A stretch of DNA of 64,000 bases from an uncultured delta proteobacterium. Its GTDB lineage: Bacteria; Desulfobacterota; Binatia; UBA9968. The notes under the pieces were generated by a model, which had not been told where the DNA came from, did no database searches, and was given only the letters and a program-made list of their open reading frames with translations. The stretch is taken from the NCBI GenBank assembly GCA_963727625.1, contig CAVSHR010000012.1, forward strand, positions 597,603 through 661,602. The letters run 5' to 3'. This document shows, one piece after another, positions 1 to 64,000 of the stretch. The translations under genes were made by a program, and so were the position numbers. How positions within the stretch are numbered: position 1 is the first letter of the stretch; each line of letters starts with the position of its first letter.

Positions 1-10
1 CTGGTCCGGC

Positions 11-847
11 ATGAACACCGGCGGTTACACCCTGCTCGCCACCGCGGCGCCGGCGGATCGGCGCGGCGAGGCCTCCGGCTATTACGGCGGCGTTCAATCC
101 ACCGCGACGATCCTGTTCCCGGCCATCGCGCTGTGGATTATCGACGCGCCTTTCGGCGGCTTCAACGCGGTTTTTTTCGTCGCCATGAGCCTGGTGTTTC
201 TCGGCGCGATCGCGGCTTACATCCTGTCTCGGGAAACTCCGCCGCGGCCACGCCCAATCGAAGTCGAGTCCAACCAATCCTGGTGGCGCGAAATCATCAG
301 CATTTTTGACCGCCACATTCTGTTGGCGGCGACGCTGCTCTTTACCTTGCACCTTTCGCTGCCCTGTATTTCAAGTTTTGTCGTGCTTTACTCCCGCCAA
401 CTCGGCGTCAGCCATTTCGGCTGGTACTACGTCTCGATTGGCCTGACCAGCACCGTAGCGCGGCCGATCCTCGGCCGGCTCTCGGACAAAATCGGCTGCG
501 GCCGGTCGCTCATCGCTGCGTTCGGCTTGGAAACCGTCGCCTTGCTCGTCATGCCGCTGGTCACGACTCTTCCCGGAATAATCATCGCAGGGTCGCTTTG
601 GTATATCGGCTCGGCCATCGGCGGCGCGCGTATTCTCGCTCTGGCGATGGAACAAGCTCGCGCCGAACGGCGCGGCCGCGCCATGGCGAGTTTTTCCGTA
701 GCCTTCCCGTTGAGCAATGGCGCCGGCGCTTTGTTGAGCGGCTTGGTCGTCGACCTCGCTGGCTACCGCTGGATGTACATCATCGCGGCCATTCCATGCT
801 CCTTCGGTCTTGCGCTGACCTGGAAACAATGGTCGAAGCTTAAATAA
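11..847 (+). CDS. MFS transporter (5'-truncated by window edge)
   Basis: Many hydrophobic TM segments; GRLSDKIG motif A and A..RRG.A MFS loop motifs; frame is open to the window start. Confidence 0.9.
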   Translation: MNTGGYTLLATAAPADRRGEASGYYGGVQSTATILFPAIALWIIDAPFGGFNAVFFVAMSLVFLGAIAAYILSRETPPRPRPIEVESNQSWWREIISIFDRHILLAATLLFTLHLSLPCISSFVVLYSRQLGVSHFGWYYVSIGLTSTVARPILGRLSDKIGCGRSLIAAFGLETVALLVMPLVTTLPGIIIAGSLWYIGSAIGGARILALAMEQARAERRGRAMASFSVAFPLSNGAGALLSGLVVDLAGYRWMYIIAAIPCSFGLALTWKQWSKLK

Positions 848-854
848 TCGCCCC

Positions 855-883
855 TTGACGCGCCTGCGGTTACCCCTTATTGT
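855..883 (+). promoter_or_regulatory. sigma70-like promoter
   Basis: TTGACG-17nt-TATTGT, upstream of an AAGGAGG RBS at 931-937. Confidence 0.45.
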
Positions 884-944
884 CCCCGCGAGATGATTTG
901 AGACCAACTTAGACCGTTGGATCGGTAACCAAGGAGGCTATCGA

Positions 945-1264
945 ATGAGGTGCGCCGGGTGGTTTTGTCGATGGCGGAGTCGATTCACTACTTCAAGACC
1001 CATAAGGACGTTTCGATCAAAGTCATGCAAAAATATACCCGCGGTCTGCCGCGCGATATCCTCGAAGGCGCCTACGCGGCGAATTCCGAGCTGCTAGTTG
1101 AAAACACCTATCCGACGCTTGAAGGCTTGAAGACGACCCTCGACGTTCAGGCGTTGACCGATCCGCGCGCGAAGAAGCTCAAGCCCGAAGATTTTGTCGA
1201 GTTGCGATTCGTCGACGAGATGAGAAAGTCGGGTTTTGTCGACAAACTTTACGGCCGTAAGTAA
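945..1264 (+). pseudogene. Internally deleted ABC substrate-binding protein (NMT1/THI5/SsuA-like); only the C-terminal third remains
   Basis: RBS+ATG at 945 is out of frame with ORF 950-1264, which resembles the C-terminus of the intact binding protein at 44996-45946 (VRR...K...D F...SGF). Confidence 0.65.
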
Positions 1265-1337
1265 TATTACCCAATCCTTCTCACCCGTCACGCACCGGAT
1301 CAGGGGTGAGTCGTAAGGAGTTCGTGGATTTTCGCCG

Positions 1338-2183
1338 ATGATCACGCCACGCGCAGAAGTCGCCGACGTTGCCGCCGTCGCGGCGCATTACGATGATCTC
1401 GATGAGCTCTACCGCAGCCTCTGGGGAACCAGTCTGCATCACGGCTACTGGATCACCGGAAAGGAATCCCCGGGCGAGGCAGTCAGCAACCTGACTCGGC
1501 TGGTCGCGGAGCGAGCTGCGATTCGTCCGGGCGACCGGATCTGCGACCTCGGCTGCGGCTACGGCGCGGTAGCGCTCGCCTTAAAGCGGGATTTCGGCGC
1601 GGATGTCACCGGTCTCACGGTTTCGGCAAAACAATTCGCGTGCGCACAAGCGCTGGCGGCAGGCAGCGAGCGGATTGAATTTTTCCTGCGCGACGCGCTC
1701 AATAACGGCTTATCCGGCGGCACCTACGACGCCGTCACCGCCATCGAGAGCTCGGAGCATGTCGGAGACAAACCCAAGTTTTTCGCCGAAGCCGCGCGGC
1801 TCCTGCGGCCGGGAGGGCGCTGCGTCGTGGCCGCTTGGCTCTCCCGCGAGCAACCGGGTGCTTGGGAGAAAAAATATCTGCTTGAGCCGATTTGCGTCGA
1901 AGGCCGGCTGGCGAGCATGGCATCGGCGGCGGAATGCCGCAGCATGCTCGCCAACGCCGGTTTCCACGAGATAAATTATTTGGATTTGACGCGCCAGGTG
2001 AGAAAAACCTGGACCGTCTGCGCCCAGCGCGTCGCCGGCCAGTTTATGACCGATGCGACATTCCGCCGTCAACTGGCCAATCGACAATTCTCCAACCGCG
2101 TCTTCGCCAAAACCGTGTTCCGCATCTGGCTCGCCTATCAGACCGGCAGCATGCGTTACGGTCTTTTCTCGGCCGCAAAATAG
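1338..2183 (+). CDS. Class I SAM-dependent methyltransferase (tocopherol/sterol C-methyltransferase-like)
   Basis: HYD...LHHGYW, DLGCGYG SAM motif, ESSEH, LRPGG. Confidence 0.85.
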   Translation: MITPRAEVADVAAVAAHYDDLDELYRSLWGTSLHHGYWITGKESPGEAVSNLTRLVAERAAIRPGDRICDLGCGYGAVALALKRDFGADVTGLTVSAKQFACAQALAAGSERIEFFLRDALNNGLSGGTYDAVTAIESSEHVGDKPKFFAEAARLLRPGGRCVVAAWLSREQPGAWEKKYLLEPICVEGRLASMASAAECRSMLANAGFHEINYLDLTRQVRKTWTVCAQRVAGQFMTDATFRRQLANRQFSNRVFAKTVFRIWLAYQTGSMRYGLFSAAK

Positions 2184-2341
2184 CCGGCGACGAGCTCGGC
2201 CCCGATTATTCAATGAAAGAATTGCCGACACGCTGGCAAACCCGCTCGGGTTAACGAACTGAAGTCTCAAATGTTGCGATATTGTTTCTCCTGAAGTAGT
2301 TATGCAGATCAAATAGACAACTTCGTAGCTATGGTTGACCT

Positions 2342-3343
2342 ATGAAATTCGGCATTTTCATCTTTGGCGACAATCATCCCGAGCTCGGCCGGTCCAATCA
2401 AACATTTTTTGAGGAAATCTTGACTCTCGGCGAGTGGGCCGAAGAGCTGGGCTTCGACTCCTTCTGGCTCGGCGAGCACCATCTCTACTGGTACGGCACC
2501 TGCGTCTCGCCGCCGATGATCATCGCGGCCTTGGGCCAGCGCACAAAAAGAATCCGCTTGGGGCCGGCGGTCGCCGTGCCATCCTTTCATAATCCGCTGA
2601 TTGTCGCCGAAGAATACGCCTTGGCCGACAATCTCTGTAACGGCAGGTTGGAATTCGCCCTCGGCAGCGGCTTCTCGCCGGTGGAGTTCCAGCAATTCGG
2701 CATGACCATGGAAGAAGCCAGGGAACGTTTCTGGGAAGGCACCGACGTCATCATTAAGGCGTGGACTCAAGAAGAGTTCTCGCACCGGGGCAAATACTAC
2801 GACTTCAAAAATATTTCGCTGTATGTCAAGCCGCTGCAAAAACCATTGCCTCCGACTTGGCTTGCCGCGTCAAGCGATGAAACCCTCGTCAAGGCCGGTG
2901 AGCTCGGCTGGCCAATGATGGGCATACCCTTTGCGCGCTCGAGTGATCTCGCCGACGTCAAGGCAAAAAATGATCTTTATCTAAACTCGTACCGCAGGGC
3001 TGGTCACAAGGCGCCGCCGGAGATCATGGTCGCCCTGCATATATTTCTCGATGAAAATGAACAAGCCGCCGTGAACCGCGCCCGTCCTTACTTTGAGCGC
3101 GCCATCGCCTTCCATAAGACGCACCGCCGTCCCGGCTCCAAAATTCCCCAGTTGGACAACCTCAAGGCGGAGCGCCTCGGGCTCTTCACCGATCCCGAAA
3201 CTGCCGTTGCAATTTTGCGCGAGTACGAAAGGATCGGCGTCACCCACGTTATCGGCCTGGTCAATTTCGGCGGGGTGCCGATGCCGGAGACACGACGCAC
3301 CTTGGAGCGGATGTCGAAAGAAGTGATGCCGAAATTTCGCTAA
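2342..3343 (+). CDS. LLM class flavin-dependent oxidoreductase
   Basis: MKFGIF, AEELGFDSFWLGEHH, RTKRIRLG, GRLEFALGSG, KPLQKPLPP. Confidence 0.92.
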   Translation: MKFGIFIFGDNHPELGRSNQTFFEEILTLGEWAEELGFDSFWLGEHHLYWYGTCVSPPMIIAALGQRTKRIRLGPAVAVPSFHNPLIVAEEYALADNLCNGRLEFALGSGFSPVEFQQFGMTMEEARERFWEGTDVIIKAWTQEEFSHRGKYYDFKNISLYVKPLQKPLPPTWLAASSDETLVKAGELGWPMMGIPFARSSDLADVKAKNDLYLNSYRRAGHKAPPEIMVALHIFLDENEQAAVNRARPYFERAIAFHKTHRRPGSKIPQLDNLKAERLGLFTDPETAVAILREYERIGVTHVIGLVNFGGVPMPETRRTLERMSKEVMPKFR

Positions 3344-3409
3344 GTTCGACGGTCTCACCATTCCGCTCAACCTTTCATTCGCAATCATCTTTGGGTTATA
3401 AGAAAACTT

Positions 3410-4873
3410 ATGACCGAAGTTCGTTTTGTCGACACCACACTGCGCGACGGCCAACAGAGTCTCTGGGCTTACAACATGAGAACCGGCATGATGCTCCCCG
3501 TCGCCGAACTGATGGACCAGGCCGGCTTTGAAGCGATCGAGCTCGGCGGCCCGGTGGAGCTCCCGAAGTGCATCAAAGAGCTGCGTGAAGATCCCTGGGA
3601 GCGCTACCGGCTGGTCATTCCTAAATTCAAAAAGACCCCGCTACGGCTCATTCACGGCACGCGCAGCGGCTTTGCGATTTTTCCCGACGCCCTGCATCAG
3701 CTCTACGACACCTGCATGGCGAACGCCGGGGTGACGGAGGTGCGGATTTCGGACTCGTGGAATGATCCTAGCGATTGGGCGTGGCGCGTCCAACAAGCGA
3801 AAAACGCCGGCCTGAAACCGATTATCAATCTGATCTACACCGTCTCGCCGCGTCATACCGATTCATATTTTGCGCAAAAGATTCGCGACGCGAACGCCCT
3901 CGATGTCTACCGCATCATTCTTAAAGACCCCGGCGGCATCTTGACGCCCGAACGAACGAAGACGCTTGCGCCGGCAGTTCTCAAAGCCGCGGGCAACACC
4001 ACCGTCGAGTTGCATACCCACTGCACGACCGGACTCGGGACGCTCTGCTGCCTGGAGGCGATCAAGGCTGGAATAACGAATATCAACACCGCAATTCCGC
4101 CGTTGGCCGACGGCTCATCGAATCCGTCGCTATTCAACGTCGCCATGAACGCGCGCGCGCTGGGCTTCAAGACATTGATCGACGAAGCGCCGCTGCGCCG
4201 GGTCGCGAGTCATTTTACCGACTGCGCCAAGCAGGACGGTTTGCCGATCGGCAGAACTCCGGAGTACGACTACGCCCAATATGTGCATCAAATTCCCGGC
4301 GGCATGATTTCGAATCTGCGCTATCAACTGCGCCGCGTCGGCATGGAACACAAGATGGATCAGACTCTCGAAGAAGCCGCGCAAGTGAGGGCGGACTTCG
4401 GCTACCCGATTATGGTGACGCCACTGTCCCAGTTCGTCGGCAGCCAGGCGGCGATCAACGTAATCGTCGGCGAGCGCTATAAGCAAGTCACCGATCAGAC
4501 CATTGAATACGCCATGGGTATCTGGGGCAAGGAAGGCGCCGTGCTCATGGACCCCAAAGTAAAAGAAAAGATTCTCAACCGCCGGCGCGCCAAGGAAATC
4601 GCCGAGCGGCCCCATCCGACCGATTCGCTGCAAGAGCTGCGCCGCAAATACGGCGGCGCTGGAGTTAGCGACGAAGACGTGTTGCTGCGCTTTTTTTCCA
4701 GCAAGGAAGACGTCGAACGCATGCGCGCGGCCGGCCCGCCGCGCGCTTACACGACCAACGGCAATCCGCTGCTCAATCTGGTCGAGGAGCTCAGCAAACA
4801 AAATGAACGCAGCAGCGTATATATTCGGCGGCCGAATTTCTCTCTGCGATTGGAAAGACGCCGCACCGTTTGA
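3410..4873 (+). CDS. Pyruvate carboxylase subunit B / oxaloacetate decarboxylase alpha-like carboxyltransferase without biotinyl domain
   Basis: DTTLRDGQQSL, LKDPGG, LHTHCTTG, HQIPGGMISN, GYPIMVTPLSQFVG. Confidence 0.88.
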   Translation: MTEVRFVDTTLRDGQQSLWAYNMRTGMMLPVAELMDQAGFEAIELGGPVELPKCIKELREDPWERYRLVIPKFKKTPLRLIHGTRSGFAIFPDALHQLYDTCMANAGVTEVRISDSWNDPSDWAWRVQQAKNAGLKPIINLIYTVSPRHTDSYFAQKIRDANALDVYRIILKDPGGILTPERTKTLAPAVLKAAGNTTVELHTHCTTGLGTLCCLEAIKAGITNINTAIPPLADGSSNPSLFNVAMNARALGFKTLIDEAPLRRVASHFTDCAKQDGLPIGRTPEYDYAQYVHQIPGGMISNLRYQLRRVGMEHKMDQTLEEAAQVRADFGYPIMVTPLSQFVGSQAAINVIVGERYKQVTDQTIEYAMGIWGKEGAVLMDPKVKEKILNRRRAKEIAERPHPTDSLQELRRKYGGAGVSDEDVLLRFFSSKEDVERMRAAGPPRAYTTNGNPLLNLVEELSKQNERSSVYIRRPNFSLRLERRRTV

Positions 4874-4902
4874 ATGATCGCGGCGTTTTTTGGGAGGACA
4901 TC

Positions 4903-5430
4903 ATGGCACGCGTGCCCTTGATCGAAGAAGCCGACCACCCGGAGCTTGCCGATTCTATCGCCAAAATTAAGGGCGCACGCGGCGGCCGGCTCATCAATAT
5001 CTATCGTTTGATGCTGCACAGCCCGGCCCTGGCCAACGCCTGGTTCGATTTGAACCAGGCTGTGCGCTACGGCACCGAGATCGACGGCCAGAGCCGCGAG
5101 CTGGCGGTGATCCGCGTGGCGATCTTAAACAACGTCGAATATGTCCAGCGCGCCCACGGCCCCGCCTACGCGCTCAAAGAAGGCTTGACGCCCGAGCAAG
5201 TGACGGCGCTGGCAAACTGGCGCGACTCGAAGCTTTTCAGCGACCAGCAGCGCGCCCTGCTCGCTTACACCGACGCGATGACTCGGACCATCGAAGTGTC
5301 CGGTGACGTTTTCGACGAACTGCGCAAGCATTTCAGCGAACGCCAAACCGTCGAGCTCACCATGCTCATCGGTGCCTACAACATGCTGACCAGATTTTTG
5401 CAGGCCCTCGAGGTCGATCCGGAACCCTAG
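4903..5430 (+). CDS. Carboxymuconolactone decarboxylase/AhpD family protein
   Basis: MARVP start after GGAGG; RELAVIRVA, YVQRAH, FSE.Q.VEL...IGAYN. Confidence 0.85.
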   Translation: MARVPLIEEADHPELADSIAKIKGARGGRLINIYRLMLHSPALANAWFDLNQAVRYGTEIDGQSRELAVIRVAILNNVEYVQRAHGPAYALKEGLTPEQVTALANWRDSKLFSDQQRALLAYTDAMTRTIEVSGDVFDELRKHFSERQTVELTMLIGAYNMLTRFLQALEVDPEP

Positions 5431-5437
5431 CGGATTA

Positions 5438-5504
5438 GTTTAAAGTTCAAAGGTTCAAGAATTCAATTCCGACCTTGAACGTTTGAACGCTTGAACCTTG
5501 AACG
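5438..5504. repeat. Intergenic GTTCAA/TTGAAC short-unit array forming an imperfect inverted repeat
   Basis: gttcaa units followed by ttgaac units; same family recurs at 27.3, 33.3, 34.3, 49.6, 52.3, 53.7, 57.9 and 59.2 kb. Confidence 0.7.
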
Positions 5505-5514
5505 AAAGCTTTCT

Positions 5515-6606
5515 ATGACACCAACGCCCAGGATCAAATTCGTCGTCGAAAACGACAGTTTTCTCCGGCTGATCCAAGTCGTCCTCGATCCGGCTGCGCC
5601 GAAAGAACGCATCGACGCTTTCGCTCATTTCTGCAAGCACGACACGCCGGATTTTGTCGGCTGGTGCGATAAAATCCGCGCCCGAGCGCGGAATATCTAT
5701 CCGACCAACGTATGTCTTGTCGATAGCCAAAGCGAGCTTAAGGCAAACCTTTCGGGGGCAACCGTCGCAGTGGTCGAGGAACTGCAGATCGGCAATGAAG
5801 AATTCGTCGCGGCCGGAACCCAGCTTAAGTTCGTGCAAAAATACGGTTTCACCACGCGTAACATCGACGCCGACGCCTGCGCGAACGCCCGCGTAAAAGT
5901 GCTGACGATCCGCCGCCGCGCCAACATCTCCACGGCGGAGCAGGCTTTAATGCTTATGCTCGCGCTGGCGCGCCAGGTGGCGCGCAACGCCAACCTGATC
6001 AGCGTCAAACAGTTAAAAGATGCCGGCTACGAACCGACGACTTACGACCGTTCACATACGCCCAACGGCAACTGGGCGCGCATTCCGGGGATGATTACGC
6101 TGTATCAAAGGCAACTCGGTGTTATCGGTTTAGGTGAGATCGGCCGGGAACTGGCGCTCCGCGCTCTTGCGCTCGGCATGCGCATCGCTTACACCCAACG
6201 CACGCGCTTGCCGGTTGAGGTCGAACGACAATATCGTGCGAACTATTGTTCGCTGGAAGAGCTGCTCGCCGGTTCGGATGTCGTGAGCGTCCATCTGCCG
6301 CGCAGTCCCGCAACCGCGGGCTTCATCGGCCGCCAGGAATTGTCGGTCATCAAGCCTGGAGCCTTTTTGATCAACGTCTCCCAACCCAATCAGGTCGAGC
6401 GCGATGCCTTGCGGCACGCGCTCGCGTCAGGCCGGCTGGGCGGATTTGGGCTCGACACCTTCTATGATGAACCGGGCGATGCCAACGACCCGTTGATCAA
6501 GTTTCCCAACGTGATCGTCACACCCCATCTCGGCGGTTCGCCGCGCTGGAACTCCCTCGACGACATCGAAGAAGTTATCGTCAATCTTTCGCGCCATCTC
6601 GCTTGA
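5515..6606 (+). CDS. D-isomer-specific 2-hydroxyacid dehydrogenase family protein
   Basis: GVIGLGEIG NAD motif, SDVVSVHLP, GLDTFYDEP, TPHLGG. Confidence 0.88.
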   Translation: MTPTPRIKFVVENDSFLRLIQVVLDPAAPKERIDAFAHFCKHDTPDFVGWCDKIRARARNIYPTNVCLVDSQSELKANLSGATVAVVEELQIGNEEFVAAGTQLKFVQKYGFTTRNIDADACANARVKVLTIRRRANISTAEQALMLMLALARQVARNANLISVKQLKDAGYEPTTYDRSHTPNGNWARIPGMITLYQRQLGVIGLGEIGRELALRALALGMRIAYTQRTRLPVEVERQYRANYCSLEELLAGSDVVSVHLPRSPATAGFIGRQELSVIKPGAFLINVSQPNQVERDALRHALASGRLGGFGLDTFYDEPGDANDPLIKFPNVIVTPHLGGSPRWNSLDDIEEVIVNLSRHLA

Positions 6607-6644
6607 TCATTTCCTTCGACTACAAAATACGATTGACAGTCTAA

Positions 6645-7045
6645 TTGCGCCGGCGCTCTAGTCCGCGCGTTCCAGACGCCATCTGGCTTGGCGCCGTTGT
6701 CTCTGTCCGCAAACAGGATCGCTACGTGGCGAAGCGGGTCACTTGGGAGATGCCCACTGGAGGGGTTCATTCCGGGGAAAGCGTCGAGGATGCCGCGCAG
6801 CGAGAATTAGGAGAAGAGGTTGGTTACCAAGCAGGTCGCCTCAAATGGGTCTCAACCTATCACGCCAGCAAAAGCGTTATGGATGAAACCGCGCACCTCT
6901 TTTGGAGAAGACCTGGCGGAGCTTAGGCTCGATTCTGACGAACCCGAGTTCATCGAGGCGCAACCAGTTCCTTCAAAAAAGTTGTTCAAATGGTTCTTGC
7001 GAGCGAGATTCTGGACAGCATGACAGTTATAGCCATTCCTCATGC
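6645..7045 (+). pseudogene. NUDIX hydrolase remnant (ADP-ribose pyrophosphatase-like)
   Basis: WEMPTGGVHSGESVEDAAQRELGEEVGY Nudix box; no proper N-terminus; C-terminal part (EDLAE...DEPEFIE) continues in a shifted frame. Confidence 0.75.
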
Positions 7046-7076
7046 TGCCCGCATGAAAGGAATTTAGCGCCGTAAC

Positions 7077-7607
7077 TCAATGACGGTCGAATGGAGCCTG
7101 CGGCTCGTAGTCGTAGCGCACCAGCCACCAGTGTCCGCTGCGGCGCGCGAACATCCAGAAGTCGCGGTAGTAATGGTCGCCTCCCCACCCATGAAACTTC
7201 TGATTGATCTCCACGACCGCCGAATTATTGACAATGTAGATCCGATGGATCCGATCCTCAAAACGGATCTGTCCAATTTTACGATCGCGAAAGGCACCAA
7301 GGGCCTCGGCGCGGATGCCGGCATAATCGATCATGACTTTCGGCTTGTCCCAAGCCCGCTGTAGCGCGTCGGCAGCATAGGCCGACATGACCACGTTGAT
7401 ATCCCTCCGTTCCCAGCCCTGCCCAACAGTCATGATCAGGCGCACGATTTCTGCTTCGTCTTGGTTGCGCGAGCTGTATTGGGCGATCGGCACTCCGGCC
7501 CCATGATCAGCCCAGCTCGTTTTTGCAGCAAAGACCAGAATGAAAAACAATAAGTTGGTGGCCACCACCATTTTAAACATCTCAAACGCGAAGAGTTTCT
7601 TCATCAT
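7077..7607 (-). CDS. Exported NTF2/SnoaL-like (DUF4440) protein
   Basis: Signal-peptide-like N-terminus; EAEI...GWERRDINVVMSAYAADA; terminal beta strands ending in WWLV. Confidence 0.7.
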   Translation of the reverse strand: MMKKLFAFEMFKMVVATNLLFFILVFAAKTSWADHGAGVPIAQYSSRNQDEAEIVRLIMTVGQGWERRDINVVMSAYAADALQRAWDKPKVMIDYAGIRAEALGAFRDRKIGQIRFEDRIHRIYIVNNSAVVEINQKFHGWGGDHYYRDFWMFARRSGHWWLVRYDYEPQAPFDRH

Positions 7608-8341
7608 TTGTCCCTTTCTCTTATATCTTCTATCCCTTTGGTGCTGCAGGGCTGGATCGATGAAACCGGCGGCAACTCATGAGGTGGCAAGAAGATCGCG
7701 AGGTAACTTTCGGCTGGATCAAGCGGCATGAATTCGATCTGCCGGTAACCCACGGCCTCGAGCTCACAACGCAAAAGGGCGGGCGGGGTTCCATGATGCT
7801 GGGTCGGCCGATCGACGTCGACGATGGCAACCCGCCCAGCGGTCACAAGGGCGGGTTTCAGCCGGTAGAAGAATTCATAAGGATTTTCGATCTCGTGGTA
7901 GACGTGCGATAGGAGGGCGACATCAACGGAACCGGGCATCAACTTGGGATCATTGGGCTGTCCGAGCACCAATTTGACGCCAACCATCTCTTCCTGCTCA
8001 AGCCGCGCGGCGAGCCGTTTGAGGTAATCCGGTCTGACATCCTGCGCATATATAGTGGCTGAAGGACCCAGACGCCGCGCGAGCCGAACCGTATAATAAC
8101 CTGCGCCCGCACCGATGTCGGCGATCCTTGGGCCCGGTGCGAGGCCGAGATGGTCCATGACCCGCTCGGCCTCTCCGGTTTTGTCTCGTGTCTTCTCATC
8201 CGAATATGCCGGCGCAACAATCGCCGCCACCGGCCGATCGGGTCTCGGAAAGACCAGCCGAACCTGCAGCAGCGCATCGCCGGCCCATAACAGACCGATA
8301 GCCCCCAACGTCGGGATGAGATAGCGATGGACGCACAGCAT
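7604..8341 (-). CDS. Class I SAM-dependent methyltransferase with N-terminal signal/anchor
   Basis: IADIGAGAGYYT, SVDVALLSHVYHEI. Confidence 0.85.
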   Translation of the reverse strand: MLCVHRYLIPTLGAIGLLWAGDALLQVRLVFPRPDRPVAAIVAPAYSDEKTRDKTGEAERVMDHLGLAPGPRIADIGAGAGYYTVRLARRLGPSATIYAQDVRPDYLKRLAARLEQEEMVGVKLVLGQPNDPKLMPGSVDVALLSHVYHEIENPYEFFYRLKPALVTAGRVAIVDVDRPTQHHGTPPALLRCELEAVGYRQIEFMPLDPAESYLAIFLPPHELPPVSSIQPCSTKGIEDIRERDK

Positions 8342-8712
8342 GCTCGCTGGAAATCCTCTCTCCTAAAAAGTTCAGGTGATCCAAGTAAACTCTAAATCAC
8401 CTTTGATCTGTGCAATAGGCAAACGAAAACATCGCGCACCTACCCGACGTCGCTGTCTTCGAAAATCTATTACAAGCACCCGCGGATCAATAGCGCCTGG
8501 CTTGTGACGCGCGACTTGCTGCCTAATTCGTTTCCGGCCCATCAATCCTCCCTGCTCTAACGTCAATTAGATTCGACCTTGATCATAACTATCAATTAAC
8601 TGTTTTGGAGAGCAAAAAGTTTCCGAAATGGGCGCGGGGTCAGCATTTGTTGAAACTTTTGCATGGATAGGGTGTTTTCTATTTACGGTATCTCGGAAAG
8701 GGTCGAATCTTT

Positions 8713-9435
8713 ATGAAAGGCGCCCACCACTTATCAGAATCTCTCCTTCCCGACGCTCCAGTGCTACCTCGTTTTTTGTGTCCTAGTTCCATGGCCCAAA
8801 CTGATCGGCGCATTTCTGGATTTTTTTGTGACCTTGCTTTATAGCGCCATCAATAGCGAATTGGGAAGACCGCCCACCCTAGGGGAGAGCCCTTTGAATG
8901 TCTCCGGTCTCCATGCAGGCATCTTTCTAGTATCGCTGATTTTTGTGATTGACTGGGAGCTTGAGCGGTTCAATCTCAAAGGCGCCGGAGCGCCGTTATT
9001 TATTCTACTCACAGGCAGCCTAGGCGCTCTGAGCGCGATGTCATACAGAAGGATTGCGTATCTCTGGCGAGTGCCCGAAGGAAACATGATCGGAATGCAG
9101 TGCCTGGCCATGGCTGCTGTCTTGATTTTTCCGATGCTATGGCTGCCCCGACGCTTAATTGGCGACCGCCGCAGCGGCTGGCTCTGGATCATCGGTCTTT
9201 CCTTCTCAGCCACGGCGATGTTTGCCTACACCATCATCCATGGAAATTGATCTATTCCGCCGATTTCGATCTGATCCAGCTCTACAATATCGTGGAAGAT
9301 CCCCAGGAGAGAAGAAATCTTTGGCAAGAAAATCGCCAACTTGCGGCTGAGATGGAAAGAGAGCTGATGGGCTATCTAAAAAAAGCGGCGGGAAAATCCT
9401 ACCGGCCACTGCTTTCGGACGCTCCTGCCCGATAG
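8713..9435 (+). pseudogene. Degraded membrane-anchored sulfatase/LTA-synthase-like gene
   Basis: Hydrophobic ORF 8828-9250 joins by frameshift to a sulfatase-type C-terminus (WKLIYS...QLYNIVEDPQERRNL); catalytic core absent. Confidence 0.55.
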
Positions 9436-9637
9436 CACGACCGGTCTTCGCATCGCTTTCAGGCCTTTTGCGGGGGGTCGAAGGCATTATGTTCCGGATG
9501 TTCCGGATAGATCAAAGTAGAGACGAAAGCGCTTGAGCAAGGAACTTTAGCGGGGGGTGGAACGTTATTAGAAAAAATCGGTATCGAGAGAACGGCTAAC
9601 CTCTTACGGATAAGCCGTAATCGCAGAAAAGTATCAG

Positions 9638-11290
9638 ATGCAAGCGACTGCTAAAGCGATCGGCGACCATTCTGCAGCAGAAATCAGGCAATTGGTTCGC
9701 GACAAGTATTCTGAAGTCGCGCTCAAGCCGGGCTCAAAATACAAGTTCAGGGTCGGTCGCGAGTATGCGATCGAGCTCGGCTATCCCCCTCAAAAGGTTC
9801 AAGCGCTTCCGGAGAAATTGGCTGAGGCCTTTACCGGCGTCTCTTCGTTCATGGCCCGTTTCGAGGATTTCGCTCCAGGAGATGTCGTCCTCGAGCTTGG
9901 ATCCGGTGGAGGATTCGACAGCGCATTACTCGCCAAACGATTCGGCGCTGCGACAAAGGTCATTGGAGTCGATTTTTCTCTCGACATGATTCAAAGGGCA
10001 GCGCGATCTCTCGGCGCGCTGGAGCTTTGCCAGGTTAATTATACCCAGGCTGTGGCGGAGGAGCTTCCCGTCCGTGATAATTCAGTGGACTGGGTTGTCA
10101 GCAACGGGATCTTCAATCTCTCCCCGGAGAAGGAGAGAATCCTGTCCGAGATTCATCGGGTCCTAAAACCCAAGGGTCACGTGCTCTGTTCCGAGATCGT
10201 TCTCTATCAGGAGCCCACTCCGGAGGAGCGTCTCAATGAAGACGACTGGTTCAAGTGAATTGCCGGCGCAATGTCGGAAAAGTCTTTTCTGACCAAATTC
10301 ATCGAGGCTGGGTTCACCCGCATAGAGATCCTGGAGAATTCCGAGAATAAACGAACGCCAAACCGCAACGCCTACGTGGTTACTCTAGCCGCGCAGAAGG
10401 CGCCCGCGGCGTTACGGGCGCCTCTTGAGCAAAAAACCAAACCCGTCCTGAATCGGGAAAACGCAGCCGAAGTCTTGAAGGAATGTTGGGTTTTTCCGGT
10501 CGCGCCGGAGACCTGCAATCTGGCGTGCACCCATTGTCTTTATGGCGCTTCGCCACGATCGCGCAATCCTTACCGTGTCACGTCCGGCGAGCTGGGCGAA
10601 TTACTGGCGCAGGTAAAATCCGTCGGTGCGAAACCGCATTTTTTGTTTACCGGCGGGGAGCCGACGCTGCACTCTGAACTCTACGATTTTCTACAAACTT
10701 TTGATCGAGAGGGCTACTCGTTCCAGCTCATGACCAATGGAACTCGGATCCAGGAAGAAAGTGCCGAGCGTTTAGCGAAGCTGTCTCATCTGATCAAGGT
10801 GCAAGTATCACTGGAATCGGCGGACGCGAAAATCAACGATTCCATTTACGGCGCCGGACTGTACGGCAGGGTCCTCAAGGCAGTGAAAGTTCTCAAAGAA
10901 AAAAATGTCCCGGTGACACTGGCGGCAACAGCCATGGAGATCAACGAGCACGGTCTCTCCGCCATCGAAGAGTTGGCCGACGCCCAGGGAGTGGAATTGA
11001 AACAGATACTTTTGTACGAGCTCGGCGCAGCCAAAGAAAACGGCTTGAAACCGGCGCAGCAAATTCCAACCGACAACGGTCAAAGGGACAGAGAACTGAT
11101 GTGTGACAAAGGGGTCGCCTATTCCGAGGGAGCCTTCTACCCGTGTCCCGTGCTGGTCAAGGAGCCGCAGACGAAATTAGGCGATAGTTTAGAGCAGGCC
11201 TTGAGTCCGGAGTCACGCCGTAAAGTGACCGGGTTGCAGGAAACGCACGCTGCCTGTCAGGTTTGCCTTAAAGGCTCCACGTGAGCGTAG
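9638..11290 (+). CDS. Putative selenoprotein: ArsM-like methyltransferase fused to ArsS-like radical SAM domain (UGA at 10256-10258 read as Sec; possible second Sec at 11282-11284)
   Basis: ORFs 9638-10258 and 10271-11284 are in frame, separated only by TGA-ATT-GCC-GGC-GCA (DDWFK-U-IAGA, cf. ArsM W.GC(I/V)AGA); LELGSGGGFD SAM motif; CNLACTHC rSAM motif; C-terminus CQVCLKGST-TGA-GCG-TAG. Confidence 0.8.
10273..10293 (+). promoter_or_regulatory. Candidate bacterial SECIS hairpin for UGA 10256-10258
   Basis: GTCGGAAAA-GTC-TTTTCTGAC, 9-bp stem with one G-U pair; G-initiated loop 24 nt after the UGA. Confidence 0.55.
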
Positions 11291-11294
11291 GCAA

Positions 11295-11311
11295 GCGCTC
11301 CGTAGGAGCGC
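11295..11311 (+). promoter_or_regulatory. Candidate SECIS hairpin for UGA 11282-11284 (alternatively an intergenic stem-loop)
   Basis: GCGCTCC-GTA-GGAGCGC perfect 7-bp stem starting 10 nt after the UGA, G-initiated loop, no poly-U tail. Confidence 0.45.
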
Positions 11312-11365
11312 AAAAGAGAACGATAAAAACACATCCGGAACGGTAGGCGTTAAATCGGACAGGCA

Positions 11366-12427
11366 ATGAATTCAACCGACCCCAAGACTCGAATCGCCTA
11401 TTTCAAGACCATCGATGGCCAAAGTCGTAGCGCGATGGCGACTCTCGATCCGGTCTGCCTCTACCTCGAGGTCAGCAACCAGTGCAACCTGTTATGCAAG
11501 ACCTGTCCCATTACCTACGGCAAAGTGGAGGAACCCGCCTCGTTGAGCTTTGATCAGATCAAGCGCTTGGTCGCCCAATTCCCCACGGTCGAGCGCGTGG
11601 TGCTCCATGGTGTTGGAGAGCCGCTTCTCAATAGGGAACTGGCCAAAATTATTCTCTGGCTCAAGGGCAAGGGGATCTACGTTCTTTTCAATTCGAACGG
11701 CACATTGATCAATAAGCGCTGGCGTGAAGCGCTCGTCGGATCGGGACTCGATGAAATCCGGCTCTCCCTTGACGCAGCAACGCCGGAGACTTTCGCGCGG
11801 GTGCGCGGCAAACGGCTCTTTGCCGTTGTCGTCAGGAATATCCAAGGCCTGATGGCCCTCAAGGCAGAGACAGGACTGCGCACACCGCTCGTTTCACTCT
11901 GGCTGACGGGGTTGAGAGAGACTCTGAAGGAGCTCTCGGATTTCGTCCGGTTGGGCCATTCTCTGGGGATCGACCGGGTATACCTCCAACGGCTAGTTTA
12001 TTGGGACGGCAACGGCAATGATCGGCTGGCCCGTCCAGAGCAATCTCTGTTCAATTCCCTGCGAGAAGAAGGCGATCAGGTGATCAAGTCGGCGGAGGAA
12101 TTGGCCCGTTCGCTGGGGATCTCTTTTGAAGCATCCGGAGCAACCACTCCTTCGACTAGCCTTGTGGGTGAAAACTTCGACCAACCCTGGTCAGCCTGCA
12201 TGCGTCCCTGGACACTCATGTACATTAGCGCCCGGGGAAGCGCATTTCCCTGTTGCATTGCCCCTTTCTCGACGGCAGATCTAAGCCATCTCTCTCTCGG
12301 GAACGCGTTCACACAGGATCTGGCCTCCATATGGAATGGAAAGCGTTATCAAGAATTCCGCCGCCGGCTCCTGAGCGCTGAACCGCCTGAATGCTGCAAA
12401 GGTTGTGGCGCCTGTTGGAGTTTGTGA
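11366..12427 (+). CDS. Radical SAM / SPASM-domain protein
   Basis: CNLLCKTC, LHGVGEPLL, C-terminal CMRPW...G.AFPCC...LGN...IWNG...CCKGC. Confidence 0.92.
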   Translation: MNSTDPKTRIAYFKTIDGQSRSAMATLDPVCLYLEVSNQCNLLCKTCPITYGKVEEPASLSFDQIKRLVAQFPTVERVVLHGVGEPLLNRELAKIILWLKGKGIYVLFNSNGTLINKRWREALVGSGLDEIRLSLDAATPETFARVRGKRLFAVVVRNIQGLMALKAETGLRTPLVSLWLTGLRETLKELSDFVRLGHSLGIDRVYLQRLVYWDGNGNDRLARPEQSLFNSLREEGDQVIKSAEELARSLGISFEASGATTPSTSLVGENFDQPWSACMRPWTLMYISARGSAFPCCIAPFSTADLSHLSLGNAFTQDLASIWNGKRYQEFRRRLLSAEPPECCKGCGACWSL

Positions 12428-12431
12428 TCGC

Positions 12432-13166
12432 ATGAAGATCGAAAGCGGCGGCAAGAACAAAAGTCGAGCTCTGGTGGTCGTTGCCAAAGCGCCGTTACAG
12501 GGTCTTGTCAAAACGCGGCTTTATTCCTACCTCAGTCCTGTAGACGCCGCCGGCCTCTACGAGTGTTTGCTCGGCGATATCGTCTCCAAGTTGGAGAGCT
12601 ACGAAAAGAGCGAATTTTGGCTTGCCTTTGCGCCGGGAGGTGAAGACTATTTCCGCCGAAATTACTCGGCGATGAGACTGCTCGCTCAGCGCGGCAAAGA
12701 TCTCGGCGAGCGGCTCCATCACGTTTTTGTGGATCTCTTCCGCAGGGGTTACAGCGAAGTCGTCATCGCCGATAGCGACAGTCCCACGGTGCCGCTTTCG
12801 TCTATCGATCAAGCCTATCAACAACTCAACGAACAAGAATGTGATCTGGTCCTGGGACCATCGGACGACGGCGGTTATTACCTCATAGGCCTCAAGCGTG
12901 CCACGGAACGGATTTTTTACGATATCCCGTGGAGTACCCATAGAGTGCTCGATACCACCTTTAAGAGGGCGGCTGAGCTGGGGTTAAGCGCGGGGCTTCT
13001 CCCTCCTGCCTATGACATCGACATAGAGGATGACCTCAGGAGACTGTGGAATGATTTTTTGGCTCTCAAGCACCTCCGGGCGCTAGCCCCGAGAACCTAT
13101 GACTACCTGAACAATGTCCTCGGCGCCGGATCTTTGCAGGTTCGTGCTTTAACCGAAATCGATTAG
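12432..13166 (+). CDS. TIGR04282/DUF2064-like glycosyltransferase (CofC-like fold, rSAM/selenodomain-associated)
   Basis: AKAP..G.VKTRL, Q.G.DLGERL, SDSPT, LVLGPSDDGGYYLIG, IPWST, YDIDIEDDL. Confidence 0.88.
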   Translation: MKIESGGKNKSRALVVVAKAPLQGLVKTRLYSYLSPVDAAGLYECLLGDIVSKLESYEKSEFWLAFAPGGEDYFRRNYSAMRLLAQRGKDLGERLHHVFVDLFRRGYSEVVIADSDSPTVPLSSIDQAYQQLNEQECDLVLGPSDDGGYYLIGLKRATERIFYDIPWSTHRVLDTTFKRAAELGLSAGLLPPAYDIDIEDDLRRLWNDFLALKHLRALAPRTYDYLNNVLGAGSLQVRALTEID

Positions 13167-13176
13167 GAGGCTCAGA

Positions 13177-13716
13177 ATGGCCGCAGCCGTTAGTTCCGTC
13201 GGGATTCGAGACCTGGCTCTTTGGGCTGGTCTTTATCGAATTGCGCTCGGGATTATGTGGCTGCAAATGGCCTTACAAAAAGCGCCCTGGATCATGGGGC
13301 CCGAGGGAAGGCCCTACGGTTGGCTCTACGGTTACATCTGGAAGGAAATCAATAATCCGACCTTTACTTTTTACACCGAGTTTCTGAAAAATATAGTGCT
13401 TCCCAATTTTTACTATTTTGGTTTGTTGACCTTCGTCGTTGAGATCGCAATCGGGGTGTCACTGGTGCTGGGTTTTTTAGTTCCTCTGATCGGCGGTCTC
13501 GGCGGCGCCCTCATGCAAACCAATATCATGCTCGGCAGTTACAGCATTCCGAGCGAGTGGTTTTGGCTTTGGCCCATGCTGATCGGCAGTCACGTCATCT
13601 TCATGATGGGTAGAGCCGGCCGCCGTCTCGGATTGGATGGCCTCCTTTCAAGCTCTCTTGAGCACTCCCCTGATACAGGAGGCAAGTTGAGACGATTCTT
13701 GACCTATGTCGTGTAG
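13177..13716 (+). CDS. DoxX / TQO small subunit DoxD-like membrane protein
   Basis: RIALG..WL....QK, EIAIGVSL.LG, RAGRRLGLDG; strong RBS. Confidence 0.75.
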   Translation: MAAAVSSVGIRDLALWAGLYRIALGIMWLQMALQKAPWIMGPEGRPYGWLYGYIWKEINNPTFTFYTEFLKNIVLPNFYYFGLLTFVVEIAIGVSLVLGFLVPLIGGLGGALMQTNIMLGSYSIPSEWFWLWPMLIGSHVIFMMGRAGRRLGLDGLLSSSLEHSPDTGGKLRRFLTYVV

Positions 13717-13745
13717 TTGCATTCGCGCAGTCGGGCTATAGCAGG

Positions 13746-15251
13746 ATGATCCGATTCATTACCAGAAACAAAGTCTGGGTATTAGGACTGCTCTCCGCAG
13801 CCATCTACGGCATGAATTTGCGCATGGCTGACGTGCTGGTCCGCCTTGAGATCCTCGATTCTGCACCGGACCCCATAGCGTCTTACTTGATCCAAATCGC
13901 GCCTCTGAGTCTAATCTATTTTCTGGCCGTGTGGATGACGGCACGTGCGCAATACGCCAAGAAGACTTTGACGCCCATTATCCTGTTTGCGCTGTTGTTC
14001 CGACTGCCTCTGATCCTTTTAGAGCCCGCCCTCTCCAGTGACGTCTATCGCTACCTTTGGGAAGGGAAAGTGCAAATTGTTGCCGGAATGAATCCCTACG
14101 TCGTGCCGCCGGCGGACGACCGCCTTGCCTCTCTACGGGATCAAGCGATTTATCCTCACATCAATCGCAAGGAGGCGCCGACGATCTATCCTGCAGGCGC
14201 GCAGCTCCTTTTCGCCCTACTACACAAGGCCGGCGTCGAAAGCCCCCAGGCATTCAAAGCTCTGTCCCTTGTTGCCGATGCTCTATCGCTGCTTCTCCTG
14301 CTTTTAATCCTTAAGCGACTCCATTTGCCGCTTGACCGCGTTATCATCTACGCGTGGAATCCTCTCCTTATCTATGAGTTCTTTTGGAGCGGCCACCTGG
14401 AAAGCTTCATGTTGCCTCCCCTGCTGGGCTTTATCTATTTTACCCTTCGGGGTTGGGTGCTAGCTGCCGGTGTCGCCCTCGGCCTCGCGACAGCGATTAA
14501 ACTAGTCCCCCTGTTTCTTCTGGCAACCGTGCCTCCGGGCAAGAGGATTAGGACAGTAATCCCTTTTGTCTTTGTTCTGGGGCTTGCTTATATCTTTTAC
14601 GCCGCAGCGGGGACGAGGATCCTGGGCTTTCTTCCAACCTATTTCTCTGACCCATACGAGATTTTCAATCTCGGCATCGTCCAACTAGGTTTGTTACGGG
14701 TGGTGCAGTCATTTTCATTTCCCGTCTCTTGGGTTCGTAACATTCTTCTCGCCCTCCTGCTTGCGATCCTAATGATGATCTCACGGCGCGCCCCCAATTC
14801 CCCTGCGGACATTATCGGGAGAAGCTACGCGACCTTTAGCGCCTATCTCTTGCTCATCTATCCCGCTTTTCATCCCTGGTACTTTTGTGCGCTTGTGCCC
14901 TTGTTATGCTTCGTCCCGTCGCGAGCTTGGATCTGCTTCTCCTTGCTGCTCCCTCTGTCTTACTTTAAATACCTCACGCCAGACGGAACGATGCCATTGT
15001 GGATTACGCTCGCAGAATTTGCCCCTTTGTATCTGCTCCTGGTCCGGGAACACGGCCGGTTTCCAATTTGGCTAAGAAAGCGCCAGGCGTCCAGCGGCGC
15101 TATAAACGAGAAATGCGACGGCAAAGAAATTCCAAGCCGCGAACTAAAAGAGCGCCTCCTCTTAGACGATCAGACCGGAGAATTACTGCCTTGCATGTCG
15201 GCGATAACCGCCTTAGCCACAGTCAGGCGAAGCCGTAAAAGAAGGGAATAG
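13746..15251 (+). CDS. GT-C fold membrane glycosyltransferase (GT87/DUF2029-like)
   Basis: LSSDVYRYLWEG...NPY..PP, TIYP, YAWNPL, GHLES, HPWY. Confidence 0.85.
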   Translation: MIRFITRNKVWVLGLLSAAIYGMNLRMADVLVRLEILDSAPDPIASYLIQIAPLSLIYFLAVWMTARAQYAKKTLTPIILFALLFRLPLILLEPALSSDVYRYLWEGKVQIVAGMNPYVVPPADDRLASLRDQAIYPHINRKEAPTIYPAGAQLLFALLHKAGVESPQAFKALSLVADALSLLLLLLILKRLHLPLDRVIIYAWNPLLIYEFFWSGHLESFMLPPLLGFIYFTLRGWVLAAGVALGLATAIKLVPLFLLATVPPGKRIRTVIPFVFVLGLAYIFYAAAGTRILGFLPTYFSDPYEIFNLGIVQLGLLRVVQSFSFPVSWVRNILLALLLAILMMISRRAPNSPADIIGRSYATFSAYLLLIYPAFHPWYFCALVPLLCFVPSRAWICFSLLLPLSYFKYLTPDGTMPLWITLAEFAPLYLLLVREHGRFPIWLRKRQASSGAINEKCDGKEIPSRELKERLLLDDQTGELLPCMSAITALATVRRSRKRRE

Positions 15252-15255
15252 CTCA

Positions 15256-16833
15256 GTGGCAACCGGCATTTTAGAATCAATTTTTTACTACAGCCTCGGC
15301 GCGCTCTACCTTCTGTGCCTGAGCGGGCTCTTTCTCTACGGCACCAACTGCTATGTTCTGCTCCTGCTCTTTCGCCGAAACCGCAGCAAAGGCGAGAAGG
15401 AGTATCGCGACGCTCTCGATAACTTTGAGAACTCCCCCTGGAAAAACGACCTCCCTCAGATCACGGTACAACTGCCGATCTACAACGAGCGCTATGTTGT
15501 CGCTCGGCTCATGAAAGCTGTCAGCGCCCTGGATTACCCGCGCGACCGATTGGAGATTCAGCTCCTCGACGACTCCACCGATGATTCCGTGGAGATCATC
15601 AGCCGGCTGGTCGCGGATTATCGGAAAGAGGGCTTCCCTATCGTCCATCTCCAGCGAGCAACCCGACAGGGCTTTAAAGCAGGCGCGCTTAGGGAAGGCA
15701 TGGAGACAGCGCGTGGAGAATTTTTCGCCATTTTCGATGCCGACTTCGTTCCCCCGCCTGACTTTCTGCGCAAAACCATTCCTTACTTCTTGAATGCCAA
15801 AGTCGGTATGGTGCAGGCGCGGTGGAGTCACATCAATCCCAACTATTCGCTTCTGACACGCGCGCAGTCGATTGGAATCGACTCGCATTTTTCCATCGAG
15901 CAAGGCGCCCGAGCCTGGTCGGGCCTTTTTCTCAACTTCAACGGCACCGCAGGTGTATGGAGACGGCAAGCCATCGTTGAAGCTGGAGGCTGGCAAGCCG
16001 ATACTCTCACCGAGGACATGGACCTAAGCTATCGAGCTCAACTAGCGGGTTGGCGGATGAAGTATCTCTTGGAAGTGGCGTGCCCGGCAGAACTGCCGGT
16101 GCAGGTGGCTGCATTTAAATCGCAACAGTTTCGTTGGGCAAAAGGCTCCATCCAAACGGCACGCAAAATAATGCCCGCTCTGCTTAGGGCGCCCTGCTCA
16201 AATTTCGCCAAGTGGCAGGCCATGCTCCACATGACTCACTACGTCATCCATCCGCTGATGCTGGTCACTATTTTGCTTTCCTATCCGGTAATCCTTATCC
16301 AGGATACTGAGTCAAGCCCCTGGCTGTTGGCCGGCGCTTTCATTTTATTTCTATCGGCGACGTTGGCCCCCTCGACTTTGTATCTTGCGTCGCAAAGATT
16401 TCTCTACCCGGACTGGCGCACCCGGATACGTTGGATCTCGCTTATGACACTGATCGGCACGGGCCTCTCGTTAAACAACGCGCGAGCGATTTTGGAAGGG
16501 CTGTTCCTTTCCGGCGGAAACTTCGTGCGCACTCCGAAGTTCGGCGTCTTTCCTGGCGACGATTTGCGCGGACGGATAATAGGCTATGGTCTCAAGATGG
16601 GTATGCTGCCATGGCTCGAGTTGGCTATCGGAGTTTATGCGCTATTTGCACTGACTCAAGCCATTAAAACTCCGGGCATACTGATCAGCCCATTCCTGCT
16701 GATGTACACGTGTGGTTTTTTCTATATCGCGCTCAAGGGAATCGGCGAATCGCTGGACTGGAAGATCGGCAAGTACCGACCCCCACCACCGCCCACCGCA
16801 TCCACTGTGATCGAGCAACACGATGGCACCTGA
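15256..16833 (+). CDS. Processive-type GT2 glycosyltransferase (cellulose-synthase-like)
   Basis: VQLPIYNE, DDSTD, GFKAGAL, FDADF, TEDMDLSYR, QQFRW, FVRTPK. Confidence 0.92.
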   Translation: MATGILESIFYYSLGALYLLCLSGLFLYGTNCYVLLLLFRRNRSKGEKEYRDALDNFENSPWKNDLPQITVQLPIYNERYVVARLMKAVSALDYPRDRLEIQLLDDSTDDSVEIISRLVADYRKEGFPIVHLQRATRQGFKAGALREGMETARGEFFAIFDADFVPPPDFLRKTIPYFLNAKVGMVQARWSHINPNYSLLTRAQSIGIDSHFSIEQGARAWSGLFLNFNGTAGVWRRQAIVEAGGWQADTLTEDMDLSYRAQLAGWRMKYLLEVACPAELPVQVAAFKSQQFRWAKGSIQTARKIMPALLRAPCSNFAKWQAMLHMTHYVIHPLMLVTILLSYPVILIQDTESSPWLLAGAFILFLSATLAPSTLYLASQRFLYPDWRTRIRWISLMTLIGTGLSLNNARAILEGLFLSGGNFVRTPKFGVFPGDDLRGRIIGYGLKMGMLPWLELAIGVYALFALTQAIKTPGILISPFLLMYTCGFFYIALKGIGESLDWKIGKYRPPPPPTASTVIEQHDGT

Positions 16834-16848
16834 GAAGACTCCTTCGAT

Positions 16849-18489
16849 ATGAGATTCTTAAAAATGTCCTTCCGCGCCAACTGCCTGATACGAGCGGCGG
16901 CCCTTCTGTTTCTGCTTGCGACCCTGACGCCGCTCGCTGTGGTCCTGGGGCAGAAACTTTTGCCAAGCCCGTGGCCGACCTACCGCGGCGATCTCAAGCG
17001 CACAGGGCGAAGCGATTATAAAGGTCCAACGACCAATCAGCTCCGCTGGGTTTTCTCGACTGGGCTCGCCGAGAAGCGTGGAGGCATCGAGACAGATCCC
17101 GTCATCGGTCCTGACGGAACCGTTTACATCGGCGCCAACAACGGAATTATTTACGCGTTGAACCCTGAAGACGGCTCGATACGCTGGGTTTTTCCCACGG
17201 CTTTTGACACCTTCGCGATCTATTCCAGTCCGAGCGTCGACCAGCAGGGACTCGTCTACTTCGGCGCCAAAGATGGCAACGTTTATGCGCTGAGGGCGCC
17301 AAAACGCGGAATCATGGGGGAATTGGTCTGGTCTCTCAACCTCGGCACTACAATACAGACTTCACCGGCTTTTACACCGGACGGAACTCTCGTGATTGGT
17401 GCCGACGACTGGGCTTACTATGGGATCGCACCTCCCCGGGACGGGACTGGCCCCAGGATAAAGTGGCGCTTCCAAACGCAGGGTACATTGATTACGTCGC
17501 CGGCCGTCGACTCTGACGGGACGATTTTCGTGGCGTCGATGGATGGAAAAATTTATGCTCTGGAGCCGCCAAAGGATGCGAGCCAGCAGCCGGTCAAAGT
17601 CCGCTGGAGCTTTTCTTCGGGCGCGCGCGACGATCGGGGAGGCTTTGAAAACGCGCCCGCCGTCGACAAGCAAGGGACTCTTTACATGGGCGGAAATGAC
17701 GGAATTTTTTACGCTCTGGACAGCAAGACAGGCAAAGTCAAGTGGACGTTCGATGGCGTCGCGCGTTCGGGTTATCGAACCTACGCGATCTTTTCTTCTG
17801 CCGCGATCGGCCCGGATCGGACAGTATACTTTGGTGGGAAGAACGGCGATCTTTACGTAATTCGCCAGCAGCAGGCTTTCTTTCGCTCAGGCCCGCAAGT
17901 CCTCTGGCGGTACAAACTGGGAGCAGGGATTCAATCTTCTCCGCTCCTCGCGGCTGACGGAACCGTTTATCTTGGTGACGAGCGTGGCACCTTGCACGCC
18001 ATCAGACCGCCTGCTTCCGGAGAAGCGGGAACAACCTTGTGGAAATTTTCCACAAAGGGAACATTGATCTCTTCCCCTGCTCTTGCTGCTGACGGAACGC
18101 TCTACGAAGGTTCCATGGACGGGAAACTCTATGCCTTTAAGTCTGGGGCCGCAAAGCCCGGCGCCGAGGGTCCTTTCTCAGGAACCTGGTATGGAACCTA
18201 TGAAAGCCAGCTAATCTCTGGGCAGGTGAGAGCTGTCCTTCGACAAGAAGGCACACAGGTTTGGTCCGCTTGGTTCCTTGAGGGAGTAGGGCGCGGAGAG
18301 GGACAGGCAACTGCCCTGGACAACCGTCTGATATTTTCACTGCCCATAAAAACGGCCCGCTGTCGGGGAACTGTTCGCGGCGAGGGTCAAAGGGACGGGA
18401 ATCGAATCCGCGTCGATGTCCGGATTGATCAATGCGGAGGAAAAATCGTAGGCGGTAAGCTCACGATGCGCAATAGCTTGAAAAGGTAA
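16849..18489 (+). CDS. Exported PQQ-like/BamB-like beta-propeller repeat protein
   Basis: Signal peptide; about 8 repeats of W.F.T...I.SSPA...DGT.Y.G..DG..YA; extra C-terminal beta domain (FSGTWYGTY). Confidence 0.88.
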   Translation: MRFLKMSFRANCLIRAAALLFLLATLTPLAVVLGQKLLPSPWPTYRGDLKRTGRSDYKGPTTNQLRWVFSTGLAEKRGGIETDPVIGPDGTVYIGANNGIIYALNPEDGSIRWVFPTAFDTFAIYSSPSVDQQGLVYFGAKDGNVYALRAPKRGIMGELVWSLNLGTTIQTSPAFTPDGTLVIGADDWAYYGIAPPRDGTGPRIKWRFQTQGTLITSPAVDSDGTIFVASMDGKIYALEPPKDASQQPVKVRWSFSSGARDDRGGFENAPAVDKQGTLYMGGNDGIFYALDSKTGKVKWTFDGVARSGYRTYAIFSSAAIGPDRTVYFGGKNGDLYVIRQQQAFFRSGPQVLWRYKLGAGIQSSPLLAADGTVYLGDERGTLHAIRPPASGEAGTTLWKFSTKGTLISSPALAADGTLYEGSMDGKLYAFKSGAAKPGAEGPFSGTWYGTYESQLISGQVRAVLRQEGTQVWSAWFLEGVGRGEGQATALDNRLIFSLPIKTARCRGTVRGEGQRDGNRIRVDVRIDQCGGKIVGGKLTMRNSLKR

Positions 18490-18533
18490 ACTGTGGGTCA
18501 TGCTCGCTGAACATAGACACCACGACCTTCCCA

Positions 18534-19235
18534 ATGAAAATTTCACTCATCATTCCCGCTCTTGACGAGGAAGAACCTCTGCCTGACGTGTTGGCATCGG
18601 TTCCGCCGGGCGCAGTTGATGAAATTATCGTGGTGGATAACGGGAGCACGGACGGCACCGCGGCTGTCGCTTGTCGTGCTGGAGCACTGGTGGTCATAGA
18701 ACCGAGAAAGGGTTATGGCGCGGCCTGCTGGTCCGGTTTTAAGGCCGCCGAAGACGCTGATATTTTGGTGTTTATGGACGGCGATGGAAGTTTCCAGGCA
18801 GGCGAGATCCCTCGACTCACCGAGCCTATCGCGAGTGGCACTGCGGATCTGGTGCTAGGGAGCCGAGCCCTAGGGGCCACAGATGCAGGGGCAATTCCTC
18901 TCCACGCTCGTTTGGGGAACAGCCTCGTTGCCACTATTATCGGTTTTATCTCGGCAACTCGAATCTCGGACCTGGGACCTTTCCGGGCCATCGGTTGCAA
19001 GAGTTTAGAAAACCTAAATATGCAGGAGCGCACGCACGGCTGGCCCTGTGAGATGATCATTAAGTCAGCCAAGTTCGGATACCGGGTCCTCGAGGTTCCT
19101 GTAACTTATCGCCCCCGCACCGGCGGAAAATCAAAAGTCTCCGGCACAATCGCCGGGAGTATCAGTGCTGCCATTGCTATGCTCAGAGTGACCCTCCGGT
19201 GGTTATTTTGGAATCCAAACCGCAACATATCTTAA
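18534..19235 (+). CDS. GT2 glycosyltransferase (polyprenol-phosphate glycosyltransferase/DPM1-like)
   Basis: IIPALDEE, VVDNGSTDGT, GYGAAC, FMDGDGS, DLGPFRAI, EVPVTYR.R.GG.SK. Confidence 0.92.
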   Translation: MKISLIIPALDEEEPLPDVLASVPPGAVDEIIVVDNGSTDGTAAVACRAGALVVIEPRKGYGAACWSGFKAAEDADILVFMDGDGSFQAGEIPRLTEPIASGTADLVLGSRALGATDAGAIPLHARLGNSLVATIIGFISATRISDLGPFRAIGCKSLENLNMQERTHGWPCEMIIKSAKFGYRVLEVPVTYRPRTGGKSKVSGTIAGSISAAIAMLRVTLRWLFWNPNRNIS

Positions 19236-19630
19236 TAAGAAGTTAGGAGTTCCTCACTCTGTTGCGTCAACACAAGCAAAATTACTGAAGGACGAATGGA
19301 TAGAAATTCGGCTTTGGGCACTGTAGACCGAAGAAGAATGGTGCGCTTTTTGATTTTCTCGTCTCCGGGTTGTCCAGGGATTGAACTTTACGGATAGGTT
19401 TTATCCTTGCTGCGTCCTATCCTCACTACTCTCGCCCGATCGTTCTGCGCTCCCATCCAGGTTAATACCTATCGGATATGTCACTTTGGATGCCTACACT
19501 TGGTCGCCCGCTTGATTGGTAATCAAGTGGCCAAACCAAGTACCCGTGGGAATTGGGGAATACGATCTCAGCGACCGGCCGGTCGCCGCCACAAGCTTTG
19601 CGAGCCGCGTGGTTTGTCACTCACTCCGAA

Positions 19631-20713
19631 TCACTCCAACCCATAAAACACCCGGGGGTTATCCTCGACGATCTTCCTGTGCTGCTCGGCGGAAATGCCG
19701 CCGCTGTTTTTCAACGTCGTCAGCGCATCCAGTTCCGTCGATGAGTCGGCGTGGCCGTAGTCGGTGCCGATCATCAGGGTGTTTTCACCCATGCAGCTTT
19801 TGATCAAATAGGGCACGTCGTCGCCGATCTGGCAAGTGACGAAGATGCCGCAGCGTTCGAGTAAATCGTCAGGCAGCCGGCTATCGACCTTGTCCAATCG
19901 CCGGCGCAGCTCGTAAACGACCCACGGCACCCATGTCGCTGCGGTCTCGATGAAGCCGAAGCGGAGTTTGGGAAATAGCTTTGGAATGCCGCAATTGATG
20001 ATGCGGAATAACGCGCCGACGTTGAAGATCCGATACTGGTTGAAAAAGTCCCGGCTGCCGTCCGGGTTGACCATCAGGTCGACGGCCGCGGCGCTGCCGT
20101 TGGATTGGTGTAGTCCAATGCAAAAATCCAGCTTCTGCGCCTGCTCGTAAAGCGGGAAGAAATAGGGATCGGAAATCTGCCGCGCACCTTCCAGCGGACG
20201 CATGAAAATGCCGCAGCCGCCGTGCTCCTTGGCGAATTTTAATTGATCTAGCGCATCGGGCATGCACAGCAAAGGCAGCGTTGCCATCCAGCGCAGCCGG
20301 CCGTTGCTTTCTTTCCAAACATCCGCCAGCCAACGGTTGTACGCGCCGCACAAGGCCACGTCGGTATCGGCCCGCTCGGTGCACTGATCGAGGAAGATGC
20401 TCGGGTAAAGAACTTGGATGTCAATTCCCAGTTCGTCCATGTGCTTGATGCGGCCCGACACGTCGGCGAGATCGCGCGCCGCCATCGTTGTGCTCATGTC
20501 GCGTCCGAACTCGGCCGATTTCTTGTCCACGTCCTCCTTGCTGAAGGTAAAACGGAACAGGCCGCGGATCTTCCCGTCGATCACCCAATGGGCCCTTTGG
20601 GTCTCGCCTTCGGGCTTGAACAGGAGGGGGCGAAACTTCTCTTCCGACGGCGTCAGATAATCCCAAGTATGCGGGCTTTCGACCACATGAGCATCAGCGT
20701 CTATCCATCCCAT
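19631..20713 (-). CDS. Amidohydrolase_2 family protein
   Basis: IDADAHVVE, MDELGIDIQVLYPS, AYNRWLA, FPKLRFGFIE, GTDYGH. Confidence 0.9.
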   Translation of the reverse strand: MGWIDADAHVVESPHTWDYLTPSEEKFRPLLFKPEGETQRAHWVIDGKIRGLFRFTFSKEDVDKKSAEFGRDMSTTMAARDLADVSGRIKHMDELGIDIQVLYPSIFLDQCTERADTDVALCGAYNRWLADVWKESNGRLRWMATLPLLCMPDALDQLKFAKEHGGCGIFMRPLEGARQISDPYFFPLYEQAQKLDFCIGLHQSNGSAAAVDLMVNPDGSRDFFNQYRIFNVGALFRIINCGIPKLFPKLRFGFIETAATWVPWVVYELRRRLDKVDSRLPDDLLERCGIFVTCQIGDDVPYLIKSCMGENTLMIGTDYGHADSSTELDALTTLKNSGGISAEQHRKIVEDNPRVFYGLE

Positions 20714-20731
20714 GATACCCTCCGCGGAACG

Positions 20732-20787
20732 ATTTTGGATTGCCAATCCTTCGGCTTGGCTCAGGACAGGTTTTGGATTTTGGATTA
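20732..20787. repeat. ATTTTGG-unit repeat interrupted by a CCTTCGGCT..GCTCAGGACAGG module
   Basis: The same ~23-nt module lies inside the REP-doublets at 45966 and 49457. Confidence 0.55.
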
Positions 20788-20859
20788 TCGGAATAGCGAA
20801 AAATGTTTACGGCACGTTCCGCTCTGACTATTGCATAATGCCTGTTGCCTATTGCCTTC

Positions 20860-21624
20860 TCAATGAAGCACCGCCCCGCCATTCACAAGTATCGTTTGTC
20901 CGGTCACGAAGGTGCTCAAATCGGACAACAAATATAGCGCCGTGCCGACCAAGTCTTCCGGCTGCTCGATCCGTTTGAGAATTCTCGTCGAAGCGGAGCG
21001 CTGGTAACTCTTGAGTGCCTCATCCGTCGCTTTATCCTCGCTCATGGTCGAACCCGGCGCCAACGTATTCACGCGAATATTATCCGGACCGAGCTCGCGC
21101 GCCAGCACACGGCTAAATCCGACCACCGCAGCCTTTGAGGTAACGTAGTGCATCATCGTCAGGCCGCCGTTAAACGCCATGTTCGAAGAAATATTGACCA
21201 CGCTCCCCTGCTTGCGTTTTTGCATGGCCGGCACCACCGCTCGGCTGCAGAGCCAGAGACCCTTCACGTTGACCGCCATGATCCGATCCCAAGCCTCTTC
21301 GGTGATCTCCTGCCAGCTCCCCTTCTCCGCCGGCACGCTCATGAAAATCGCTGCGTTGTTGATCAAGCCGTCGATCCTGCCGTAAGCGTCGAGCGCTTTT
21401 TTCGCCATCTCCTGGCAGCTCGCTAAATTGACCACGTCGACTTTGGTCGCCAGCGCCTTGCCGCCGCTGTCCTTGATAGCTTTAGCGAGCCCGTCCGCCG
21501 CTTTTTCATCTACATCGGCGACGACCGCCGCTCCGCCTTCACCGGCAATGCCCAGGCAATAGGCTTTACCGATGCCATGCCCGCCGCCGGTTACGACGAT
21601 GACTTTTCCATCGAGTAATCCCAT
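20860..21624 (-). CDS. SDR family NAD(P)-dependent oxidoreductase
   Basis: TGGGHGIG, NNAA, YVTSK, IRVNTLAPG. Confidence 0.93.
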   Translation of the reverse strand: MGLLDGKVIVVTGGGHGIGKAYCLGIAGEGGAAVVADVDEKAADGLAKAIKDSGGKALATKVDVVNLASCQEMAKKALDAYGRIDGLINNAAIFMSVPAEKGSWQEITEEAWDRIMAVNVKGLWLCSRAVVPAMQKRKQGSVVNISSNMAFNGGLTMMHYVTSKAAVVGFSRVLARELGPDNIRVNTLAPGSTMSEDKATDEALKSYQRSASTRILKRIEQPEDLVGTALYLLSDLSTFVTGQTILVNGGAVLH

Positions 21625-21743
21625 AGCAAGATATGCTCTCCTAAAATCACCCAATTCCCAAGTACCGTGTTCGGTACCACCCGACAGAGGCCGCTGTCAA
21701 CGGCAACAATGTTTATAGAGTGAAGGGCGCCGATGCCGCCGCT

Positions 21744-22955
21744 TTATCCCGCCGTCATTGAAAGTTTTGTACCGCGCCGCAAATCTGTGGCCAAAAATAC
21801 CAGCGATGCGAGCGGCACCAAAGGCGGCAAATGAGGAAAGGCGACCGTGTTCACCAAGGGAAAAATCCCGACTAGGACCAGCGCTAAAGAAATCACGGGC
21901 GGCACGGGCTCGCCAGCGGATTTCACAAGAAACGCAGCAGGCACGATGAGCAACACAAGGTCGTGACTGTGCAGATGAGGCGCCACCAGGATCAACCCGA
22001 TAAGAATAACCGCCCAGTCATAGAGAGTCATCCCCCCGGACCCATGGCGCGGCCAACTGTGAATGACAATCACGGCCATCACCGCAAGCGTGCCCAACCA
22101 CCAAACATAGTCTCGCCACGGCGCGCCCAAGAAATAATCTGCGAGCGCTCGCAAATTTTGCATTCCCTCGGGTTGGATATGCAAGGTATCTTCTCCGGAC
22201 GCGGCCCGGCGCGAAAGCTCCCAGTAAGCCTGCATCCCATCCAGCCCGACGACGAGCAAAGACACGAGCCCCAGGGATGCCATCACAATTAGAGCGAGGC
22301 TCACTTGGCGCCACCGTTTTCTAACAAGCAATATCAAAAGCGGAGCAGCCGCGAGCTGCGGTTTAAAAAACAGCAGGCCGGACCAAATCCCGCACTCGCG
22401 CCGCGTGGAGCCGCGCAAAGCCCTCACGAAGAGAACCAGCAACAAAAGCGCGATAAAGGACGTTTGGGCTTCGAGCAACGCGTAATGAACGCCGTAGTTG
22501 CAAAACGTTGCCAGGATCAGCCAGTTTACCTGATGCCGGTTCAATTCTAGATGCTGTATGAGAATCTTTATTGCGGCGAACAGCAGGACCAAATTGACAA
22601 CGCTCATCATTACGAAGGCTGCCGAAAACGGCAACCAGGCCAACGGCACCAAAACCGCGGCAAAAAACGGCGGGTAAAAAAATGGCAAGACCCAACTGCC
22701 GCGCGACGGGTCTATCGGCTCCTGAACCAAGCGCTGCTTTTCGAGATCGTACAGCGACCCTCGGTCGGTCCACGTGAGCTTTGCCGCCGTGTAAAGACTC
22801 ATGAAGTCAGGTTTGTAAGCGCTGCAAGACGGACTGTGATAGCGAACGATAGTCCACCAGCAAGGACCGATGACTGCGCTCATTGCGAGACCCAACCCCA
22901 GCGCGAGAGCAGCGATTCGATTATTCCAGACTTTCGGCGAAGACATCGACCACAA
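21744..22955 (-). CDS. GT87/DUF2029 membrane glycosyltransferase
   Basis: DFMSLY, FFYPPF, Q.S, FKPQ, PHLHSHD; multiple TM segments; start uncertain. Confidence 0.85.
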   Translation of the reverse strand: MWSMSSPKVWNNRIAALALGLGLAMSAVIGPCWWTIVRYHSPSCSAYKPDFMSLYTAAKLTWTDRGSLYDLEKQRLVQEPIDPSRGSWVLPFFYPPFFAAVLVPLAWLPFSAAFVMMSVVNLVLLFAAIKILIQHLELNRHQVNWLILATFCNYGVHYALLEAQTSFIALLLLVLFVRALRGSTRRECGIWSGLLFFKPQLAAAPLLILLVRKRWRQVSLALIVMASLGLVSLLVVGLDGMQAYWELSRRAASGEDTLHIQPEGMQNLRALADYFLGAPWRDYVWWLGTLAVMAVIVIHSWPRHGSGGMTLYDWAVILIGLILVAPHLHSHDLVLLIVPAAFLVKSAGEPVPPVISLALVLVGIFPLVNTVAFPHLPPLVPLASLVFLATDLRRGTKLSMTAG

Positions 22956-23034
22956 AAGCTAGCGCGGACATGGAAACCGTGAACCACGGGTCGGCGCGCG
23001 GAGTCGCTCGCGAGCGAGAATTGCTACGGGACAA

Positions 23035-23862
23035 TCAGGCACACCGTTTCACCCAATCATGAATAATTTTATTCGTGGCCTCCGGCGCCTGCCAGAAAAA
23101 CCCGTGCGACTGGCCTTTTAAGACTTTCATCTCCGCGCCGGGAATACGCTCCGCGAGCACTTTCGATTGCGCGATGTGATTGCTGCCGATGGTGTCGGCC
23201 TCGCCGATCAAAACCAGAGTCGGCGCCACCACGTCGCCTAACCGGTGCGTCCCCTCGAAGTTGTGGCGAGCGATGCAGAGATGGATGAACTCGGACAACT
23301 TGGCGTGGGTTGCCCACGCGCGGTTATAGAATTCTTCGACCTTGTCGTGGTGGCGTTCGCGATAATCCTTGGTGAAAAAAGTATCGGACTTAACGATCTC
23401 GTCATAGATGAACTTTTCGAAGCCCATCTCGACAAGATCCAATACCAGCCGATGCGGTAAACCCGGAATGCAATCGGAGCCCGGCCGCGCCGCCGGGCCC
23501 GAGCCGCTGGCCGCCATGATCAAGCTCTTGACCCGACCCGGAAAGTTCTGCGCCAGCGAGAGCGCGATGCGCCCGCCCATCGAGTGACCGATCAAATGCG
23601 CCGAGGTGAGACCCAAATGATCCATCAGCGCGACGATATCCAGCGCCATCTGCTCGATGGTGTAGACCTGCTGCGTTGCCACCGATCGCCCGCAGCCGCG
23701 CGGATCGTGAAAAATCAGATTCAACGCGTTCGCAAGCGGCATCTGCGACGGCTTCCAGACTTCGCCTGAGTACGCCGTCGACGGCACGAAGATCAGCGGC
23801 TCGCCGTGACCGTGGCTTTCGTAATAGAGATCGACGCCAGTGGGTAATTTGATGTTTGGCAT
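23035..23862 (-). CDS. Alpha/beta fold hydrolase
   Basis: DPRGCGRS, GHSMGG nucleophile elbow, PTLVLIGEAD, C-terminal His. Confidence 0.92.
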   Translation of the reverse strand: MPNIKLPTGVDLYYESHGHGEPLIFVPSTAYSGEVWKPSQMPLANALNLIFHDPRGCGRSVATQQVYTIEQMALDIVALMDHLGLTSAHLIGHSMGGRIALSLAQNFPGRVKSLIMAASGSGPAARPGSDCIPGLPHRLVLDLVEMGFEKFIYDEIVKSDTFFTKDYRERHHDKVEEFYNRAWATHAKLSEFIHLCIARHNFEGTHRLGDVVAPTLVLIGEADTIGSNHIAQSKVLAERIPGAEMKVLKGQSHGFFWQAPEATNKIIHDWVKRCA

Positions 23863-23971
23863 GGAATTGATCCGATTCAACTAAAAACCCGTCGCTCAAC
23901 TGTAATGCATACTCTTCGCGTGTCCCCTCGATCAACCCTAGGCCGAAAACCCAAAACCCGAGACCCGCGAA

Positions 23972-24970
23972 CTAATTCGGCAGCCAGCACACTGCGGCGA
24001 TTTCGCTGAGCTCCCGCCGCAGCTTCGTCCACAACATGCCGCCGTCGTCGCTGCGGTAGAGATAACCGTAGCGACTGGCGGCAAACAGGATGTTTGGGTC
24101 GTCGGAGTTCGCACCGAATGTCCACATGGTCGAATTCGGTTCCACCGGCAGCGGCAGGAGCTTCCAGCTCTTGCAGAAGTCTTCCGTTTGCGCGATGGCG
24201 CCCGAAGTACCCGGCGTAAAATCGCCGAAGCTCAAAAGCACTCGTTTTGGATTGCCCGGGTCCACGGCGATGCCGCGCAGATAATTTTCCTTGCGCGGAT
24301 ATTCCCACGGCAAACTTTTCTGCATATCGCGCGGCTCCCAGCTCTGGCCGTTGTCCGTGCTCGCGTAGATCTCGCGATTGGCGACGATGAAGACCGTCTT
24401 CGGCGGACCGGCGGTCACGGCAACGTTGTGAATGTCGCGACGGCCGGTGACCTCCACGATGCTCCAGCTATCGCCGCCGTCGCTGCTGTGGCGCGCGCCG
24501 TCCACTTCAAGCCCCGCCCAGACATGATTGGGCTCCACCGGATCGACCGCGATCCCGGTAAACCGCGGCGTGCCGACGGCCTCGCATTCCGCGGCTACTT
24601 CCACCTGCCGCTTCTCCCAGCTCCGGCCGCCGTCCTTGGAGCGAAACAGCATCGCCGGGGTCGGCGTGCCGGTGCCGACGAACATATGGTCCGGATTTAC
24701 CGGATCGAAGGCGATCACCCAGACGTAAAGACCGTTGAGCGCCGAGTCGACATATTGCCAGTTCGCCCCCCGATCTTCGCTGCGATAGAGGCCCTTTTCC
24801 GTGCTGGCAAAAAGAATCTTGTGCTCCTTCGGATGCATCGCGATGCAGCGCACAGAAGCTTCATAGGCAAATCCCCGACGCGGCCCGACGCGCGCCCAGG
24901 TCTGGCCGTTGTCCTCGCTGCGCATGATGCTCTGCCCGATGGTACCGACGACAATCGTTACGTCTTTCAT
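23972..24970 (-). CDS. BNR/Asp-box repeat beta-propeller protein
   Basis: Repeated S.D.G.(T/S)W Asp-boxes. Confidence 0.85.
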   Translation of the reverse strand: MKDVTIVVGTIGQSIMRSEDNGQTWARVGPRRGFAYEASVRCIAMHPKEHKILFASTEKGLYRSEDRGANWQYVDSALNGLYVWVIAFDPVNPDHMFVGTGTPTPAMLFRSKDGGRSWEKRQVEVAAECEAVGTPRFTGIAVDPVEPNHVWAGLEVDGARHSSDGGDSWSIVEVTGRRDIHNVAVTAGPPKTVFIVANREIYASTDNGQSWEPRDMQKSLPWEYPRKENYLRGIAVDPGNPKRVLLSFGDFTPGTSGAIAQTEDFCKSWKLLPLPVEPNSTMWTFGANSDDPNILFAASRYGYLYRSDDGGMLWTKLRRELSEIAAVCWLPN

Positions 24971-25059
24971 AGCGCCTCCCATCGTTCCAACGTTTTGAAC
25001 TTCATGACATGTCTATCGAGTTCAAATCTTTCTCACGCCTGTCGCCTCGCGCTTCACGC

Positions 25060-26040
25060 CTAGATATTCACCCTATGCATGTCCCGGCTGCGCGGCCCAG
25101 CGACTGCTTCAGGCCGAAAGATAGCATCCAGACGAACTAGATCCTCTTTTGTCAATTGGACCTCCGTGGACTTGATATTCTCCTCCAGGTGCTTGCGCGT
25201 TTTGTTGCTGGGAATCGGGATAATGTCGTAGCCCTGAGCCATGAGCCAGGCCAGCGCCAATTGCGCCGGCGTCGCGCCCTTTTCCTTGGCGATCGCTTCG
25301 AACTGAGCCAGCAGTTTCAGATTGCGTTCCAAATTCTCGGCCTGAAAGCGCGGATGATTGCTCCGCCCGTCGCCTTCCGACATATCCTTCGTGTCATGAA
25401 CCGCGCCCGCGAAAAAGCCGCGCCCGAGCGGCGAGTACGCCATGAAGCCCATGTTGAATTCACGGCAGGCGGCGATATTGCCGCCCTCGGGATCGCGCGA
25501 CCAAAGCGAGTACTCCATCTGCAACGAAGCGATCGGATGCACCTTGCGCGCGCGCCGGATCGAGTTGGCGCTCGCTTCGGATAACCCTATATAGCGGGTG
25601 AGACCGCGCTCGACCAATCGCGCCATCGCGCCCACCGATTCTTCCACGGGGATGTTCGGATCCACCCGCGACATGCAAAAAAAATCCAGGGCATCGACGC
25701 CGAGCCGCTTGACACTCTGCTCGCAGTTTTGCGTCAGGTATTCTGGGGTGCTGCCGCTGCGCATGCCGGTGGCGTCCGGCGCCCGGGGGCTGCCCGACTT
25801 GGAATGAATGATGATCCGCTCGCGCCTGCCCTTGAGCGCCCTGGCGATCAGCTCGTGATTATGGCCGCTACCGTAGCTCGCCGAGGTGTCGATAAAGTTG
25901 ATGCCGAGGTCGAAAGCCTCATGCAGCGTCGCGATGGATTCGTTGTCATCCGCCGGCCCGTAGGTTCCGGACATGCTCATGCAGCCGAGTGCCAGGCGTG
26001 AAACTTTAAATTCCGTGGTGCCAAACTGTACGTATTCCAT
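25060..26040 (-). CDS. Aldo/keto reductase
   Basis: LGCMSMS, GINFIDTS..YG, IGLSE, QMEYSLW, YSPLGRG, TPAQLALAW. Confidence 0.93.
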   Translation of the reverse strand: MEYVQFGTTEFKVSRLALGCMSMSGTYGPADDNESIATLHEAFDLGINFIDTSASYGSGHNHELIARALKGRRERIIIHSKSGSPRAPDATGMRSGSTPEYLTQNCEQSVKRLGVDALDFFCMSRVDPNIPVEESVGAMARLVERGLTRYIGLSEASANSIRRARKVHPIASLQMEYSLWSRDPEGGNIAACREFNMGFMAYSPLGRGFFAGAVHDTKDMSEGDGRSNHPRFQAENLERNLKLLAQFEAIAKEKGATPAQLALAWLMAQGYDIIPIPSNKTRKHLEENIKSTEVQLTKEDLVRLDAIFRPEAVAGPRSRDMHRVNI

Positions 26041-26177
26041 CTATTCCTCCCTTCAGCCCAGAGAGTTATCGCAGTCGAAAGGAGTATGTCAAATTTTTTC
26101 AAAGCACGAGCCGCAGGGACTCTCCGGCATCCGCAAGCGGGACGAGGCTCGAGCGAAAATCCGTGAGGCAGACAATT

Positions 26178-27254
26178 TTAAAGCTTGTGCACGGCCTGCA
26201 TCACTTCTTCGGCAAACAGCCGCATCGACTTGAGCACTTTATCCTGCGCCAAGCTGCCCGAGGCGATGTTGAACATAAGCTGCTCCGGGCGCATCGTATC
26301 GACGTAGAATTTGATCTTCTCGTTGCATTCTTCCGGCGTTCCCCAAACCGCCATCACGTTGGGCCATTCCGCCTCGACCGCTTGGCGCGCTTTTTCCGGC
26401 GTGCAGAGTTTTTCGAAAGCTTCGCGGGAAGCGCTCTTGGTGGAGTATGTTTTAATCGTTTCGGTTTCCACCGGACGGCTCAGTCTGCCACGCAGAAATA
26501 CATCAGCTTGGCTGGATAGTGCGAGAGCGCCGTTTTCGATCGCTTCGTTACGATCTTTGGCGACATGCAGGTGAATTCCGAGTACCACATCGCTCTTACT
26601 TCCAGTCGGCAGATTCATTCGGTAAGTCTCGGTCAAACCACGAACTAAGTCGAAAGGAATACCGAGATAACCCGGCTGCACCAAGCCCTGGCCAATCTTG
26701 CCGGCGAAGCTCGCGCTCTCCGGCGTGGTCGCCGCTGCCGTGTAGATCGGCGGATGCGGCAGCTGCACGGGCGGTGGGCTCAGTTTGAAGTCGCGGATCT
26801 GCCAGAACTCACCGTCGAGCTTTTCGATATAGTCGCCCTTGAAGATCTCCACCAGCATGCGGATGCCTTCCTCGAAGCGCGCGGCGCTGGTGGCGGCGTC
26901 GACATTCATCCGGCCGATCACCCACGGATGGCCGCGGCCGAGGCCGAGCATGATTCTGCCTTTGGTCAATAGATCCGCGGCGGCAACTTCGCTCGCCAAC
27001 ATTGCCGGATGGTGAATCGGCATGCTGATGATGCCGGTGAGAAAGCGAATCCGCCGTGTCCGTTGCGCCGCGGCGACATACAGTCCCAAGGGAAACGGTG
27101 AGCAGGAAAATAAATCTTTGCCGTAGCTTTCGGTGATCGAGAAGAAGTCGTAACCCAGCTCGTCGGCAAGCAGGATCTGCTCGAAAACTTCATCGTAAGT
27201 CTGCTGCTCCGATTTACCGGGATAAGAAAACTCCGTGAACAACCCAACTTTCAT
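26178..27254 (-). CDS. LLM class flavin-dependent oxidoreductase
   Basis: MKVGLF, ADELGYD, RTRRIR, GRIMLGLGRG, PPVQLPHPP. Confidence 0.9.
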   Translation of the reverse strand: MKVGLFTEFSYPGKSEQQTYDEVFEQILLADELGYDFFSITESYGKDLFSCSPFPLGLYVAAAQRTRRIRFLTGIISMPIHHPAMLASEVAAADLLTKGRIMLGLGRGHPWVIGRMNVDAATSAARFEEGIRMLVEIFKGDYIEKLDGEFWQIRDFKLSPPPVQLPHPPIYTAAATTPESASFAGKIGQGLVQPGYLGIPFDLVRGLTETYRMNLPTGSKSDVVLGIHLHVAKDRNEAIENGALALSSQADVFLRGRLSRPVETETIKTYSTKSASREAFEKLCTPEKARQAVEAEWPNVMAVWGTPEECNEKIKFYVDTMRPEQLMFNIASGSLAQDKVLKSMRLFAEEVMQAVHKL

Positions 27255-27261
27255 CTTCTCT

Positions 27262-27305
27262 CCGAACGAATTGAACGTTTTGAACGGCTTGAACGATTGG
27301 AACGG
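27262..27305. repeat. TTGAACnnn nonamer tandem array
   Basis: ccgaacgaa ttgaacgtt ttgaacggc ttgaacgat tggaacgg. Confidence 0.75.
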
Positions 27306-27309
27306 TTTT

Positions 27310-28257
27310 TTAAATCCCAATCACCATCGTTGTTCCGACGCTATTAGGCACAAACGCTTCGGCGAACTCCCGGGCGATCAGGTGCGTCGCCTTCCACCCC
27401 GTGCAATGCTGCGGCACGATGACGCTCGGGTTGAATTCCTTCAATGCTAAAATCGTCGGCTGCACGATCGGCTCGAAAATCGGCCCGGTGAGATGGAATC
27501 CGCCGATGACCGCGTGAATTTGATCGACGCCCGTTATCTCGCGGGCGCATTTCAACGTATTGATAACCCCTGCGTGGCCGCACCCGGTCAAGACCACCAG
27601 GCCTTTGTCCTTGACGTTGATGACGATCGCCTGATCGTCGTGAATCCACGGATCGGGTTGCCATCGGCCATCGATCAACGCGACCTGACGCGGGCTGCCT
27701 TTTTCGAACGGCGTCGTGCGCGGGATTTGCCCGGTGACCAGCGCCCGATCGCCGATCAGCATGGTCGGCCCGCGCTCCTCGATGATCTCGACGTCTTCCG
27801 CTTCCAGGTCTTTTTTGCTCGGCGGAATATGCTCAGACTCGTGGCCATCCGGCTGAATATTCTTTCTCTTTAGATAGGCGTCGGGATGGAGCACGATCGG
27901 TATCCGCGGCCGGCCGTAGCGTTTGATGAATCCCATCAAGCCGCGCGTGTGGTCGGTGTGGCCGTGGCTCAAAACCACCGCGTGCAGCTCGTTCCCCCTG
28001 ATTTCGAGGACATCCATGTTGTGAAGCACGCCGTCGACGGTCACGCCGGTGTCGAACAAAAACGAATCCTTGTTGCCGCCCTGGTGAGTCGTCACCAGCA
28101 TCGAGACGCCGTGCTCGGCGCGCAGCTGCGGCTTGCTATGGGCATCGCGCCCACGCTTAAACCGTTTGGCGACCGGCGTGCTGCCCATCAGGACGTCGAT
28201 GGAGTTATCCATCACGCTGAGAATTTCAACTTTATCGACCGGCTTAAGCTCGATCAT
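27310..28257 (-). CDS. MBL-fold metallo-hydrolase
   Basis: AEHGVS, LFDTG, LSHGHTDHTRG, TGCGHAG, GGFHL, HCTG. Confidence 0.9.
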   Translation of the reverse strand: MIELKPVDKVEILSVMDNSIDVLMGSTPVAKRFKRGRDAHSKPQLRAEHGVSMLVTTHQGGNKDSFLFDTGVTVDGVLHNMDVLEIRGNELHAVVLSHGHTDHTRGLMGFIKRYGRPRIPIVLHPDAYLKRKNIQPDGHESEHIPPSKKDLEAEDVEIIEERGPTMLIGDRALVTGQIPRTTPFEKGSPRQVALIDGRWQPDPWIHDDQAIVINVKDKGLVVLTGCGHAGVINTLKCAREITGVDQIHAVIGGFHLTGPIFEPIVQPTILALKEFNPSVIVPQHCTGWKATHLIAREFAEAFVPNSVGTTMVIGI

Positions 28258-28526
28258 GATCGTTCTCTTGCTTTACTCTACTTCGGTTTTGGCCCGACCG
28301 TTTTCCATACGTAGAGGAAGCCCCCTTACTAAGGGGGCGAATCGCTAGAGGGAGGTCGCGCGCGATCCCCTAATTTCTTTCCTTGCACGGAAACAACGAT
28401 TGCACAGAGAGCTCCTTCTCAACGAAAAAATCCCGCCTCAAGGCCGAGCCTCATGGGTTCGCAGCGCCGAGGTTTGTGGCTTAGCTGTTGGAGTGAACCG
28501 GCGAGTGAATTGTTTGCGTCGCTCGT

Positions 28527-29354
28527 CTAGTCGTTGGCGTGCCGGGCAAACTCCGCCGAATCCTCGTTGGTGATCTGCAGGCGGAAACCGCTCGGTTCTT
28601 TGAAATAGGTTCCCAGCTGCCCGGGCCGGCGCCCCTCGCGCTCGCCATGCTCGTCGCGCTCTTCGATGCCCGCGGCGTGGAGCTTCTCGACGATGGCGTG
28701 GAAGTTATCGTCGGTCACGGAAAATGCGAAGTGGCGCCCGCGGTAGGTTGTCTTGGTCACTTCGCTCAACTCGCTTGCTTGATTGAGAATCACAACCTGC
28801 CCGGAGGGCACGGCCAGCGCCGCCATGTTGTTTTTCTGTTCTTGCACGGTGGCGCTCAAGAACCGTTTGTAGAACTCGATGCTGGCGTTTAAGTCGGTGG
28901 TGTCGAAGTGGAGATGATGCAGGCGCGTCTTGGCGATCCCCTCGGCCTTGGTCATCTCGAAAAAATTGCCTTCGCTGTCCTGAAAAATTAGGCCGTCGTT
29001 CCAGCAACAGCCCAGGCTGCTTTCGTTTTTAATCTCTTTGACAAACGGGCTCGCGCGCCGGATCTTCTCGGCCATCTGCTCGTATTCGTTTGCCGGCACC
29101 TGAAAAGAGTGGCGCGGAAAAGAGTTCGCGCTCTCCCGCTTGGGCAGGGTCGTTTTCCCTTGGGAAAACAGCCCTACGTGGTTTTCGCCGAGCTTCATGA
29201 AGATGCGCGTCATGTTCGGCGAGTTTTCCGTCTTGAGCGTTCTCGCGCCGAGCACCTCCGTGTAGAATTTCTCCGCTCGGTCCGGGTCCATCACCGCGAC
29301 GACGAAATGATCCAAATGGCGCACGCCTCCGTTTGCTTTTGCTTCAACGCCCAT
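28527..29354 (-). CDS. Two-domain VOC/glyoxalase family protein
   Basis: LDHFVVAV.D...AEKFY..VLG, DSEGNFFE, LHHLHF...DL..SIEFY, HFAF. Confidence 0.85.
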   Translation of the reverse strand: MGVEAKANGGVRHLDHFVVAVMDPDRAEKFYTEVLGARTLKTENSPNMTRIFMKLGENHVGLFSQGKTTLPKRESANSFPRHSFQVPANEYEQMAEKIRRASPFVKEIKNESSLGCCWNDGLIFQDSEGNFFEMTKAEGIAKTRLHHLHFDTTDLNASIEFYKRFLSATVQEQKNNMAALAVPSGQVVILNQASELSEVTKTTYRGRHFAFSVTDDNFHAIVEKLHAAGIEERDEHGEREGRRPGQLGTYFKEPSGFRLQITNEDSAEFARHAND

Positions 29355-29413
29355 AACGTCTTCTCCTTTCTTGAGTAAGCCTTTTATCATCATTTTATTA
29401 ATGGCGACGACCC

Positions 29414-30490
29414 TCAGGCCGCCGCCCCGGGAAACACGACCATTCGCTCCTTGGGCAAGTGAATGACCACGCTACCCGCGAGCTTTTCACAATCGGGCAA
29501 CGCTTTGGCGACCAGGATTTTGTTGTTGATCTTCACTTCGGCAACCACTTGATCGCCCAAAAAATTCGAGCTGACGATGCTGCCATCGAGGCTATTCTCC
29601 ATGCCGGACGCGCCGCCGTCCAACCTTACGTCCTCCGGCCGGATTCCCACGACCACGCTTCCGTCATAACGCCGCCCCACGGCGGTTACAAGCCTGCCGA
29701 TTTCGCTCTCGACAATCCCGCCCGCAAGCATCTTGCCGCTAACCCAATTGATCGAACCGAAGAATTCTGCGACCAGCGCGCTTGCCGGCGTCCGGTAAAG
29801 CTCGAAGGGATTGCCGATCTGCAAGATTTGTCCCCGCGACATGACGGCGATCCGGTCGGCCAGCACCATGGCCTCGACCTGATCATGGGTCACGTACAAG
29901 ACGGTGCTGCCCAACTGGGTCGCCAGTTTTTTAATATTCGCGCGCACTTCTTCGCGCAGCCGGGCGTCCAAATTGCTCAGCGGCTCGTCCATCAGCAACA
30001 ACGCCGGATTGACCGCCAGCGCCCGGGCGAGCGCGACCCGTTGTTGCTGACCGCCGCTTAGCAGGCGCGCCGGCCGATCCTGGAAGTCGTCCAACTGGAC
30101 CAGCGCAAGGCTGTGACGAATTCGTTCCGCCGCGGCGCTTTTTCCGAGTCGCAAACGCCCGTGGGTCAAAACCAAACCGATATTTTCCGCCACCGTCAGG
30201 TGCGGCCAGATCGCATAGGATTGAAACACCATGCCGACCTGGCGCCGCTCGGGCGGCACGAAGACGCGCTTGACGCCGGAATAAACAGTCTTATGGTCAA
30301 GCACAATTTCTCCGCCGTCGGGTTTTTCCAAACCAGCCACACTGCGCAGCAAGGTCGTTTTACCGGAACCGCTAGGCCCCAGAAGCACGAAAAATTCGCC
30401 CCTGTCGACCTTTAAATCGATGGCGCGCAGCGCCGCCACAACCTGGTCGCCGCTTTGAAAGTTCTTGCTCAAGCCGGCGATCGAAATCAC
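29414..30490 (-). CDS. ABC transporter ATP-binding protein (FbpC/PotA-like)
   Basis: GPSGSGKT, LSGGQQQRVALARAL, MDEPLSNLD; GTG start overlaps the permease stop. Confidence 0.93.
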   Translation of the reverse strand: MISIAGLSKNFQSGDQVVAALRAIDLKVDRGEFFVLLGPSGSGKTTLLRSVAGLEKPDGGEIVLDHKTVYSGVKRVFVPPERRQVGMVFQSYAIWPHLTVAENIGLVLTHGRLRLGKSAAAERIRHSLALVQLDDFQDRPARLLSGGQQQRVALARALAVNPALLLMDEPLSNLDARLREEVRANIKKLATQLGSTVLYVTHDQVEAMVLADRIAVMSRGQILQIGNPFELYRTPASALVAEFFGSINWVSGKMLAGGIVESEIGRLVTAVGRRYDGSVVVGIRPEDVRLDGGASGMENSLDGSIVSSNFLGDQVVAEVKINNKILVAKALPDCEKLAGSVVIHLPKERMVVFPGAAA

Positions 30491-32187
30491 AGCGCCTCCG
30501 TAAAGCGGCTGCGCCGGCCGAAAATAAAATAGAGCAGCAGCGCCGGCAACATGAAGGCGAGCACGACCAGATTGGCGGCGGCGGCTTGATTGAGGCTGCC
30601 GCCAAGCCAGAGCCCCCACACGATCATCGGCAGGGTGACGTTTTCCCGGCTGGTGACCAGCACCGACGCCATGGTCAACTCGCGATAGGACAGCAGCGCC
30701 ATCCATAACCAGGCGTAAACCACCGCCGGCTTCAAGAGCGGCAGCAAAATTTTGCGAATCACCTGGATGAGCGGCAAACCGCCGACGAATGCCGCTTCTT
30801 CCAGCTCCGGGTGAATCTGCGCTAAAGAATTGTTGAAAATCCGGGTCGCGAAGCTGATACGGCTAATCGTGTAAACTAGAATGAGAATCGTCAAGCTGCC
30901 GTAAAGGGACAGTATATTGTGCAGCAGAAACAGCGAGGCGAACAGCGCGGCGATGGCAAGAATCAAGTGCGGCACGGCGTGGGGCAGAAACGCCACCGCG
31001 TCGAAACTCAGCCGCCACCTGAGCCCCGACCGCAGCACCGTCCAGGAAATCGCCAGGCAAAAAATCACCGCCAAGGTCGGCACCACGATCATGAGAATCA
31101 CGGTGTTGCGCGCGCCGTGCAATAACAGCTCCCAAGGCAAGCCGTAAAAATTGCCGAGGGACACCTGCTTCAACGCGGCCCATGACGGCGGCTGGAAATA
31201 GCGCAGCAGCGACGCCCACACCAGGAGCAGGAGGGGCAGCAACTTGGCCATGGCGAAGTAAGCGCCGAGAAACGCCCAGGCGACACACCATCCCCTCCGA
31301 CCCAACTCGACCAATCGCGGCCGGTAACCTTTGCCGGTCACAACGGCGTAGCGATGGGAAAACCGCAGCACGTGAAAGTAGCTCCAGCTCAACAGCAGCG
31401 CCAGCACAACCAGCAGGCTGCTCACCGCGCCGGCGACGCCGTAGTTCGGCAACTCCTCGAGCGGCTGGATTTTGTAAAAGATGTAGGTCGAGAAGGTAAA
31501 AATCTTATTCGACATGCCGATGATCGCCGGCACTTCAAAGGCCGATAAGGCAATCGTGAAAACATAGATCGAGGCCGCGAGTATGCCGGGAACCGTGAGC
31601 GGCAGGGTCACATAGACGAGCGTTCGAAAGATTCCCAGGCCATGCACCCGAGCCGCTTCTTCCAGTGCGGGGTCCATGGTGCGGTAGGTGGCGACCACCA
31701 TGATAAATGCGATGGAAGACAACCCCAGCCCTTCGACCCAACCCATGCCGACGACCGAGGCGATACTGAACGGCGCTTGCTGAAGGTTGAGAAGATCGAC
31801 GACAAACTTGTTTACGATGCCGATACGCGGATGCAGCAAAAACACCCAGCCCATGGCGGTGAAAAACGTCGGCAGCAGAGCGCCGAGCGTCACCAGCATA
31901 TAAATGAGATTTTTCCCCGGCAGATCCGTCCGCTCGACCAACCAGGCCGTCGGCACGGAGAACAAAAGCGAAACCAGCACGGCGGTCGCGCTAAAACCAA
32001 CGGTGTTGAGAAAAGTTTTATAGGTGAACGTGTCGGTGAAAATATTCCGATAGTGATCTAGCGTGTAAACGATCGGCTCACCCGGCCCGTTTTGCCAAAA
32101 GCCCATCCAGAGCACGAGCAACAGGAGACCGAGCACGGGGAGCAAGGCTGCCGCGGATATCCCGACGACTAACCAACGGCCCTTCAC
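30487..32187 (-). CDS. ABC transporter permease (FbpB-like, fused double domain)
   Basis: Two EAA loops (LEEAARVHG, LEEAAFVGG); ERTDLPG. Confidence 0.92.
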   Translation of the reverse strand: MKGRWLVVGISAAALLPVLGLLLLVLWMGFWQNGPGEPIVYTLDHYRNIFTDTFTYKTFLNTVGFSATAVLVSLLFSVPTAWLVERTDLPGKNLIYMLVTLGALLPTFFTAMGWVFLLHPRIGIVNKFVVDLLNLQQAPFSIASVVGMGWVEGLGLSSIAFIMVVATYRTMDPALEEAARVHGLGIFRTLVYVTLPLTVPGILAASIYVFTIALSAFEVPAIIGMSNKIFTFSTYIFYKIQPLEELPNYGVAGAVSSLLVVLALLLSWSYFHVLRFSHRYAVVTGKGYRPRLVELGRRGWCVAWAFLGAYFAMAKLLPLLLLVWASLLRYFQPPSWAALKQVSLGNFYGLPWELLLHGARNTVILMIVVPTLAVIFCLAISWTVLRSGLRWRLSFDAVAFLPHAVPHLILAIAALFASLFLLHNILSLYGSLTILILVYTISRISFATRIFNNSLAQIHPELEEAAFVGGLPLIQVIRKILLPLLKPAVVYAWLWMALLSYRELTMASVLVTSRENVTLPMIVWGLWLGGSLNQAAAANLVVLAFMLPALLLYFIFGRRSRFTEAL

Positions 32188-32189
32188 AA

Positions 32190-33245
32190 CTATTTTCCCG
32201 CTAAAATACCCTGAAACTTCTTTCGCACGCGACTTTGATTCTTCCGATTCTTCACCACCTCGGAAACCGGATTGTCAAAGAACTTCACGCCTTGCTTCTC
32301 CTGCTCCTTGACGAATTTGAACATATGGGTGCCCTCGACCAGATGCGAACCGGTCTTCTCGGTCTTCCAAAGAATATCTTGTCCCTCTTTGGTCAACAGA
32401 AACGCCGAGAGAAGAGCCGCTGCGTTGGGATGAGCGGAATTGCTCGGCACGGCGAGATACCAGTAGGATAAAATGCCCGCATCTTTGAAAATCCTGCCGC
32501 TCACCGGCGCGCCCTTTTCATGCATATCGTTGGCGTCCGCCAGATCGCAATTGAACGCCAACATGGCAAACTCGCCGTTGGCTACCCGCTCCTCCTCGCC
32601 GCAGCGAATCAGGCCGGCAACCTGCTTCGCGTACTTTTGCAGAAAGGCGGTGGTCTTTTCTTCGCCCCAGATCAGCGCCAGGCGATCGAAGGAAGCCGCA
32701 TAGGGCGTCGAAGCGAGTTTTCCCTTCCACTTGGGATTGAGCAAATCCTCCACTTTTTGCGGCACGTCGTTAGGGGAAACCATGTTGGTGTTGTAAGTAA
32801 AGCCAGGCGTGCGCGAAACAACGATCAGAACCCGCCCGTCCCAGTCCACCATCGGTTTAGTGATATGCGGAAAATTTTTCGTCCAGTCGAACTGTTTCAA
32901 CGACATGCGCACCACGTGGTTTTCCGATCCGATAAAAAGATCGCTGGTCGCCGGCTGTCCCGCTTTTCCTTCTTGAATGATCCGGCTCGCCATCTGCGGC
33001 ATGGACGGTCCGGGGCTGTACTTGAACTGCACGTTGAGGCCATAGGTTTTGTTGAACCCCTTCTCCATCGCCTGCACGCCGTCGATGCCGCCCATCGTGC
33101 CCGTGCCCCAGCTGAGCACGAGCTGGCCCTCTTTCTTGGCGCCTTCGACGAGCTGCGCTCTGGACTGAGCACTGGCGACGGCCGGAACAACGATCAGCCC
33201 GGTTAACAAGTAAATGTTGAGCCAAAAACATTTCACTAGCTTCAT
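32190..33245 (-). CDS. ABC transporter substrate-binding protein (Fe3+/polyamine/thiamine-like cluster)
   Basis: Signal peptide; AKKEGQL, YNTN.V, DLLNPKWKGK, AHPNAA, TKEGQ. Confidence 0.88.
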   Translation of the reverse strand: MKLVKCFWLNIYLLTGLIVVPAVASAQSRAQLVEGAKKEGQLVLSWGTGTMGGIDGVQAMEKGFNKTYGLNVQFKYSPGPSMPQMASRIIQEGKAGQPATSDLFIGSENHVVRMSLKQFDWTKNFPHITKPMVDWDGRVLIVVSRTPGFTYNTNMVSPNDVPQKVEDLLNPKWKGKLASTPYAASFDRLALIWGEEKTTAFLQKYAKQVAGLIRCGEEERVANGEFAMLAFNCDLADANDMHEKGAPVSGRIFKDAGILSYWYLAVPSNSAHPNAAALLSAFLLTKEGQDILWKTEKTGSHLVEGTHMFKFVKEQEKQGVKFFDNPVSEVVKNRKNQSRVRKKFQGILAGK

Positions 33246-33256
33246 GACTTCACCCC

Positions 33257-33337
33257 CAAACTTTGAACCTTGAACCCTTGAACTTTCGAGCGTACGAACG
33301 CGACTTGAACCATTTGAACGCCTTGACTGCTTGAACA
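33257..33337. repeat. TTGAAC-unit intergenic array
   Basis: Multiple ttgaac units with 7-9 nt period. Confidence 0.7.
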
Positions 33338-33340
33338 AAC

Positions 33341-34303
33341 CTAGAGTTCCATCCGCTTACCCAGCCCGCGCCGCACCGCCTCCTCGTATAGCCATGCTGC
33401 AAAGGATACGTCGCCGTAACCGCCCTGCGATTCGCGAAAAATATTGATTTCGTCGCGGCTCGCACGGCCGGAAATTTGGCCGGTTACCAATTCGCCCAAT
33501 TCTGGAATCCGGCTCCAGGAGAGTTTTCCTTCCGCCGTCAGCTCGACTAACGGCAACGCAGCGGAGCGATCATTGTAATTGCGCTCCTGCTCCTGGCTGC
33601 CGACGACGATGCGACCGGCTTTTAAATGCAAACCTCGGCTCAACTCCGTCGGCTTGCCCATGCTGCTCACGTGAGTTCCGGGATCCACCCATTCCTCGGG
33701 AAAAATCGGCGCAAGGGAATTGGTCGCGGTGAGAATGACATCCATGCCGCGCACAGCCGCTTCCGGTTTATCCACCCCCTCTACCTTGATACCGAGCAGC
33801 TTTTCACCTTCCGCGCAAAACGTTTTGCGCCGCTGCGGATCGCGGCTCGAAACAAATATTTCTTTGATCGGCCGCACGGAAAGCAGCCCTTTGAGAATGC
33901 CGAAGGCGTTGCGCCCCACGCCGAACAGGCCCAGCCGCCGGGCATCCTCCCGCGCCATGTGTTTGGCGGCGATCGCGACCACGGCGGCGGTTCTCAAAGT
34001 TCCAAAAGGGAAACCCATGAAGGCGAGCAGCTCGCCGCTGTCGGCGTCAAAAAGCAGCGCGTACATTTTATTGCCGCCGCCCAGGCCGCTGTTCGGACCG
34101 AGCCGGACACCGACCCGCCGCGCGCCGAGCGAGGCGCCCGAGACCACCCGCAGGCCGCTGCGCTCGCCGACCGGAATATGATAGGGCGCGTGCGGCACGA
34201 TTTGACCGCCGGCCTGCTGCCGGTGCGCCTCTTCGATCAGCTCGATCGCTTGTTTGAGATCGAGCAGCGGCTTCAACTCATCGCGACTAAGAAGTAATGG
34301 CAT
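33341..34303 (-). CDS. Ornithine cyclodeaminase/mu-crystallin family protein
   Basis: LFDADSGELLA, LRTAA, GLFGVG, DVILTATNS, GTHVSSMG, GR.S.DEI. Confidence 0.88.
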   Translation of the reverse strand: MPLLLSRDELKPLLDLKQAIELIEEAHRQQAGGQIVPHAPYHIPVGERSGLRVVSGASLGARRVGVRLGPNSGLGGGNKMYALLFDADSGELLAFMGFPFGTLRTAAVVAIAAKHMAREDARRLGLFGVGRNAFGILKGLLSVRPIKEIFVSSRDPQRRKTFCAEGEKLLGIKVEGVDKPEAAVRGMDVILTATNSLAPIFPEEWVDPGTHVSSMGKPTELSRGLHLKAGRIVVGSQEQERNYNDRSAALPLVELTAEGKLSWSRIPELGELVTGQISGRASRDEINIFRESQGGYGDVSFAAWLYEEAVRRGLGKRMEL

Positions 34304-34317
34304 GAACCTTTTTCCGA

Positions 34318-34360
34318 GCAACGATTAAAACGTCTTGAACGATTGGAACCATTGGAACGG
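34318..34360. repeat. TTGAACnnn/TGGAAC nonamer array
   Basis: ttaaaacgtc ttgaacgat tggaaccat tggaacgg. Confidence 0.65.
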
Positions 34361-34363
34361 CTT

Positions 34364-35581
34364 TTATTTACCGGCCACCGCCAACTCATGGGGCCGCTTG
34401 CCCAGCCGCCGCCCGCCGTTTTTCGTCACCACGACGGTGTCGCCCCACTGGCAAATAGTTTCGCCGTCGGCGGAAACCGCCGCGGGTTTGCAAATAAAAA
34501 CCATGTTCTCGCGCATCGCCACCGCGAGTTGTTTGGGGCTCTTGGCGTGCGGCGTGATGATCGGCCCGTCGTCGCCTTGCCCGCGCCCGTGCAGGTTCAG
34601 GTCGCCCCGCGCGTCCGCCGCCGGACCGTTCTTCGGCGCCGCGCTTTGAGCCGTTCTCTTGGTCAGCTCGGCTAACTCGCCGACCGTAACACCCGGTTTG
34701 AGGCTTTCCAGCACACGATTGAAAATCTCTCGTTGGACTTTGATCAGCTCCGCCTGATTCGGATCGATCACTTCGACGTAGACCGGCTGCACCGCCTGCG
34801 CCCGGTAGCCGATCCAAGACGCTTCCAATTCATTGATGATCGAATCGCCGCGTTCGAGCAGACGCATGCTCGGCCGGGTCAGCGTGCGCTTGGGATTCTT
34901 GCCCGATACCCAGAAGCAATGAATCGGCAATTCCGAACCATTTCGCGTCATCGCGTAATGTACCGCGGCCCAAACCTCCCAGTCTTTGACGCCGACTTTT
35001 GCGGCTTGGATCTCCGCCTCAACGGCCAATTCGTTGATCTCCATCGACTTGGCGAGCGCGTTGATCTCTTCCTGGCTTTTGACATAGCGCACTTCGTCGA
35101 GAATCTCCGTCGCATCGACGAGCTCGGCATGCGGGAACGCCTCGCGAATCTGCTTCCAGGTACCGTAGAAAATCGTTCCCTCCGGCGTGCGCGTGCCCTC
35201 GACTTCGCCGAGGCCGGTGATGCCGATGCGGCCGCGCGCGACGTTCAACTCTTGGAGCCGCGCGACAATCGCGCGCCCGTAGTTGCGCCGCGCTTCGCGC
35301 ACGTCGGTAACCCAGTCCTGCACCGTCGGCCAGCGCGGCGCCGCCGATGTCGCGATCGCCGTGACTTCGCCTTCCAGCGGAAACACCGCCGCAAGGTCGG
35401 GCTCGCCACCGCCGCAATGGGTCAGGTATCGGGTGTTGGCCTGATAGTCCGCCGAATGACCGCTGTTTTGCGGCGTGACGATGACGTCGAGGCTATGCTC
35501 ACGCATAAGCGTGCGAACGGCCTTCCAGCGCCGGTCCCGCTCGGCAAGCGAAAAACGCGGATAGGGATAGAGCTCAGCCAT
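34364..35581 (-). CDS. M24 family (Xaa-Pro peptidase/creatinase-like) protein
   Basis: FS.AE..RR...VR..M, R.VKS.EEI, LKPGVT.GEL, HGRG; canonical metal ligands look degenerate. Confidence 0.82.
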   Translation of the reverse strand: MAELYPYPRFSLAERDRRWKAVRTLMREHSLDVIVTPQNSGHSADYQANTRYLTHCGGGEPDLAAVFPLEGEVTAIATSAAPRWPTVQDWVTDVREARRNYGRAIVARLQELNVARGRIGITGLGEVEGTRTPEGTIFYGTWKQIREAFPHAELVDATEILDEVRYVKSQEEINALAKSMEINELAVEAEIQAAKVGVKDWEVWAAVHYAMTRNGSELPIHCFWVSGKNPKRTLTRPSMRLLERGDSIINELEASWIGYRAQAVQPVYVEVIDPNQAELIKVQREIFNRVLESLKPGVTVGELAELTKRTAQSAAPKNGPAADARGDLNLHGRGQGDDGPIITPHAKSPKQLAVAMRENMVFICKPAAVSADGETICQWGDTVVVTKNGGRRLGKRPHELAVAGK

Positions 35582-36004
35582 GGTCAGTTACCAGACGGAG
35601 GTTTTCCTATCACCAAAAATTCTTTGAAGCTACCCAAAGCAATTAAAAAAGCTCGACATCGAACGGCTGGCAAGGAAAAGATTTCTCGCGACGCTCGAAA
35701 TGACAATCCCTCGGAGCCCAGGGAGAAGACAATCAGATACGAAAACAGATCGTAATGCCAGCTTGTCATTTCGACCGGTGGAAGAACTCTTACTTCGCCC
35801 TTTACGATCTTAGCTGTCAAACCTCACTTTACGATCAATTTTAATTCGCGCTTGGCCATCTCGGCGCGCACGATTTGATAGCGCCGGTCTTGCTCTTGGA
35901 TGGAGAATTGCGGAATCATTATTTATTCCTCGTTCTTTTGATCTCGCGCACGCCCACGGCTCTGCTTTGGCCGCCGGGCCGTAACGAACGGCCGGCAAAA
36001 CTCG

Positions 36005-37030
36005 CTAGGGGCGCAGCGCCAGCTCTTCGTCGATGATTTGAACGAAGCGTTCCAGCGGCTGGGCGCCGGGTAAAAACCGGCCGTTGATAAAAAACGCCGG
36101 TGTACCGCTGACCCCCGCCTGTTTTCCTTCGTCAAAATCTTGCTGCACCGCGGCGGCGTATTTGGCACTGGCGAGACAGCTCTCAAACGCCGCTAGATTC
36201 AAATTTACGGCGGCGGCGTACTTGCGTAGATCGTCCGGATTGCCATGCGGCGCGTTGGCATAGAGGGCGTCGTGATAGGGCCAGAATTGACCTTGTTCGC
36301 CGGCGCAGCGGGCCGCTAAATGCTCCCGGCGCGCCTGCGGATGAAGTTCATCGATAGGGAAGTCTTTGTGTATCACCCTGATCCGGCCTCTATAGCGGAG
36401 CAGCAATTGCTCGAAGATATGTTGCGCGTCTTTGCAAAAGGGACATTGAAAATCCTCGAATTTGACAATGGTCACCGGCGCGTTCGGAGCACCCTTGACC
36501 GGCGCGCCGTCGATATTGAGCTTGGTGCGATAGATCGGCGGCGCTTTGAGAAGAATCGTGATGTCGGCTTTGGCCCGTAGCCGGTCGAGAAACAGACTGC
36601 GTTGCGCAATCAGCTTCTGACCCTCCAGATGGCTGCGGATGCGCTCGCGCAATTTCGGACCGTCCGGCGGCAAGCGGTCTTTGTGAGCGCGGTAAAACAC
36701 CGCGACTTCGTCGTCGCTCACCGGGGGTACTTTAGAAGTCACCTCGGAGGCGAGCAACTCGCCGACGCTGACGCCGCGCCGCGCCGCCTCCTTAGTCATC
36801 AATCGGTCGGCGATCAGCGCGTCAAGCCGTTGTCGTTGCAATCGATAGATTTGCTCCCGCAAAAGGCCGATGCGGGCGCCGATCGGCGCCTCTACTTCTT
36901 CGAGCCCGATGGCTTCACCGTCGACCCTGGCAACCGGGGTAGAGGAATCGGCCGCCAACAGCGGCGCCGCCGCAACAATGCAAAGCAGCAACACCGGGCT
37001 CATGGCTCGGCGCAGATGAATAAGTCTCAT
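36005..37030 (-). CDS. DsbA/thioredoxin-domain protein with SurA-like N-terminal domain
   Basis: Signal peptide; G.PNAPVTIVKFEDFQCPFC; GVSGTPAFFING. Confidence 0.9.
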   Translation of the reverse strand: MRLIHLRRAMSPVLLLCIVAAAPLLAADSSTPVARVDGEAIGLEEVEAPIGARIGLLREQIYRLQRQRLDALIADRLMTKEAARRGVSVGELLASEVTSKVPPVSDDEVAVFYRAHKDRLPPDGPKLRERIRSHLEGQKLIAQRSLFLDRLRAKADITILLKAPPIYRTKLNIDGAPVKGAPNAPVTIVKFEDFQCPFCKDAQHIFEQLLLRYRGRIRVIHKDFPIDELHPQARREHLAARCAGEQGQFWPYHDALYANAPHGNPDDLRKYAAAVNLNLAAFESCLASAKYAAAVQQDFDEGKQAGVSGTPAFFINGRFLPGAQPLERFVQIIDEELALRP

Positions 37031-37300
37031 GCTTGACCTCCGAGGGCATCCAAGCTCTCCATGACCGCAACTCTACTACCCCGATCCGACCGAACGCAAA
37101 ATTCGTTCGCGTCGCCAAAAACTGTTCAATATTCTACTTAACCCTCGCAGTGCGCCGTAAACCCGTCCGGACATTTGCCGGCATCATCGCCACGGCATTG
37201 GGCCGTAACGGACCGCTTTGCTCCTAAAAGTTCGCGCAGATATCACCGACGACTAGGATACCATGAGCGATTTCACTTTGCTCAACGCCGGCATTCCCAA

Positions 37301-37316
37301 AGGAACAAAACTTGCT
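37301..37316 (+). promoter_or_regulatory. Possible sigma54 (-24/-12) promoter
   Basis: AGGAACAAAACTTGCT = GG-N10-GC, about 50 nt upstream of ATG 37364. Confidence 0.35.
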
Positions 37317-37363
37317 TTTATCGGTCCGCAAATCGCGCCATTGGAGAGACGAACACTTTAGTC

Positions 37364-38260
37364 ATGAACCGCAAAAATGATTGGCCCGTGGGCATCAATG
37401 GTTTCGTGGGAATCGTCAGCTGCGTAATCGGACTGGGCGTCATCTATTTTGGTTATGGAATCGGCACGGAGTCGCCCAAGAAGAATGCTGCCGCCGAGCC
37501 GGTCCCGGCGGCTCAGCCGGATCGCCGAAGACCCGTTCGCGCGATGAACTTGGCATTGGGAAATATGGTTTACTTTGCCCAAGATCTGGGTTTCCTGGTC
37601 AAGAACGCCAAAGGCGCTGCTGTGAACGTAACGAAGATAGCGGCGCGCATTGAAAGCCGGCTGCTGGGAATCAGGGAGTTGTACCGCCAGGAGATCGGCA
37701 AAAACCCAGCGCTCGCGGGAAGCCTCACTTTGTCCTTTAACGTCGGCCCAACCGGCGAAGTGAGCCAAGTTCGCGAAATCTCTTCACGCCTCAACGACGG
37801 TGAATTCAAACGAGCGGTTGCCGCCGAGATGTCGAAATGGTCGTTCGCAGAAATCGTCGGGGAAAATTTGAAGGTCACTTGCCCGCTGCTATTCGTCCAT
37901 GAAGGCATGGACATCACAACGCTCGTGCACTGGGAAAAATCTCTCGGCAATCCGACCGATAAACCGGCGCTGGCCCGAAGCATCGATGGCGCGGGACAGG
38001 TGTCGGCCCCCGCCTTGGCTAAACCGATAACTGCGCCGCTCGCAAAGCCGGCGGGTAGAAAATTTCAGATCAAATACGCCACCTCACTGCGCAGGGAACC
38101 AGATTTCTCGGCAGTTTCACTTGCCAGGTTCACCATCGGCACCAAGGTGACCGTGCTCGGCAAACAAGGCGACTGGCTGCAAGTTCGCTCCTCCGACAAC
38201 AACACCACGGGTTACATTCGCAAAGAATTCGTCATGCCCGCCGGCGTCGCCCGAAAGTAG
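37364..38260 (+). CDS. Membrane-anchored protein with AgmX/PglI (TonB-C-like) domain and C-terminal SH3b domain
   Basis: N-terminal TM; IRELY...KNPALAG.L.L.F.V.PTG.V; LRREP....V.VLG.QGDWLQV....GYI. Confidence 0.75.
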   Translation: MNRKNDWPVGINGFVGIVSCVIGLGVIYFGYGIGTESPKKNAAAEPVPAAQPDRRRPVRAMNLALGNMVYFAQDLGFLVKNAKGAAVNVTKIAARIESRLLGIRELYRQEIGKNPALAGSLTLSFNVGPTGEVSQVREISSRLNDGEFKRAVAAEMSKWSFAEIVGENLKVTCPLLFVHEGMDITTLVHWEKSLGNPTDKPALARSIDGAGQVSAPALAKPITAPLAKPAGRKFQIKYATSLRREPDFSAVSLARFTIGTKVTVLGKQGDWLQVRSSDNNTTGYIRKEFVMPAGVARK

Positions 38261-38437
38261 CATCTTCTCGACGCAATATATTCTTCTTCTCATCACGCAC
38301 CGCTTCCCGCACGGCACCACCGGAGCCGGCTGCGCAAGCGTTAACTTTTCCCCGGCCGACCCGCCTAACCGCGTCGTTTGTGGCGGCTGCGTCTGACCGA
38401 TACAATGAGGCGACTCGCAGAGCGGTCGCAATCGTCC

Positions 38438-39415
38438 ATGCCGCATTTCATAAACCGCCGTCCGTGGGCAGTTCTCGAACGCGAAACCACGCCCGAATCG
38501 ATCTTTCTCGAGCGCCGCCGTTTGCTCAAAGCCGCCGGGTTCGTCGGATTGGGATTGGCTGGAATGTTGCCAGCAGGCTGTGGTCCGGCGAAAGATGCCG
38601 CGCTCATCGGTGCCCAGGAAAATCCTGCCGCGCCGGAGTTCTACCCCGCGCCGCGTAATTCCCGCTTTGGGTTAGATCGCCCGCTGACCGAGGAAGCCTA
38701 CGCCGCGTCTTATAACAATTTCTACGAGTTCAGCACGCTCAAGGGCAGCGTCTACAAAAAGGCTGCGCGTCTCCGCACCTCACCCTGGCAAGTCGAAGTC
38801 GGCGGTCTGGTCGAAAAAACGCGGCTCTTCGATATCGACGAATTGGTCCGCGCGATGTCCCTCGAAGAACGGCTTTACCGTTTTCGTTGCGTCGAAGCCT
38901 GGGCGATGGCCGTGCCCTGGACCGGTTTTACCATGGTCGAATTGATTAAATTCGTCCGGCCGCTGGCGTCGGCCAAGTACGTCCGCTTCGTGACGTTTAT
39001 GAAGCCGGAGGAGGCGCCAAACCAGAGTCCGTCTTATGGTCCCTGGCCCTACACGGAAGGGCTGACGATGGCGGAAGCGAGGAATGAATTGACCCTGCTT
39101 GCGACCGGCATTTACGGTCATCCCCTGCCTAAACAGCATGGCGCGCCGCTGCGCTTGGTGACGCCGTGGAAATACGGTTTCAAAAGCATCAAGTCCATCG
39201 TCAAGATCGAATTTACCGCGGCGCAGCCGCGCACGTTCTGGAACAGCAACCGGCCCCGAGAATATGGTTTTATCGCCAACGTCGATCCCGCCACGCCGCA
39301 CCCGCGCTGGTCTCAAGCAACGGAAAGATTGATCGACACCGGCGAGCGCCGGGCCACCCTGCCTTTTAATGGCTACGGCGAATGGGTTGCGAGGCTCTAC
39401 AAAAAAGGCGGCTAG
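38438..39415 (+). CDS. msrP: Protein-methionine-sulfoxide reductase catalytic subunit MsrP
   Basis: Tat motif ERRRLLK; YNNFYEF, ERLYRFRCVEAW, QHGAPLRL..PWKYGFKSIKSIVKI, HPRWSQATER. Confidence 0.95.
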   Translation: MPHFINRRPWAVLERETTPESIFLERRRLLKAAGFVGLGLAGMLPAGCGPAKDAALIGAQENPAAPEFYPAPRNSRFGLDRPLTEEAYAASYNNFYEFSTLKGSVYKKAARLRTSPWQVEVGGLVEKTRLFDIDELVRAMSLEERLYRFRCVEAWAMAVPWTGFTMVELIKFVRPLASAKYVRFVTFMKPEEAPNQSPSYGPWPYTEGLTMAEARNELTLLATGIYGHPLPKQHGAPLRLVTPWKYGFKSIKSIVKIEFTAAQPRTFWNSNRPREYGFIANVDPATPHPRWSQATERLIDTGERRATLPFNGYGEWVARLYKKGG

Positions 39416-39506
39416 GGTCTCGCGTTTTGAGTCTCAGATTTAACCCTAGATCCTGGACACTTGGACCCTAGACGAAGACCGCATGCAATCGTGCCTCGGA
39501 TCTTTT

Positions 39507-40616
39507 TCAAATCAGCTGCTTCAGTGCCTTGGAAAGAATTTCGACGCTTTGGACGCGCGCGCCGTGGCCCATCAGGCCGACGCGCCAGATTTTCCCTTTA
39601 AGCGGCCCCAGGCCGGCGCCGATTTCAATATTGAAGTCATCGTAGAGGCGCCGGCGCACCTTGGCGTCATCAACGCCGTCGGGGATTTTCACCGCGTTGA
39701 TCATCGGCGCGCGGATCGCTTCGGCAACCGCCGGCTCGAGCTCGAGCTTATGCATTTCGCGCACGAAGGTCTCGTGCACCTGGCGGTGGCGCTGCCAAGC
39801 TTTCTCCAAGCCTTCTTCAAGCACGATGCGCAGCGCTTCGTGCAAAGCGTAGTTCATCGAGATCGGCGCGGTGTGGTGATAGACCCGCTCGCTGCTCCAG
39901 TATTTTTCGATCATCGACAAGTCAAGATACCAACTCCGCACTTTCGTCTTTCGCCGGCGCACGACTTCGACCGCGCGGTCGCTGAAAGTCACCGGCGACA
40001 AGCCCGGCGGGCAGCCCAAACATTTCTGTGTGCCGCTGTAACAGGCGTCGATCCCCAGCTCGTCGACTCGGACCGGCGCGCCGCCCAGCGAAGTCACCGC
40101 ATCGACCAGAAGCAAAGCGCCGCTTTCGCGCACAACCTTGGCGATTTCATCGAGCGGTTGGAGCACGCCCGTCGAAGTTTCGGCATGAACGATGGCGGCG
40201 GCCTTGTACTTTTTCTTGGCCAAAGCGGCTTTGAATTGTTGCGCGTCGAGCGCCGTGCCCCACTCCGCTTCCACGGTATCGGCCACCGCGCCGCAGCGCT
40301 GCGCCACATCGACCATGCGCGTGCCAAAGACGCCGTTGACGCCGATCAATACACTGTCGCCGGGCTCGAGCAAATTGACGAAACAGGTCTCCATGCCGGC
40401 GCTGCCGGTGCCGGACATCGGCAGCGCCAAACGATTTCTGGTCTGAAACACCTCACGCAGCATGGCCATGCTCTGATCCATGATTTCCAAAAACTTCGGA
40501 TCGAGATGCCCAACCACGGGCAGGGAAAGCGCTTCGAGCACGCGCGGATTGACCGGGCTGGGTCCCGGTCCGAGCAACGTGCGAATCGGCGGATTGGCTT
40601 TGGGTGCTGCTGACAT
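39507..40616 (-). CDS. Alanine-glyoxylate/serine-pyruvate aminotransferase (class V PLP)
   Basis: [39 protein letters not shown]. Confidence 0.93.
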
Positions 40617-40643
40617 AACGATTCCTCGCAAAAAATTTACATT

Positions 40644-41531
40644 CTATCTCTCGGCCTTGACGTGCAGCTCCATGCTGCCGATCTTTTCAATCGTGCCATG
40701 CAGATGATCGCCGTCGTTGAGCTTGCTCACCCCCGCCGGCGTGCCGGTGGTGATCAGGTCGCCCGGGCGCAACGTCAGACAGCTCGACAGGAAGCGGATA
40801 TGCTCGCGCAACCCACAGATCATGTCGCTCGTATGCGCGACCATGGCCTCCTTGCCGTTCTGCAATACCTTGATCGAAAGATTCTGCGGCTCGTCGATTT
40901 CATCGCGCGTCACGATCCACGGCCCCAGCGCGCTGAAAGTGTCGAAGCCTTTGCGAATATTGCGCGTGTTATGCATGCCCTTGCCCCAGGGATCGCGCTG
41001 GCTGATGTCCCAGCAGATCGTGTAACCGAACACATGGTCGAGGGATTGCGCTTCGCTGACTTTGCGCGCGCGCTTGCCGATGACGGCGCACAGCTCGCAC
41101 TCGAAATCCACCAGCTTGGAAATCTTCGGCAAGACAATCGTGTCGCCCGGACCGATGATCGACGACGTGGTCTTGAGGAAAAATTCCGCCATCAAGTCGT
41201 CTTTGTTCTTAATTTCCTTGTTGGCGCTGCCCATGCGGTCGACCATTTCCGCCCGGTGAGCGTAATAATTGGCCGCCGCCGCCCACAACGAGCCCGGATT
41301 GGTGATCGGCGCCAGGAGCTTCACCGAAAGTAAATCCTCGCCGCCCGAGCTGTTCGCCGCGTCCCGGGCGATTTGCATCGCCGCCGGATTGTTCGCCAGC
41401 GCGTCGATGATTTCCAGCATGGTATAACCCTGGCGCGCCAGACCGGCCTTGATCATGCTGTCGCCGATATTGACAACCTTATTGCCAACCACGACGCCCG
41501 CTTGATTATTGTTATAATGACAAACCTTCAT
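40644..41531 (-). CDS. Fumarylacetoacetate hydrolase family protein
   Basis: ANY..H..E, FLK, DFECELCAVIGK, KGFDTF..LGPW, PGDLITTGTPAG. Confidence 0.92.
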   Translation of the reverse strand: MKVCHYNNNQAGVVVGNKVVNIGDSMIKAGLARQGYTMLEIIDALANNPAAMQIARDAANSSGGEDLLSVKLLAPITNPGSLWAAAANYYAHRAEMVDRMGSANKEIKNKDDLMAEFFLKTTSSIIGPGDTIVLPKISKLVDFECELCAVIGKRARKVSEAQSLDHVFGYTICWDISQRDPWGKGMHNTRNIRKGFDTFSALGPWIVTRDEIDEPQNLSIKVLQNGKEAMVAHTSDMICGLREHIRFLSSCLTLRPGDLITTGTPAGVSKLNDGDHLHGTIEKIGSMELHVKAER

Positions 41532-41791
41532 CGAGAACCTCCAAAATACCGAGATGGCGGACTTTTTTCTAATACCCGATGGCTCGGCCGATGTCCAACG
41601 CATCGTTGATGCCGTGATTTGCCAAGCAATCAGCGCGGCAAAACCGTCAACTTTCAGAAATCGATCATCGATGAATTTCCGCTGACAGGCACAAGGCTTG
41701 TAGTCTATTGATCCTCACGTTCAATTTAAATCATCGAGCGGTGTCGCAATCGGAGAAATAACGAATTTCAGCCGTTGAGAAGGTTACATCC

Positions 41792-42601
41792 ATGGAACTA
41801 AGCAAAACCATGCAAACAGTTATGGATATCGGGATCGTCGTCGGTTTCAGGGTCGTCGGCGCGATTGTCTTTTATTTGGTGGGCCGGTGGCTTATCAGCT
41901 TCGCCATTCGCCTGGTCTCGGCCGCACTGGAAAAGCAAAAAGTCGATCCCACCCTCCTGCGTTATATCGGCACGGTGATCTCGGTCACTCTGAATATCAT
42001 CTTGGTCGTCGCGATACTCGGCTATTTTGGCGTCGAGACAACCAGTTTTGCCGCGATCTTGGTGGCCGCCGGCGTCGCCATCGGAATGGCCTGGAGCGGG
42101 CTCTTGGCCAATTTCGCCGCCGGTGCGTTCATGATCGTTCTCCGGCCGTTTAAAGTCGGCGACTTTGTGACCGCAGGGGGAACAACGGGAACGGTTAAGG
42201 AAATCGGATTGTTCGTCACGGCGATCGTCACCCTGGAGAACGTTGTGACGTTGGTCGGAAACAACAAGATCTTTTCCGACGTCATTCAAAACTTTTCGGC
42301 CAATCCGTACCGCCGCGTTGATCTTAAAGCGCAGCTGTCGCACTCCGTGGACCATAACGATGCGATCCGTAGATTAAAAGAACAGCTGAGTAATATTCCC
42401 AATGTGACAACGAATCCCGCGCCGGACGTTGAGATCCTTGAGTTCAACCTTGCCGGCCCCATGCTCGCCGTCCGCCCCTACTGTCACACGGATCATTACT
42501 GGCAAGTTTACTTTGACACCAACAAAGTGATTCGCGAAACCTGCGGCGCCGCGGGTTACCCGGTCCCGGAACAGCACTTCGTGGTTCGTAGTCAAGCCTA
42601 G
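41792..42601 (+). CDS. mscS: Small-conductance mechanosensitive channel
   Basis: G.ETTSFAA..AAGVAIG.A..G.L.NFAAG....RPFKVGD. Confidence 0.92.
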   Translation: MELSKTMQTVMDIGIVVGFRVVGAIVFYLVGRWLISFAIRLVSAALEKQKVDPTLLRYIGTVISVTLNIILVVAILGYFGVETTSFAAILVAAGVAIGMAWSGLLANFAAGAFMIVLRPFKVGDFVTAGGTTGTVKEIGLFVTAIVTLENVVTLVGNNKIFSDVIQNFSANPYRRVDLKAQLSHSVDHNDAIRRLKEQLSNIPNVTTNPAPDVEILEFNLAGPMLAVRPYCHTDHYWQVYFDTNKVIRETCGAAGYPVPEQHFVVRSQA

Positions 42602-42836
42602 CCTAAGGCGCATCCTGACGCCGCGGTCGATTCGCAGGGATTCGAGCCGGCCGCGTTGCCACCGGCGATTGCGACGACAAAATGAGTCGGCATCCGGCCG
42701 TTAACCGGGCGGCAGGCTTCTGGCTTTCACTCGTCCTCGAAACACCCTCCGCGGAATCGCTCGCGCAGTTTGACGTTCCACGCCTCCTCAGCATATGTAG
42801 AAGTCAACAACGCTGCAAAACAGGAATCGCGCACGC

Positions 42837-43868
42837 ATGTTGAATCTCAAAGTCGGATTGACCAAAAATCCCCGCTTCGAGCCTATGGTCGACGGCACCG
42901 TCAAGTCGCCGGAGGTCAATCTCGACATCGTCGTCACCACGCCGCCGGAACTATTTTACCGCAACCTCAAAAACGACGAGTTCGATGTGTTCGAGATGTC
43001 GCTTTCCGAATATCTCATCGCCCGCGAGCGCGCCAAAGGCGAGCATTGGCAGTGGCGCGCCTTGCCGATCTTTCCCGCCAAAGCGTTCGTCTGGCTCGGC
43101 CTTTTCATCAACACCGCCGCCGGCATCAACACCCTGGCGGATCTGAGCGGCAAGCGCGTCGGCGTTCCCGATTACGTCATGACCGCCGCGCTGTGGTTCC
43201 GGGTTTTTTTGCGCGAGCTCCACGGCATCGAATCCCGGGAGATCTCCTGGTTCATCGGCCGCACCCAGGACCTAAGCCACGGCGGCGTGCTTGACGTCGT
43301 GGCCAAGCCGCCGCCGGGTGTTTCATTGACCTGGCTGACTTCCGCGCAAACCTTCGACGTCATGCTCGACCGCGGCGAGCTCGACGCCGCCTACGGTTTC
43401 GCGCCGCGCCATGATCCGAAATTGTTCACGCTTAACATCGACCGTTACGGCGGCACGCCGCTCGACGGCAACCCGCGCCTGGGAAAACTTTTTGCCGACG
43501 GCGGCTGCGCCGCCGTCAAAGCCTTCTTTCAAAAAACCGGCGTCGTGCCGGCAAACCACGTGATTGTCGCGCAGCGCCGCGTGCTTCAAGCCAACCCCTG
43601 GCTCGGCGCCGAGTTGATGCGGCTGTTTAGCGAAAGTAAGCGCATTGCATATGAGAGAAGTAACTTTGGCGCGCCATCCTATCTTTATTTCGACGCCATG
43701 GATCGCGCGGCGCAAGAAGCCATGGTCGGCGACGATCCATTCCCGTTCGGTATTGCCAAGAACCGTTCGATGCTGGAAATGCTTTTCCGGAACTCTCATG
43801 CCGAAGGGTTGACGCAGAATCTGGCAAGAATCGACGAAGTCTTCGAGCCCTCGTTACAAGATAGCTAA
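42837..43868 (+). CDS. 4,5-dihydroxyphthalate decarboxylase-like protein (periplasmic-binding-protein fold)
   Basis: FDVFEMSLSEY, ALPIFP, DL.GKRVGVPDY.MTAALW.R, GELDA, P.NH, DPFPFG...NR. Confidence 0.8.
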   Translation: MLNLKVGLTKNPRFEPMVDGTVKSPEVNLDIVVTTPPELFYRNLKNDEFDVFEMSLSEYLIARERAKGEHWQWRALPIFPAKAFVWLGLFINTAAGINTLADLSGKRVGVPDYVMTAALWFRVFLRELHGIESREISWFIGRTQDLSHGGVLDVVAKPPPGVSLTWLTSAQTFDVMLDRGELDAAYGFAPRHDPKLFTLNIDRYGGTPLDGNPRLGKLFADGGCAAVKAFFQKTGVVPANHVIVAQRRVLQANPWLGAELMRLFSESKRIAYERSNFGAPSYLYFDAMDRAAQEAMVGDDPFPFGIAKNRSMLEMLFRNSHAEGLTQNLARIDEVFEPSLQDS

Positions 43869-43887
43869 AATAGATAAAGGAGAGCCC

Positions 43888-44985
43888 ATGACCGTCCGAT
43901 TTCCCACCGTCGACGCCGACGGCCATCTCGAAGAAAACCATATTGATTGGAAAGACCGATTACCGGACCAATACAAGGACCAGGCGCCGGAGCGCCGGCC
44001 AAGCGGCAACGGCCAGCTGCGCACGATCATCGAGGGCAAAGCCTGGCCGCGTCCGGGCGGTTTGGGCATCGGCGTCGGCGGACCGTATAGCCGTCCCCAT
44101 CCGCGCCGGCCCGGGATGACCGATCCCAAAGCGCGCCTCGCTGACATGGACAGTGAAGGCATCGACGTCGCCGTTCTATTCGGTGCCGGCCTCGCCGGCA
44201 CGCTGCCCGCTCTCGACGACGCCGGCCTCGCCGCCGCCCTCGCCACCGCGCGCAATACCTGGGTCGCGGAATACTGCGCCGCGGATGCGAAGCGGATCAA
44301 AGGCACCGCGGCTCTGGCGCAGCAAGATAGCGATGCCTGTGTCGCGGAACTCCGCCGCAGCGTGACTGAACTAGGCTTCGTCGGCGCCTCGCTTTTTCCC
44401 AATGTCAAAGGCCGCCACCTCGGCGATCCGTTTTACTTTCCTCTCTATGCCGAAGCGGAGCGTTTAAATGTACCCATTTGTGTCCATATGTTTTTGGGCC
44501 GTTACGGCTCCGACGCCACCGGCACCGAGCGCGTCGATAAGTTTTTCTATTCGCATCTCGTCGGCCACCCTTTCGAGCAAATGATCGCACTCTCGGTGAT
44601 CATCGGTGAAGGCGTGCTCGAGCGTTTTCCCAAGCTACGTTTCGTTTTTTTGGAATCGGGCTGCGGCTGGATCCCCTACTGGCTCGAAAGAATGGACGAG
44701 CACTACGAAGTTCTCGGCGTCCAGTTGCCTGCGCTCAAAACCGCGCCGAGCAAACTTCTCGAGCGCGGCCAACTCTATTTTTCCTGCGAGCCGGACGAGA
44801 AAGAACTCGCCCACGTCGTCGAGTGCATCGGTGACGATTGGATCGTCTTCGCCTCCGACTACAGCCACTTTGATAGCCGCTTTCCCGGCGCCTCGGAACC
44901 GATCGTCAATCATCCCAAGCTCGGCGATTCGTCGAAGCGCAAGATTTTGAACGACAACGCGCGCCGGCTCTATCCGTTGGACTAA
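43888..44985 (+). CDS. Amidohydrolase_2 family protein
   Basis: VDADGHLEE, DMDSEGID, ERFPKLRFVFLESGCGW, ASDYSH. Confidence 0.9.
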   Translation: MTVRFPTVDADGHLEENHIDWKDRLPDQYKDQAPERRPSGNGQLRTIIEGKAWPRPGGLGIGVGGPYSRPHPRRPGMTDPKARLADMDSEGIDVAVLFGAGLAGTLPALDDAGLAAALATARNTWVAEYCAADAKRIKGTAALAQQDSDACVAELRRSVTELGFVGASLFPNVKGRHLGDPFYFPLYAEAERLNVPICVHMFLGRYGSDATGTERVDKFFYSHLVGHPFEQMIALSVIIGEGVLERFPKLRFVFLESGCGWIPYWLERMDEHYEVLGVQLPALKTAPSKLLERGQLYFSCEPDEKELAHVVECIGDDWIVFASDYSHFDSRFPGASEPIVNHPKLGDSSKRKILNDNARRLYPLD

Positions 44986-44995
44986 AGGAGATCTC

Positions 44996-45946
44996 ATGTT
45001 TTCGAAAACTCGCCTATATATGAGTGGTCTCGGCGTATTGCTCTTATCGACTCTATTTGCGCTGCCGCCCGCCCGCGCCGAGACCATCAAGATTGGCCTG
45101 CCTTCGGTCACGATAACCGCCATGCCGTTCTTCGTCGCGAAAGAGCACGGCTTCTTTCAACAGGAAGGTCTGAACGCAGAGATGGTGGTCATGCCCGCCT
45201 CGCTTAATATCAAAGTGCTCTTGGCCGGCGAAATTCAGTACGCCGCGACCATCGGCTCCGCCGTCGCCGCGGCGATTCGCGGCGTCAATGTGAGGACCGT
45301 CATGTTATTCGTCGACCGGCCGCTGCAGGATCTCGTCGGCGCATCGGGCATTAATAAGATCGCAGATCTAAGGGGCAAAGTGCTAGCGATCTCGTCGCGC
45401 GGCGGATTGCAAGATATCATCATGCGGCGCATCCTCACCCAGGCGAAAATCGATCACAACCAAGTTACGCTCGTCACGATCACGGGACAAAGCGCTCTGA
45501 TCACCGCGCTTAAAACCGGACGTGTCGCCGCCGCCCTGCTCAATCCGCCGTATAATTTTCTGGCCTATCGCGAGGGATTGAACAATCTCGGCTTTTCCGG
45601 AAACTTCGTGCGCCTGCCGAGCACTGGCATCGCGACGCTGGAAGAAACCCTCAAACGCTCACCCGACCAGGTGCGCCGTTTGCTCCGCGCCGTCGCTCGT
45701 GCTCGCGCCTTCGCCAAAGACAACAAGGCAAAAGTTTTTCCCACTCTCAAGCGCGCGCTGCGCATCGACGATGAAGAACTGCTATCGAAAATCTACGACC
45801 AGCATAAAAAAGTTGAAACGCTCGACGGCCGAATCGACGCCAAATTAGCCGCCGACACGATCCGCGACGCGCGTCAAACCCAAGGCGTCACCAAAGAAAT
45901 CCCGATCAATCAGGTCTTCGATTTTTCCTACTTGCCGCCGCGTTAG
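44996..45946 (+). CDS. ABC transporter substrate-binding protein (NMT1/THI5/SsuA-like)
   Basis: Signal peptide; VAKEHGFFQQEGL, IADLRGK. Confidence 0.88.
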   Translation: MFSKTRLYMSGLGVLLLSTLFALPPARAETIKIGLPSVTITAMPFFVAKEHGFFQQEGLNAEMVVMPASLNIKVLLAGEIQYAATIGSAVAAAIRGVNVRTVMLFVDRPLQDLVGASGINKIADLRGKVLAISSRGGLQDIIMRRILTQAKIDHNQVTLVTITGQSALITALKTGRVAAALLNPPYNFLAYREGLNNLGFSGNFVRLPSTGIATLEETLKRSPDQVRRLLRAVARARAFAKDNKAKVFPTLKRALRIDDEELLSKIYDQHKKVETLDGRIDAKLAADTIRDARQTQGVTKEIPINQVFDFSYLPPR

Positions 45947-45950
45947 CCCG

Positions 45951-46091
45951 GTAGGAGGGGTGGAGCCCTTCGGCTTTGCGCAGGACGGGCTTCGCGACAC
46001 CCCATCGTATTTTTTCTTGCGCCTTTGACTTGTGTGCGATTGACGCGGAGCGGAACGATGGGTTTCGGCGCTGCGCCTCTACCCATCCTAC
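45951..46091. repeat. REP doublet (REPIN-like) element, copy 1, left flank of DGR
   Basis: GTAGG...CCTAC inverted ends, 141 bp; homologous over its whole length to 49441-49581; a further REP half begins at ~46128. Confidence 0.75.
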
Positions 46092-46196
46092 ACCGGTCAC
46101 GATGTCTCTTCGCTCCCCGTAGTCCCCGTAGGATCGGTGGAGCGCAGCGATACCCATCAATCCGATGCCAGTCATCTTTCTCCGAAATCGCTTCCG

Positions 46197-47714
46197 TCAC
46201 TCTCTCCCCGGCTTGCCCAATCGACTGGGAGGAATGCGGCCATTCGCCGTTTCCAACCGCCAGGCTGGCAACCGCATCTGGACACCCGTGAGATAGGATT
46301 TGCTCTCCAGGATTGCGGCAACGGACCGTCCGGCCCTGAGCAACTTTCGAAGATAGCGAGCCCTCAGGCGGACCGGGAAGCCGTAGCGGCCACCCCTCGG
46401 GTTCGCTCCGATCGGCGCGAGGTCAAGCAGGTGCGCGGCGTCGTCATCGCGCTCGTCGTAGAATTCGAAGAAGCATCCCACCTGAAATAACACCACGTCG
46501 CCGCGAAAGCGCCAGCGGTAATAGCGATATTGCTGCGCCGTGCGGCGCAACCAGCGGGGCGCTTTGTAGGTGCGCGTGAGTTTACGTTCGTCGAGATCAA
46601 ACTTGAAGTACTGGCCGAGCCAAGTTTCTCGCTCCCAGAGCGAGCGCCAGAGGTCGTAAGTGTTGGCCATCTTCGAATGGCCGAGATAAGAGCAAAGCGT
46701 CGCAAACAGCCTATCGAGTAGTTCTTCATCGAAGCGGTAGCGCCGCCAGTAGCGGCCCTCGCGAACCAGCTCTGCTTTGTATTGCCTTAGTCTGAGTTTG
46801 ATGTTGCTGACCACGCGCCGGCGCCGCAAGAGGTAATCCCGCCGCGCGATGTAACCAACGAAGTCCACCCCGTCGCTCACCGGCCTGAGCCGCGTGCGCT
46901 TGGCGTTGAGTTCGAGCCGGAGATTCTCCCGCAGATACTCGGCGATCCGGCCCTGCCAGTCGACTAGCTTTTCTCGCTCCGCCGCCAGCAGCACAAAGTC
47001 GTCGCAGTAACGCAGATAGTGGCGGCATTTGAGGGTGTGCTTGACGAAATGATCGAAGCCGGTGAGATACACGTTGGCAAAGAACTGGCTGTTGAGATTA
47101 CCGATCGGCAGTCCCTTGTTCTTCGGCGCGCCGAACAGGGTTTTGTGCGGCGGTACCTGGGCGCGCATGCCCGCCGGTCCTTTGTAGACATAGTCCTCGG
47201 TGCAGTCGTGGTAGATCAGCACTTTCGCAAGCCAGAGCGCGTCCGTATCGGCGCATCTCACCTCCACTTGCGCGAAGAGAATATCCCGGTCGATGCTCAT
47301 GAAGTAGTTCTGAATATCGAGCTGGAGATACCAAGCCCGGCGCGTGCCGTTGACGCTGACCTGGCGGATGAACGTTTGCAGTCTCCGCACCGCCGCGTGT
47401 ACGCCTCGACCGTGGCGGCAGGCGTAGGAGTCGTGGATGAACAGCGGCTCCCAGATGCGCTCCAGGTAATCGACCAGTACGTGATGAACGACACGGTCGC
47501 GGAAGTCGGCGGCGAAGATTTCCCGGAGCTTGGGACCCGGCGCGAAAAAGCAGACGGAACGAGAGGGGATATAAGTGTGGTTGACAAGCGCTTCGCGTAA
47601 GGCGAGCAGGTTTTCCTCCTGGCGCGCCTCGAAGCGCAGGGCGTTTAAGGTATTTCGTTTGTTGCGCCGGCAAAGATGATATTGCCGGTAGAGATTCTCA
47701 AACGAAAATAGCAA
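46197..47714 (-). CDS. DGR reverse transcriptase with C-terminal MutS domain I-like extension
   Basis: K.REIFAADFRDRVVHH, SYACR.G.G.H, LDIQNYF.SI, GLPIGNLNSQ (DGR-type GxxxSQ), YLRYCDDF, GVDFVGY; tail VLFQVGCFFEFY...GFP...YLRKLLRAG.SVA. Confidence 0.95.
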   Translation of the reverse strand: MLFSFENLYRQYHLCRRNKRNTLNALRFEARQEENLLALREALVNHTYIPSRSVCFFAPGPKLREIFAADFRDRVVHHVLVDYLERIWEPLFIHDSYACRHGRGVHAAVRRLQTFIRQVSVNGTRRAWYLQLDIQNYFMSIDRDILFAQVEVRCADTDALWLAKVLIYHDCTEDYVYKGPAGMRAQVPPHKTLFGAPKNKGLPIGNLNSQFFANVYLTGFDHFVKHTLKCRHYLRYCDDFVLLAAEREKLVDWQGRIAEYLRENLRLELNAKRTRLRPVSDGVDFVGYIARRDYLLRRRRVVSNIKLRLRQYKAELVREGRYWRRYRFDEELLDRLFATLCSYLGHSKMANTYDLWRSLWERETWLGQYFKFDLDERKLTRTYKAPRWLRRTAQQYRYYRWRFRGDVVLFQVGCFFEFYDERDDDAAHLLDLAPIGANPRGGRYGFPVRLRARYLRKLLRAGRSVAAILESKSYLTGVQMRLPAWRLETANGRIPPSRLGKPGRE

Positions 47715-47727
47715 GGGCGATCATTAT

Positions 47728-47854
47728 CCAGGGCGGACGGCCCAACCGTAGTTGTTGTTGTCCTTGTTGTCGTTGTCCTGGTTGCCATTGTCGAAGTTGA
47801 AGTCCCACGCGTTGTTGGTATTGAACTCCGTACCCGACCAGTAGTCGGACTGAA
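47728..47854 (-). ncRNA. DGR template repeat (TR)
   Basis: 127-bp AAC/GAC-rich repeat between avd and RT; ungapped match to 48612-48738 with 18 of 21 mismatches at TR adenines (manual alignment). Confidence 0.95.
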
Positions 47855-48020
47855 CGGATTGTCTACCCACTTTGTCCGCAAAAGCCCGCGCCTTTGCGCC
47901 ACCGGGCGCAAATCCCGTGTCGGGTATCGCGTCCTGCATCGCCATGCCCGCGGCTCGCACCGCCGCCGGGCGGGGTAGACGCACAATGATTCGAATTGGC
48001 TCGCTCATCCGGACCAGACG

Positions 48021-48410
48021 TTAAGCGCCTGGCGTCGCCGGGTGATTCTGGCCCCCCTGCGCACGACCACCGACACTCCGTATCCACCCCTCGTTCTGTC
48101 TGCTTATTGAAACGATTTCCTGGACCACGAATTGATAGGACTTGAAACTCTTAAACGCTCGCACTTCCTTGGCCAGACGCACCAGAATCATTAGCTCCTC
48201 AAGCTGCTCGCTGAGTTTTATTAGCGACGCCGACTTATCGCGCATGGAGTTGGCCTTGACGATCAAACCGACGACTTCGCGGCTTTTATTGCGCAGCTCA
48301 GTGCCGAGCGTGTACTTGTGATAACGCGAAAATCCCGCCACCACCTTCTCGAAGTGCACCGCCGTGTCCATTGCCTGCTTGTAGATCGGCAAATGCTCGT
48401 AACGGGCCAT
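48021..48410 (-). CDS. avd: Avd-like four-helix-bundle accessory protein
   Basis: Small basic protein, LPIYK....F....KYTLG.ELR, L.RLAK, C-terminal GW; lies directly upstream of TR. Confidence 0.85.
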   Translation of the reverse strand: MARYEHLPIYKQAMDTAVHFEKVVAGFSRYHKYTLGTELRNKSREVVGLIVKANSMRDKSASLIKLSEQLEELMILVRLAKEVRAFKSFKSYQFVVQEIVSISRQNEGWIRSVGGRAQGGQNHPATPGA

Positions 48411-48419
48411 AAAAAAGTT

Positions 48420-48478
48420 GGGGACGACCAGAGCCGTCCCCTTTAAGAAACTTAACTCAGCAGGGGGTTTCCCCCTGC
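48420..48478 (-). other. Two GC-rich hairpins downstream of the DGR target gene (candidate cruciform/terminator)
   Basis: Minus strand GCAGGGGG-AAA-CCCCCTGC (48460-48478) and GGGGACGGC-TCTG-GTCGTCCCC (48420-48441). Confidence 0.6.
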
Positions 48479-48517
48479 ACCCCCGAAGAAAATTATCGAA
48501 TCACCCGAATAACCCAA

Positions 48518-49178
48518 TCACCTACCCCGCCACCGGCGTGCCAACCGCAACCCCAACAGCCCCATTCCCAACAACACCACCGACCCCGGCTCCGGCACGC
48601 TCGCCACATCCCCAGGGCGGACGGCCCAACCGTAGAAGTTGAAGTCCTTGAGGACGGGGCCCTGGAGGCCATTGAAGAAGCCGAAGTACCACGCGAAGTT
48701 GGTATTGAACTCCGTACCCGACCAGTAGAAGGACTGAATGTTGGTAAACGGTCCTTGACTGCCCGTCAGGTTGTCAACCGGACTTCCGCCAAGGTTGTAA
48801 TAGTAATTATACGCCATCTCATTGTCGCGGCAGGCCGTCTCATCGGCACCTCCAGAGCCGTCGCATGGGAAATCAGATCGTCAGCGTGGTAATCGGCCCC
48901 GCCCCCGCTGTCACGCTCGCATACGGCAGCCGCCAGTCGTCAAAACCCTGATAATCCAGATTCGCCGCCCAGGTGTTGGCATCGTCCCAAGTCATTGCCC
49001 CGGTTGCGGAGTTGACGCAGTTGTTCAGCGCCACGCAGAGATTGGCATCCGCCACCCAGGTGATGTTCAGCACGTCGTCGTAGATCAATCCGCTTCCCCG
49101 GTCGATCAGCGTCGCCTGAGCCTTGCCCGCCATCAACAACCCTGCCATCAATCCAAGCGCCAGTATGGTTTTCTTCAT
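48518..49178 (-). pseudogene. DGR target: secreted DUF1566/C-type-lectin-fold protein with PEP-CTERM anchor, split by a single frameshift near 48875-48884
   Basis: Signal peptide; LIDRG.GLIYD..LNITW..DAN, MTW..A..W, DDWRLP; second frame CRDNEM...YYNLG, YWSGTE...AW.F.F..G.Q, WAVRPG, VPEPGS+TM+RRWR. Confidence 0.85.
48612..48738 (-). repeat. DGR variable repeat (VR)
   Basis: Encodes QSFYWSGTEFNTNFAWYFGFFNGLQGPVLKDFNFYGWAVRP versus TR QSDYWSGTEFNTNNAWDFNFDNGNQDNDNKDNNNYGWAVRP. Confidence 0.95.
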
Positions 49179-49228
49179 TGGTTAGCTCTCCACTGCTGCA
49201 CAAATAAAAATATTCATGGCAATTCTGA

Positions 49229-49317
49229 CGCACTATCCATGCCGACAGTGTACATCACTGATTATCTTTACGTATTGCGAATTCGTATAGCCTGCGTATC
49301 TGTAAAGATTCTGAACA
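49229..49317 (-). promoter_or_regulatory. sigma54 promoter plus candidate enhancer site of the PEP-CTERM target gene
   Basis: Minus strand CGGCATGGATAGTGC (GG-N10-GC, 49244-49230); TGT-N11-ACA site TGTAAAGATTCTGAACA at 49301-49317. Confidence 0.55.
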
Positions 49318-49440
49318 ATTTTTTCTTCAGCTCCCGTCGAACCCCCCAAAAGTAAAAAAAACGGAACTTTAGCGGTTTCACCAAAACTGCAAACTCGGCT
49401 TACAGTTTTTCACGATTTACACTTTTACAATCGAATCTTC

Positions 49441-49581
49441 GTAGGATGGGCGGAGCCCTTCGGCTTTGCTCAGGACAGGCAAAGCAATACCCATCGTTTT
49501 TTCTCTTACGCCATTGAGTGATGTGAAATTGATTGGACCGCGGAACGATGGGTTTCGGTGCAACGCCCCAACCCGTGCTAC
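49441..49581. repeat. REP doublet (REPIN-like) element, copy 2, right flank of DGR
   Basis: GTAGG...GCTAC, 141 bp, same orientation as 45951-46091. Confidence 0.75.
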
Positions 49582-49584
49582 GGA

Positions 49585-49619
49585 TTGAGCGTTTTGAACG
49601 GCTTGAACGATTTGAACCG
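49585..49619. repeat. TTGAACnnn nonamer array
   Basis: ttgagcgtt ttgaacggc ttgaacgat ttgaacc. Confidence 0.7.
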
Positions 49620-49631
49620 GCTGCAGAGTTT

Positions 49632-50672
49632 TTATCTAAATTCCGGCAGGACTTTTTCCGCGAACAGACGAATGTTTTTCATCGCCATCTCCTGCGGCAT
49701 GCCGCCGAAGTAGAACGTCCCGGAGATGGTCGTCAGCCCCACTTCCTCGCTCCACTTACGGATCGAATCGGCCACCCGTTTGGGGTCGCCGGCGATGGCG
49801 AATCCCTGCTCGAGCTGCGTTTTGGTATCCCGCTGCGTCAACAACCCCATTTCCTTGCGCGCGGGATCGGCCGCCTTATGCACGTCGTAATAAGACGTGA
49901 TGTACGGCCCGGCTTCTTCTACCGCCTTGTCGAGACTGCTCGATACATAGATGTGGAATTTGCCGAGGATTTCTTTGGCCATCGGATCATGGCCGTTTCT
50001 TACCAATCCGTCGCGATAGGTTTTAATGAAGCCCGGGAGCATATGCGGCTCGCGGTAAAGATAAGGCAGGGTCATCAAGTTGAACCCTTGCTCGCCGGCC
50101 CAGCGAAATGAATCTTCCGAGCGCGCGCAGCCCACCCAGATCGGCGGATGCGGCCGCTGCACCGGCTTGGGATATACCGGCACGCTTTGATAGTTATAAA
50201 ATTTCCCGCTGACGGTTACCGGTTGTTCGGACCACGCCTGCCGAATAACTTCCACGCCCTCGTACATCCGGCCGGTGGATTCGCTCTGGTCGATGCCGAA
50301 TTTTTTGTACTCGTGGCCTTCGCTGCCCTTGCCGACGCCGAATTCCAAGCGGCCGTTGGAGATCACGTCGACCATGGCGTAGGACTCCGCGATGTCGATC
50401 GGGTTGTGCAGCGGCAGCACGTTGATGGCGACGCCGAGGCGGATTTGTTTGGTCGTGCGCGCCAGCGCCGCCATGAACGTGGGCGGATGCGGCAGCGTGC
50501 CGCCGTACATGGCGAAATGATGCTCGGTGACCCAGATATGATCGTAACCGAGACGGTCCATCTCTTCCATCTGGACGAACATCTTCTGATAAAATTCCGT
50601 CACCGGTCCGTCCAGGTCGGGAACGTAAGTCGGTAAATAATGCGCGCCGAACTTGAGCGTCTTGCTTGCCAT
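49632..50672 (-). CDS. LLM class flavin-dependent oxidoreductase
   Basis: GYDHIWVTEHHF, TTKQIRLG, SNGRLEFGVGKG, PKPVQRPHPP. Confidence 0.92.
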   Translation of the reverse strand: MASKTLKFGAHYLPTYVPDLDGPVTEFYQKMFVQMEEMDRLGYDHIWVTEHHFAMYGGTLPHPPTFMAALARTTKQIRLGVAINVLPLHNPIDIAESYAMVDVISNGRLEFGVGKGSEGHEYKKFGIDQSESTGRMYEGVEVIRQAWSEQPVTVSGKFYNYQSVPVYPKPVQRPHPPIWVGCARSEDSFRWAGEQGFNLMTLPYLYREPHMLPGFIKTYRDGLVRNGHDPMAKEILGKFHIYVSSSLDKAVEEAGPYITSYYDVHKAADPARKEMGLLTQRDTKTQLEQGFAIAGDPKRVADSIRKWSEEVGLTTISGTFYFGGMPQEMAMKNIRLFAEKVLPEFR

Positions 50673-50798
50673 CGATATCGAACGCCTCCGGAAAATTTGT
50701 CCAATTAGATATAGGTTGCGGCTTCGGCGGAGTCAACGGCGCGCAGTTCGCCCGCCGCTCGCTGCGCGCGCACGGACCGAATGCCGCGACAAAAGAAA

Positions 50799-50828
50799 AT
50801 GTCGGGACGGCTTTAAACCGCCCCGACA
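50799..50828. terminator. Stem-loop downstream of grdB (terminator or REP-like)
   Basis: TGTCGGGACGG-CTTTAAA-CCGCCCCGACA, followed on the minus strand by TTTTCTTTT. Confidence 0.5.
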
Positions 50829-50887
50829 GGCAACATTTGGCACTCCTCTTTTAACTGCCAGAGATGAGTCGCGCGATCGAAAAGGCT

Positions 50888-52228
50888 CTAGCCTCCCGTC
50901 GCGATCGGCGGCGAAAACAGCGTCGGCCCTTCGACTTCGGTCTCGAGCGCTTTGAGCGCGGTGCGAATGATTTCCCGGCGCAAGTTGGCGTCGAGCTCCT
51001 TCGGCAGGCTCGGATCGCCGCAGGGATGCGGAATGCTCACGCCCTTGACGATACGGTTGGCGCGCACCTGTTGTGCCACGGGAAACATCGCGCTCACCAA
51101 CGCCACCGGCAACCCTGCTCGTTCGAGTTCTTTGCTCATCACAGCGCCGCTGCGACTGCAGGTTCCTCACGTGGCGACGAAGAGCACACCCTCGACGTTG
51201 TCTTTTTTCAAGTCTGCGGCGATCTCCTGTCCCATGCGCCGCATCACCGTCGGCGAGCCCTGGTTTCCCGGTATAACGTAGTAAGCTGGATAGAGTTTGC
51301 CCGCGCCGATCGTGCCTTCTTGTTCGAGCGCGCGCAGCGCGTCGAGCGGCACGCCGTAGTGCGGGTTCTGATTCATGTAGGCGACGTTGTAGCCGCCGTG
51401 CACCGCTTCCCATTTACCCGGCTCGAGCGTCTTCAGTTCGGCGATATTGTACTTGCGCCAGTAGGTATTGCGATAGGTCTTGAACTTGTCCGGGTTGCCC
51501 CAGGGCACCACGCCGCTGGTGGTCACCACGGCGATGTTGCGCGCCTTGACCTGGTCCAAGGGCGGCGCCGGCTTGGCATCGTCCCAGATTTCCATGGGCA
51601 GCTCGGTTTCGAACGGCTCGTTATGAATCTTCTTGAGCAGCATTTCGATTGCGCGCTCCGCGCCGCGCCGTTGGCTTTTCACAATCCTTCTGATGCCGCG
51701 GCTGATATAGCCTTCCTTCGCTGCCGCACCGATTTCTGCACCGCTGGCCAAGCGCAGGGCGAATGCGGCGAGTCGCGTCATGGCATCGGTCATGCCCACG
51801 GTGGTTTCCGCGGTCGGCAGGCAATAGATTCCCGCGTTAGCCAAATCGCGGTAGGTGCCGACGCCGGGATTTTCCTCGTGCATGGCAGTCACACAGGGAA
51901 TCGCAATCTGATTGGCCACCGCGTCGCAGATCTCGACGCAGCTCAATCCGTAACGGCCGGAATTGAACGCCGGCCCGGCGACGACGACATCCGGCGCCGC
52001 CGCGCGCACTGCGTCGAGAATCGTTTTGAGCGCTTCGTCCTTGTGCTCGTGAAAATAGTTGTCGCCGACGTAGACCGTGCAAACGATCTTCGCCGCGTCG
52101 CCAAGCTTGGCCTCCAACGCTCGCGCCGCGCCGGCGCCACCGTCGATGACGCCAACCGGCACGCCGGCTTTTTTTTCACCGCCGAGACCGGCGAAAAACT
52201 GATTTAACACGTGAACGATTTTAATCAT
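50888..52228 (-). CDS. grdB: Glycine/sarcosine/betaine reductase selenoprotein B (Sec at UGA 51169-51167)
   Basis: VHVLNQFFAGLGGE, AGPAFNSGRYG, VTTSGVVP.GNPD, HGGY; in-frame VAT-TGA-GTCSRSGA (UxxC) continuing into ORF 50888-51142 (IPHPCGDP). Confidence 0.92.
51138..51156 (-). promoter_or_regulatory. Candidate SECIS hairpin of grdB
   Basis: GTCGCAGC-GGC-GCTGTGAT starting 10 nt after the UGA, G-initiated loop. Confidence 0.55.
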
Positions 52229-52251
52229 CGCAAGCTCTCCTTAAACTCCGG

Positions 52252-52407
52252 AAGAGTTCAAAATGTTCAAGCCGTTCAACCGCTTCGCTCCGCTCAATCC
52301 CCCTCCTTCATCCTCCCCCGCGTCGCGGGGGAGGAAAGTCTCCCTCGTATGACATCGACGGAAGGTGGGGGTTTGATCGATTTGAACGGCTTGAACTAAT
52401 TGAACGA
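52252..52407. repeat. Composite palindromic intergenic element, copy 1
   Basis: GTTCAA arm + TCCTCCCCCGCGTCGCGGGGGAGGA hairpin + TTGAAC arm; homologous to 57931-58061. Confidence 0.75.
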
Positions 52408-53715
52408 CTAACACTCCGCGCATCTGAATCTACCCTCGCCCCAAATATCCGCGCCGCCGATCATCACGTCGCGAGCTTCCAGCGCCAAAGGACCACGCGC
52501 CGGCACCGGAGCGGCTCCGGGATAAGGAAAAATTTTTATCTCATCGTAGGGACCGATGACTTTTTCCATCGGCGGCAGTTGCAACGGCCGGTCGAGCGCG
52601 CCCGTGCTCATCACCGCGTCCGCTTCGGCGAGATAAAACAGCACCGGGCTGTCCTTGCCTTCTTTGCCGCCGTTTTCATAGGTGACCAGCGTGGTTTTGA
52701 CGCCGGCGCGCTCGCAGGCGCGCACGGTAAACATGACGTCGACAAAGGCGTTGCCGCCACCGATCCAGGTCACCAGCGCGCCGTCGGCACCGAGGGATTT
52801 CGCCATGCGCGCCGCGTTGAGCGCGCCGACTTCCTTGCCGTGATTGTTCTCGAAGCGAATGCGCTGCAAGATCACGCCGCCGAAATTCAACGTCTTGCCG
52901 TGGGCGGCGTAGAGCTCCAGCACCAGCGGATGATTTTGCCAATCCCAAGTGGTGGGATAATAGCCGCGCCCGGAGCGCGTCGTATCGACGGTCACCGCGC
53001 CGTCGAAGATCTCGTTGGGATGAACGAAGGTCGCCAGGGAATTGCGCAGGGAGAGGCCGTAATAACCGACGCCCGAGTGGACGTGCTGGGGGTCGGTGAT
53101 GCAGCCTTGGATCAGCATCACGTTGGGCAGTTCTGGATCGCTTTCGCTCAAGTCGTAGCTGTGCAGTCGCGCCGGAGCCAAGCCTTCGGTGATCCGTGCC
53201 AACTGTTGCGCGACTTTGAGCTCGGCCATCTGAATCGCGCCATGGGCATCGAGCTCGCCCAGGCCGGGAACGATTTTAAAGCTCACGATCAGGTGCGAGT
53301 AAGCGCTGAACCGCGAAACTTCCGCCCCCGGACCGGACATGTCGAGGATCGCACTCCTCTGCACCGTGGTCCCGGCGCGGATCGTGCCCTCGTACTCAGC
53401 GGCGGCGATCACCGTCATCCCCGAAAGACGGTGCGTCCGTCCCGCGCCGACATTTTCGACGGCACCCAAGACGCCGGGAAAAACCTGGCCGCCGCCCGAA
53501 ACTTTATAGCGCGGCTCGACGATGTCGCGAATCCCCGTGATGCGCGTCGTGTCCCCCGGTGCAGCAATGCCCAGAGTCACCTCGGTGATGCGCCGATCTT
53601 CCAAAACGAGCGCAATCAACGCCGCCTCGTCGACCTCGAGGACTTCGTTCTCGTAGGCAAAGCGCTGCCCCAAGCGAATCTGGCCGACGGGAAATTCCGC
53701 AATCTCAAGCTTCAC
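52408..53715 (-). CDS. Glycine/sarcosine/betaine reductase component B proprotein-like subunit (GrdE/GrdI family)
   Basis: MKLEI..F.V, A.PG...RI....D.VEPR, G.GRTH.L.G, ILDMSGPGA, HPNEI.DGA, QNHP, ADGA, DAV.STG. Confidence 0.88.
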   Translation of the reverse strand: MKLEIAEFPVGQIRLGQRFAYENEVLEVDEAALIALVLEDRRITEVTLGIAAPGDTTRITGIRDIVEPRYKVSGGGQVFPGVLGAVENVGAGRTHRLSGMTVIAAAEYEGTIRAGTTVQRSAILDMSGPGAEVSRFSAYSHLIVSFKIVPGLGELDAHGAIQMAELKVAQQLARITEGLAPARLHSYDLSESDPELPNVMLIQGCITDPQHVHSGVGYYGLSLRNSLATFVHPNEIFDGAVTVDTTRSGRGYYPTTWDWQNHPLVLELYAAHGKTLNFGGVILQRIRFENNHGKEVGALNAARMAKSLGADGALVTWIGGGNAFVDVMFTVRACERAGVKTTLVTYENGGKEGKDSPVLFYLAEADAVMSTGALDRPLQLPPMEKVIGPYDEIKIFPYPGAAPVPARGPLALEARDVMIGGADIWGEGRFRCAEC

Positions 53716-53734
53716 AGTTTTCTCTTACGACGCG

Positions 53735-53768
53735 TTGAACGATTTGAACTGCTTGAACGTTTTGAACG
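53735..53768. repeat. TTGAACnnn nonamer array
   Basis: ttgaacgat ttgaactgc ttgaacgtt ttgaacg. Confidence 0.75.
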
Positions 53769-53779
53769 CTTATTCTTTT

Positions 53780-53980
53780 TTACCGCGCTCCCATGATCTT
53801 CTTAAAGTCCTGGATATAGGTTTTCAGACTCGCGCCGAGCTTGGGGCTGACGACGAAGTCCGGCTTGGACTGAAAATCTTTGAACTTGCTGCGCACGCCC
53901 GTCCTCGCAGTGCTCTTGCCGACGCCCCAGCCGTCGCTGAGAAGCAAATCAGCGACACATAGCAGCACAAAATGGCTTTC
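53780..53980 (-). pseudogene. Probable C-terminal remnant of an ABC substrate-binding protein
   Basis: L..DLLLS.G....GK..ARTGV...Y..DFKKIMG resembles the tail of proteins like 32190-33245; no plausible N-terminus. Confidence 0.35.
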
Positions 53981-54372
53981 ATTGTCCGGTGCATTGTTCA
54001 TTCCCTCATTCCCAATGACCCTCATAACCCCGCAAGAACTTGCTTGGGTTTAGCAGAACCTCGAAGCCGCCGTCAACGCGCCGCGTCTTCCACCGTTTGT
54101 CATCCTGTCCCGAATTCAGATTGGCGATTCGAAGCTTGCCGAAATTATCGTTAATCAATCATTTGGCTGCCAACGTGATGTCCGCCACCATGAAATTAAG
54201 GCAAATTCGGACACCGCTCGACCTAATCTCCAAAAATTAGCGAGACCAAGGTCTTCAATCGTAGAGTAGAAATCTTGACAGCTCGCCAATCGATGGGCTG
54301 CCGTATCTTTGATTTACATGTCGGCTTGTTTCCGCTAGTAGACTGGCCAGTAGGCTCGGAATGGGAGGCGTC

Positions 54373-55347
54373 ATGATTCACACGCGTATTTGCGACTTGC
54401 TCGGCATCGATCACCCGATCGTTCTCGGCGGTATGGGCACGGCGACCACTGCGCCGCTGGTCGCCGCGGTGTCCAACGCGGGCGGCTTCGGCACGCTTGG
54501 CACCTCGGCTTTCAACGCAAAGACGCTCGATAGCGAAATCGCCGCGATCCGCGAACGCACCGACAAGCCCTTCGGCGTCAACCATTTACTATTTCAGGTC
54601 AGGGAGGAGATGTACGCGGTCACGCTGCGCGCGCGCCCGGCGGTGGTTGCCTTTGCCTGGGCGCGCAAAGATCAGAATCTGCGTGAATTTTTCAACCGAG
54701 CCCATGATGTCGGCGCCAGAGTCATGCACATGGCCGGCGAAGTTTCCGAGGCACTGCGCGCCGCCGAGGCGGGGGCCGACGTCCTCGTGGCGCAGGGCAC
54801 CGAAGCCGGCGGCCATGTCGGCTGGATGGCGTCGCTGCCGCTGCTGCCGATGATGGTCAAAGCGGTCGCGCCGTTGCCGGTGCTCTGCGCCGGCGGCATC
54901 GCCGACGGCCGCGGCCTCGCCGCCGCGCTGGCACTCGGCGCCGACGGCGTGTTGCTCGGCACAAGGTTTATGGCGACGTTGGAAGCGCCGATCCATCCGA
55001 ACTTCAAGCAAGCGATCGTCAGAACTGACGGACACGATACGGTGTTGACGGAGATTCCCGATCTCGCCACGCAACGGGTTTGGCCGGGCGCAATGTCGCG
55101 CGCCAAGCGCAATAAATTCATCGAATGCTGGGCCGGCCGTGAGTGGGCGCTGCGCCAGGACGCCGGCGAAGTCGGCAAGCAAACCGCTGCCGCGCGCGCC
55201 GCCGGCGACGTCGACAACGCGTCGATCTCCTACGGCCAGGATGCCGGCCTGATCGATTCGATCAAGACCGTCCAGCAAGTGGTCCAAGACACCATCGCCG
55301 AAGCGGAGGAAATTATCAGGGACCGCCTGCCGAACCTGTTGCGGTAA
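54373..55347 (+). CDS. Nitronate monooxygenase/FabK family flavoprotein
   Basis: LLGIDHPIVLGGM, AAVSNAGGFGTL, QGTEAGGH, AGGIADGRG, GADGVLLGTRF. Confidence 0.92.
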   Translation: MIHTRICDLLGIDHPIVLGGMGTATTAPLVAAVSNAGGFGTLGTSAFNAKTLDSEIAAIRERTDKPFGVNHLLFQVREEMYAVTLRARPAVVAFAWARKDQNLREFFNRAHDVGARVMHMAGEVSEALRAAEAGADVLVAQGTEAGGHVGWMASLPLLPMMVKAVAPLPVLCAGGIADGRGLAAALALGADGVLLGTRFMATLEAPIHPNFKQAIVRTDGHDTVLTEIPDLATQRVWPGAMSRAKRNKFIECWAGREWALRQDAGEVGKQTAAARAAGDVDNASISYGQDAGLIDSIKTVQQVVQDTIAEAEEIIRDRLPNLLR

Positions 55348-55525
55348 CGGAGCTATTAGCCCGGCTGCGATTGAGTGTGGTGCAAGATTGTGCCGTCAAA
55401 GCCCATGGATCGTTTTCGTGCTTCGTGTCCGCGAACGAGCACGATCACGTTCCACGCGCAAGATTCCCTGCGCCCGGTAAAACGCAACAAAAGTTAGAAG
55501 GCTCTTATCCAGTAGTCCGCGACGA

Positions 55526-56152
55526 TCACCCATTGCGCGGCGGAATCGGCTCCTTATAGATCATATCGACGTCCATCTTTTGGTAAGCGGCGACAAAGCC
55601 GTTCTTGTACTCGTGGCCGGAGTAATGCGCCGGCTTGAGCTTGTCCCAGACGACGTAACCGTTCGCATCGACGCAGCCCTCGTCCACGGACGCCGCCACC
55701 ACTTTGCCGACGATCATGACACGGTGCAGCCATTGCTTGGTCCACTCCACTTTGCATTCGAAGTGACTGCGGCACTCCTCGATACGCGGCGGCTTGACGA
55801 CTTTCGACGGCAACGCCGTGAGCCCGGCTTTTTCCAATTCATTGACCCGCGGTGGAAATTCCAACCCCACGACTCTCACCTTTTCGAGAATTTCCCTTTC
55901 ATAGGGCGGCACGTTGACGACGAATTCGCCGGTCGCCAGTATATTCTTGCAGGTGTCCTTCGGCGCGCCGACGGTAAAAGCGATAAAAACCGGATCGTGG
56001 CACACCCGCACGCAGGTGCCGAAGGACGCCGCGTTGATGCGCCCTTCGCCGTCCACCGTGGTAATCATCACCAAGCAAGCGCTCGGCGCAAACAACCTAT
56101 CCCAATGCTCGCCCGGCACATCGATCTTATGAACGGTATTCGAATGGCTCAT
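55526..56152 (-). CDS. Flavin reductase-like (FMN-binding split barrel) protein
   Basis: ITTVD.EGRINAA, KDT.KNI..TGEFVVN, VKPPRIEEC..HFEC. Confidence 0.88.
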   Translation of the reverse strand: MSHSNTVHKIDVPGEHWDRLFAPSACLVMITTVDGEGRINAASFGTCVRVCHDPVFIAFTVGAPKDTCKNILATGEFVVNVPPYEREILEKVRVVGLEFPPRVNELEKAGLTALPSKVVKPPRIEECRSHFECKVEWTKQWLHRVMIVGKVVAASVDEGCVDANGYVVWDKLKPAHYSGHEYKNGFVAAYQKMDVDMIYKEPIPPRNG

Positions 56153-56476
56153 CTCGTTCGCCTCCTATTCATTCCATGAGACCCGGAGCCTAATTGAACA
56201 GAGCCGGCGCCGTCAACAACAATGCTTTCGTTTATGGCCGATCCTCCGGGTTTGTCACGGTTCAATTCGCGTGAAGCTGCAAGGCCACTGCTTTATTCCG
56301 CGGCAGATCAATTACGATTAGCGCCGGGGAACGAGTGCCGTTATGTTGAGGGACATACGAGGAACGCATCCGCGTGCGGAAGAGTTCGACAAGCCTCTCG
56401 ACCCGGAGCCGCGCCGGCCGGCGGTGGTCGCGCTGCTCGCCGCCCTCGCCAATTTCCGAAAGAGCGGTGGTGATGA

Positions 56477-57910
56477 CTATCTTCCGCCGACTTTTTGATC
56501 GAGAAAACCGCGCCATTCGCCGGCGACTCTATCTTTCAATTCGCGGCTGGCGCCGCTGACTTTGGGAAATTTATCCTGCCACTCGTACGGACGGGTAGCG
56601 TCGATCACGGCGCGCGAGCTGTGACCGACCTTTTCGCGCGCGATGCGCGGGTCGAGCGGACCGCTCCAGGCGCGGCGGAGAATCTCGATCGACTCTGTAG
56701 GATCGGAGCGGCTGCTAAGCGCCCAGAGGAATTCTTCGGAATTGGTGATGTCGACGTCGTCGTCGACCACGACGACATAGCGGCCGAGGTAGGCTCCCGA
56801 GCGGCACTGGCTGGCGATCATGCCGGCCTGGCGCGCATGACCGGGGTAGCGCTGCTTGATCGCGAGCACGGTCAAAAACCTGCCGCCCGCAGGATGACAC
56901 CACACGCCTTTGACGTCGGGCACGCCGGCTTCGTCGAGCGCATTCCAGATGAGCGAGGAGCGCATCAGCGAGAAATGCAGATTGTCGCCGCTCGAAGGTT
57001 TCAATAACGGGAAGCCGCACAGGATCGGGTCATTGCGAAAGTAGAGCGCTTTCACTTGGATCACCGGCACCGCGGGTTGATTGCTCGCGTAATAACCGGT
57101 CCACTCGCCGAAGGGACCTTCCGGCATGACGTCTTCCACCGCTACTTCACCCTCAATGGCGATCTCGGCGTCGGCGGGAATCGGCAAACCGGTGAGCGGA
57201 CCCTTTATGACTTGCAGCGGCTTGCCGAGAATGCCGCCGGCGTAGTCGTATTCATTCACGCGATTGGGGACGTCGGTGGACGCCACGACGAAATTGATCG
57301 GGTGATGGCCGAAAGAAACGGCGATCGGCATCGCTTTACCCTGCGCGTGATATTTGTCCTTGTGCACCCGGCCATGTTTTCCCGGCGACATATGCAGCGC
57401 CAGGCGGTCGGGGCCGTGCACCATAATTCGATAGGTGCCAACATTGACCCAACCCTCTTCGGGGTCGCGCGTGATGACGAGATCGTCTGTGCCGATATAG
57501 CGCCCGCCGTCGAGCTCATGCCAGCGCGGCACGGGGAATTTAAGTACGTCGATGTCTTTGCCCTTCTTGATATTTTCGAACAGCGGTCCTGTGCGAACCG
57601 TCTCGGCGCTCACCGGAGCAATCTTCTTGACCTGCTCGCGCCACGCCTGGACGAAGTCCAAATCAGTCATACCGGCTTTCATGCCGAGCGTGAGCGCCAA
57701 TCTTTCGACCGACGAAACCAGATTGGCCGCCACTCGATGGCCCTGGGGATAATCTTTGATCCGGTCGAACAAGATCGCCGGCCGGGTCTTCGAGCGCTCG
57801 TTGATGATCTCAGTGAGGGTCGAAAGCTCAAGATCCCAGTGGGCGTTTTCGACCGTCATCAATTGGCCGAGCTTGTCGACTTCGTCAAGCCAAGTTCTTA
57901 AGTCTGCCAT
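56477..57910 (-). CDS. UbiD family prFMN-dependent decarboxylase
   Basis: DLR.WL, PAILF..IK.Y, DGGRY, NVGTYR, IPA.AEI..EG, EGPFGEWTGYY, VVVDDDVD, IDATRP. Confidence 0.93.
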   Translation of the reverse strand: MADLRTWLDEVDKLGQLMTVENAHWDLELSTLTEIINERSKTRPAILFDRIKDYPQGHRVAANLVSSVERLALTLGMKAGMTDLDFVQAWREQVKKIAPVSAETVRTGPLFENIKKGKDIDVLKFPVPRWHELDGGRYIGTDDLVITRDPEEGWVNVGTYRIMVHGPDRLALHMSPGKHGRVHKDKYHAQGKAMPIAVSFGHHPINFVVASTDVPNRVNEYDYAGGILGKPLQVIKGPLTGLPIPADAEIAIEGEVAVEDVMPEGPFGEWTGYYASNQPAVPVIQVKALYFRNDPILCGFPLLKPSSGDNLHFSLMRSSLIWNALDEAGVPDVKGVWCHPAGGRFLTVLAIKQRYPGHARQAGMIASQCRSGAYLGRYVVVVDDDVDITNSEEFLWALSSRSDPTESIEILRRAWSGPLDPRIAREKVGHSSRAVIDATRPYEWQDKFPKVSGASRELKDRVAGEWRGFLDQKVGGR

Positions 57911-57930
57911 GGGTAATCTTCTTTCCGTTT

Positions 57931-58061
57931 AAGAATTCAAATGGTTCAAGCCGTTCAACCGCTACGCTCCGTTCAATCCCCTACCTCGTCCTCCCCCGCG
58001 ACGCGAGGGAGGATAAAGGAGAGGGCTTGATCGACTTGAACGACTTAAACGGCTTGAACGA
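57931..58061. repeat. Composite palindromic intergenic element, copy 2
   Basis: Same architecture and sequence as 52252-52407. Confidence 0.75.
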
Positions 58062-58063
58062 GT

Positions 58064-59161
58064 TTATTTACCACCTGCCGCCGGCACTTGCGGCGTTTGC
58101 GCCGTGTGAAGAGAATTTTCCGGCTCCTCGCGGTAAAGGTTAAAGGCCTCGACGATTGGAATATCGTTGACGGAAAATAAAATCGCCTCCTGTGTCTTAG
58201 AACGATTGATATGCTCATGCCACGCCCAGTTGGGCACCGCGAAGCAATCATGCTTGGTCCATTCCAGCGCCTTGTCGCCGACGATGGTCGCGCCCTCTCC
58301 GCCGACGACAAAATAGGCCGCGCTCGAAGTGTGCCGATGCTTCTTGGTGTGTTGGCCCGGCCGCAGCAGCTGAATCCAGCAGCTAAGCGTCCTGAGCGTG
58401 CGCCCGCCGGTCATCGGATTGACGTACTCCAAAGCCACGCCGTCGTAGGGACTGCCCGGCTGGTCCGCCAGTGCGCGCAGCTGCGGCTCGATATTCTTCC
58501 AGGGGTAGCGCATCGGCAAATTTTCTTTTTTGGTGTTCTCCCAAGTGGGCCGCACGGCACCCGCGCGGCGCTCCAGATGATCGCCAGGTTTCTCGCGCAT
58601 AGTTTGCACCTTGTTGCCGGGATAGGGCTGGTAAAACGGCTGGTTCAGGCCGAGAAGAAAGGGCACGTCGAGAGCGTCCACCCAGATCGCAGTTTCGTTG
58701 GTCGGATTGCGGTGATCGTGCCAGGTCCACTGCGGCGTGAGAATTAGATCGTACGGTTCCATCGGGCACTTCTCGCCGTCGACCACGGTGAAGACTTTGC
58801 CGTCTCCTTTGATCACGAAGCGAACCGCCGCCAGTGTGTGCCGGTGCGCCCAGGCGATCTCGCCGGGCTTGATCATCTGGATGCCCATCAAGAGCGTGTG
58901 TGTCGTCGCGTTATCGTTCAAACCGGGGTTGCCAAACAGCACGCTGCGCCGCGCGGTGAAGCTTTCTTCGAGCACGTCGCAGGCCTCGAGCAGCTTGCCG
59001 TGCACCATCGGCCAAGGCCACAGGTAAGCATCGCCGCGCGGCCGCGGCCCGCCGATGGCGCGGTTCAGCAGATCTTCATAGATCCACTGGCCGCTCATGT
59101 GCACCTGCGCCAGCTCCTCGTTAAACATCTCCAGCGATTTTTTCGTCTGCGGCTTCGCCAT
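58064..59161 (-). CDS. Gentisate 1,2-dioxygenase-like bicupin dioxygenase
   Basis: RR....NPGL, Q...PGE.A..HRH...A.RF, TPQWTWHDH, LEYVNP.TG, HRHTSS, VP.W..H.H. Confidence 0.9.
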   Translation of the reverse strand: MAKPQTKKSLEMFNEELAQVHMSGQWIYEDLLNRAIGGPRPRGDAYLWPWPMVHGKLLEACDVLEESFTARRSVLFGNPGLNDNATTHTLLMGIQMIKPGEIAWAHRHTLAAVRFVIKGDGKVFTVVDGEKCPMEPYDLILTPQWTWHDHRNPTNETAIWVDALDVPFLLGLNQPFYQPYPGNKVQTMREKPGDHLERRAGAVRPTWENTKKENLPMRYPWKNIEPQLRALADQPGSPYDGVALEYVNPMTGGRTLRTLSCWIQLLRPGQHTKKHRHTSSAAYFVVGGEGATIVGDKALEWTKHDCFAVPNWAWHEHINRSKTQEAILFSVNDIPIVEAFNLYREEPENSLHTAQTPQVPAAGGK

Positions 59162-59191
59162 CTTAAACTCCTATAAAATTCGGTCAGCTCG

Positions 59192-59246
59192 GAGTTCCAA
59201 TCGTTTCAATGGTTCCTCCGCTGCGCTCCGTTCCAACGGTTGGAAC
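59192..59246. repeat. Degenerate GTTCCAA/TTGGAAC member of the intergenic repeat family
   Basis: gttccaatcgtttcaatggttcc...cgctccgttccaacggttggaac. Confidence 0.5.
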
Positions 59247-59261
59247 TCGGCGGCGCATGCT

Positions 59262-59960
59262 TCAGCATTCCGCCGATCGCTTGAGCCCTTCATAATAAAA
59301 GCCGTCGAAATAAACCTGCCACGCCATCATCGACTCTTTTGCCGCGCGCAGCGCAGCCTGTTTTTCCACATCGGTCGTTAAATGGCATTCAAGCAACTTG
59401 AGCGATCCGTCGCCGTGAATCTGATCGACGGAATCGTGCATCCACCAAAACTCGGTAGCTTCTTTTGTCAGACCGAGCTGGCGTACCCAATGTTCCGCTT
59501 GATGATGGGAAAAGTTGCCGCAGTTAGGATTGTTGGTTCGCTCCAGCACCGATTTCGCCGCCAACCCCTCGTACCAGGTGCGGTTCTTGGTCAATGTCTC
59601 CCAGGCGTGCATGGCAACCACGGTGGTCGGCAACGGCTTCGCGTTGACGATCTGTTCGCGCGTCAGCCCCAACGCCACTCCCATGCGAACGAGAATCTCA
59701 AAGTGCGAGTGGCCTTCCTGGGCCTCTTCTTCGTAAAGATTTTCCGTCACAATAAACTTGCGCACTTCGATGATCGGGCAATTGCCGGCGACGAAGGCCC
59801 AGCATTGCCGGCTGTGACGGGTAAAACTCGACCACTGCTCGACGAGCACCTGCGCTGCTTCTTTCGTCAACCGATCTTTGGAAAACGGCACCCATTCGAG
59901 GCGCCGATCGCAATCCGCCACGATCTTGTCCATGGCCGCGGCGAACTCCGACTGACTCAT
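59262..59960 (-). CDS. Heme-oxygenase-like diiron (TenA/PqqC/CADD-like) redox enzyme
   Basis: ENLYEEE....H, LE, FW..H..VD..H metal-ligand pattern. Confidence 0.78.
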   Translation of the reverse strand: MSQSEFAAAMDKIVADCDRRLEWVPFSKDRLTKEAAQVLVEQWSSFTRHSRQCWAFVAGNCPIIEVRKFIVTENLYEEEAQEGHSHFEILVRMGVALGLTREQIVNAKPLPTTVVAMHAWETLTKNRTWYEGLAAKSVLERTNNPNCGNFSHHQAEHWVRQLGLTKEATEFWWMHDSVDQIHGDGSLKLLECHLTTDVEKQAALRAAKESMMAWQVYFDGFYYEGLKRSAEC

Positions 59961-60016
59961 GACAACATCTCCGAAACCAGGATCATTTTTCCTTTATCCT
60001 TTTGCCCTTATCATAT

Positions 60017-61093
60017 TCAAAAGCCTCTCAGGCTCACTCCTAACCCTTCGCCTTCCGGCACGGTGATCGCGCCGTTCTGCACCGACAACCCGAAGAACGG
60101 ATCGCCGGTGATCACTTCGAACTCGCCGAGCTCGCAGAGCGGCGCGATCCCGGGCGTGGCGGCGGCAAGATGCACCGCTGCGGCGTCGCCCACCATGCTG
60201 CCCGCGGTGTTCGACAGGGCGCAGCGCACGCCGTTCGCTTCGCACAGCTCGGCGATCCGGCGCACTTCGCCGATGCTGCCGATCTTGGCGATGCCGGTGT
60301 TGATTGAGTCGACCATGCGATTTTTGATCAACATCTGCGCGTCGGCGAAGCTGCGCACCGACTGGTCGGCTTCGATCTTGATCGGTGATTGCTTTTTCAC
60401 TTCCCATAAAGCGTCGAATTGATCGCGCGGCACCGGTTGCTCGAAAACCTCCACGCCATGATCAGCCAACCCCTTGGCGAGACGAATCGCAGTCTTGGCG
60501 TCGTAGGCTTCATTGGCGTCGATCTTGATGAAGACTTCGTCACCGACCGCTTTGCGCACGGCGGCGACGCGCGGCAAATCCTTTTCGATCCTGCCGCTGA
60601 CCTTGAGCTTTAACGAAAGACCTTCGCTCACCAGCTGCTTGGCTTCGGCCGCCATCGCCTCGGGATCGCCGACGCTGACCATTTTGATCACTCGAACCTC
60701 GCTTCGATAGCGGCCGCCGAGCATCACGGCGAGCGGCATGCGGTAGCTCCGCGCCAGCGCGTCGTACATCGCGGTTTCCAAAGCGGCCTTGGCGCGTGGA
60801 TTTCCGGTCAAAGCATGATCGATGTCGGCACGGATGCGTGCCAGCTCTTCGAGCTCTCTGCCGATCACTTTCGTCTTAAGCACCGATTCGATAACATGCT
60901 GCGCCGTCTGCGGCGTCTCGCCGGTGCGCGGAAAAAGATCCGAGTAACCGTAGCCCTCGATACCGCCTTCGGTTACGACTTTGACGAGCAGGCCGCGCGC
61001 CATGGTAAAATTATTCGTCGCGGTAACCAGCGGTTTGCTGTACGGCATTTCCAAAACAGTGGTTTCAACTTTGGCGATTTTGCCGATTTTCAT
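60017..61093 (-). CDS. Mandelate racemase/muconate lactonizing enzyme family (enolase superfamily)
   Basis: KLKV, IDANEAY, FEQP, ADQS; N-terminal capping domain AKAALE.A.YD. Confidence 0.9.
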   Translation of the reverse strand: MKIGKIAKVETTVLEMPYSKPLVTATNNFTMARGLLVKVVTEGGIEGYGYSDLFPRTGETPQTAQHVIESVLKTKVIGRELEELARIRADIDHALTGNPRAKAALETAMYDALARSYRMPLAVMLGGRYRSEVRVIKMVSVGDPEAMAAEAKQLVSEGLSLKLKVSGRIEKDLPRVAAVRKAVGDEVFIKIDANEAYDAKTAIRLAKGLADHGVEVFEQPVPRDQFDALWEVKKQSPIKIEADQSVRSFADAQMLIKNRMVDSINTGIAKIGSIGEVRRIAELCEANGVRCALSNTAGSMVGDAAAVHLAAATPGIAPLCELGEFEVITGDPFFGLSVQNGAITVPEGEGLGVSLRGF

Positions 61094-61317
61094 AAAATCC
61101 GTTCCTGTCGCTTTTTTCGTCAGCCTGGATGATGCTTAGCATAAATGAACTGCGACCCGCCACCCGCGCAGCGGTGGGAATCATCGAAACGGGTATGCGC
61201 TAAGCCGGCTCCCGGTTTCCGTGCCGCCCATTTGTGAGGCATTACTATGCTTCGGAATTTTTTCCATCCGCGCAAATTTTTTTGGCGGCCTGGAGAAGGG
61301 GGAATATGGGGATTGAC

Positions 61318-61390
61318 TCGCGCCAAGGCGCCAGGAACGCCAAGTTCGGAATAGTTTTTTTCTTTGCAGCCTTTGTGTCTTTGCGGGAGA
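61318..61390. repeat. Imperfect palindromic intergenic element (CGCCAAG/CTTTGCG type)
   Basis: tcgcgccaaggcgccaggaacgccaag...ctttgcagcctttgtgtctttgcggga. Confidence 0.45.
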
Positions 61391-61426
61391 TATTCCGATC
61401 TTTGGTTGCGGCTGCGCCACACTGGG

Positions 61427-61999
61427 CTATCCAATGGCACGCAAAAGGAATTTTTCGGCTTGCATGAGATCGCGCGCGCCCGTCGCGTGAAGAATTGCGT
61501 CGCGGTAAGCGAAGGTTAATGGCGTGATGACGCCTTGCTCGATGTTCTGCGCCAAGTAGCGGACGGCATTGCGCGCGGGATTTTTGCCGACACTGTCGAT
61601 GGCGAAACCGGCGAGCAATTCGCCACTCAAAGTTACATCGCCGAGGTTGGCTTCGAGGTCACAGTAAAGCGCAATCCGGAAACCCTCCCATGCCATGCGC
61701 TTGACGCCGGAGCGCGCCGGCTTGCCCTCGCGTTCCCACAGCCACTCTTCGACTTCGTCGATGGCGTCGCTCCGCGCATCCATAACCAGTAGCTGACCTT
61801 GCACGGTGGCGCCGGATTTGTGAATCACCAGGGTCGGCCCGTCGCCGCGCAGCTTGGCCCGGCGCGCGTACTCGATCGGCCAAGGGCTCGGCCGGGGCAG
61901 TCGGGTGATGATCCGCGGTCCGAGCTTTTCTCCCGGGTCGCTCAATAACGATCCGTAAGCAAAGATGGCTATGTTATTTTCGTTGTAGCTCGCCGTCAT
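61427..61999 (-). CDS. Gamma-glutamylcyclotransferase/ChaC-like fold protein
   Basis: IFAYGSLL, GPTL, LW.REG, ..YL. Confidence 0.65.
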   Translation of the reverse strand: MTASYNENNIAIFAYGSLLSDPGEKLGPRIITRLPRPSPWPIEYARRAKLRGDGPTLVIHKSGATVQGQLLVMDARSDAIDEVEEWLWEREGKPARSGVKRMAWEGFRIALYCDLEANLGDVTLSGELLAGFAIDSVGKNPARNAVRYLAQNIEQGVITPLTFAYRDAILHATGARDLMQAEKFLLRAIG

Positions 62000-62081
62000 G
62001 GAGCGACGATGCCGGCGCGGAATTCGGCGGTGATTCCACCGCTTCCCCAACGCCGGGCCTTAGGTTATAAGAAACCACCCA

Positions 62082-63764
62082 ATGAAAGTTTTGCTCATCC
62101 AACCTCCGGTCCAAGACTTTTACGACACCGACGTGCGCTTGCAACCCATCGGTCTCGCCTATCTCAAAGCCGCGGTCAAAAAACATTTACCCGAGGTCGA
62201 TGTCGAAATCAAAGATTGCCACGCCGGCCATGGCCGGCGAACCGTTCCGGTGCCAAAAGAACTGCGCTATCTTGCCGACTACTACCCGGTAGCGGATAAA
62301 TCGCCGTTCTCAACCTTCCATCGGTTCTATCACTTCGGCAAATCCTTTGACGAGATCGAGCAGGAAATCGCCGATCTGAAGCCGGACCTCGTCGGCATTT
62401 CGGCGCTGTTCACGCCCTACTATCGCGAAGCGCTCGAAGTCGCCGCACGGGTGAAAAAACAATCCCGCGCCATCGTCGTCATCGGCGGCTCCCACGCCTC
62501 GGCGGTGCCCGAGTCGTTGCTGGCTTCGCCCGACGTAGATTATGTCATTCGCGGCGAGGGCGAGAAGCCGTTCGTTGAATTGTTGCGCGCTCTGCGGCAG
62601 GGGCAGCCCGGAGATGGCATCGCCAATCTCGCCTACCGACGCAATGGGAAATTTATTTTAAATCCAATCGCGGACAATTATCCGCTCGACGAATTACCCT
62701 TGCCGGACCTGAGCGACTTCGACCCTTTTACGTACACGCTCGCGGGCAAACCGATGACCTTTATGATCACCTCGCGCAGCTGCCCGCACAAGTGCTCCTT
62801 CTGCTCCGTGCATACCACGTTCGGGACCAATTACCGGCGCCGCGCACTGGAAAACGTTCTCGAAGAAATCGAGCTGCGCCACCGGCAAGGCTACCGCGTG
62901 ATCGATTTCGAAGACGACAACCTGACTTACTACAAGCAGACGTTCAAAGAGCTTTGCCGCCGGCTGATCGCCCGCTTTCCAAACCGCGAGATGGAATTTG
63001 TCGCGATGAACGGTGTCAGCTACCTGAGTCTTGACGACGAGCTGCTCGAGCTCATGTTCCAAGCCGGGTTTTCGCAATTGAATTTGGCGCTGGTGAGTTC
63101 GGACAAAACCGTGCGCGAGACGACCAAGCGGCCGCACACGCTCGAAGCCTACGTCAGAGTGGTCAACAAAGCGCATCGACTCGGCTTCAAGATCGTGTCC
63201 TATCAGATCCTCGGTCTGCCCAATGAGAGCTTGGACAGCATGATCCAAACCCTCGCTTTCAACGCGGGCCTGCCCATCCTGCTTGGCGTTTCGCCGTTTT
63301 ATCGCACGCCCAATTCGCCGATCGCCCGCGGGCTCCAATTGAATGAAGCGGATTTCGTCAAGGCCCGGCTTACCGCCCTGGCGATCGAGAGCGAACATTT
63401 CACTCGCGACGGCATCTACACGCTCTTCGTCACCACGAGAATTATCAATTTCTTAAAAGGCCTGCCGGTGGCCGGCCCTGTAGCTCTCGCGGAATTGATA
63501 GCCCTTTCCGGGCCCGACCCGCGCACCGCTGTCGGCTTTGAGTTGCTCCGGCTCTTGTTGCAGACAGGTCGACTGTATTTCGCGACACGGGACCGGTTGG
63601 TCGAAAATCGGCGTTTTCGATCGGAAATATTTCATCGGGTCCTTTCAATTGCGGTGAAAATCGGCTGCCAGAGCGGTGGCACCATCGACGTCTCAAACCA
63701 TTTCGACGCCTCATTGGTTGATGTGCCCCCTCCGGCGCGAGTCTCCGCCGCAGGAGCAACTTGA
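62082..63764 (+). CDS. B12-binding domain radical SAM protein
   Basis: LLIQPP, P.GLAYL, PDLVGIS, GGSHAS, GEGE, TSRSCPHKCSFC, FEDDNL. Confidence 0.92.
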   Translation: MKVLLIQPPVQDFYDTDVRLQPIGLAYLKAAVKKHLPEVDVEIKDCHAGHGRRTVPVPKELRYLADYYPVADKSPFSTFHRFYHFGKSFDEIEQEIADLKPDLVGISALFTPYYREALEVAARVKKQSRAIVVIGGSHASAVPESLLASPDVDYVIRGEGEKPFVELLRALRQGQPGDGIANLAYRRNGKFILNPIADNYPLDELPLPDLSDFDPFTYTLAGKPMTFMITSRSCPHKCSFCSVHTTFGTNYRRRALENVLEEIELRHRQGYRVIDFEDDNLTYYKQTFKELCRRLIARFPNREMEFVAMNGVSYLSLDDELLELMFQAGFSQLNLALVSSDKTVRETTKRPHTLEAYVRVVNKAHRLGFKIVSYQILGLPNESLDSMIQTLAFNAGLPILLGVSPFYRTPNSPIARGLQLNEADFVKARLTALAIESEHFTRDGIYTLFVTTRIINFLKGLPVAGPVALAELIALSGPDPRTAVGFELLRLLLQTGRLYFATRDRLVENRRFRSEIFHRVLSIAVKIGCQSGGTIDVSNHFDASLVDVPPPARVSAAGAT

Positions 63765-64000
63765 GGATCGCCCAATCGACTGGTATTGCCATCGCCGCAA
63801 AAAGCGGCAAGCGAGTTGGACGCACAAGAACGGACAGGATAACGGCGACAGTTAAGCAGTGTCGCTTCCGCTCTTCGCGGCAAAATCTTTTATGAGGCTG
63901 AAACTTTAAGCAAGCGCGGCGCGGCGGATTAAACCTCCCGGCGGCAGCCTTCGGGCTGTGAACATGAAGTCAAAACCCGTGGGATTGATTCTTTCCTTGG

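Follow-up and report, generated by a model that had tools for sequence, protein, structure and literature searches.

A very probable double selenoprotein that joins an ArsM-fold methyltransferase to a radical SAM domain in an uncultured Binatia bacterium

Positions 9638 to 11290 (+ strand) of the window, the 64,000-nucleotide stretch of DNA analyzed here, very probably encode one fused protein with two selenocysteine (Sec) residues, one in an ArsM-fold methyltransferase domain and one at the end of a radical SAM (rSAM) domain. The region is annotated as two open reading frames, one of 206 aa (9638..10258, terminal TGA at 10256..10258) and one of 337 aa (10271..11284, terminal TGA at 11282..11284). 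A sequence-only reading of this DNA had taken them to be a single frame interrupted by nothing but a TGA at DDWFK-TGA-IAGA, and the recomputed frame agrees: it runs through 550 codons, of which 207 and 549 are TGA, and then reaches TAG. With TGA translated as Sec (U), the 550 residues include ...DDWFK-U207-IAGAMSEKSF... and finish ...HAACQVCLKGST-U549-A-stop; the end ...HAACQVCLKGST-TGA-GCG-TAG proposed for the rSAM half is read at 11282..11290, with the TAG at 11288..11290. The methyltransferase domain (residues 1-255, 9638..10402) and the rSAM domain (residues 271-550, 10448..11287) are separated by a linker (residues 256-270, 10403..10447) with pLDDT below 50 at residues 258-267. Production of the whole protein would require the ribosome to decode both UGA207 and UGA549 as selenocysteine. 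The two halves are likewise in frame and full-length, with both TGA codons, in 13 further loci and in L023. Joined to the claim of a generic two-step SAM chemistry, the fused two-Sec identity still appears probable. Support for both Sec residues is comparative and comes from related loci, which group into about three clades (DDWFK-U, EDWFT-U, and stand-alone), so the locus counts overstate independence.

The first TGA (10256..10258), predicted to encode Sec207 in a U-I-A-G motif, aligns with the Cys of the GC(I/V/L)AGA motif of ArsM. It is present in 27/27 orthologous loci that cover the site, which comprise 22 distinct sequences with protein identities of 54 to 100%. The four codons 3' of it are ATT/ATC, GCC/GCG/GCT/GCA (once GTC), GGC/GGG/GGT, and GCN, a variation that is synonymous except for the one Val. 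As had been expected from ArsM sequences, Cys occupies the aligned column in the ArsM-type relatives (P0065 and P0067-P0082) and in CrArsM (5evj). The second TGA (11282..11284) would encode the penultimate residue, Sec549, and is followed by the Ala550 codon GCG and the true stop TAG (11285..11290). The same TGA-GCN-stop arrangement was found in 22/23 loci, in which Ala is never replaced while its codon varies (GCG in 16, GCT in 3, GCC in 2, and GCA in 1) and the final stop is TAG in 13, TAA in 8, and TGA in 1. The exception, locus L054, ends KGRVLGEH-stop without a second Sec. In 9/9 distant homologues (26-31% identity) Cys occupies the U549 column, in the context ACxxC...GxxC, and the ArsS counterpart of this position is GSSC. 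Each site is represented by a conserved TGA and by relatives with Cys. The sequence-only reading had considered the first Sec much better supported than the second, a ranking that we do not retain: with the TGA-GCN-stop pattern, the stop-codon controls described below, and Cys in the distant homologues, the second is supported about equally.

We consider it extremely improbable that the region holds two separate genes as annotated, that is, a truncated methyltransferase that stops at the first TGA and, from the ATG at 10271, a radical SAM protein. Public gene calls agree with this layout, since 45/64 clusters of the rSAM half in public protein sets begin right after the first TGA, at the position equivalent to 10271, and stand-alone rSAM forms do exist (G043, G045, P0038, P0063, and P0064). 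These stand-alone forms, however, start about 60 residues later and lack the methyltransferase tail, and the supposed restart codon, which is ATG in 10 and TTG in 6 of the 22 distinct sequences, is replaced by CTG in 5 and CTA in 1 (6/22). The frame and the TGA are kept in all 27 loci, relatives have Cys aligned with the TGA, and the methyltransferase fold requires residues beyond it. AlphaFold2 places strands at residues 226-236 and 245-254, ahead of the low-confidence linker at 258-267, and solved ArsM structures align with the model up to residue ~257, which upholds the earlier suggestion that some 45 residues past the first TGA finish the methyltransferase fold. A different reading accepts Sec at the first TGA only and makes the second a true stop, so that the protein would end ...KGST and the hairpin behind it would be a transcript-end or stability element. 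This is improbable as well. The second TGA does stand two codons before another stop, so that read-through adds U-A alone; the G+C-rich hairpin directly 3' of the stop resembles a terminator stem; its helix is no better than shuffles on an unfitted alignment; and L054 lacks the second-site motif. Against this, TGA is used in 22/22 motif-keeping loci, whereas its share among the stops of ordinary genes from the same loci is 5/14 for rSAM/SPASM, 5/10 for TIGR04282, and 1/13 for orf179, and the ArsS genes of the same or related genomes end in TGA 8, TAA 6, and TAG 5 times (n=19). Furthermore, TGA549 is without exception followed by an Ala codon, of which each of the four kinds occurs, and then by a stop; the hairpin has no U tract, and a terminator scan makes no call; and both ArsS and the nine distant homologues have Cys at the U549 column.

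Each UGA is followed, at bacterial SECIS spacing, by a conserved SECIS-like hairpin with a loop that begins with G, as the sequence-only reading had noticed for this locus and as the other loci bear out. The spacing rule for bacterial SECIS elements, as used by bSECISearch, is 16-37 nt after the UGA. Hairpin 1 (10273..10293, + strand) lies within the coding sequence and has a 9-bp stem and a GUC loop whose G is 24 nt past the UGA. Its pairing is retained in 99.5% of 198 cells across the 22 distinct sequences, against 30-57% for slid controls, and synonymous sites are frozen within the stem, with one compensatory change from A-U to G-C. Taken alone, the window sequence here folds no better than its shuffles (z -0.4 over 65 nt); support for hairpin 1 comes from conservation across loci rather than from window folding. 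Covariation in this stem is slight, amounting to that one compensatory pair, and the stem coincides with a conserved peptide.

Hairpin 2 (11295..11311, + strand; GCGCUCC-GUA-GGAGCGC) lies in the 3' UTR and has a 7-bp G+C stem and a GUA loop whose G is 17 nt past the UGA. It sits just behind the real stop, so that the protein would end ...GST-U-A. Covariance model R1 matches once in each of 22 loci, and in the resulting alignment, which is fitted to the structure and leans towards it, 92.7% of positions are paired and 3 pairs are changed on both sides, a result that 0/500 shuffles reach. In a plain MAFFT alignment 76.3% are paired and 88/500 shuffles do as well, which is indistinguishable from shuffled sequence, since the clades differ in the lengths of stem and loop. 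An Rfam scan of 9500-11500 with E up to 10 returned two chance-level matches and no SECIS family. The host genome contains the machinery for Sec that such elements would serve, as had been proposed for checking: selA (607 bits), selB (397 bits), selD (377 bits), and tRNA-Sec (76.7 bits) were all found above their cut-offs, and selD carries a TGA of its own.

The methyltransferase half matches Pfam Methyltransf_31/25/11 and closely resembles ArsM in structure (CmArsM 4fr0, Z 25.7, rmsd 1.9, 209 aligned; 5evj, Z 24.1). Despite this fold, it is not a canonical ArsM. NCBIfam ArsM-type models match over residues 8-270, every one below its cut-off, with NF008823 (ArsM) at 167 bits against a cut-off of 263. 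Of the positions at which ArsM binds As(III) through Cys, only the last, in GC(I/V)AGA, is retained, as Sec207; the other three are missing, FTGVSS stands in place of FGCGNP and SNGIFNL in place of SNCVINL, and there is no N-terminal Cys pair. The sequence-only reading had envisaged a single enzyme of ~550 aa that is ArsM-like and ArsS-like. The comparison of loci at each site and the presence of Sec machinery in the genome support its fused architecture, its one Sec per domain, and its splitting by gene callers, but neither half belongs to the canonical family that the reading invoked.

The rSAM half is a SPASM/twitch-class radical SAM domain (PF04055 and structure matches). The CxxxCxxC motif reported earlier is C293/C297/C300 (10514..10537), a CX3CX2C site for the radical SAM [4Fe-4S] cluster that is invariant in 20/20 sequences. 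The SPASM/twitch motifs CX9-15GX4C and CX2CX5CX3C are defined in PMC5715301; the former is represented by C489-X8-G-X4-C503 (11102..11146), invariant in alignments A1 and A8, and the first three positions of the latter by C540-X2-C543-X5-U549 (11255..11284). The auxiliary-cluster motif is shortened to C-X13-C ... C-X2-C-X5-U, and the seven-cysteine SPASM motif is incomplete, as the chain ends just after U549 and the last two cysteines are absent. PF13186 (SPASM) does not match the fusion protein and does match the neighboring gene. Structural matches include SkfB 6efn (Z 23.7, residues 272-546), BlsE 7vob (Z 22.3, residues 278-550), and anSMEcpe 4k38 (Z 21.7). With these and SuiB 5v1s the fold is common to the whole C-terminal half, to residues 545-550; SPASM/twitch enzymes also have CX9-15GX4C and CX2CX5C in common with the fusion, whose motif stops at its third position, Sec. 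For a radical SAM enzyme, Sec in or next to an auxiliary [4Fe-4S] site would be unusual. The AlphaFold2 model (pTM 0.56, pLDDT below 50 for the tail 548-550) is uninformative on contact between U207 and U549.

The rSAM half falls outside TIGR04167, the ArsS family, for which it scores 44.2 bits through the core alone against a cut-off of 300, while the true ArsS of the same genome scores 447. BLASTP with that ArsS likewise aligned only the core (132 columns, 29%), and an NCBIfam scan of the last 96 residues alone gave nothing meaningful. The ArsS C-terminus given in the sequence-only reading, LMC...YDC...HCxxC..GSS(C/U), fits the ArsS genes of this genome and of related ones, and by eye the rSAM half appears to show the same order of motifs as ArsS, MC-X13/15-C ... 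CX2C ... GS(S/T)(C/U). In a profile comparison by hhalign the two align at 99.05% (E 2e-18, 224 columns, 19% identity) through the MC...YxC hairpin, stopping before CX2C. A high hhalign probability with ArsS is expected for any SPASM/twitch enzyme. The Cys homologues nearest to the rSAM half are similar to the Rv1681 family, at 103-122 bits against a cut-off of 380.

The nearest precedents are NF047649 (methyltransferase/UXPK-star), NF041536 (ArsM/DUF2284), and NF041537 (ArsM/AhpD), double selenoproteins that a review (PMC13188914) attributes to Haft and Tolstoy 2025. Like the fusion described here, they have an ArsM-like domain with Sec in UxxG and another Sec further on, in a C-terminal domain or extension, and families of this type provide a precedent for the "star" type of Sec, at a distance of one to three residues from the stop. 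They are the best NCBIfam matches of the methyltransferase half (184, 170, and 189 bits, respectively, residues 8-270), but none comes near its cut-off (460, 575, and 510, respectively), and the matches cover this half alone. The second domain of the fusion is a radical SAM domain rather than DUF2284, AhpD, or a short UXPK tail, and its second Sec, unlike theirs, lies in a SPASM-type cysteine motif. Literature searches on selenoproteins with arsenite methyltransferases and radical SAM enzymes, and on selenocysteine in Binatia, returned no description of this fusion, although Haft and Tolstoy 2025 or its supplements might list the family. We regard the family as uncatalogued, a radical SAM variant of the known ArsM-fusion double selenoproteins that adds an rSAM partner to their short list. 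It also adds a second radical SAM lineage with a C-terminal GxxU, beside TIGR04167, which a 2026 review lists as a GxxU selenoprotein (PMC13188914).

Fusions with Cys in the opposite domain order were found in P0065, P0066, and 7 of the 150 best rSAM relatives (664-1020 aa), in which a non-ArsS rSAM domain is joined to an ArsM-type methyltransferase and there is no TGA. P0065 keeps the Cys positions in its ArsM part, and the rSAM part of these fusions is only 30% identical to that of the protein described here. Those reverse-order fusions that match C..C.{3,9}G..C (P0099 and P0102) have the full CX2CX5CX3C SPASM motif. No fused Cys/Cys form with the domain order of the fusion was found among 88 matches in a search over 302-963 aa, with the best 7999 candidates scored. 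One variant of the rSAM half has a TusA-like N-domain in place of the methyltransferase.

The fusion gene heads a conserved operon on the + strand. Directly downstream in 17/20 related loci is a partner radical SAM/SPASM protein of 353 aa (11366..12427; PF04055 and PF13186), which resembles metalloenzyme maturases at scores below cut-off (TIGR04317, 122 bits; TIGR04311, 111 bits). It overlaps by 23 nt a gene for TIGR04282, the "arsenosugar biosynthesis glycosyltransferase" (12405..13166; 173.2 bits, cut-off 134), also found in 17/20 related loci. These are followed by a DoxD/DoxX-like small membrane protein (13177..13716; weak Pfam DoxX match, atlas 0.96) and a GT87/MptA_B-like membrane glycosyltransferase (13746..15251; weak Pfam GT87 match, atlas 0.99), both syntenic, and by a GT2 glycosyltransferase of 525 aa (15256..16833) that is syntenic wherever loci extend that far. 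On the other side, a second class I methyltransferase recognized by Pfam (7604..8341, - strand) adjoins the fusion in 8 related loci, in varying orientation. No precursor-peptide gene is conserved beside the fusion; orf8828 was not found in the other loci.

What might such a protein do? ArsM and ArsS are the first two enzymes of arsenosugar synthesis, and ArsS adenosylates DMAs(III) to DDMAA (PMC13598754). The order of methyltransferase and then radical SAM equals the order of the ArsM and ArsS genes in this same genome, and linkage to a TIGR04282 gene is common to both systems. ArsM and ArsS are separate genes where the fusion is one, and the tail is CX2CX7C in ArsS and CX2CX5U in the fusion. 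We tentatively propose that the fusion could be a Sec-dependent analogue of the ArsM and ArsS pair that acts on a soft metalloid, with a relay from U207 to U549, although we would put this at somewhat under an even chance. A soft metalloid would bind to Sec207 and be methylated with SAM; a methylated As(III) species, for which a single chalcogen ligand suffices, is the likeliest candidate. Sec549, on the flexible tail at the C-terminus near the auxiliary cluster, would then take over the metalloid or share it, and a 5'-deoxyadenosyl radical from the radical SAM cluster would add to it, in the manner of ArsS and dimethylarsenite. From there the product would go to the TIGR04282 protein of the operon and to the membrane glycosyltransferases, in what may be an ArsM/ArsS-like organometalloid sugar pathway.

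The analogy is favored by the synteny with TIGR04282 and glycosyltransferases, the domain order, and the ArsS profile match. The arsenic reading is disfavored by the failure to reach any ArsM cut-off and by the 44 bits to TIGR04167. The fusion may instead be a double selenoprotein with non-arsenic chemistry, directed at selenium, tellurium, or sulfur species or at the maturation of a cofactor or envelope glycan component, in which the Sec residues would be redox or auxiliary-cluster ligands; we see this as a serious prospect that nevertheless falls short of even odds. It would fit the loss of three of the four ArsM cysteine positions, the likeness of the closest Cys homologues to the uncharacterized Rv1681 family, the variant with a TusA-like N-domain, the sub-threshold resemblance of the partner to metalloenzyme maturases, and the canonical ArsM-ArsS-TIGR04282 set that this genome already has. 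On the other hand, TIGR04282, which scores above its family cut-off and is otherwise linked to ArsS clusters, travels with the fusion, the C-terminal GS(S/T)(C/U) pattern appears to recur in ArsS, three relatives with the fusion-type rSAM gave no ArsS match, and no precursor-peptide gene accompanies the fusion.

Returning to the ArsM/ArsS analogy, its most specific form is doubtful. Under it the fusion would be the prototype of a Sec-dependent enzyme that does the work of ArsM and ArsS in one chain. Its pared-down ArsM active site would provide one selenolate, and a mobile tail would provide the other, where the SPASM/twitch domain has a ligand of an auxiliary Fe-S cluster; between them they would capture and relay a metalloid for methylation and for radical formation of a C-As (or C-Se) bond, and the operon would attach the resulting sugar to envelope glycoconjugates. 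If true, the fusion would replace the canonical pathway in genomes without ArsS and provide a second route to organo-metalloid sugars. The family also offers a natural test of the role of selenium beside radical SAM iron-sulfur chemistry.

The family is rare among species representatives, with 0/400 other sampled genomes of the phylum matching the rSAM half at E <= 1e-40. In public protein sets each of the 64 clusters of this half stops at the codon that precedes TGA549, one residue short of the second Sec, and the two-Sec family is therefore invisible in protein databases. Together with the 45 clusters that start after TGA207, this confirms the earlier suspicion that gene callers split the gene in two, so that a protein family from soil bacteria is publicly annotated as a truncated methyltransferase and a "radical SAM protein". 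Metagenome contigs and nine MAG contigs supply most of the evidence, and the named carrier records are MAGs labeled Candidatus Binatia, Deltaproteobacteria, Candidatus Acidiferrales, and Candidatus Tectomicrobia.

Two ORFs in a table-11 ORF list, at window 9638-10258 (206 aa) and 10271-11284 (337 aa), lie in the same frame and both stop at TGA; in Pfam the first matches class I methyltransferase families and the second PF04055 Radical_SAM. GCG and TAG directly follow the second TGA in the window sequence, and with TGA read as selenocysteine (Sec, U) window 9638-11290 (+) reads through as a single 550-residue frame that places U207 in DDWFK-U-IAGA and U549 in CQVCLKGST-U-A-stop. The sequence-only reading had described one frame with TGAs at these places, and was exact to the base. 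This stretch is one gene with two recoded UGA codons.

Relatives were gathered from 60 related genomes, a 5.8-billion-protein index, and DNA scans of metagenome and genome contigs. The query of the contig scans was an alignment of the radical SAM (rSAM) half, so these scans do not bias the codon found at either TGA site. An unpublished genome, G035, contributes a row to every TGA count and to alignments A2, A3, and A5, and the claim of a same-family relative with the complete fusion depends partly on it; without G035 the counts are 26/26 for the first TGA and 21/22 for the second, and all counts stand.

At the U207 site, TGA is found in 27/27 loci covering the methyltransferase end (25 fetched loci, L023, and the window), which comprise 22 distinct sequences with 54-100% protein identity to the window. 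ArsM-type relatives have Cys in this column (P0065, five more proteins, and the solved CrArsM structure 5evj). The four codons 3' of the TGA encode I-A-G-A and vary nearly always at the third position, one Val excepted. A restart at the second ORF is not conserved, since its annotated start codon is ATG in 10 of the 22 distinct sequences and otherwise TTG (6), CTG (5), or CTA (1). In the AlphaFold2 model of the full protein (mean pLDDT 86.5, pTM 0.56), strands 226-236 and 245-254 belong to the first domain, ahead of a disordered linker at 258-267, and the alignment of ArsM structures reaches to about residue 257. The residues past the TGA thus complete the methyltransferase fold, as had been proposed, and a 206-aa product alone would be an incomplete one. 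Judged by comparative sequence, the first TGA encodes an amino acid.

Every one of the 64 protein clusters for the rSAM half, at 52-100% identity, stops exactly at the residue ahead of the second TGA, the last three residues being GST in 55, GNT in 3, GSS in 3, and GAT, GGT, or GSA in 1 each. In the DNA, TGA-GCN-stop is present in 22 of 23 loci that extend to this TGA, with the Ala codon GCG in 16, GCT in 3, GCC in 2, and GCA in 1 (no other residue occurs) and the following stop TAG in 13, TAA in 8, and TGA in 1; the pattern reads as a translated codon and then the real stop. The exception, locus L054, has a different sequence and then KGRVLGEH-stop in place of KGST-U-A (L054 3755-3791), lacks the rSAM/SPASM gene between the fusion and the TIGR04282 gene, and could represent a real loss or an assembly fault. 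Ordinary genes served as controls for stop codon use: the canonical ArsS of relatives (19 loci: TGA 8, TAA 6, TAG 5) and three neighboring genes, rSAM/SPASM (14 loci: TGA 5, TAA 9, TAG 0), TIGR04282 (10 loci: TGA 5, TAA 1, TAG 4), and orf179 (13 loci: TGA 1, TAA 7, TAG 5). Distant homologs (26-31% identity) whose alignment runs all the way to the end of the rSAM half came from an exhaustive HMMER search of 1.84 billion representatives, and 9/9 have Cys at the U549 column, in ACxxC-x3-GxxC with one to a few residues after it. The locus counts are not independent trials because the loci are kin; they span two deep fusion clades (DDWFK-U and EDWFT-U) and one stand-alone clade. On this evidence from homologs the second TGA is a sense codon too, and the placement of one Sec in each domain by the sequence-only reading is borne out at both sites. 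A 31%-identical homolog, P0097 (272 aa, K/N/I-rich), ends ...CKICLSGIT at the same place as the Sec family and probably represents one more Sec-bearing lineage truncated at TGA.

The hairpin previously noted behind each TGA is conserved. Hairpin 1 (10273-10293) has a 9-bp stem and a GUC loop (GGG in the second clade). Of 198 cells, 99.5% are paired, versus 30-57% with the partner strand slid, and there is one compensatory change, A-U to G-C. Synonymous sites are frozen inside the stem (TCA, AAG, TTT, CTG) while codons on its flanks vary; its energy is unremarkable when judged on the window sequence alone. Hairpin 2 (11295-11311) begins four bases 3' of the true stop. It gave no signal on a plain alignment, in which clades of unlike stem and loop length are out of register, and a covariance model built on ten in-register sequences finds it exactly once per locus in 22 loci. 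The structural alignment, which leans towards the model structure, has 92.7% pairing, a score reached by 0/500 shuffles, and three pairs altered on both sides; the outermost pair is G-C in 9, A-U in 4, and C-G in 3, and an inner pair is U-A in 13 and C-G in 4. Hairpin 2 has no U tract, and a terminator scan does not call it terminator-like. The distance from UGA to the loop G is 24 nt for hairpin 1 and 17 nt for hairpin 2, and the bSECISearch range is 16-37 nt. The Sec machinery that such a gene implies is present in the window's own genome, with selA, selB, and selD in a row and a tRNA-Sec, all over family cut-offs; selD has one in-frame TGA of its own. The three genes are on contig C5 at 715112-719466 and the tRNA-Sec is about 50 kb off at 768830-768920 (L001, L002, L010, L014).

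The best NCBIfam matches of the methyltransferase half, covering residues 8-270 only, are ArsM-based selenoprotein fusions and ArsM itself, all far under their cut-offs (NF041537, 189 bits; NF047649, 184; NF041536, 170; NF008823, 167), and structure comparison identifies the ArsM fold (4fr0, Z 25.7, rmsd 1.9, 209 aligned). The N-terminal Cys pair of ArsM is absent, and the ArsM cysteine positions are lost save the one that is Sec (FTGVSS for FGCGNP, SNGIFNL for SNCVINL). A stand-alone 300-aa paralog in the same genome (L214 1085-1987 (+), contig C9 about 271584-272486) has Sec in DLWAA-U-IGGA and the same cysteine pattern (FAGVGNP, SNGVLNL), and in these motifs the two look like a Sec-only subfamily of ArsM-like enzymes. 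At least 9 related genomes have single-TGA genes like this paralog, with 34-40% identity.

Family models give the rSAM half generic matches only (mycofactocin, AhbD, and NirJ types at about 74 bits, TrsS at 56), and its structural neighbors are the twitch/SPASM enzymes SkfB, BlsE, SuiB, and anSMEcpe (Z 21.7-23.7, up to residues 545-550). Its C-terminus, C489-X8-G-X4-C503 ... C540-X2-C543-X5-U549, corresponds to the CX9-15GX4C ... CX2CX5C stretch of the seven-cysteine SPASM motif and breaks off before the CX3C...C that follows in that motif (PMC5715301). Sec549 may either coordinate an auxiliary cluster or lie free next to one. The half had been called ArsS-like. It does not belong to the ArsS family TIGR04167, scoring 44.2 bits against a cut-off of 300, versus 447 for the genome's true ArsS, which is on another contig beside a canonical all-Cys ArsM and a second TIGR04282 gene. 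Its likeness to ArsS is nonetheless specific on three counts. First, the ArsS proteins of this genome and of 18 relatives end MC-X15-C ... HCxxC-X7 with GSSC-GG, by eye the same motif order as the rSAM half, the Cys of GSSC standing where the fusion family has GST-U; TIGR04167 itself is listed as a GxxU selenoprotein in a 2026 review (PMC13188914). Second, the two profiles align (99.05% probability, 224 columns, through the MC...YxC hairpin and stopping before CX2C), which is weak evidence, since any SPASM/twitch pair would score high. Third, the domain order of the fusion is the ArsM-then-ArsS gene order of the canonical pair. Among the 60 relatives searched, the rSAM(Sec) gene is found only in G035 (full fusion, 70% identity) and in G043 and G045 (stand-alone rSAM, same GST-U-A end). 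These three have no TIGR04167 match, which 46/61 genomes have, and ArsS could have been replaced there by the rSAM(Sec) gene; as the sample is three genomes, 81-95% complete and including a congeneric pair, this is no more than a lead.

Along with one gene, two recoded UGA codons, and two folds, the analysis shows an operon. Its order is conserved in 20 related loci, as far as contigs reach and to 54% fusion identity: fusion, rSAM/SPASM, TIGR04282 ('arsenosugar biosynthesis glycosyltransferase'; 173 bits, above the cut-off of 134), DoxD/DoxX-like, GT87/MptA_B-like glycosyltransferase, and GT2 glycosyltransferase. The two membrane proteins are named from weak Pfam matches and language-model neighbors (GT87/MptA_B-like 0.99, DoxD/DoxX-like 0.96). 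In one clade the TIGR04282 gene has an upstream position instead, and frequent neighbors are a SnoaL-like protein and a second methyltransferase. No conserved small peptide gene was found beside the operon in the 20 related loci. In the window, the TIGR04282 gene starts with GTG at 12405 while still inside the rSAM/SPASM gene, and this 23-nt overlap (12405-12427) suggests translational coupling; the stop of the rSAM/SPASM gene is a plain TGA that no conserved extension follows.

We suggest that one small substrate, held by selenolates, would undergo two SAM-dependent steps on the protein, with methyl transfer in the ArsM-like site at Sec207 and radical chemistry in the second domain, where Sec549 would sit on a flexible tail (residues 548-550 have pLDDT < 50 in the AlphaFold2 model). 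ArsS adenosylates DMAs(III) to DDMAA (PMC13598754), and on that analogy a methylated arsenic species is tentatively favored as this substrate; one chalcogen ligand suffices for such species, which would agree with the other ArsM cysteines having been lost. A substrate other than arsenic, or a maturation role for the protein, has about the same probability.

The fusion occurs in 1/31 genomes of the genus, the window's own, and G+C is 0.53-0.56 across the operon (window 7500-20000) versus 0.57-0.61 on either side, which would fit acquisition as an island. An AhpD-like protein is encoded at window 4870-5430 (+); it scores weakly against 'YciW-related (seleno)protein' NF053654 (64 bits, cut-off 310) and peroxidase-related TIGR01926 (50, cut-off 82).

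Already known, in the sources compared, are ArsM-like selenoproteins, ArsM fusions with a second Sec-bearing domain, Sec near a C-terminal stop, and a radical SAM selenoprotein with C-terminal GxxU. The Sec-bearing rSAM lineage, its fusion to an ArsM-like domain, and the fusion operon are absent from NCBIfam release 20 and the PMC13188914 table, Haft & Tolstoy 2025 lying outside this comparison. Reverse-order Cys fusions (radical SAM, then ArsM) include P0065, P0066, and 7 of the best 150 relatives; the two that match C..C.{3,9}G..C, P0099 and P0102, carry the full SPASM motif, which suggests a different clade. In P0064 and P0090 (364 aa), a variant of the same rSAM (52-54% identical), a TusA-like N-terminal domain (PF01206, annotated on P0064) replaces the methyltransferase; the variant matches the Rv1681-family model from position 2 and ends GST or GSS, as if cut at TGA.

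Follow-up and report, generated by a model that had tools for sequence, protein, structure and literature searches.

A chromosomal DGR reverse transcriptase with a MutS domain I-like module at its C-terminus

Introduction

How the cDNA of a DGR enters its target and there survives mismatch repair is an open question in the field, and a lineage of DGR reverse transcriptases (RTs) that bears a mismatch-recognition domain under purifying selection offers a handle on the contest between DGRs and mismatch repair. The locus considered here lies in a 64,000-nt stretch of DNA from an uncultured delta proteobacterium (the window, analysed at its full length), and raises the question of whether the long C-terminal tail of its RT is such a domain, and if so, what that domain might do.

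MutS-like proteins (MSL, or Msl) are counted among the DGR accessory proteins in a 2021 review (PMC8632793). Free-standing MSL genes were recorded in 16 of 372 DGRs by Wu et al. (2018, Nucleic Acids Res 46:11, PMC5758913), the stand-alone MSL of their Architecture D being a separate small ORF of 112–283 aa, and Msl has been described in the three Bacteroides DGRs Bfr, Bth and Bun (bioRxiv 10.1101/2024.11.15.621889). An initial annotation of the present sequence, which held that stand-alone MSL genes of unknown function occur in some DGRs, agrees with the account of Wu et al. The novelty which it implied for a covalent fusion does not stand, since three related DGR RTs that carry a MutS_I motif in their C-terminal extensions are already listed in Table S1 of that paper, from Ca. 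Magnetobacterium bavaricum (FP929063.1), an uncultured Desulfobacterium (FR695874.1) and a bioreactor metagenome (AMWB01060384.1); the corresponding DGRs have DUF1566 targets with VRs of class CLec2, and two of the three are arranged in the order TG-AVD-TR-RT-TG. A study of DGRs in multicellular bacteria (PNAS 2024, PMC10907252) makes no mention of MutS, DUF1566 or PEP-CTERM, and a limited search of the literature found no published experimental test of an Msl, whether free-standing or fused to an RT.

Results and Discussion

The DGR cassette

The features assembled in Table 1 constitute a compact cassette on the minus strand between positions 46,197 and 49,178, arranged in the order target, Avd, TR and RT with the TR directly preceding the RT, and identifiable as a DGR from the combination of a DGR-type RT, an adenine-biased TR/VR pair, and an Avd gene beside the TR and RT. 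Alignment of the two repeats over 127 nt disclosed 21 mismatches, 18 of them at adenines of the TR and the other three G>T. The Avd protein, in addition to its Pfam match, was recognised by the NCBIfam model DivGenRetAVD with an E value of 4.8e-13, but at a score under the cut-off of 80.

Table 1. Coordinates of the DGR cassette and of its flanking repeats, numbered from the first letter of the window.
Feature	Coordinates	Strand	Description and basis
Left direct repeat	45951..46091	+	~141 nt; repeat search
DGR reverse transcriptase gene with MutS domain I tail	46197..47714	-	505 aa, TTG start; ORF plus Pfam RVT_1 and MutS_I
MutS domain I-like module, residues 393-489	46248..46538	-	PF01624, profile match, fold match
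Phe-X-Glu motif F415-F416-E417	46464..46472	-	Inside Q-V-G-C-F-F-E-F-Y; aligned with G-D-F-Y-E of solved MutS chains
Thumb end plus conserved linker, residues 342-392	46539..46691	-	Helices and a beta-hairpin predicted ahead of the MutS_I fold
RT catalytic core, residues 62-289	46848..47531	-	YCDD included; Pfam RVT_1, E 3.6e-18
Template repeat (TR)	47728..47854	-	127 nt, 37 adenines, 9 AAC; repeat search plus alignment
Avd accessory gene	48021..48410	-	129 aa; Pfam bAvd 45.6 bits, cut-off 40
Target gene	48518..49178	-	Signal peptide, Lcl_C (DUF1566)-type domain, PEP-CTERM anchor
Variable repeat (VR)	48612..48738	-	3' end of target gene; 83% identical to TR
Right direct repeat	49441..49581	+	~141 nt; repeat search; 3490 nt from left copy

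Three-frame translation indicated that a 1-nt frameshift near position 48876 splits the target gene into two ORFs (48873..49178 and 48518..48817), both of which gave partial Pfam matches to Lcl_C, and that the PEP-CTERM anchor scored 27.7 bits against a cut-off of 20.7. At two homologous loci from other genomes (L008 and L031) the corresponding pieces of the target lie in one frame. The frameshift may be genuine or may stem from misassembly, and on account of it the window DGR, known from a single genome copy, may not be usefully active at present.

The RT gene itself is intact. Its residues Y236-C237-D238-D239 are invariant in an alignment of homologues, and a model of the full-length protein (pLDDT 87.8, pTM 0.73) found its best PDB match in the Bordetella-phage DGR RT (8ub7_A: E 4.2e-22, TM 0.89 over the 328-residue target, 28% identity), the top matches being five states of that enzyme with group II intron RTs ranked below. 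The DGR of this phage (BPP-1; bRT-Avd, 8ub7) thus shares with the window DGR the fold of the RT core, Avd, a TR/VR pair and mismatches biased to adenines. However, the BPP-1 element belongs to a phage whereas that of the window is chromosomal, and the 328-residue chain of bRT lacks the MutS-like tail, a comparison which bears out the earlier remark that an RT of 505 aa is longer than is typical for a DGR. Relative to a DGR RT, the protein is extended by some 170 residues that comprise a linker, the MutS domain I-like module and a disordered end. Searches with the tail (tblastn, E <= 1e-3) of 50,697 phage and 72,556 plasmid records returned no homologues.

Identity of the C-terminal tail

The initial annotation proposed that the last ~110 aa of the RT match domain I of MutS, and recommended a profile search and structure prediction as checks, both of which were run. 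The translation is as it was quoted, and the interval assigned to the match, 46197..46560, covers residues ~386–505, i.e., the MutS_I part of the protein. Pfam PF01624 (MutS_I) matched residues 393–468 with an E value of 7.1e-5 and a score of 23.4 bits, over the curated cut-off of 20.6, and the same model reached 26.5 bits in a six-frame search of the genome. Apart from RVT_1 and MutS_I, no Pfam family was found in the 505-aa protein at E <= 1, and at that threshold the connector, core/lever, clamp and ATPase domains of MutS (domains II–V, including the ABC ATPase) were all absent. Two NCBIfam MutS equivalogs also touch residues 393–467 with scores far under their full-length cut-offs, as would be expected since only one MutS domain is present.

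Comparison of the tail alone with the sequences of the PDB (phmmer) gave a best E value of no more than marginal significance (0.055). Of its 15 matches, nevertheless, 13 were to MutS, and all of these aligned at domain I. A clear match to PDB sequences required a profile built from six fused homologues rather than the single sequence, and this gave E values of 4.6e-10 for residues 17–95 of Taq MutS, 2.6e-5 for E. coli MutS and 3.7e-3 for MSH6. In the profile alignment the G-[C/R]-F-[F/Y]-E of the fused family falls in register on the G-D-F-Y-E of MutS; the likening of the F-x-E in the tail to the mismatch-binding Phe-X-Glu is accordingly well founded, F415-F416-E417 lining up with Phe-X-Glu in MutS chains of known structure.

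Structural comparison was undertaken with an AlphaFold model of residues 342–505 computed from 27 sequences (pLDDT 86.4, pTM 0.76). With Foldseek, 46 PDB chains were matched at E <= 1e-3; among the matches listed there were only chains of MutS, MSH6 and MSH3. An independent fold search of 48,161 representative chains placed Taq MutS first (1fw6_A: Z 13.0, rmsd 2.8 A, with 104 residues aligned to chain residues 12–126), together with MSH3 (Z 12.2) and MSH6 (Z 11.6 and 11.0), while the best fold outside the MutS family, the N-terminal half of XPB, reached a Z of only 4.5. As judged from the profile matches and the modelled fold, the last ~110 structured residues of the RT are a true MutS domain I.

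The tail therefore has in common with domain I of MutS and MSH6 (Taq MutS 1ewq/1fw6, E. coli MutS 1e3m) both a fold, at Z 11–13, and a G-x-aromatic-x-E motif in register, but it is domain I only, the rest of MutS being missing. Because the connector, core, clamp and ATPase domains are absent, the tail can neither form a sliding clamp nor recruit MutL. The canonical MutS of the genome is encoded elsewhere (a 902-aa frame on contig C4), and is 34% identical to the tail over 77 residues; a MutL is also present.

Between the RT and the module lies the linker of residues 342–392, which is conserved in all 27 rows of the alignment and modelled with pLDDT values of 83–90, and which no PDB chain covered well in the search of 48,161 representative chains.

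The fusion as a conserved and constrained architecture

There is no stop between the RT and the MutS_I module, which, unlike a stand-alone MSL gene, forms the C-terminus of the 505-aa ORF. In principle such an arrangement could arise from a frameshift or assembly error that merges two genes, one for an RT and the other for an MSL: stand-alone MSL genes are known from other DGRs, and the 1-nt frameshift in the neighbouring target gene shows that indels exist in this assembly. The evidence from homologues is, however, opposed to an artefact. A word-index search with residues 330–505 found five proteins, all of which carry both Pfam domains and are 42–74% identical to the query over that region, and to these the RT/tail junction aligns without a gap. 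A scan with a narrow sequence pattern, in which each of 185,579 species was represented by a single genome, yielded at least 35 loci, at 22 of which RVT_1 and MutS_I were found in a single ORF. Given in addition the conservation of the linker, an artefactual origin was rejected and can be regarded as almost inconceivable; the sequencing error named in the initial annotation as a possible refutation is thereby discounted.

The other loci of the 35 comprised 11 with MutS_I only, one with RVT_1 only and one with neither. Homology to the N-terminal part of the RT was nevertheless detected by tblastn directly upstream of the tail at 31 of the 35, so that most of the loci with MutS_I only are explained by the end of a contig, a frameshift or an internal deletion, not by a free gene. 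At 22 loci a homologue of Avd was located upstream. From the record titles, the hosts belong to the Desulfobacterota (many of them Desulfobacterales), the Nitrospirota including Ca. Magnetobacterium casense, the Gammaproteobacteria (Thiohalocapsa, Thiothrix, Methylococcales), the Planctomycetota and a few other groups.

A wider search of 1.84 billion cluster representatives with the tail profile returned 8,061 proteins at E <= 1e-3, a number which must include ordinary MutS; a threshold of E <= 1e-10 left 447, and one of E <= 1e-30 left 61. Within the best 150 of the 8,061, RVT_1 (E <= 1e-3) was present in 44, MutS_I occurred without RVT_1 in 90, and 16 had no Pfam match. Many short proteins in this set begin within the thumb and probably represent partial genes. 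Some 15 others, of 98–130 aa, start exactly at the MutS_I part; these may be free-standing Msl proteins, some of them possibly fragments.

The same best 150 matches provided 153 aligned domains, in which the G of the motif was retained in 147, the aromatic position was F in 89 or Y in 52, and the E was retained in 144, i.e., G-x-[F/Y]-x-E is kept in ~95% of the domains. In the motif as described for mismatch recognition, Phe36 stacks on the mismatched base and Glu38 hydrogen-bonds to the same base, and the substitutions F36A and E38Q abolish discrimination (PMC3848065). According to the same source, Phe-X-Glu is missing from MSH2 and MSH3; it is thus not required for the fold, and its retention in the tails argues for contact with a base.

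Ratios of dN to dS were computed for seven pairs of loci, of which only one, L008 versus L010 (both Thiohalocapsa), was informative, the copies at L004, L005 and L006 differing too little and dS being saturated in the four others. In the informative pair the RT gave 0.11, the whole tail 0.14 and its MutS_I part 0.07, values to be taken as rough since dS was high (1.2–1.8). The tail is thus under purifying selection, with a dN/dS of ~0.1 in that pair, and because selection acts on it a vestigial tail is unlikely.

The window RT belongs to a conserved lineage of DGR RTs with a MutS_I fusion that was first noted in 2018, and its locus adds one intact example of the fusion rather than a new kind. 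The three members of that lineage in Table S1 of Wu et al. (PMC5758913) share with it an extension of ~150 aa with MutS_I and DUF1566 (Lcl_C) targets of the CLec2 class, and two of them also the order TG-AVD-TR-RT; the window copy differs in having one target gene, not two, and in that this gene contains a frameshift and has a PEP-CTERM anchor at its end. The stand-alone MSL/Msl proteins (Architecture D, the Legionella DGR, and Bacteroides) are, like the tail module, small homologues of the MutS mismatch domain in Avd-containing DGRs, but are the products of separate genes whereas the window module is covalently part of the RT.

Putative function of the tail

Taken overall, the best explanation of the locus, and one held with good confidence, is that of an intact chromosomal DGR RT which runs past its thumb into a MutS domain I equipped with Phe-X-Glu. 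What that domain does can be proposed with much less assurance. The initial annotation suggested that it could shield the cDNA/VR heteroduplex from host repair or guide integration, a plausible proposal. Tentatively, and at rather less than an even chance, the domain would bind mismatches while tethered to the RT and without signalling, and would in this way keep host MutS off the cDNA/VR heteroduplex. The adenine-mutagenised cDNA would pair with the VR to give a densely mismatched heteroduplex, to which the RT-tethered MutS domain I would bind; since no signalling to MutL is possible, the bound tail would compete locally with host MutS, and the newly written DGR sequence would in this way escape an all-or-nothing reversal by mismatch repair. 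That the tail amounts to a cis-acting anti-mismatch-repair device on the RT-cDNA complex is possible but on balance doubtful.

That host MutS restricts DGRs has been shown in Bacteroides (bioRxiv 10.1101/2024.11.15.621889), in which deletion of mutS raised VR mutagenesis 5- to 10-fold and left the mutation pattern unchanged; the authors of that study took this to mean that the heteroduplex is repaired either wholly or not at all. Mismatch repair is likewise suppressed in E. coli DGR reconstitutions, and in one such system (bioRxiv 10.64898/2026.07.21.739853) the co-expression of a dominant-negative MutL is justified by reference to the MutS-like homologues. The presence of canonical MutS and MutL in the host is consistent with a protective role, as is that of MutS in nine of 10 other fusion-bearing genomes checked, but it does not discriminate, since MutS was present as well in 11 of 14 control genomes. 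Several further points weigh against protection. Each RT brings one domain to an event that involves ~20 mismatches, of which a single one recognised should suffice for MutS. In MutS most of the contacts with DNA are to the backbone and come from other domains, with both subunits surrounding the DNA (PMC3848065), so that the affinity of domain I by itself may be low. Tyr takes the place of Phe at the aromatic position in about a third of the aligned domains (the 52 of 153 noted above), and the DGR of the Bordetella phage manages with no domain of this kind and has no need of MutS (PMC5758913).

It is unlikely, on present evidence, that the tail acts instead during cDNA synthesis, by contacting the emerging RNA/cDNA duplex, in which many adenines of the template are mispaired, and helping the RT to hold or extend a heavily mismatched product. 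A role of this kind would accord with the joining of the domain to the thumb by a conserved and confidently modelled linker, with the density of adenines in the TR (37 in 127 nt), and with purifying selection that acts on the tail just as it does on the core of the RT. Domain I of MutS, however, reads DNA/DNA mismatches from the minor groove (PMC3848065), from which the geometry of an RNA/DNA hybrid differs, and RTs that lack a tail, such as the 328-residue enzyme of the Bordetella phage, carry out adenine mutagenesis unaided.

A distinctly improbable alternative is that the tail is a protein–protein decoy or adaptor for host MutS, MutL or the replisome, so as to block mismatch repair or to carry the RT-cDNA complex to replication forks. 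MutS and MutL are both available in the host. A possible binding of the beta clamp by the N-terminus of MutS found no confirmation in a limited literature search or in the review PMC3848065, and is given little weight. The dependence of DGR editing in E. coli on the orientation of the target relative to replication (PMC12875486; bioRxiv 10.1101/2025.08.18.670894) favours an adaptor, but the strongly conserved, DNA-contacting G-x-[F/Y]-x-E points to contact with nucleic acid. What probability remains falls to roles outside those considered here.

Were the tail to prove an anti-repair device protecting the heteroduplex, it would follow that DGR-written sequence survives in hosts proficient in MutS and MutL, that DGRs have taken over part of the same repair machinery that holds them in check, and that the tail could be transplanted to raise the efficiency of DGRs in repair-proficient strains.

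Insertion of the cassette

The cassette is bracketed by the two direct repeats of Table 1, which are 78–83% identical to each other. In the whole genome the full 141-nt repeat occurs in two copies, both at the borders of the cassette. Its assignment as an ordinary high-copy REP element was considered and rejected, only a palindromic part of ~36 nt being multi-copy in the genome and in the genus.

The left-hand neighbour of the cassette is a gene for a substrate-binding protein, and that on the right resembles genes for LLM-class oxidoreductases. Nine loci from the same genus, centred on the orthologue of the right-hand neighbour, contained no homology to the RT, Avd or target; in six of the nine the orthologues of the two neighbours lie ~90–1,310 nt apart, as against 3,685 nt in the window. 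Nor was the tail found in any of 30 other genomes of the genus (E <= 1e-8; completeness 60–100%). On the basis of these DGR-free loci, the adjacent neighbour orthologues, and the absence of the tail from the 30 genomes, the 3.5-kb DGR cassette is a recent, discrete insertion in the host lineage, and such an insertion between direct repeats bears on how chromosomal DGRs spread. In the closest relative, the gap between the neighbouring genes holds one weakly similar copy of the repeat (71% over 94 nt).

Genomic context of the cassette

Comparison with same-genus genomes, in which the genes flanking the DGR cassette adjoin each other and the cassette itself is absent, together with the presence of two 141-nt direct repeats (78–83% identity between copies) bracketing the whole cassette, indicates that the latter is a ~3.5-kb insertion between these repeats. 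The MutS domain I-like C-terminal tail of the RT was without a match in all 30 of the 30 other genomes of the genus. The combination of repeats and insertion could be the footprint of integration via recombination at a short common sequence.

Elsewhere, the fused-RT cassette was found to occur in several copies within single genomes. Three of the genome loci with related tails (L004, L005 and L006) were located on one contig of a Desulfobacteraceae MAG. This MAG contained four tail matches in total, and the RT frames of three were truncated at the 5' end and carried an in-frame TGA. Thiohalocapsa marina (L010) had two identical copies with a spacing of 5.9 kb.

Positions of the repeats, sequence differences and short forms
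Feature	Position	Description
Direct repeats, 141 nt	window 45951-46091 and 49441-49581	bracket the whole DGR cassette
Non-adenine TR/VR differences	TR 47846, 47804, 47792 vs VR 48730, 48688, 48676	all G>T
Target gene frameshift	window 48860-48890	1 nt
'Mini' forms	L029:5455-6375; L033:5716-6372; proteins P0028, P0123, P0136, P0151	

Template repeat and target gene

Each of the three G>T differences between TR and VR was located at the first base of a GAC codon in the TR, and would be an ordinary adenine change if these codons had still read AAC at the time of the most recent VR rewriting; on that premise, later drift may have altered the TR rather than the VR at these sites. At five related loci (L009, L011, L012, L014 and L016) and in one library protein (P0075), the TR frame, which matches Lcl_C, had no stop and continued into the RT frame, so that an ORF caller would predict a TR-RT-MutS_I polyprotein; this open frame probably arises simply because the TR copies a coding sequence.

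The target gene is cut into two ORFs by a single-nucleotide frameshift, its halves being otherwise intact, and in the relatives L008 and L031 both halves share one frame. Either the gene was inactivated recently or the frameshift is an error of the assembly.

Other forms of the tail

Recurrent 'mini' forms were also detected in which the N-terminal RT motifs run straight into the MutS_I tail, the catalytic core (YxDD) having been deleted; these may be decayed copies or a distinct short product. Among the 150 best library matches to the tail profile, one protein of 249 aa (P0062) had a MutS_I tail of the DGR RT-tail family together with an RNase_T exonuclease domain, and another (P0116) combined MutS_I with an OTCase domain. 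Both may be either true fusions or gene-calling chimeras.

Follow-up and report, generated by a model that had tools for sequence, protein, structure and literature searches.

Genomic Organization of the Element

The locus lies in an uncultured delta proteobacterium (Binatia; UBA9968), on contig CAVSHR010000012.1 of assembly GCA_963727625.1, and the window, which is the whole 64,000-nt stretch that was analysed, covers positions 597,603 to 661,602 of the forward strand. It carries a diversity-generating retroelement (DGR) with the gene order target-avd-TR-RT on the minus strand, as a preliminary description of this DNA had proposed (Table 1). The catalytic motif of the RT is kept across 35 aligned proteins. 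Among solved structures its best match was 8UB7 (E 4e-35; the top group II intron protein reached E 3e-11), an entry that we take to be the BPP-1 bRT; the length of the 8UB7 RT (328 aa) fits the brt CDS. Group II and retron NCBIfam models scored far below their cut-offs on this protein, which by its sequence is a DGR-type RT with an intact catalytic motif. Its C-terminal MutS_I domain is annotated on most of the best 120 RT homologs. This domain was overlooked in the preliminary description, as were three G>T mismatches, the split target ORF and the non-C-terminal position of the VR, all described below.

Table 1. Features of the DGR and its flanks (window positions)
Feature	Position	Strand	Remarks
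Flanking direct repeat, left copy	45951..46091	.	flanks element
RT, 505 aa	46197..47714	-	YCDD at 236-239; TTG start 14 nt behind TR; PF00078 E 3.6e-18
MutS_I domain, RT C-terminus	46311..46538	-	PF01624 23.4 bits, cut-off 20.6
RT-coding arm of avd:RT duplex	47550..47561	-
TR 3' end / IMH*	47720..47729	-	template strand of predicted template:primer duplex; predicted first templating base G 47728
TR	47728..47854	-	37 adenines; aligned to VR
Structured leader RNA between avd and TR	47856..48056	-	covarying, 200-nt; predicted permuted equivalent of BPP-1 spacer
Stem with internal loop P6	47904..47934	-	weakest helix, 83% paired; position of bRT-binding stem, putative role
Stem-loop P5	47946..47971	-	then invariant A at 47945
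Stop-like strand P4	47973..47980	-	pairs with 47861-47868 just 5' of TR; 8 pairs, 97.3% paired, 6 with two-sided change
Predicted primer strand	47981..47990	-	pairs with 47720-47729; 8 pairs, 97.8% paired, 5 with two-sided change
Predicted priming nucleotide	47983	-
Leader hairpin P2	47999..48052	-	6 pairs, 5 with two-sided change; position of Avd-binding stem-loop, putative role
avd, 129 aa	48021..48410	-	PF22296 bAvd 45.6 bits, cut-off 40
avd-coding arm of long-range avd:RT RNA duplex	48092..48103	-	12 pairs
Terminator-like hairpin	48420..48441	-	directly before avd; such sites no commoner here than in shuffles
GC-rich hairpin, 8 bp, 3-nt loop	48460..48478	-	133 nt behind VR; fold z -4.3 for 48410-48520
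Target gene, 3' piece	48518..48868	-	second Lcl_C half with VR, then PEP-CTERM tail; other frame than 5' piece
PEP-CTERM sorting motif behind VR	48533..48601	-	PF07589 27.7 bits (cut-off 20.7); TIGR02595 above cut-off
VR	48612..48738	-	21 mismatches to TR, 18 at TR adenines
Target gene, 5' piece, 101 aa	48873..49178	-	signal-peptide-like start (by sequence reading only), first Lcl_C half; TGA end after frameshift near 48876
Flanking direct repeat, right copy	49441..49581	.	~140-nt, palindromic; 78% identical to left copy

The two direct repeats are the only long copies of this repeat in the genome. The sequences flanking the element are contiguous in congeners, and the empty sites in two of these genomes (G006 and G021) hold one partial repeat copy each; the element is inserted chromosomally at a site that is empty in congeners. 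Pfam families were assigned to 13 of the 14 flanking proteins, all of metabolic, transport or cell-envelope types (one has none), and the scan found no phage gene among the 14, so the earlier statement that the element is not in a prophage holds for the scanned genes. The best RT relative in IMG/VR shares 37% identity, and the RT was not found in 30 genomes of the same genus and six others of the same family, several of them incomplete. Within the host genome, searches found no second TR, avd or Lcl_C gene, no further leader and no additional VR matching the TR. The insertion at an empty site, the PEP-CTERM tail and the upstream RNA are likewise absent from the preliminary description.

Template and Variable Repeats

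The TR and VR align without gaps over 127 nt, and the counts of the preliminary description were reproduced: 18 of the 37 TR adenines are substituted (11 A>T, 4 A>C, 3 A>G), the VR contains no stop codon, and the 3' GWAVRP segment is identical in both repeats. Mismatches are strongly enriched at adenines (18/37, against 3/90 at other bases; Fisher p 4e-9), which together with the DGR-type RT bears out the reading of these differences as the adenine mutagenesis footprint of a chromosomal DGR. The excess of A>T over the spectrum of the lineage is marginal (p 0.04). About 10^22 protein variants are possible from this TR. A 94-aa ORF over the TR (47724-48008) was read not as a gene but as a by-product of the open frame of the TR: what Pfam detects in this ORF is the TR, and its 5' portion coincides with the structured leader.

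Each of the three non-adenine mismatches is a G>T change in the first position of a GAC codon (TR 47846, 47804 and 47792), and one of them creates a Tyr. They lie in the 5' half and are best read as TR drift in which AAC became GAC and the change never reached the VR; the TR of relatives shows A>G drift of the same kind at 47783. Together with the split target and exosortase genes (see below), such drift would fit an element that is wholly a fossil, in which the VR records old mutagenesis and no retrohoming has occurred since. We regard this as unlikely: RT, avd and TR are intact, as is every leader helix, and in the 3' half the TR and VR agree at the GAC codons. Non-adenine differences were moreover reported in 23% of DGRs in the accessible part of Wu et al. 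(PMC5758913), and several differing contigs across the VR in run X1 give a weak hint of standing variation. Runs X1-X4 represent contigs of relatives rather than reads of the host strain, and no contig in them bridges the whole element.

Target Protein and Exosortase

The two pieces of the target gene are colinear with full-length homologs, 40 of which (205-384 aa) were collected, most with PF07603 plus PF07589; the 5' piece itself matches PF07603 at E 4.7e-6, under the curated cut-off. A C-type lectin fold fits, to judge from homolog P0121, whose model (pLDDT 88) has as its best match the C-terminal domain of Lcl (8Q4E, E 3e-4); the gene itself is frameshifted in this assembly. Behind the VR come 31 further codons carrying the PEP-CTERM motif, and the tail consists of the PEP motif, a hydrophobic/transmembrane stretch and a basic C-terminus, the arrangement that defines PEP-CTERM proteins. 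By sequence, the target belongs to the Lcl_C (C-type lectin fold) proteins and carries its PEP-CTERM tail after the VR. PEP-type targets fall into one 18-row RT clade in a quick-search, midpoint-rooted tree built without group II or retron rows. The known PEP-CTERM/exosortase system (PF07589, TIGR02595, PF09721) shares with this locus the motif, hydrophobic stretch, basic C-terminus and an exosortase in the same genomes, but here the sorted protein is a DGR target and the host exosortase is split in the assembly. Intact exosortases were present in all five tested genomes bearing PEP-type target genes; within the genus, only 2 of 31 genomes yielded any exosortase.

The single PF09721 locus of the host is split over three pieces. 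The description of the DGR as complete is overstated, since the target gene is frameshifted near 48876 in this assembly; likewise, the element is a chromosomal DGR, but that it diversifies a cellular protein at present is not established, with both the target and the sole exosortase split. Because both genes are split, the output of the DGR in this genome is probably dead or dying. It is possible, though we hold it to be the lesser prospect, that these breaks are assembly errors and the element is intact and active. A close relative in X1 has one base fewer at 48876 (one contig, depth 8.6), both exosortase shifts adjoin short base runs, the RT, avd and leader are intact, and the assembly has other frameshifts (3 flagged among 158 orthologs over about 141 kb, two of them clear, and 9 among 342 paralog loci). 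The ortholog figures, however, amount to about one shift per 50-70 kb, so that one shift in the 0.66-kb target and two in the 0.8-kb exosortase would be very unlikely if errors were evenly spread. The target break also lies outside any homopolymer, decayed DGR cassettes are common in the clade, and the X1 contig, with 36 other differences in 578 nt, comes from another strain.

According to Guo et al. (PMC3240598; portion available), a DGR hairpin is expected 4-34 bp behind the VR. None occurs there; the nearest perfect hairpin of at least 6 bp is the GC-rich one of Table 1, and similar hairpins lie 133-198 nt behind the VR in all seven PEP-type VRs with enough sequence. It is a candidate target-recognition hairpin that may have been displaced by the PEP-CTERM tail. 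Only 13 of 48 C-terminal VRs of the lineage have a hairpin within 60 nt, and a VR-proximal hairpin is therefore not universal.

A Predicted RNA Structure Upstream of the Template Repeat

Among 23 loci, 93.6% of 1115 cells in the leader alignment are paired and 33 of 49 pairs show two-sided change, a level reached in 0 of 500 shuffles; slid controls gave 38-45%. The alignment on which the pairs were counted also served to predict the structure, and relatedness among its sequences inflates the shuffle test. All 23 rows have G 47982 and C 47981, and 22 of them have the opposite G. In the window and in 16 of 22 other VRs, TR/VR identity ends 0-1 nt from this opposite G; the other 6 of the 22 VRs end 5-7 nt beyond the predicted start. 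At the predicted priming position, 20 of 23 rows have U. A further duplex joins the avd and RT coding sequences, with 92% of cells paired and two-sided change at four pairs (23 loci); over 39 loci, from which rows L057 and L063 were left out for a misregistered motif, pairing is 84%, against 33-50% in slid controls. This duplex was rejected as the cPRT Stop, as it lies about 235 nt from the TR, whereas P4 ends 6 nt before it. Behind the TR there is no spacer: the RT starts 14 nt downstream, and no conserved or comparable helix was predicted there. The leader has no Rfam match, and the Rfam RT motifs gave none in the window and 14 related loci at E up to 1. Two of these motifs, RT-10 and RT-16, are likewise structured RNAs beside RT genes and proposed primers, RT-10 being the BPP-1 spacer region (Weinberg et al., PMC5737381, as far as accessible).

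In BPP-1, the DGR RNA comprises the avd 3' end, the TR and a 140-nt spacer (Sp), according to the available portion of Handa et al. (bioRxiv 10.1101/2023.10.23.563531), on which the following comparison draws. Both elements share the order target-avd-TR-RT and A-specific TR/VR differences, and in both the TR 3' end and a segment 5' of the TR are paired in succession by one RNA strand. A G-C follows the (here predicted) priming position and a G.G pair forms at the first template base, with leader G 47982/C 47981 and the opposite G corresponding to Sp G57/C58 and TR G117; a stem-loop plus A and a stem with internal loop follow, so that the elements of the leader come in Sp order. The adjacent template:primer and Stop duplexes from one strand, with G.G, that mark a BPP-1-type RNA are thus found here by topology and covariation, from upstream of the TR. 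In contrast to BPP-1, the scaffold lies 5' rather than 3' of the TR, the TR directly adjoins the RT start, U takes the place of A as the predicted priming base (20 of 23 rows), the avd:RT coding duplex is extra, and the element is chromosomal with a MutS_I tail on its RT. There is no primary-sequence likeness to Sp, so that topology and a single G-C motif carry the mapping. By this analogy the leader looks like a circularly permuted DGR RNA, in which priming would take place.

Distribution of the Leader

The leader model R1 matches 58 of 80 metagenome loci (15 of them training loci), and 40 of the 42 matches with a known TR abut it; TR/VR pairs are carried by 53 of these 80 related loci. Each of the three new genome-wide matches has avd on one side and, on the other, a TR for which a matching VR exists. 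On 80 phage loci R1 found nothing. The TR ends within 40 nt of the RT start at 27 of 50 lineage loci, and at least 100 nt before it at all 56 phage loci. R1 does not match BPP-1 or the Legionella plasmid DGR, the latter of which shows the same upstream topology when folded as a single sequence. A crude tandem-duplex detector, run with equal windows, ranked the true spacer helix of BPP-1 best downstream but scored a chance upstream match higher, and is noisy and not reliable per locus. Our literature search, with Handa et al. in the preprint version and Weinberg et al. as far as accessible, found no upstream or permuted DGR RNA. In its available part, the preprint describes a scan of only 40 nt upstream and 100 nt downstream of the TR (bioRxiv 10.1101/2023.10.23.563531), which would miss the leader.

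The leader might instead be a structure conserved for RNA stability or control of RT translation, with priming elsewhere, in the RT-coding RNA or the target DNA. Helix P3, which pairs with the GGA preceding the RT start and covers what is probably the ribosome-binding site of the RT, may act in translational control; the conserved avd:RT duplex draws RT-coding RNA into the fold; and genome G266 keeps the leader in three TR-less copies. These copies, however, score 52-59 bits against 130, no comparable helix is predicted behind the TR, and a strand pairing with the TR 3' end directly followed by one pairing with the TR 5' flank, with an invariant G opposite the last templated G, reproduces the BPP-1 priming geometry as far as the preprint text available describes it. 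We therefore consider a leader without a part in priming improbable.

Proposed Mechanism and Implications

Starting from the genes, the TR/VR pair, the assembly frameshift, the empty site in congeners and the covarying helices, which are directly established, we think it likely that this is a chromosomally inserted DGR with mainly adenine TR/VR differences, a frameshifted Lcl_C/PEP-CTERM target and a conserved RNA scaffold upstream of the TR that primes cDNA synthesis. In the folded avd-leader-TR-RT transcript, the TR 3' end would be held by leader 47990-47981 and the 8 nt in front of the TR by the neighbouring 47980-47973. From the nucleotide at about 47983, probably via its 2'-OH by analogy with BPP-1, RT and Avd would initiate cDNA opposite G 47728; adenines would be miscopied, synthesis would end at the P4 helix, and the VR would be replaced by the cDNA. 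A secreted lectin-like protein would result, which an exosortase would take over for surface display.

Among the closest known systems are also the category 'd'/CLec2 DGRs (DUF1566 = Lcl_C), exemplified by Legionella, which share the Lcl_C target, VR class, avd-TR-RT core and surface display, as well as MutS_I on some RTs, occasional non-A differences and internal VRs (PMC5758913, accessible part). Legionella LdtA is a lipoprotein with a C-terminal VR, whereas here a PEP-CTERM anchor follows the VR; neither PEP-CTERM nor RNA structure is mentioned in the available portion of that paper. PEP-CTERM targets would be an additional surface-display route for hypervariable lectins. No published DGR with such a target was found in the literature search, and no PEP-CTERM annotation in the examined portions of the supplements to Roux et al. 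(PMC8144416).

On how DGR priming generalises beyond BPP-1, the part of the preprint available reports BPP-1-like elements in 207 of 278 DGRs (bioRxiv 10.1101/2023.10.23.563531), and a permuted RNA could explain part of the others. The permuted RNA also yields predictions at the nucleotide level. In an alternative model, DGR priming uses a nick with a free 3'-OH. Here such a nick would sever the leader from the template, whereas 2'-OH priming would give branched RNA-DNA, so that a primer 5' of the template separates the two models. For DGR engineering, the locus suggests a compact cassette in which the TR sits beside the RT and the VR may be internal to the gene, although the frameshift of this copy would need checking before it could serve well as a reagent.

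More broadly, we lean towards the view that this is a second DGR RNA architecture, in which the whole BPP-1 spacer is permuted 5' of the template and priming occurs at a predictable nucleotide (47983 here, opposite G 47728). It would be the norm in a large chromosomal lineage with Lcl_C targets, probably including the Legionella type, and this lineage would tolerate VRs far from the gene end, so that C-terminally anchored PEP-CTERM surface proteins may have become hypervariable.

TR/VR Pair and Reverse Transcriptase

The ORF layout bears out the minus-strand order target-avd-TR-RT of the preliminary description, and the template repeat (TR, 47728-47854) aligns to the variable repeat (VR, 48612-48738) over 127 nt without gaps, as had been claimed. 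Among the 21 mismatches, 18 fall on TR adenines and the remaining three are G>T; the earlier manual count (18 of 37 adenines; 11 A>T, 4 A>C, 3 A>G) was reproduced, and the computed enrichment is strong (18/37 adenines vs. 3/90 other bases, p 4e-9). Each G>T mismatch is the first base of a GAC codon in the TR 5' half, and in the 3' half the G is kept in all three GAC codons. Relatives (contigs in runs X1-X4) have A>G at TR position 47783, so these G>T mismatches are most simply read as TR having drifted from AAC to GAC. Non-adenine TR/VR differences occur in 23% of the DGRs in the accessible text of Wu et al. (PMC5758913). A search of the genome found no further VR, TR, avd, or Lcl_C gene, including the additional VRs suggested for checking.

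The RT (505 aa) combines RVT_1 with a C-terminal MutS_I domain above cut-off, and avd passes PF22296. The RT's top solved-structure match is 8UB7 (E 4e-35) vs. 3e-11 for the best group II match, and the group II and retron NCBIfam models score far under cut-off, in agreement with the DGR-type assignment made earlier. The MutS_I tail, present in most homologs among the 120 matches listed, is already known from three RTs in the accessible part of Wu et al. (PMC5758913). The nearest RT (P0001, run X1) is close up to 46724 and divergent over 46197-46724, where run X2 covers the window's version. Sequence comparison suggests that the thumb/MutS_I part may have been swapped. Two distant RT copies of the source genome (G000; C3:14438-15151 and C4:1060111-1060824; 29% identity) are probably of group II intron type.

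Target Gene and Exosortase

The target ORF (49178-48873) ends in TGA, and VR sits in a different frame. Because homologs (40 matches, 205-384 aa) run uninterrupted across the break position, the target is best read as a single gene with a frameshift near 48876; one X1 contig, from another strain, has one base fewer there. The description of the DGR as complete is overstated with regard to the target, which is frameshifted in this assembly; RT and avd are intact. Downstream of VR follow 31 codons with the PEP-CTERM motif. The predicted structure of homolog P0121 (pLDDT 87.8) best matched the Lcl C-terminal domain (E 3e-4), with C-type lectins next, weakly.

The genome's sole exosortase is split into three pieces. 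It lies in a polysaccharide gene cluster (C11:268000-293000) together with three intact-looking PEP-CTERM genes, and a fourth is on C2. Background frameshifts numbered three flagged (two clear) in 158 orthologs over 141 kb, and 9/342 among paralog loci. Real decay is the somewhat favored explanation of both breaks. Alternatively, both might be assembly errors and the element active in the organism, which we regard as a less probable yet serious reading: a clustered error could produce both, but breaks in both partners are unlikely under evenly spread error. That the frameshifted element is a fossil seems rather unlikely. Assembly error and fossil status bear on the window's copy, not on the RNA architecture.

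Predicted Leader RNA Structure

According to the accessible text of bioRxiv 10.1101/2023.10.23.563531, the DGR of Bordetella phage BPP-1 has a 140-nt spacer (Sp) 3' of TR, whose elements are, one after another, a stem-loop bound by Avd, a primer strand that base-pairs with the 3' end of TR, G57 and C58, the cPRT Stop strand that base-pairs 5' of TR, a second stem-loop containing adenines, a ring of single-stranded RNA, and the stem to which bRT binds; Sp G57 lies opposite TR G117, positions that we confirmed on the BPP-1 record. In the window, RT starts 14 nt 3' of TR, and RNAalifold predicts a matching series of elements, in the same order, in the leader between avd and TR, 5' of TR rather than 3'. 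As modeled, the topology is that of the BPP-1 RNA cut between TR and Sp with the other ends rejoined.

Predicted elements of the leader RNA
Feature	Position	Strand	Evidence
Hairpin P2	48052-47999	-	RNAalifold, 23 loci
P3	47990-47981 with 47729-47720	-	RNAalifold, 23 loci
P4	47980-47973 with 47868-47861	-	RNAalifold, 23 loci
P5 and invariant A	leader, after P4	-	RNAalifold, 23 loci
P6	leader, after P5	-	RNAalifold, 23 loci

Across the 23 loci, picked chiefly by spacing from 41 having both motifs, 93.6% of 1115 helix cells are paired and 33/49 pairs show two-sided change, figures that lean high since the fold derives from the same alignment and the rows are related; none of 500 shuffles scored as high, and slid registers were 38-45% paired. 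G 47982 and C 47981 are the same in all 23 rows, and a G faces G 47982 in 22/23 rows, as TR G117 faces G57 in BPP-1. For the window and 16/22 other VRs, this facing G is 0-1 nt away from where TR/VR identity ends, and for the other six it is 5-7 nt ahead of that boundary, which was no input to the fold prediction. That the leader instead serves RNA stability or translation control appears quite improbable. An additional duplex joins avd codons 48103-48092 and RT codons 47561-47550 (84% paired vs. 33-50% slid, 39 loci), with compensatory changes.

Distribution of the Leader

A covariance model (R1) built on 18 leaders matches, at E below 0.001, 58/80 metagenome loci collected with the RT alignment, 15 of them training rows, and 40 of the 42 matches with known TR adjoin it. 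Three new sites were found in 151 phylum genomes, all between avd and TR with a matching VR. R1 matched none of 80 phage loci, nor BPP-1, Magia, L002-L005, or the Legionella plasmid DGR, and no Rfam family matches the leader. Folded as a single sequence, the Legionella plasmid DGR (L237:3100-3420) likewise has its primer and Stop strands upstream, in the same topology, though R1 gives no match. A crude detector placed the tandem strand upstream in 42/50 lineage loci and downstream in 44/56 phage loci, a population trend only, because it misranked BPP-1 itself. In another DGR (L243, G095:C4), TR is interrupted by inserted sequence.

PEP-CTERM Targets and VR Position

A TR/VR pair is present in 53/80 metagenome loci, five with a PEP-type tail (L021, L024, L027, L029, L030); none was found in the 67/80 phage loci that have a pair; the single phage-locus VR with a tail of comparable length lacks the PEP motif. 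Genome G266 (L209, L210, L239; C3) carries one full PEP-CTERM DGR and three cassette copies. These copies have lost TR and the 5' part of the RT and retain the target, avd, and a leader in weakened form. Nearly all differences between their VRs and the single TR are at adenines; two of these VRs lie at least 0.8 Mb away, and one has a 3-nt insertion. A Desulfobacter latus record (L006:4686-7248) has a PEP-type target and avd, but only the final ~42 nt of TR remain and the RT stops at 418 aa; the leader model found no match there.

In a quick, midpoint-rooted tree of 97 RT rows (3/100 omitted as too short or interrupted), all eight PEP-type rows group within a single clade of 18 rows (SH-aLRT 98), whose other ten rows have no detected VR. 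An intact exosortase was present in 5/5 tested genomes with PEP-type target genes. Members of the target family are also present where there is no DGR: the family matched in 14/401 phylum genomes, with avd or RT within 1.5-kb flanks in G000 (the source genome), G266, and G398 only.

A GC-rich hairpin lies 133-198 nt 3' of VR in 7/7 PEP-type VRs with enough sequence; the distance is 4-34 bp in the accessible text of Guo et al. (PMC3240598). In the parts available, Roux et al. (PMC8144416) attribute C-terminal VRs to the need for intergenic cis elements, and Wu et al. (PMC5758913) record internal VRs as exceptions. Nine related DGRs (L036, L038, L040, L055, L061, L079, L090, L091, L096) have VRs deep within large proteins, with 129-977 residues following; one protein has two VRs.

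Genomic Site

That the element is not in a prophage was upheld for the flanking genes scanned: 13/14 proteins match Pfam families that are not of phage type, and one matches no family. No copy of the RT turned up in 36 same-family genomes, several of them incomplete, and the flanking genes are adjacent (~40-340 nt apart) in nine congeners (G006, G011, G012, G015, G017, G018, G020, G021, G028). Two 140-nt repeats, 78% identical and found only here in the genome, bracket the element, and one partial copy is present at the empty site in both G006 and G021; the element probably entered at this repeat. The intergenic site may be an insertion hotspot, because in the congeners G002, G003, G004, G014, G027, and G029 the site (45946-49632 in the window) is occupied by different inserts, roughly 1.2 to 10 kb long. 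At 51167-53715 lie genes for glycine/sarcosine/betaine reductase component B, where the terminal stop of a 353-aa ORF may be a selenocysteine codon, a feature of this family.

Proposed Mechanism

The element is a DGR of Wu category d that departs from the known form in two respects, the PEP-CTERM target and the upstream RNA. Our literature search, with subscription journals mostly outside its scope, found no paper combining DGRs with PEP-CTERM, and none describing a DGR RNA that is permuted or lies upstream, including the accessible text of PMC10907252, bioRxiv 2024.11.15.621889, and bioRxiv 2026.09.22.753630; in the text available, the analysis of Handa et al. reached only 40 nt upstream of TR (bioRxiv 10.1101/2023.10.23.563531). 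Anatomy, mutational footprint, and covarying helices are direct observations, and the following steps are proposed alongside them. The leader would position RT and Avd; cDNA would start opposite G 47728, from about 47983; TR would be copied with errors at A; synthesis would stop at P4; and the cDNA would replace VR. The target protein would then be exported and anchored by exosortase.
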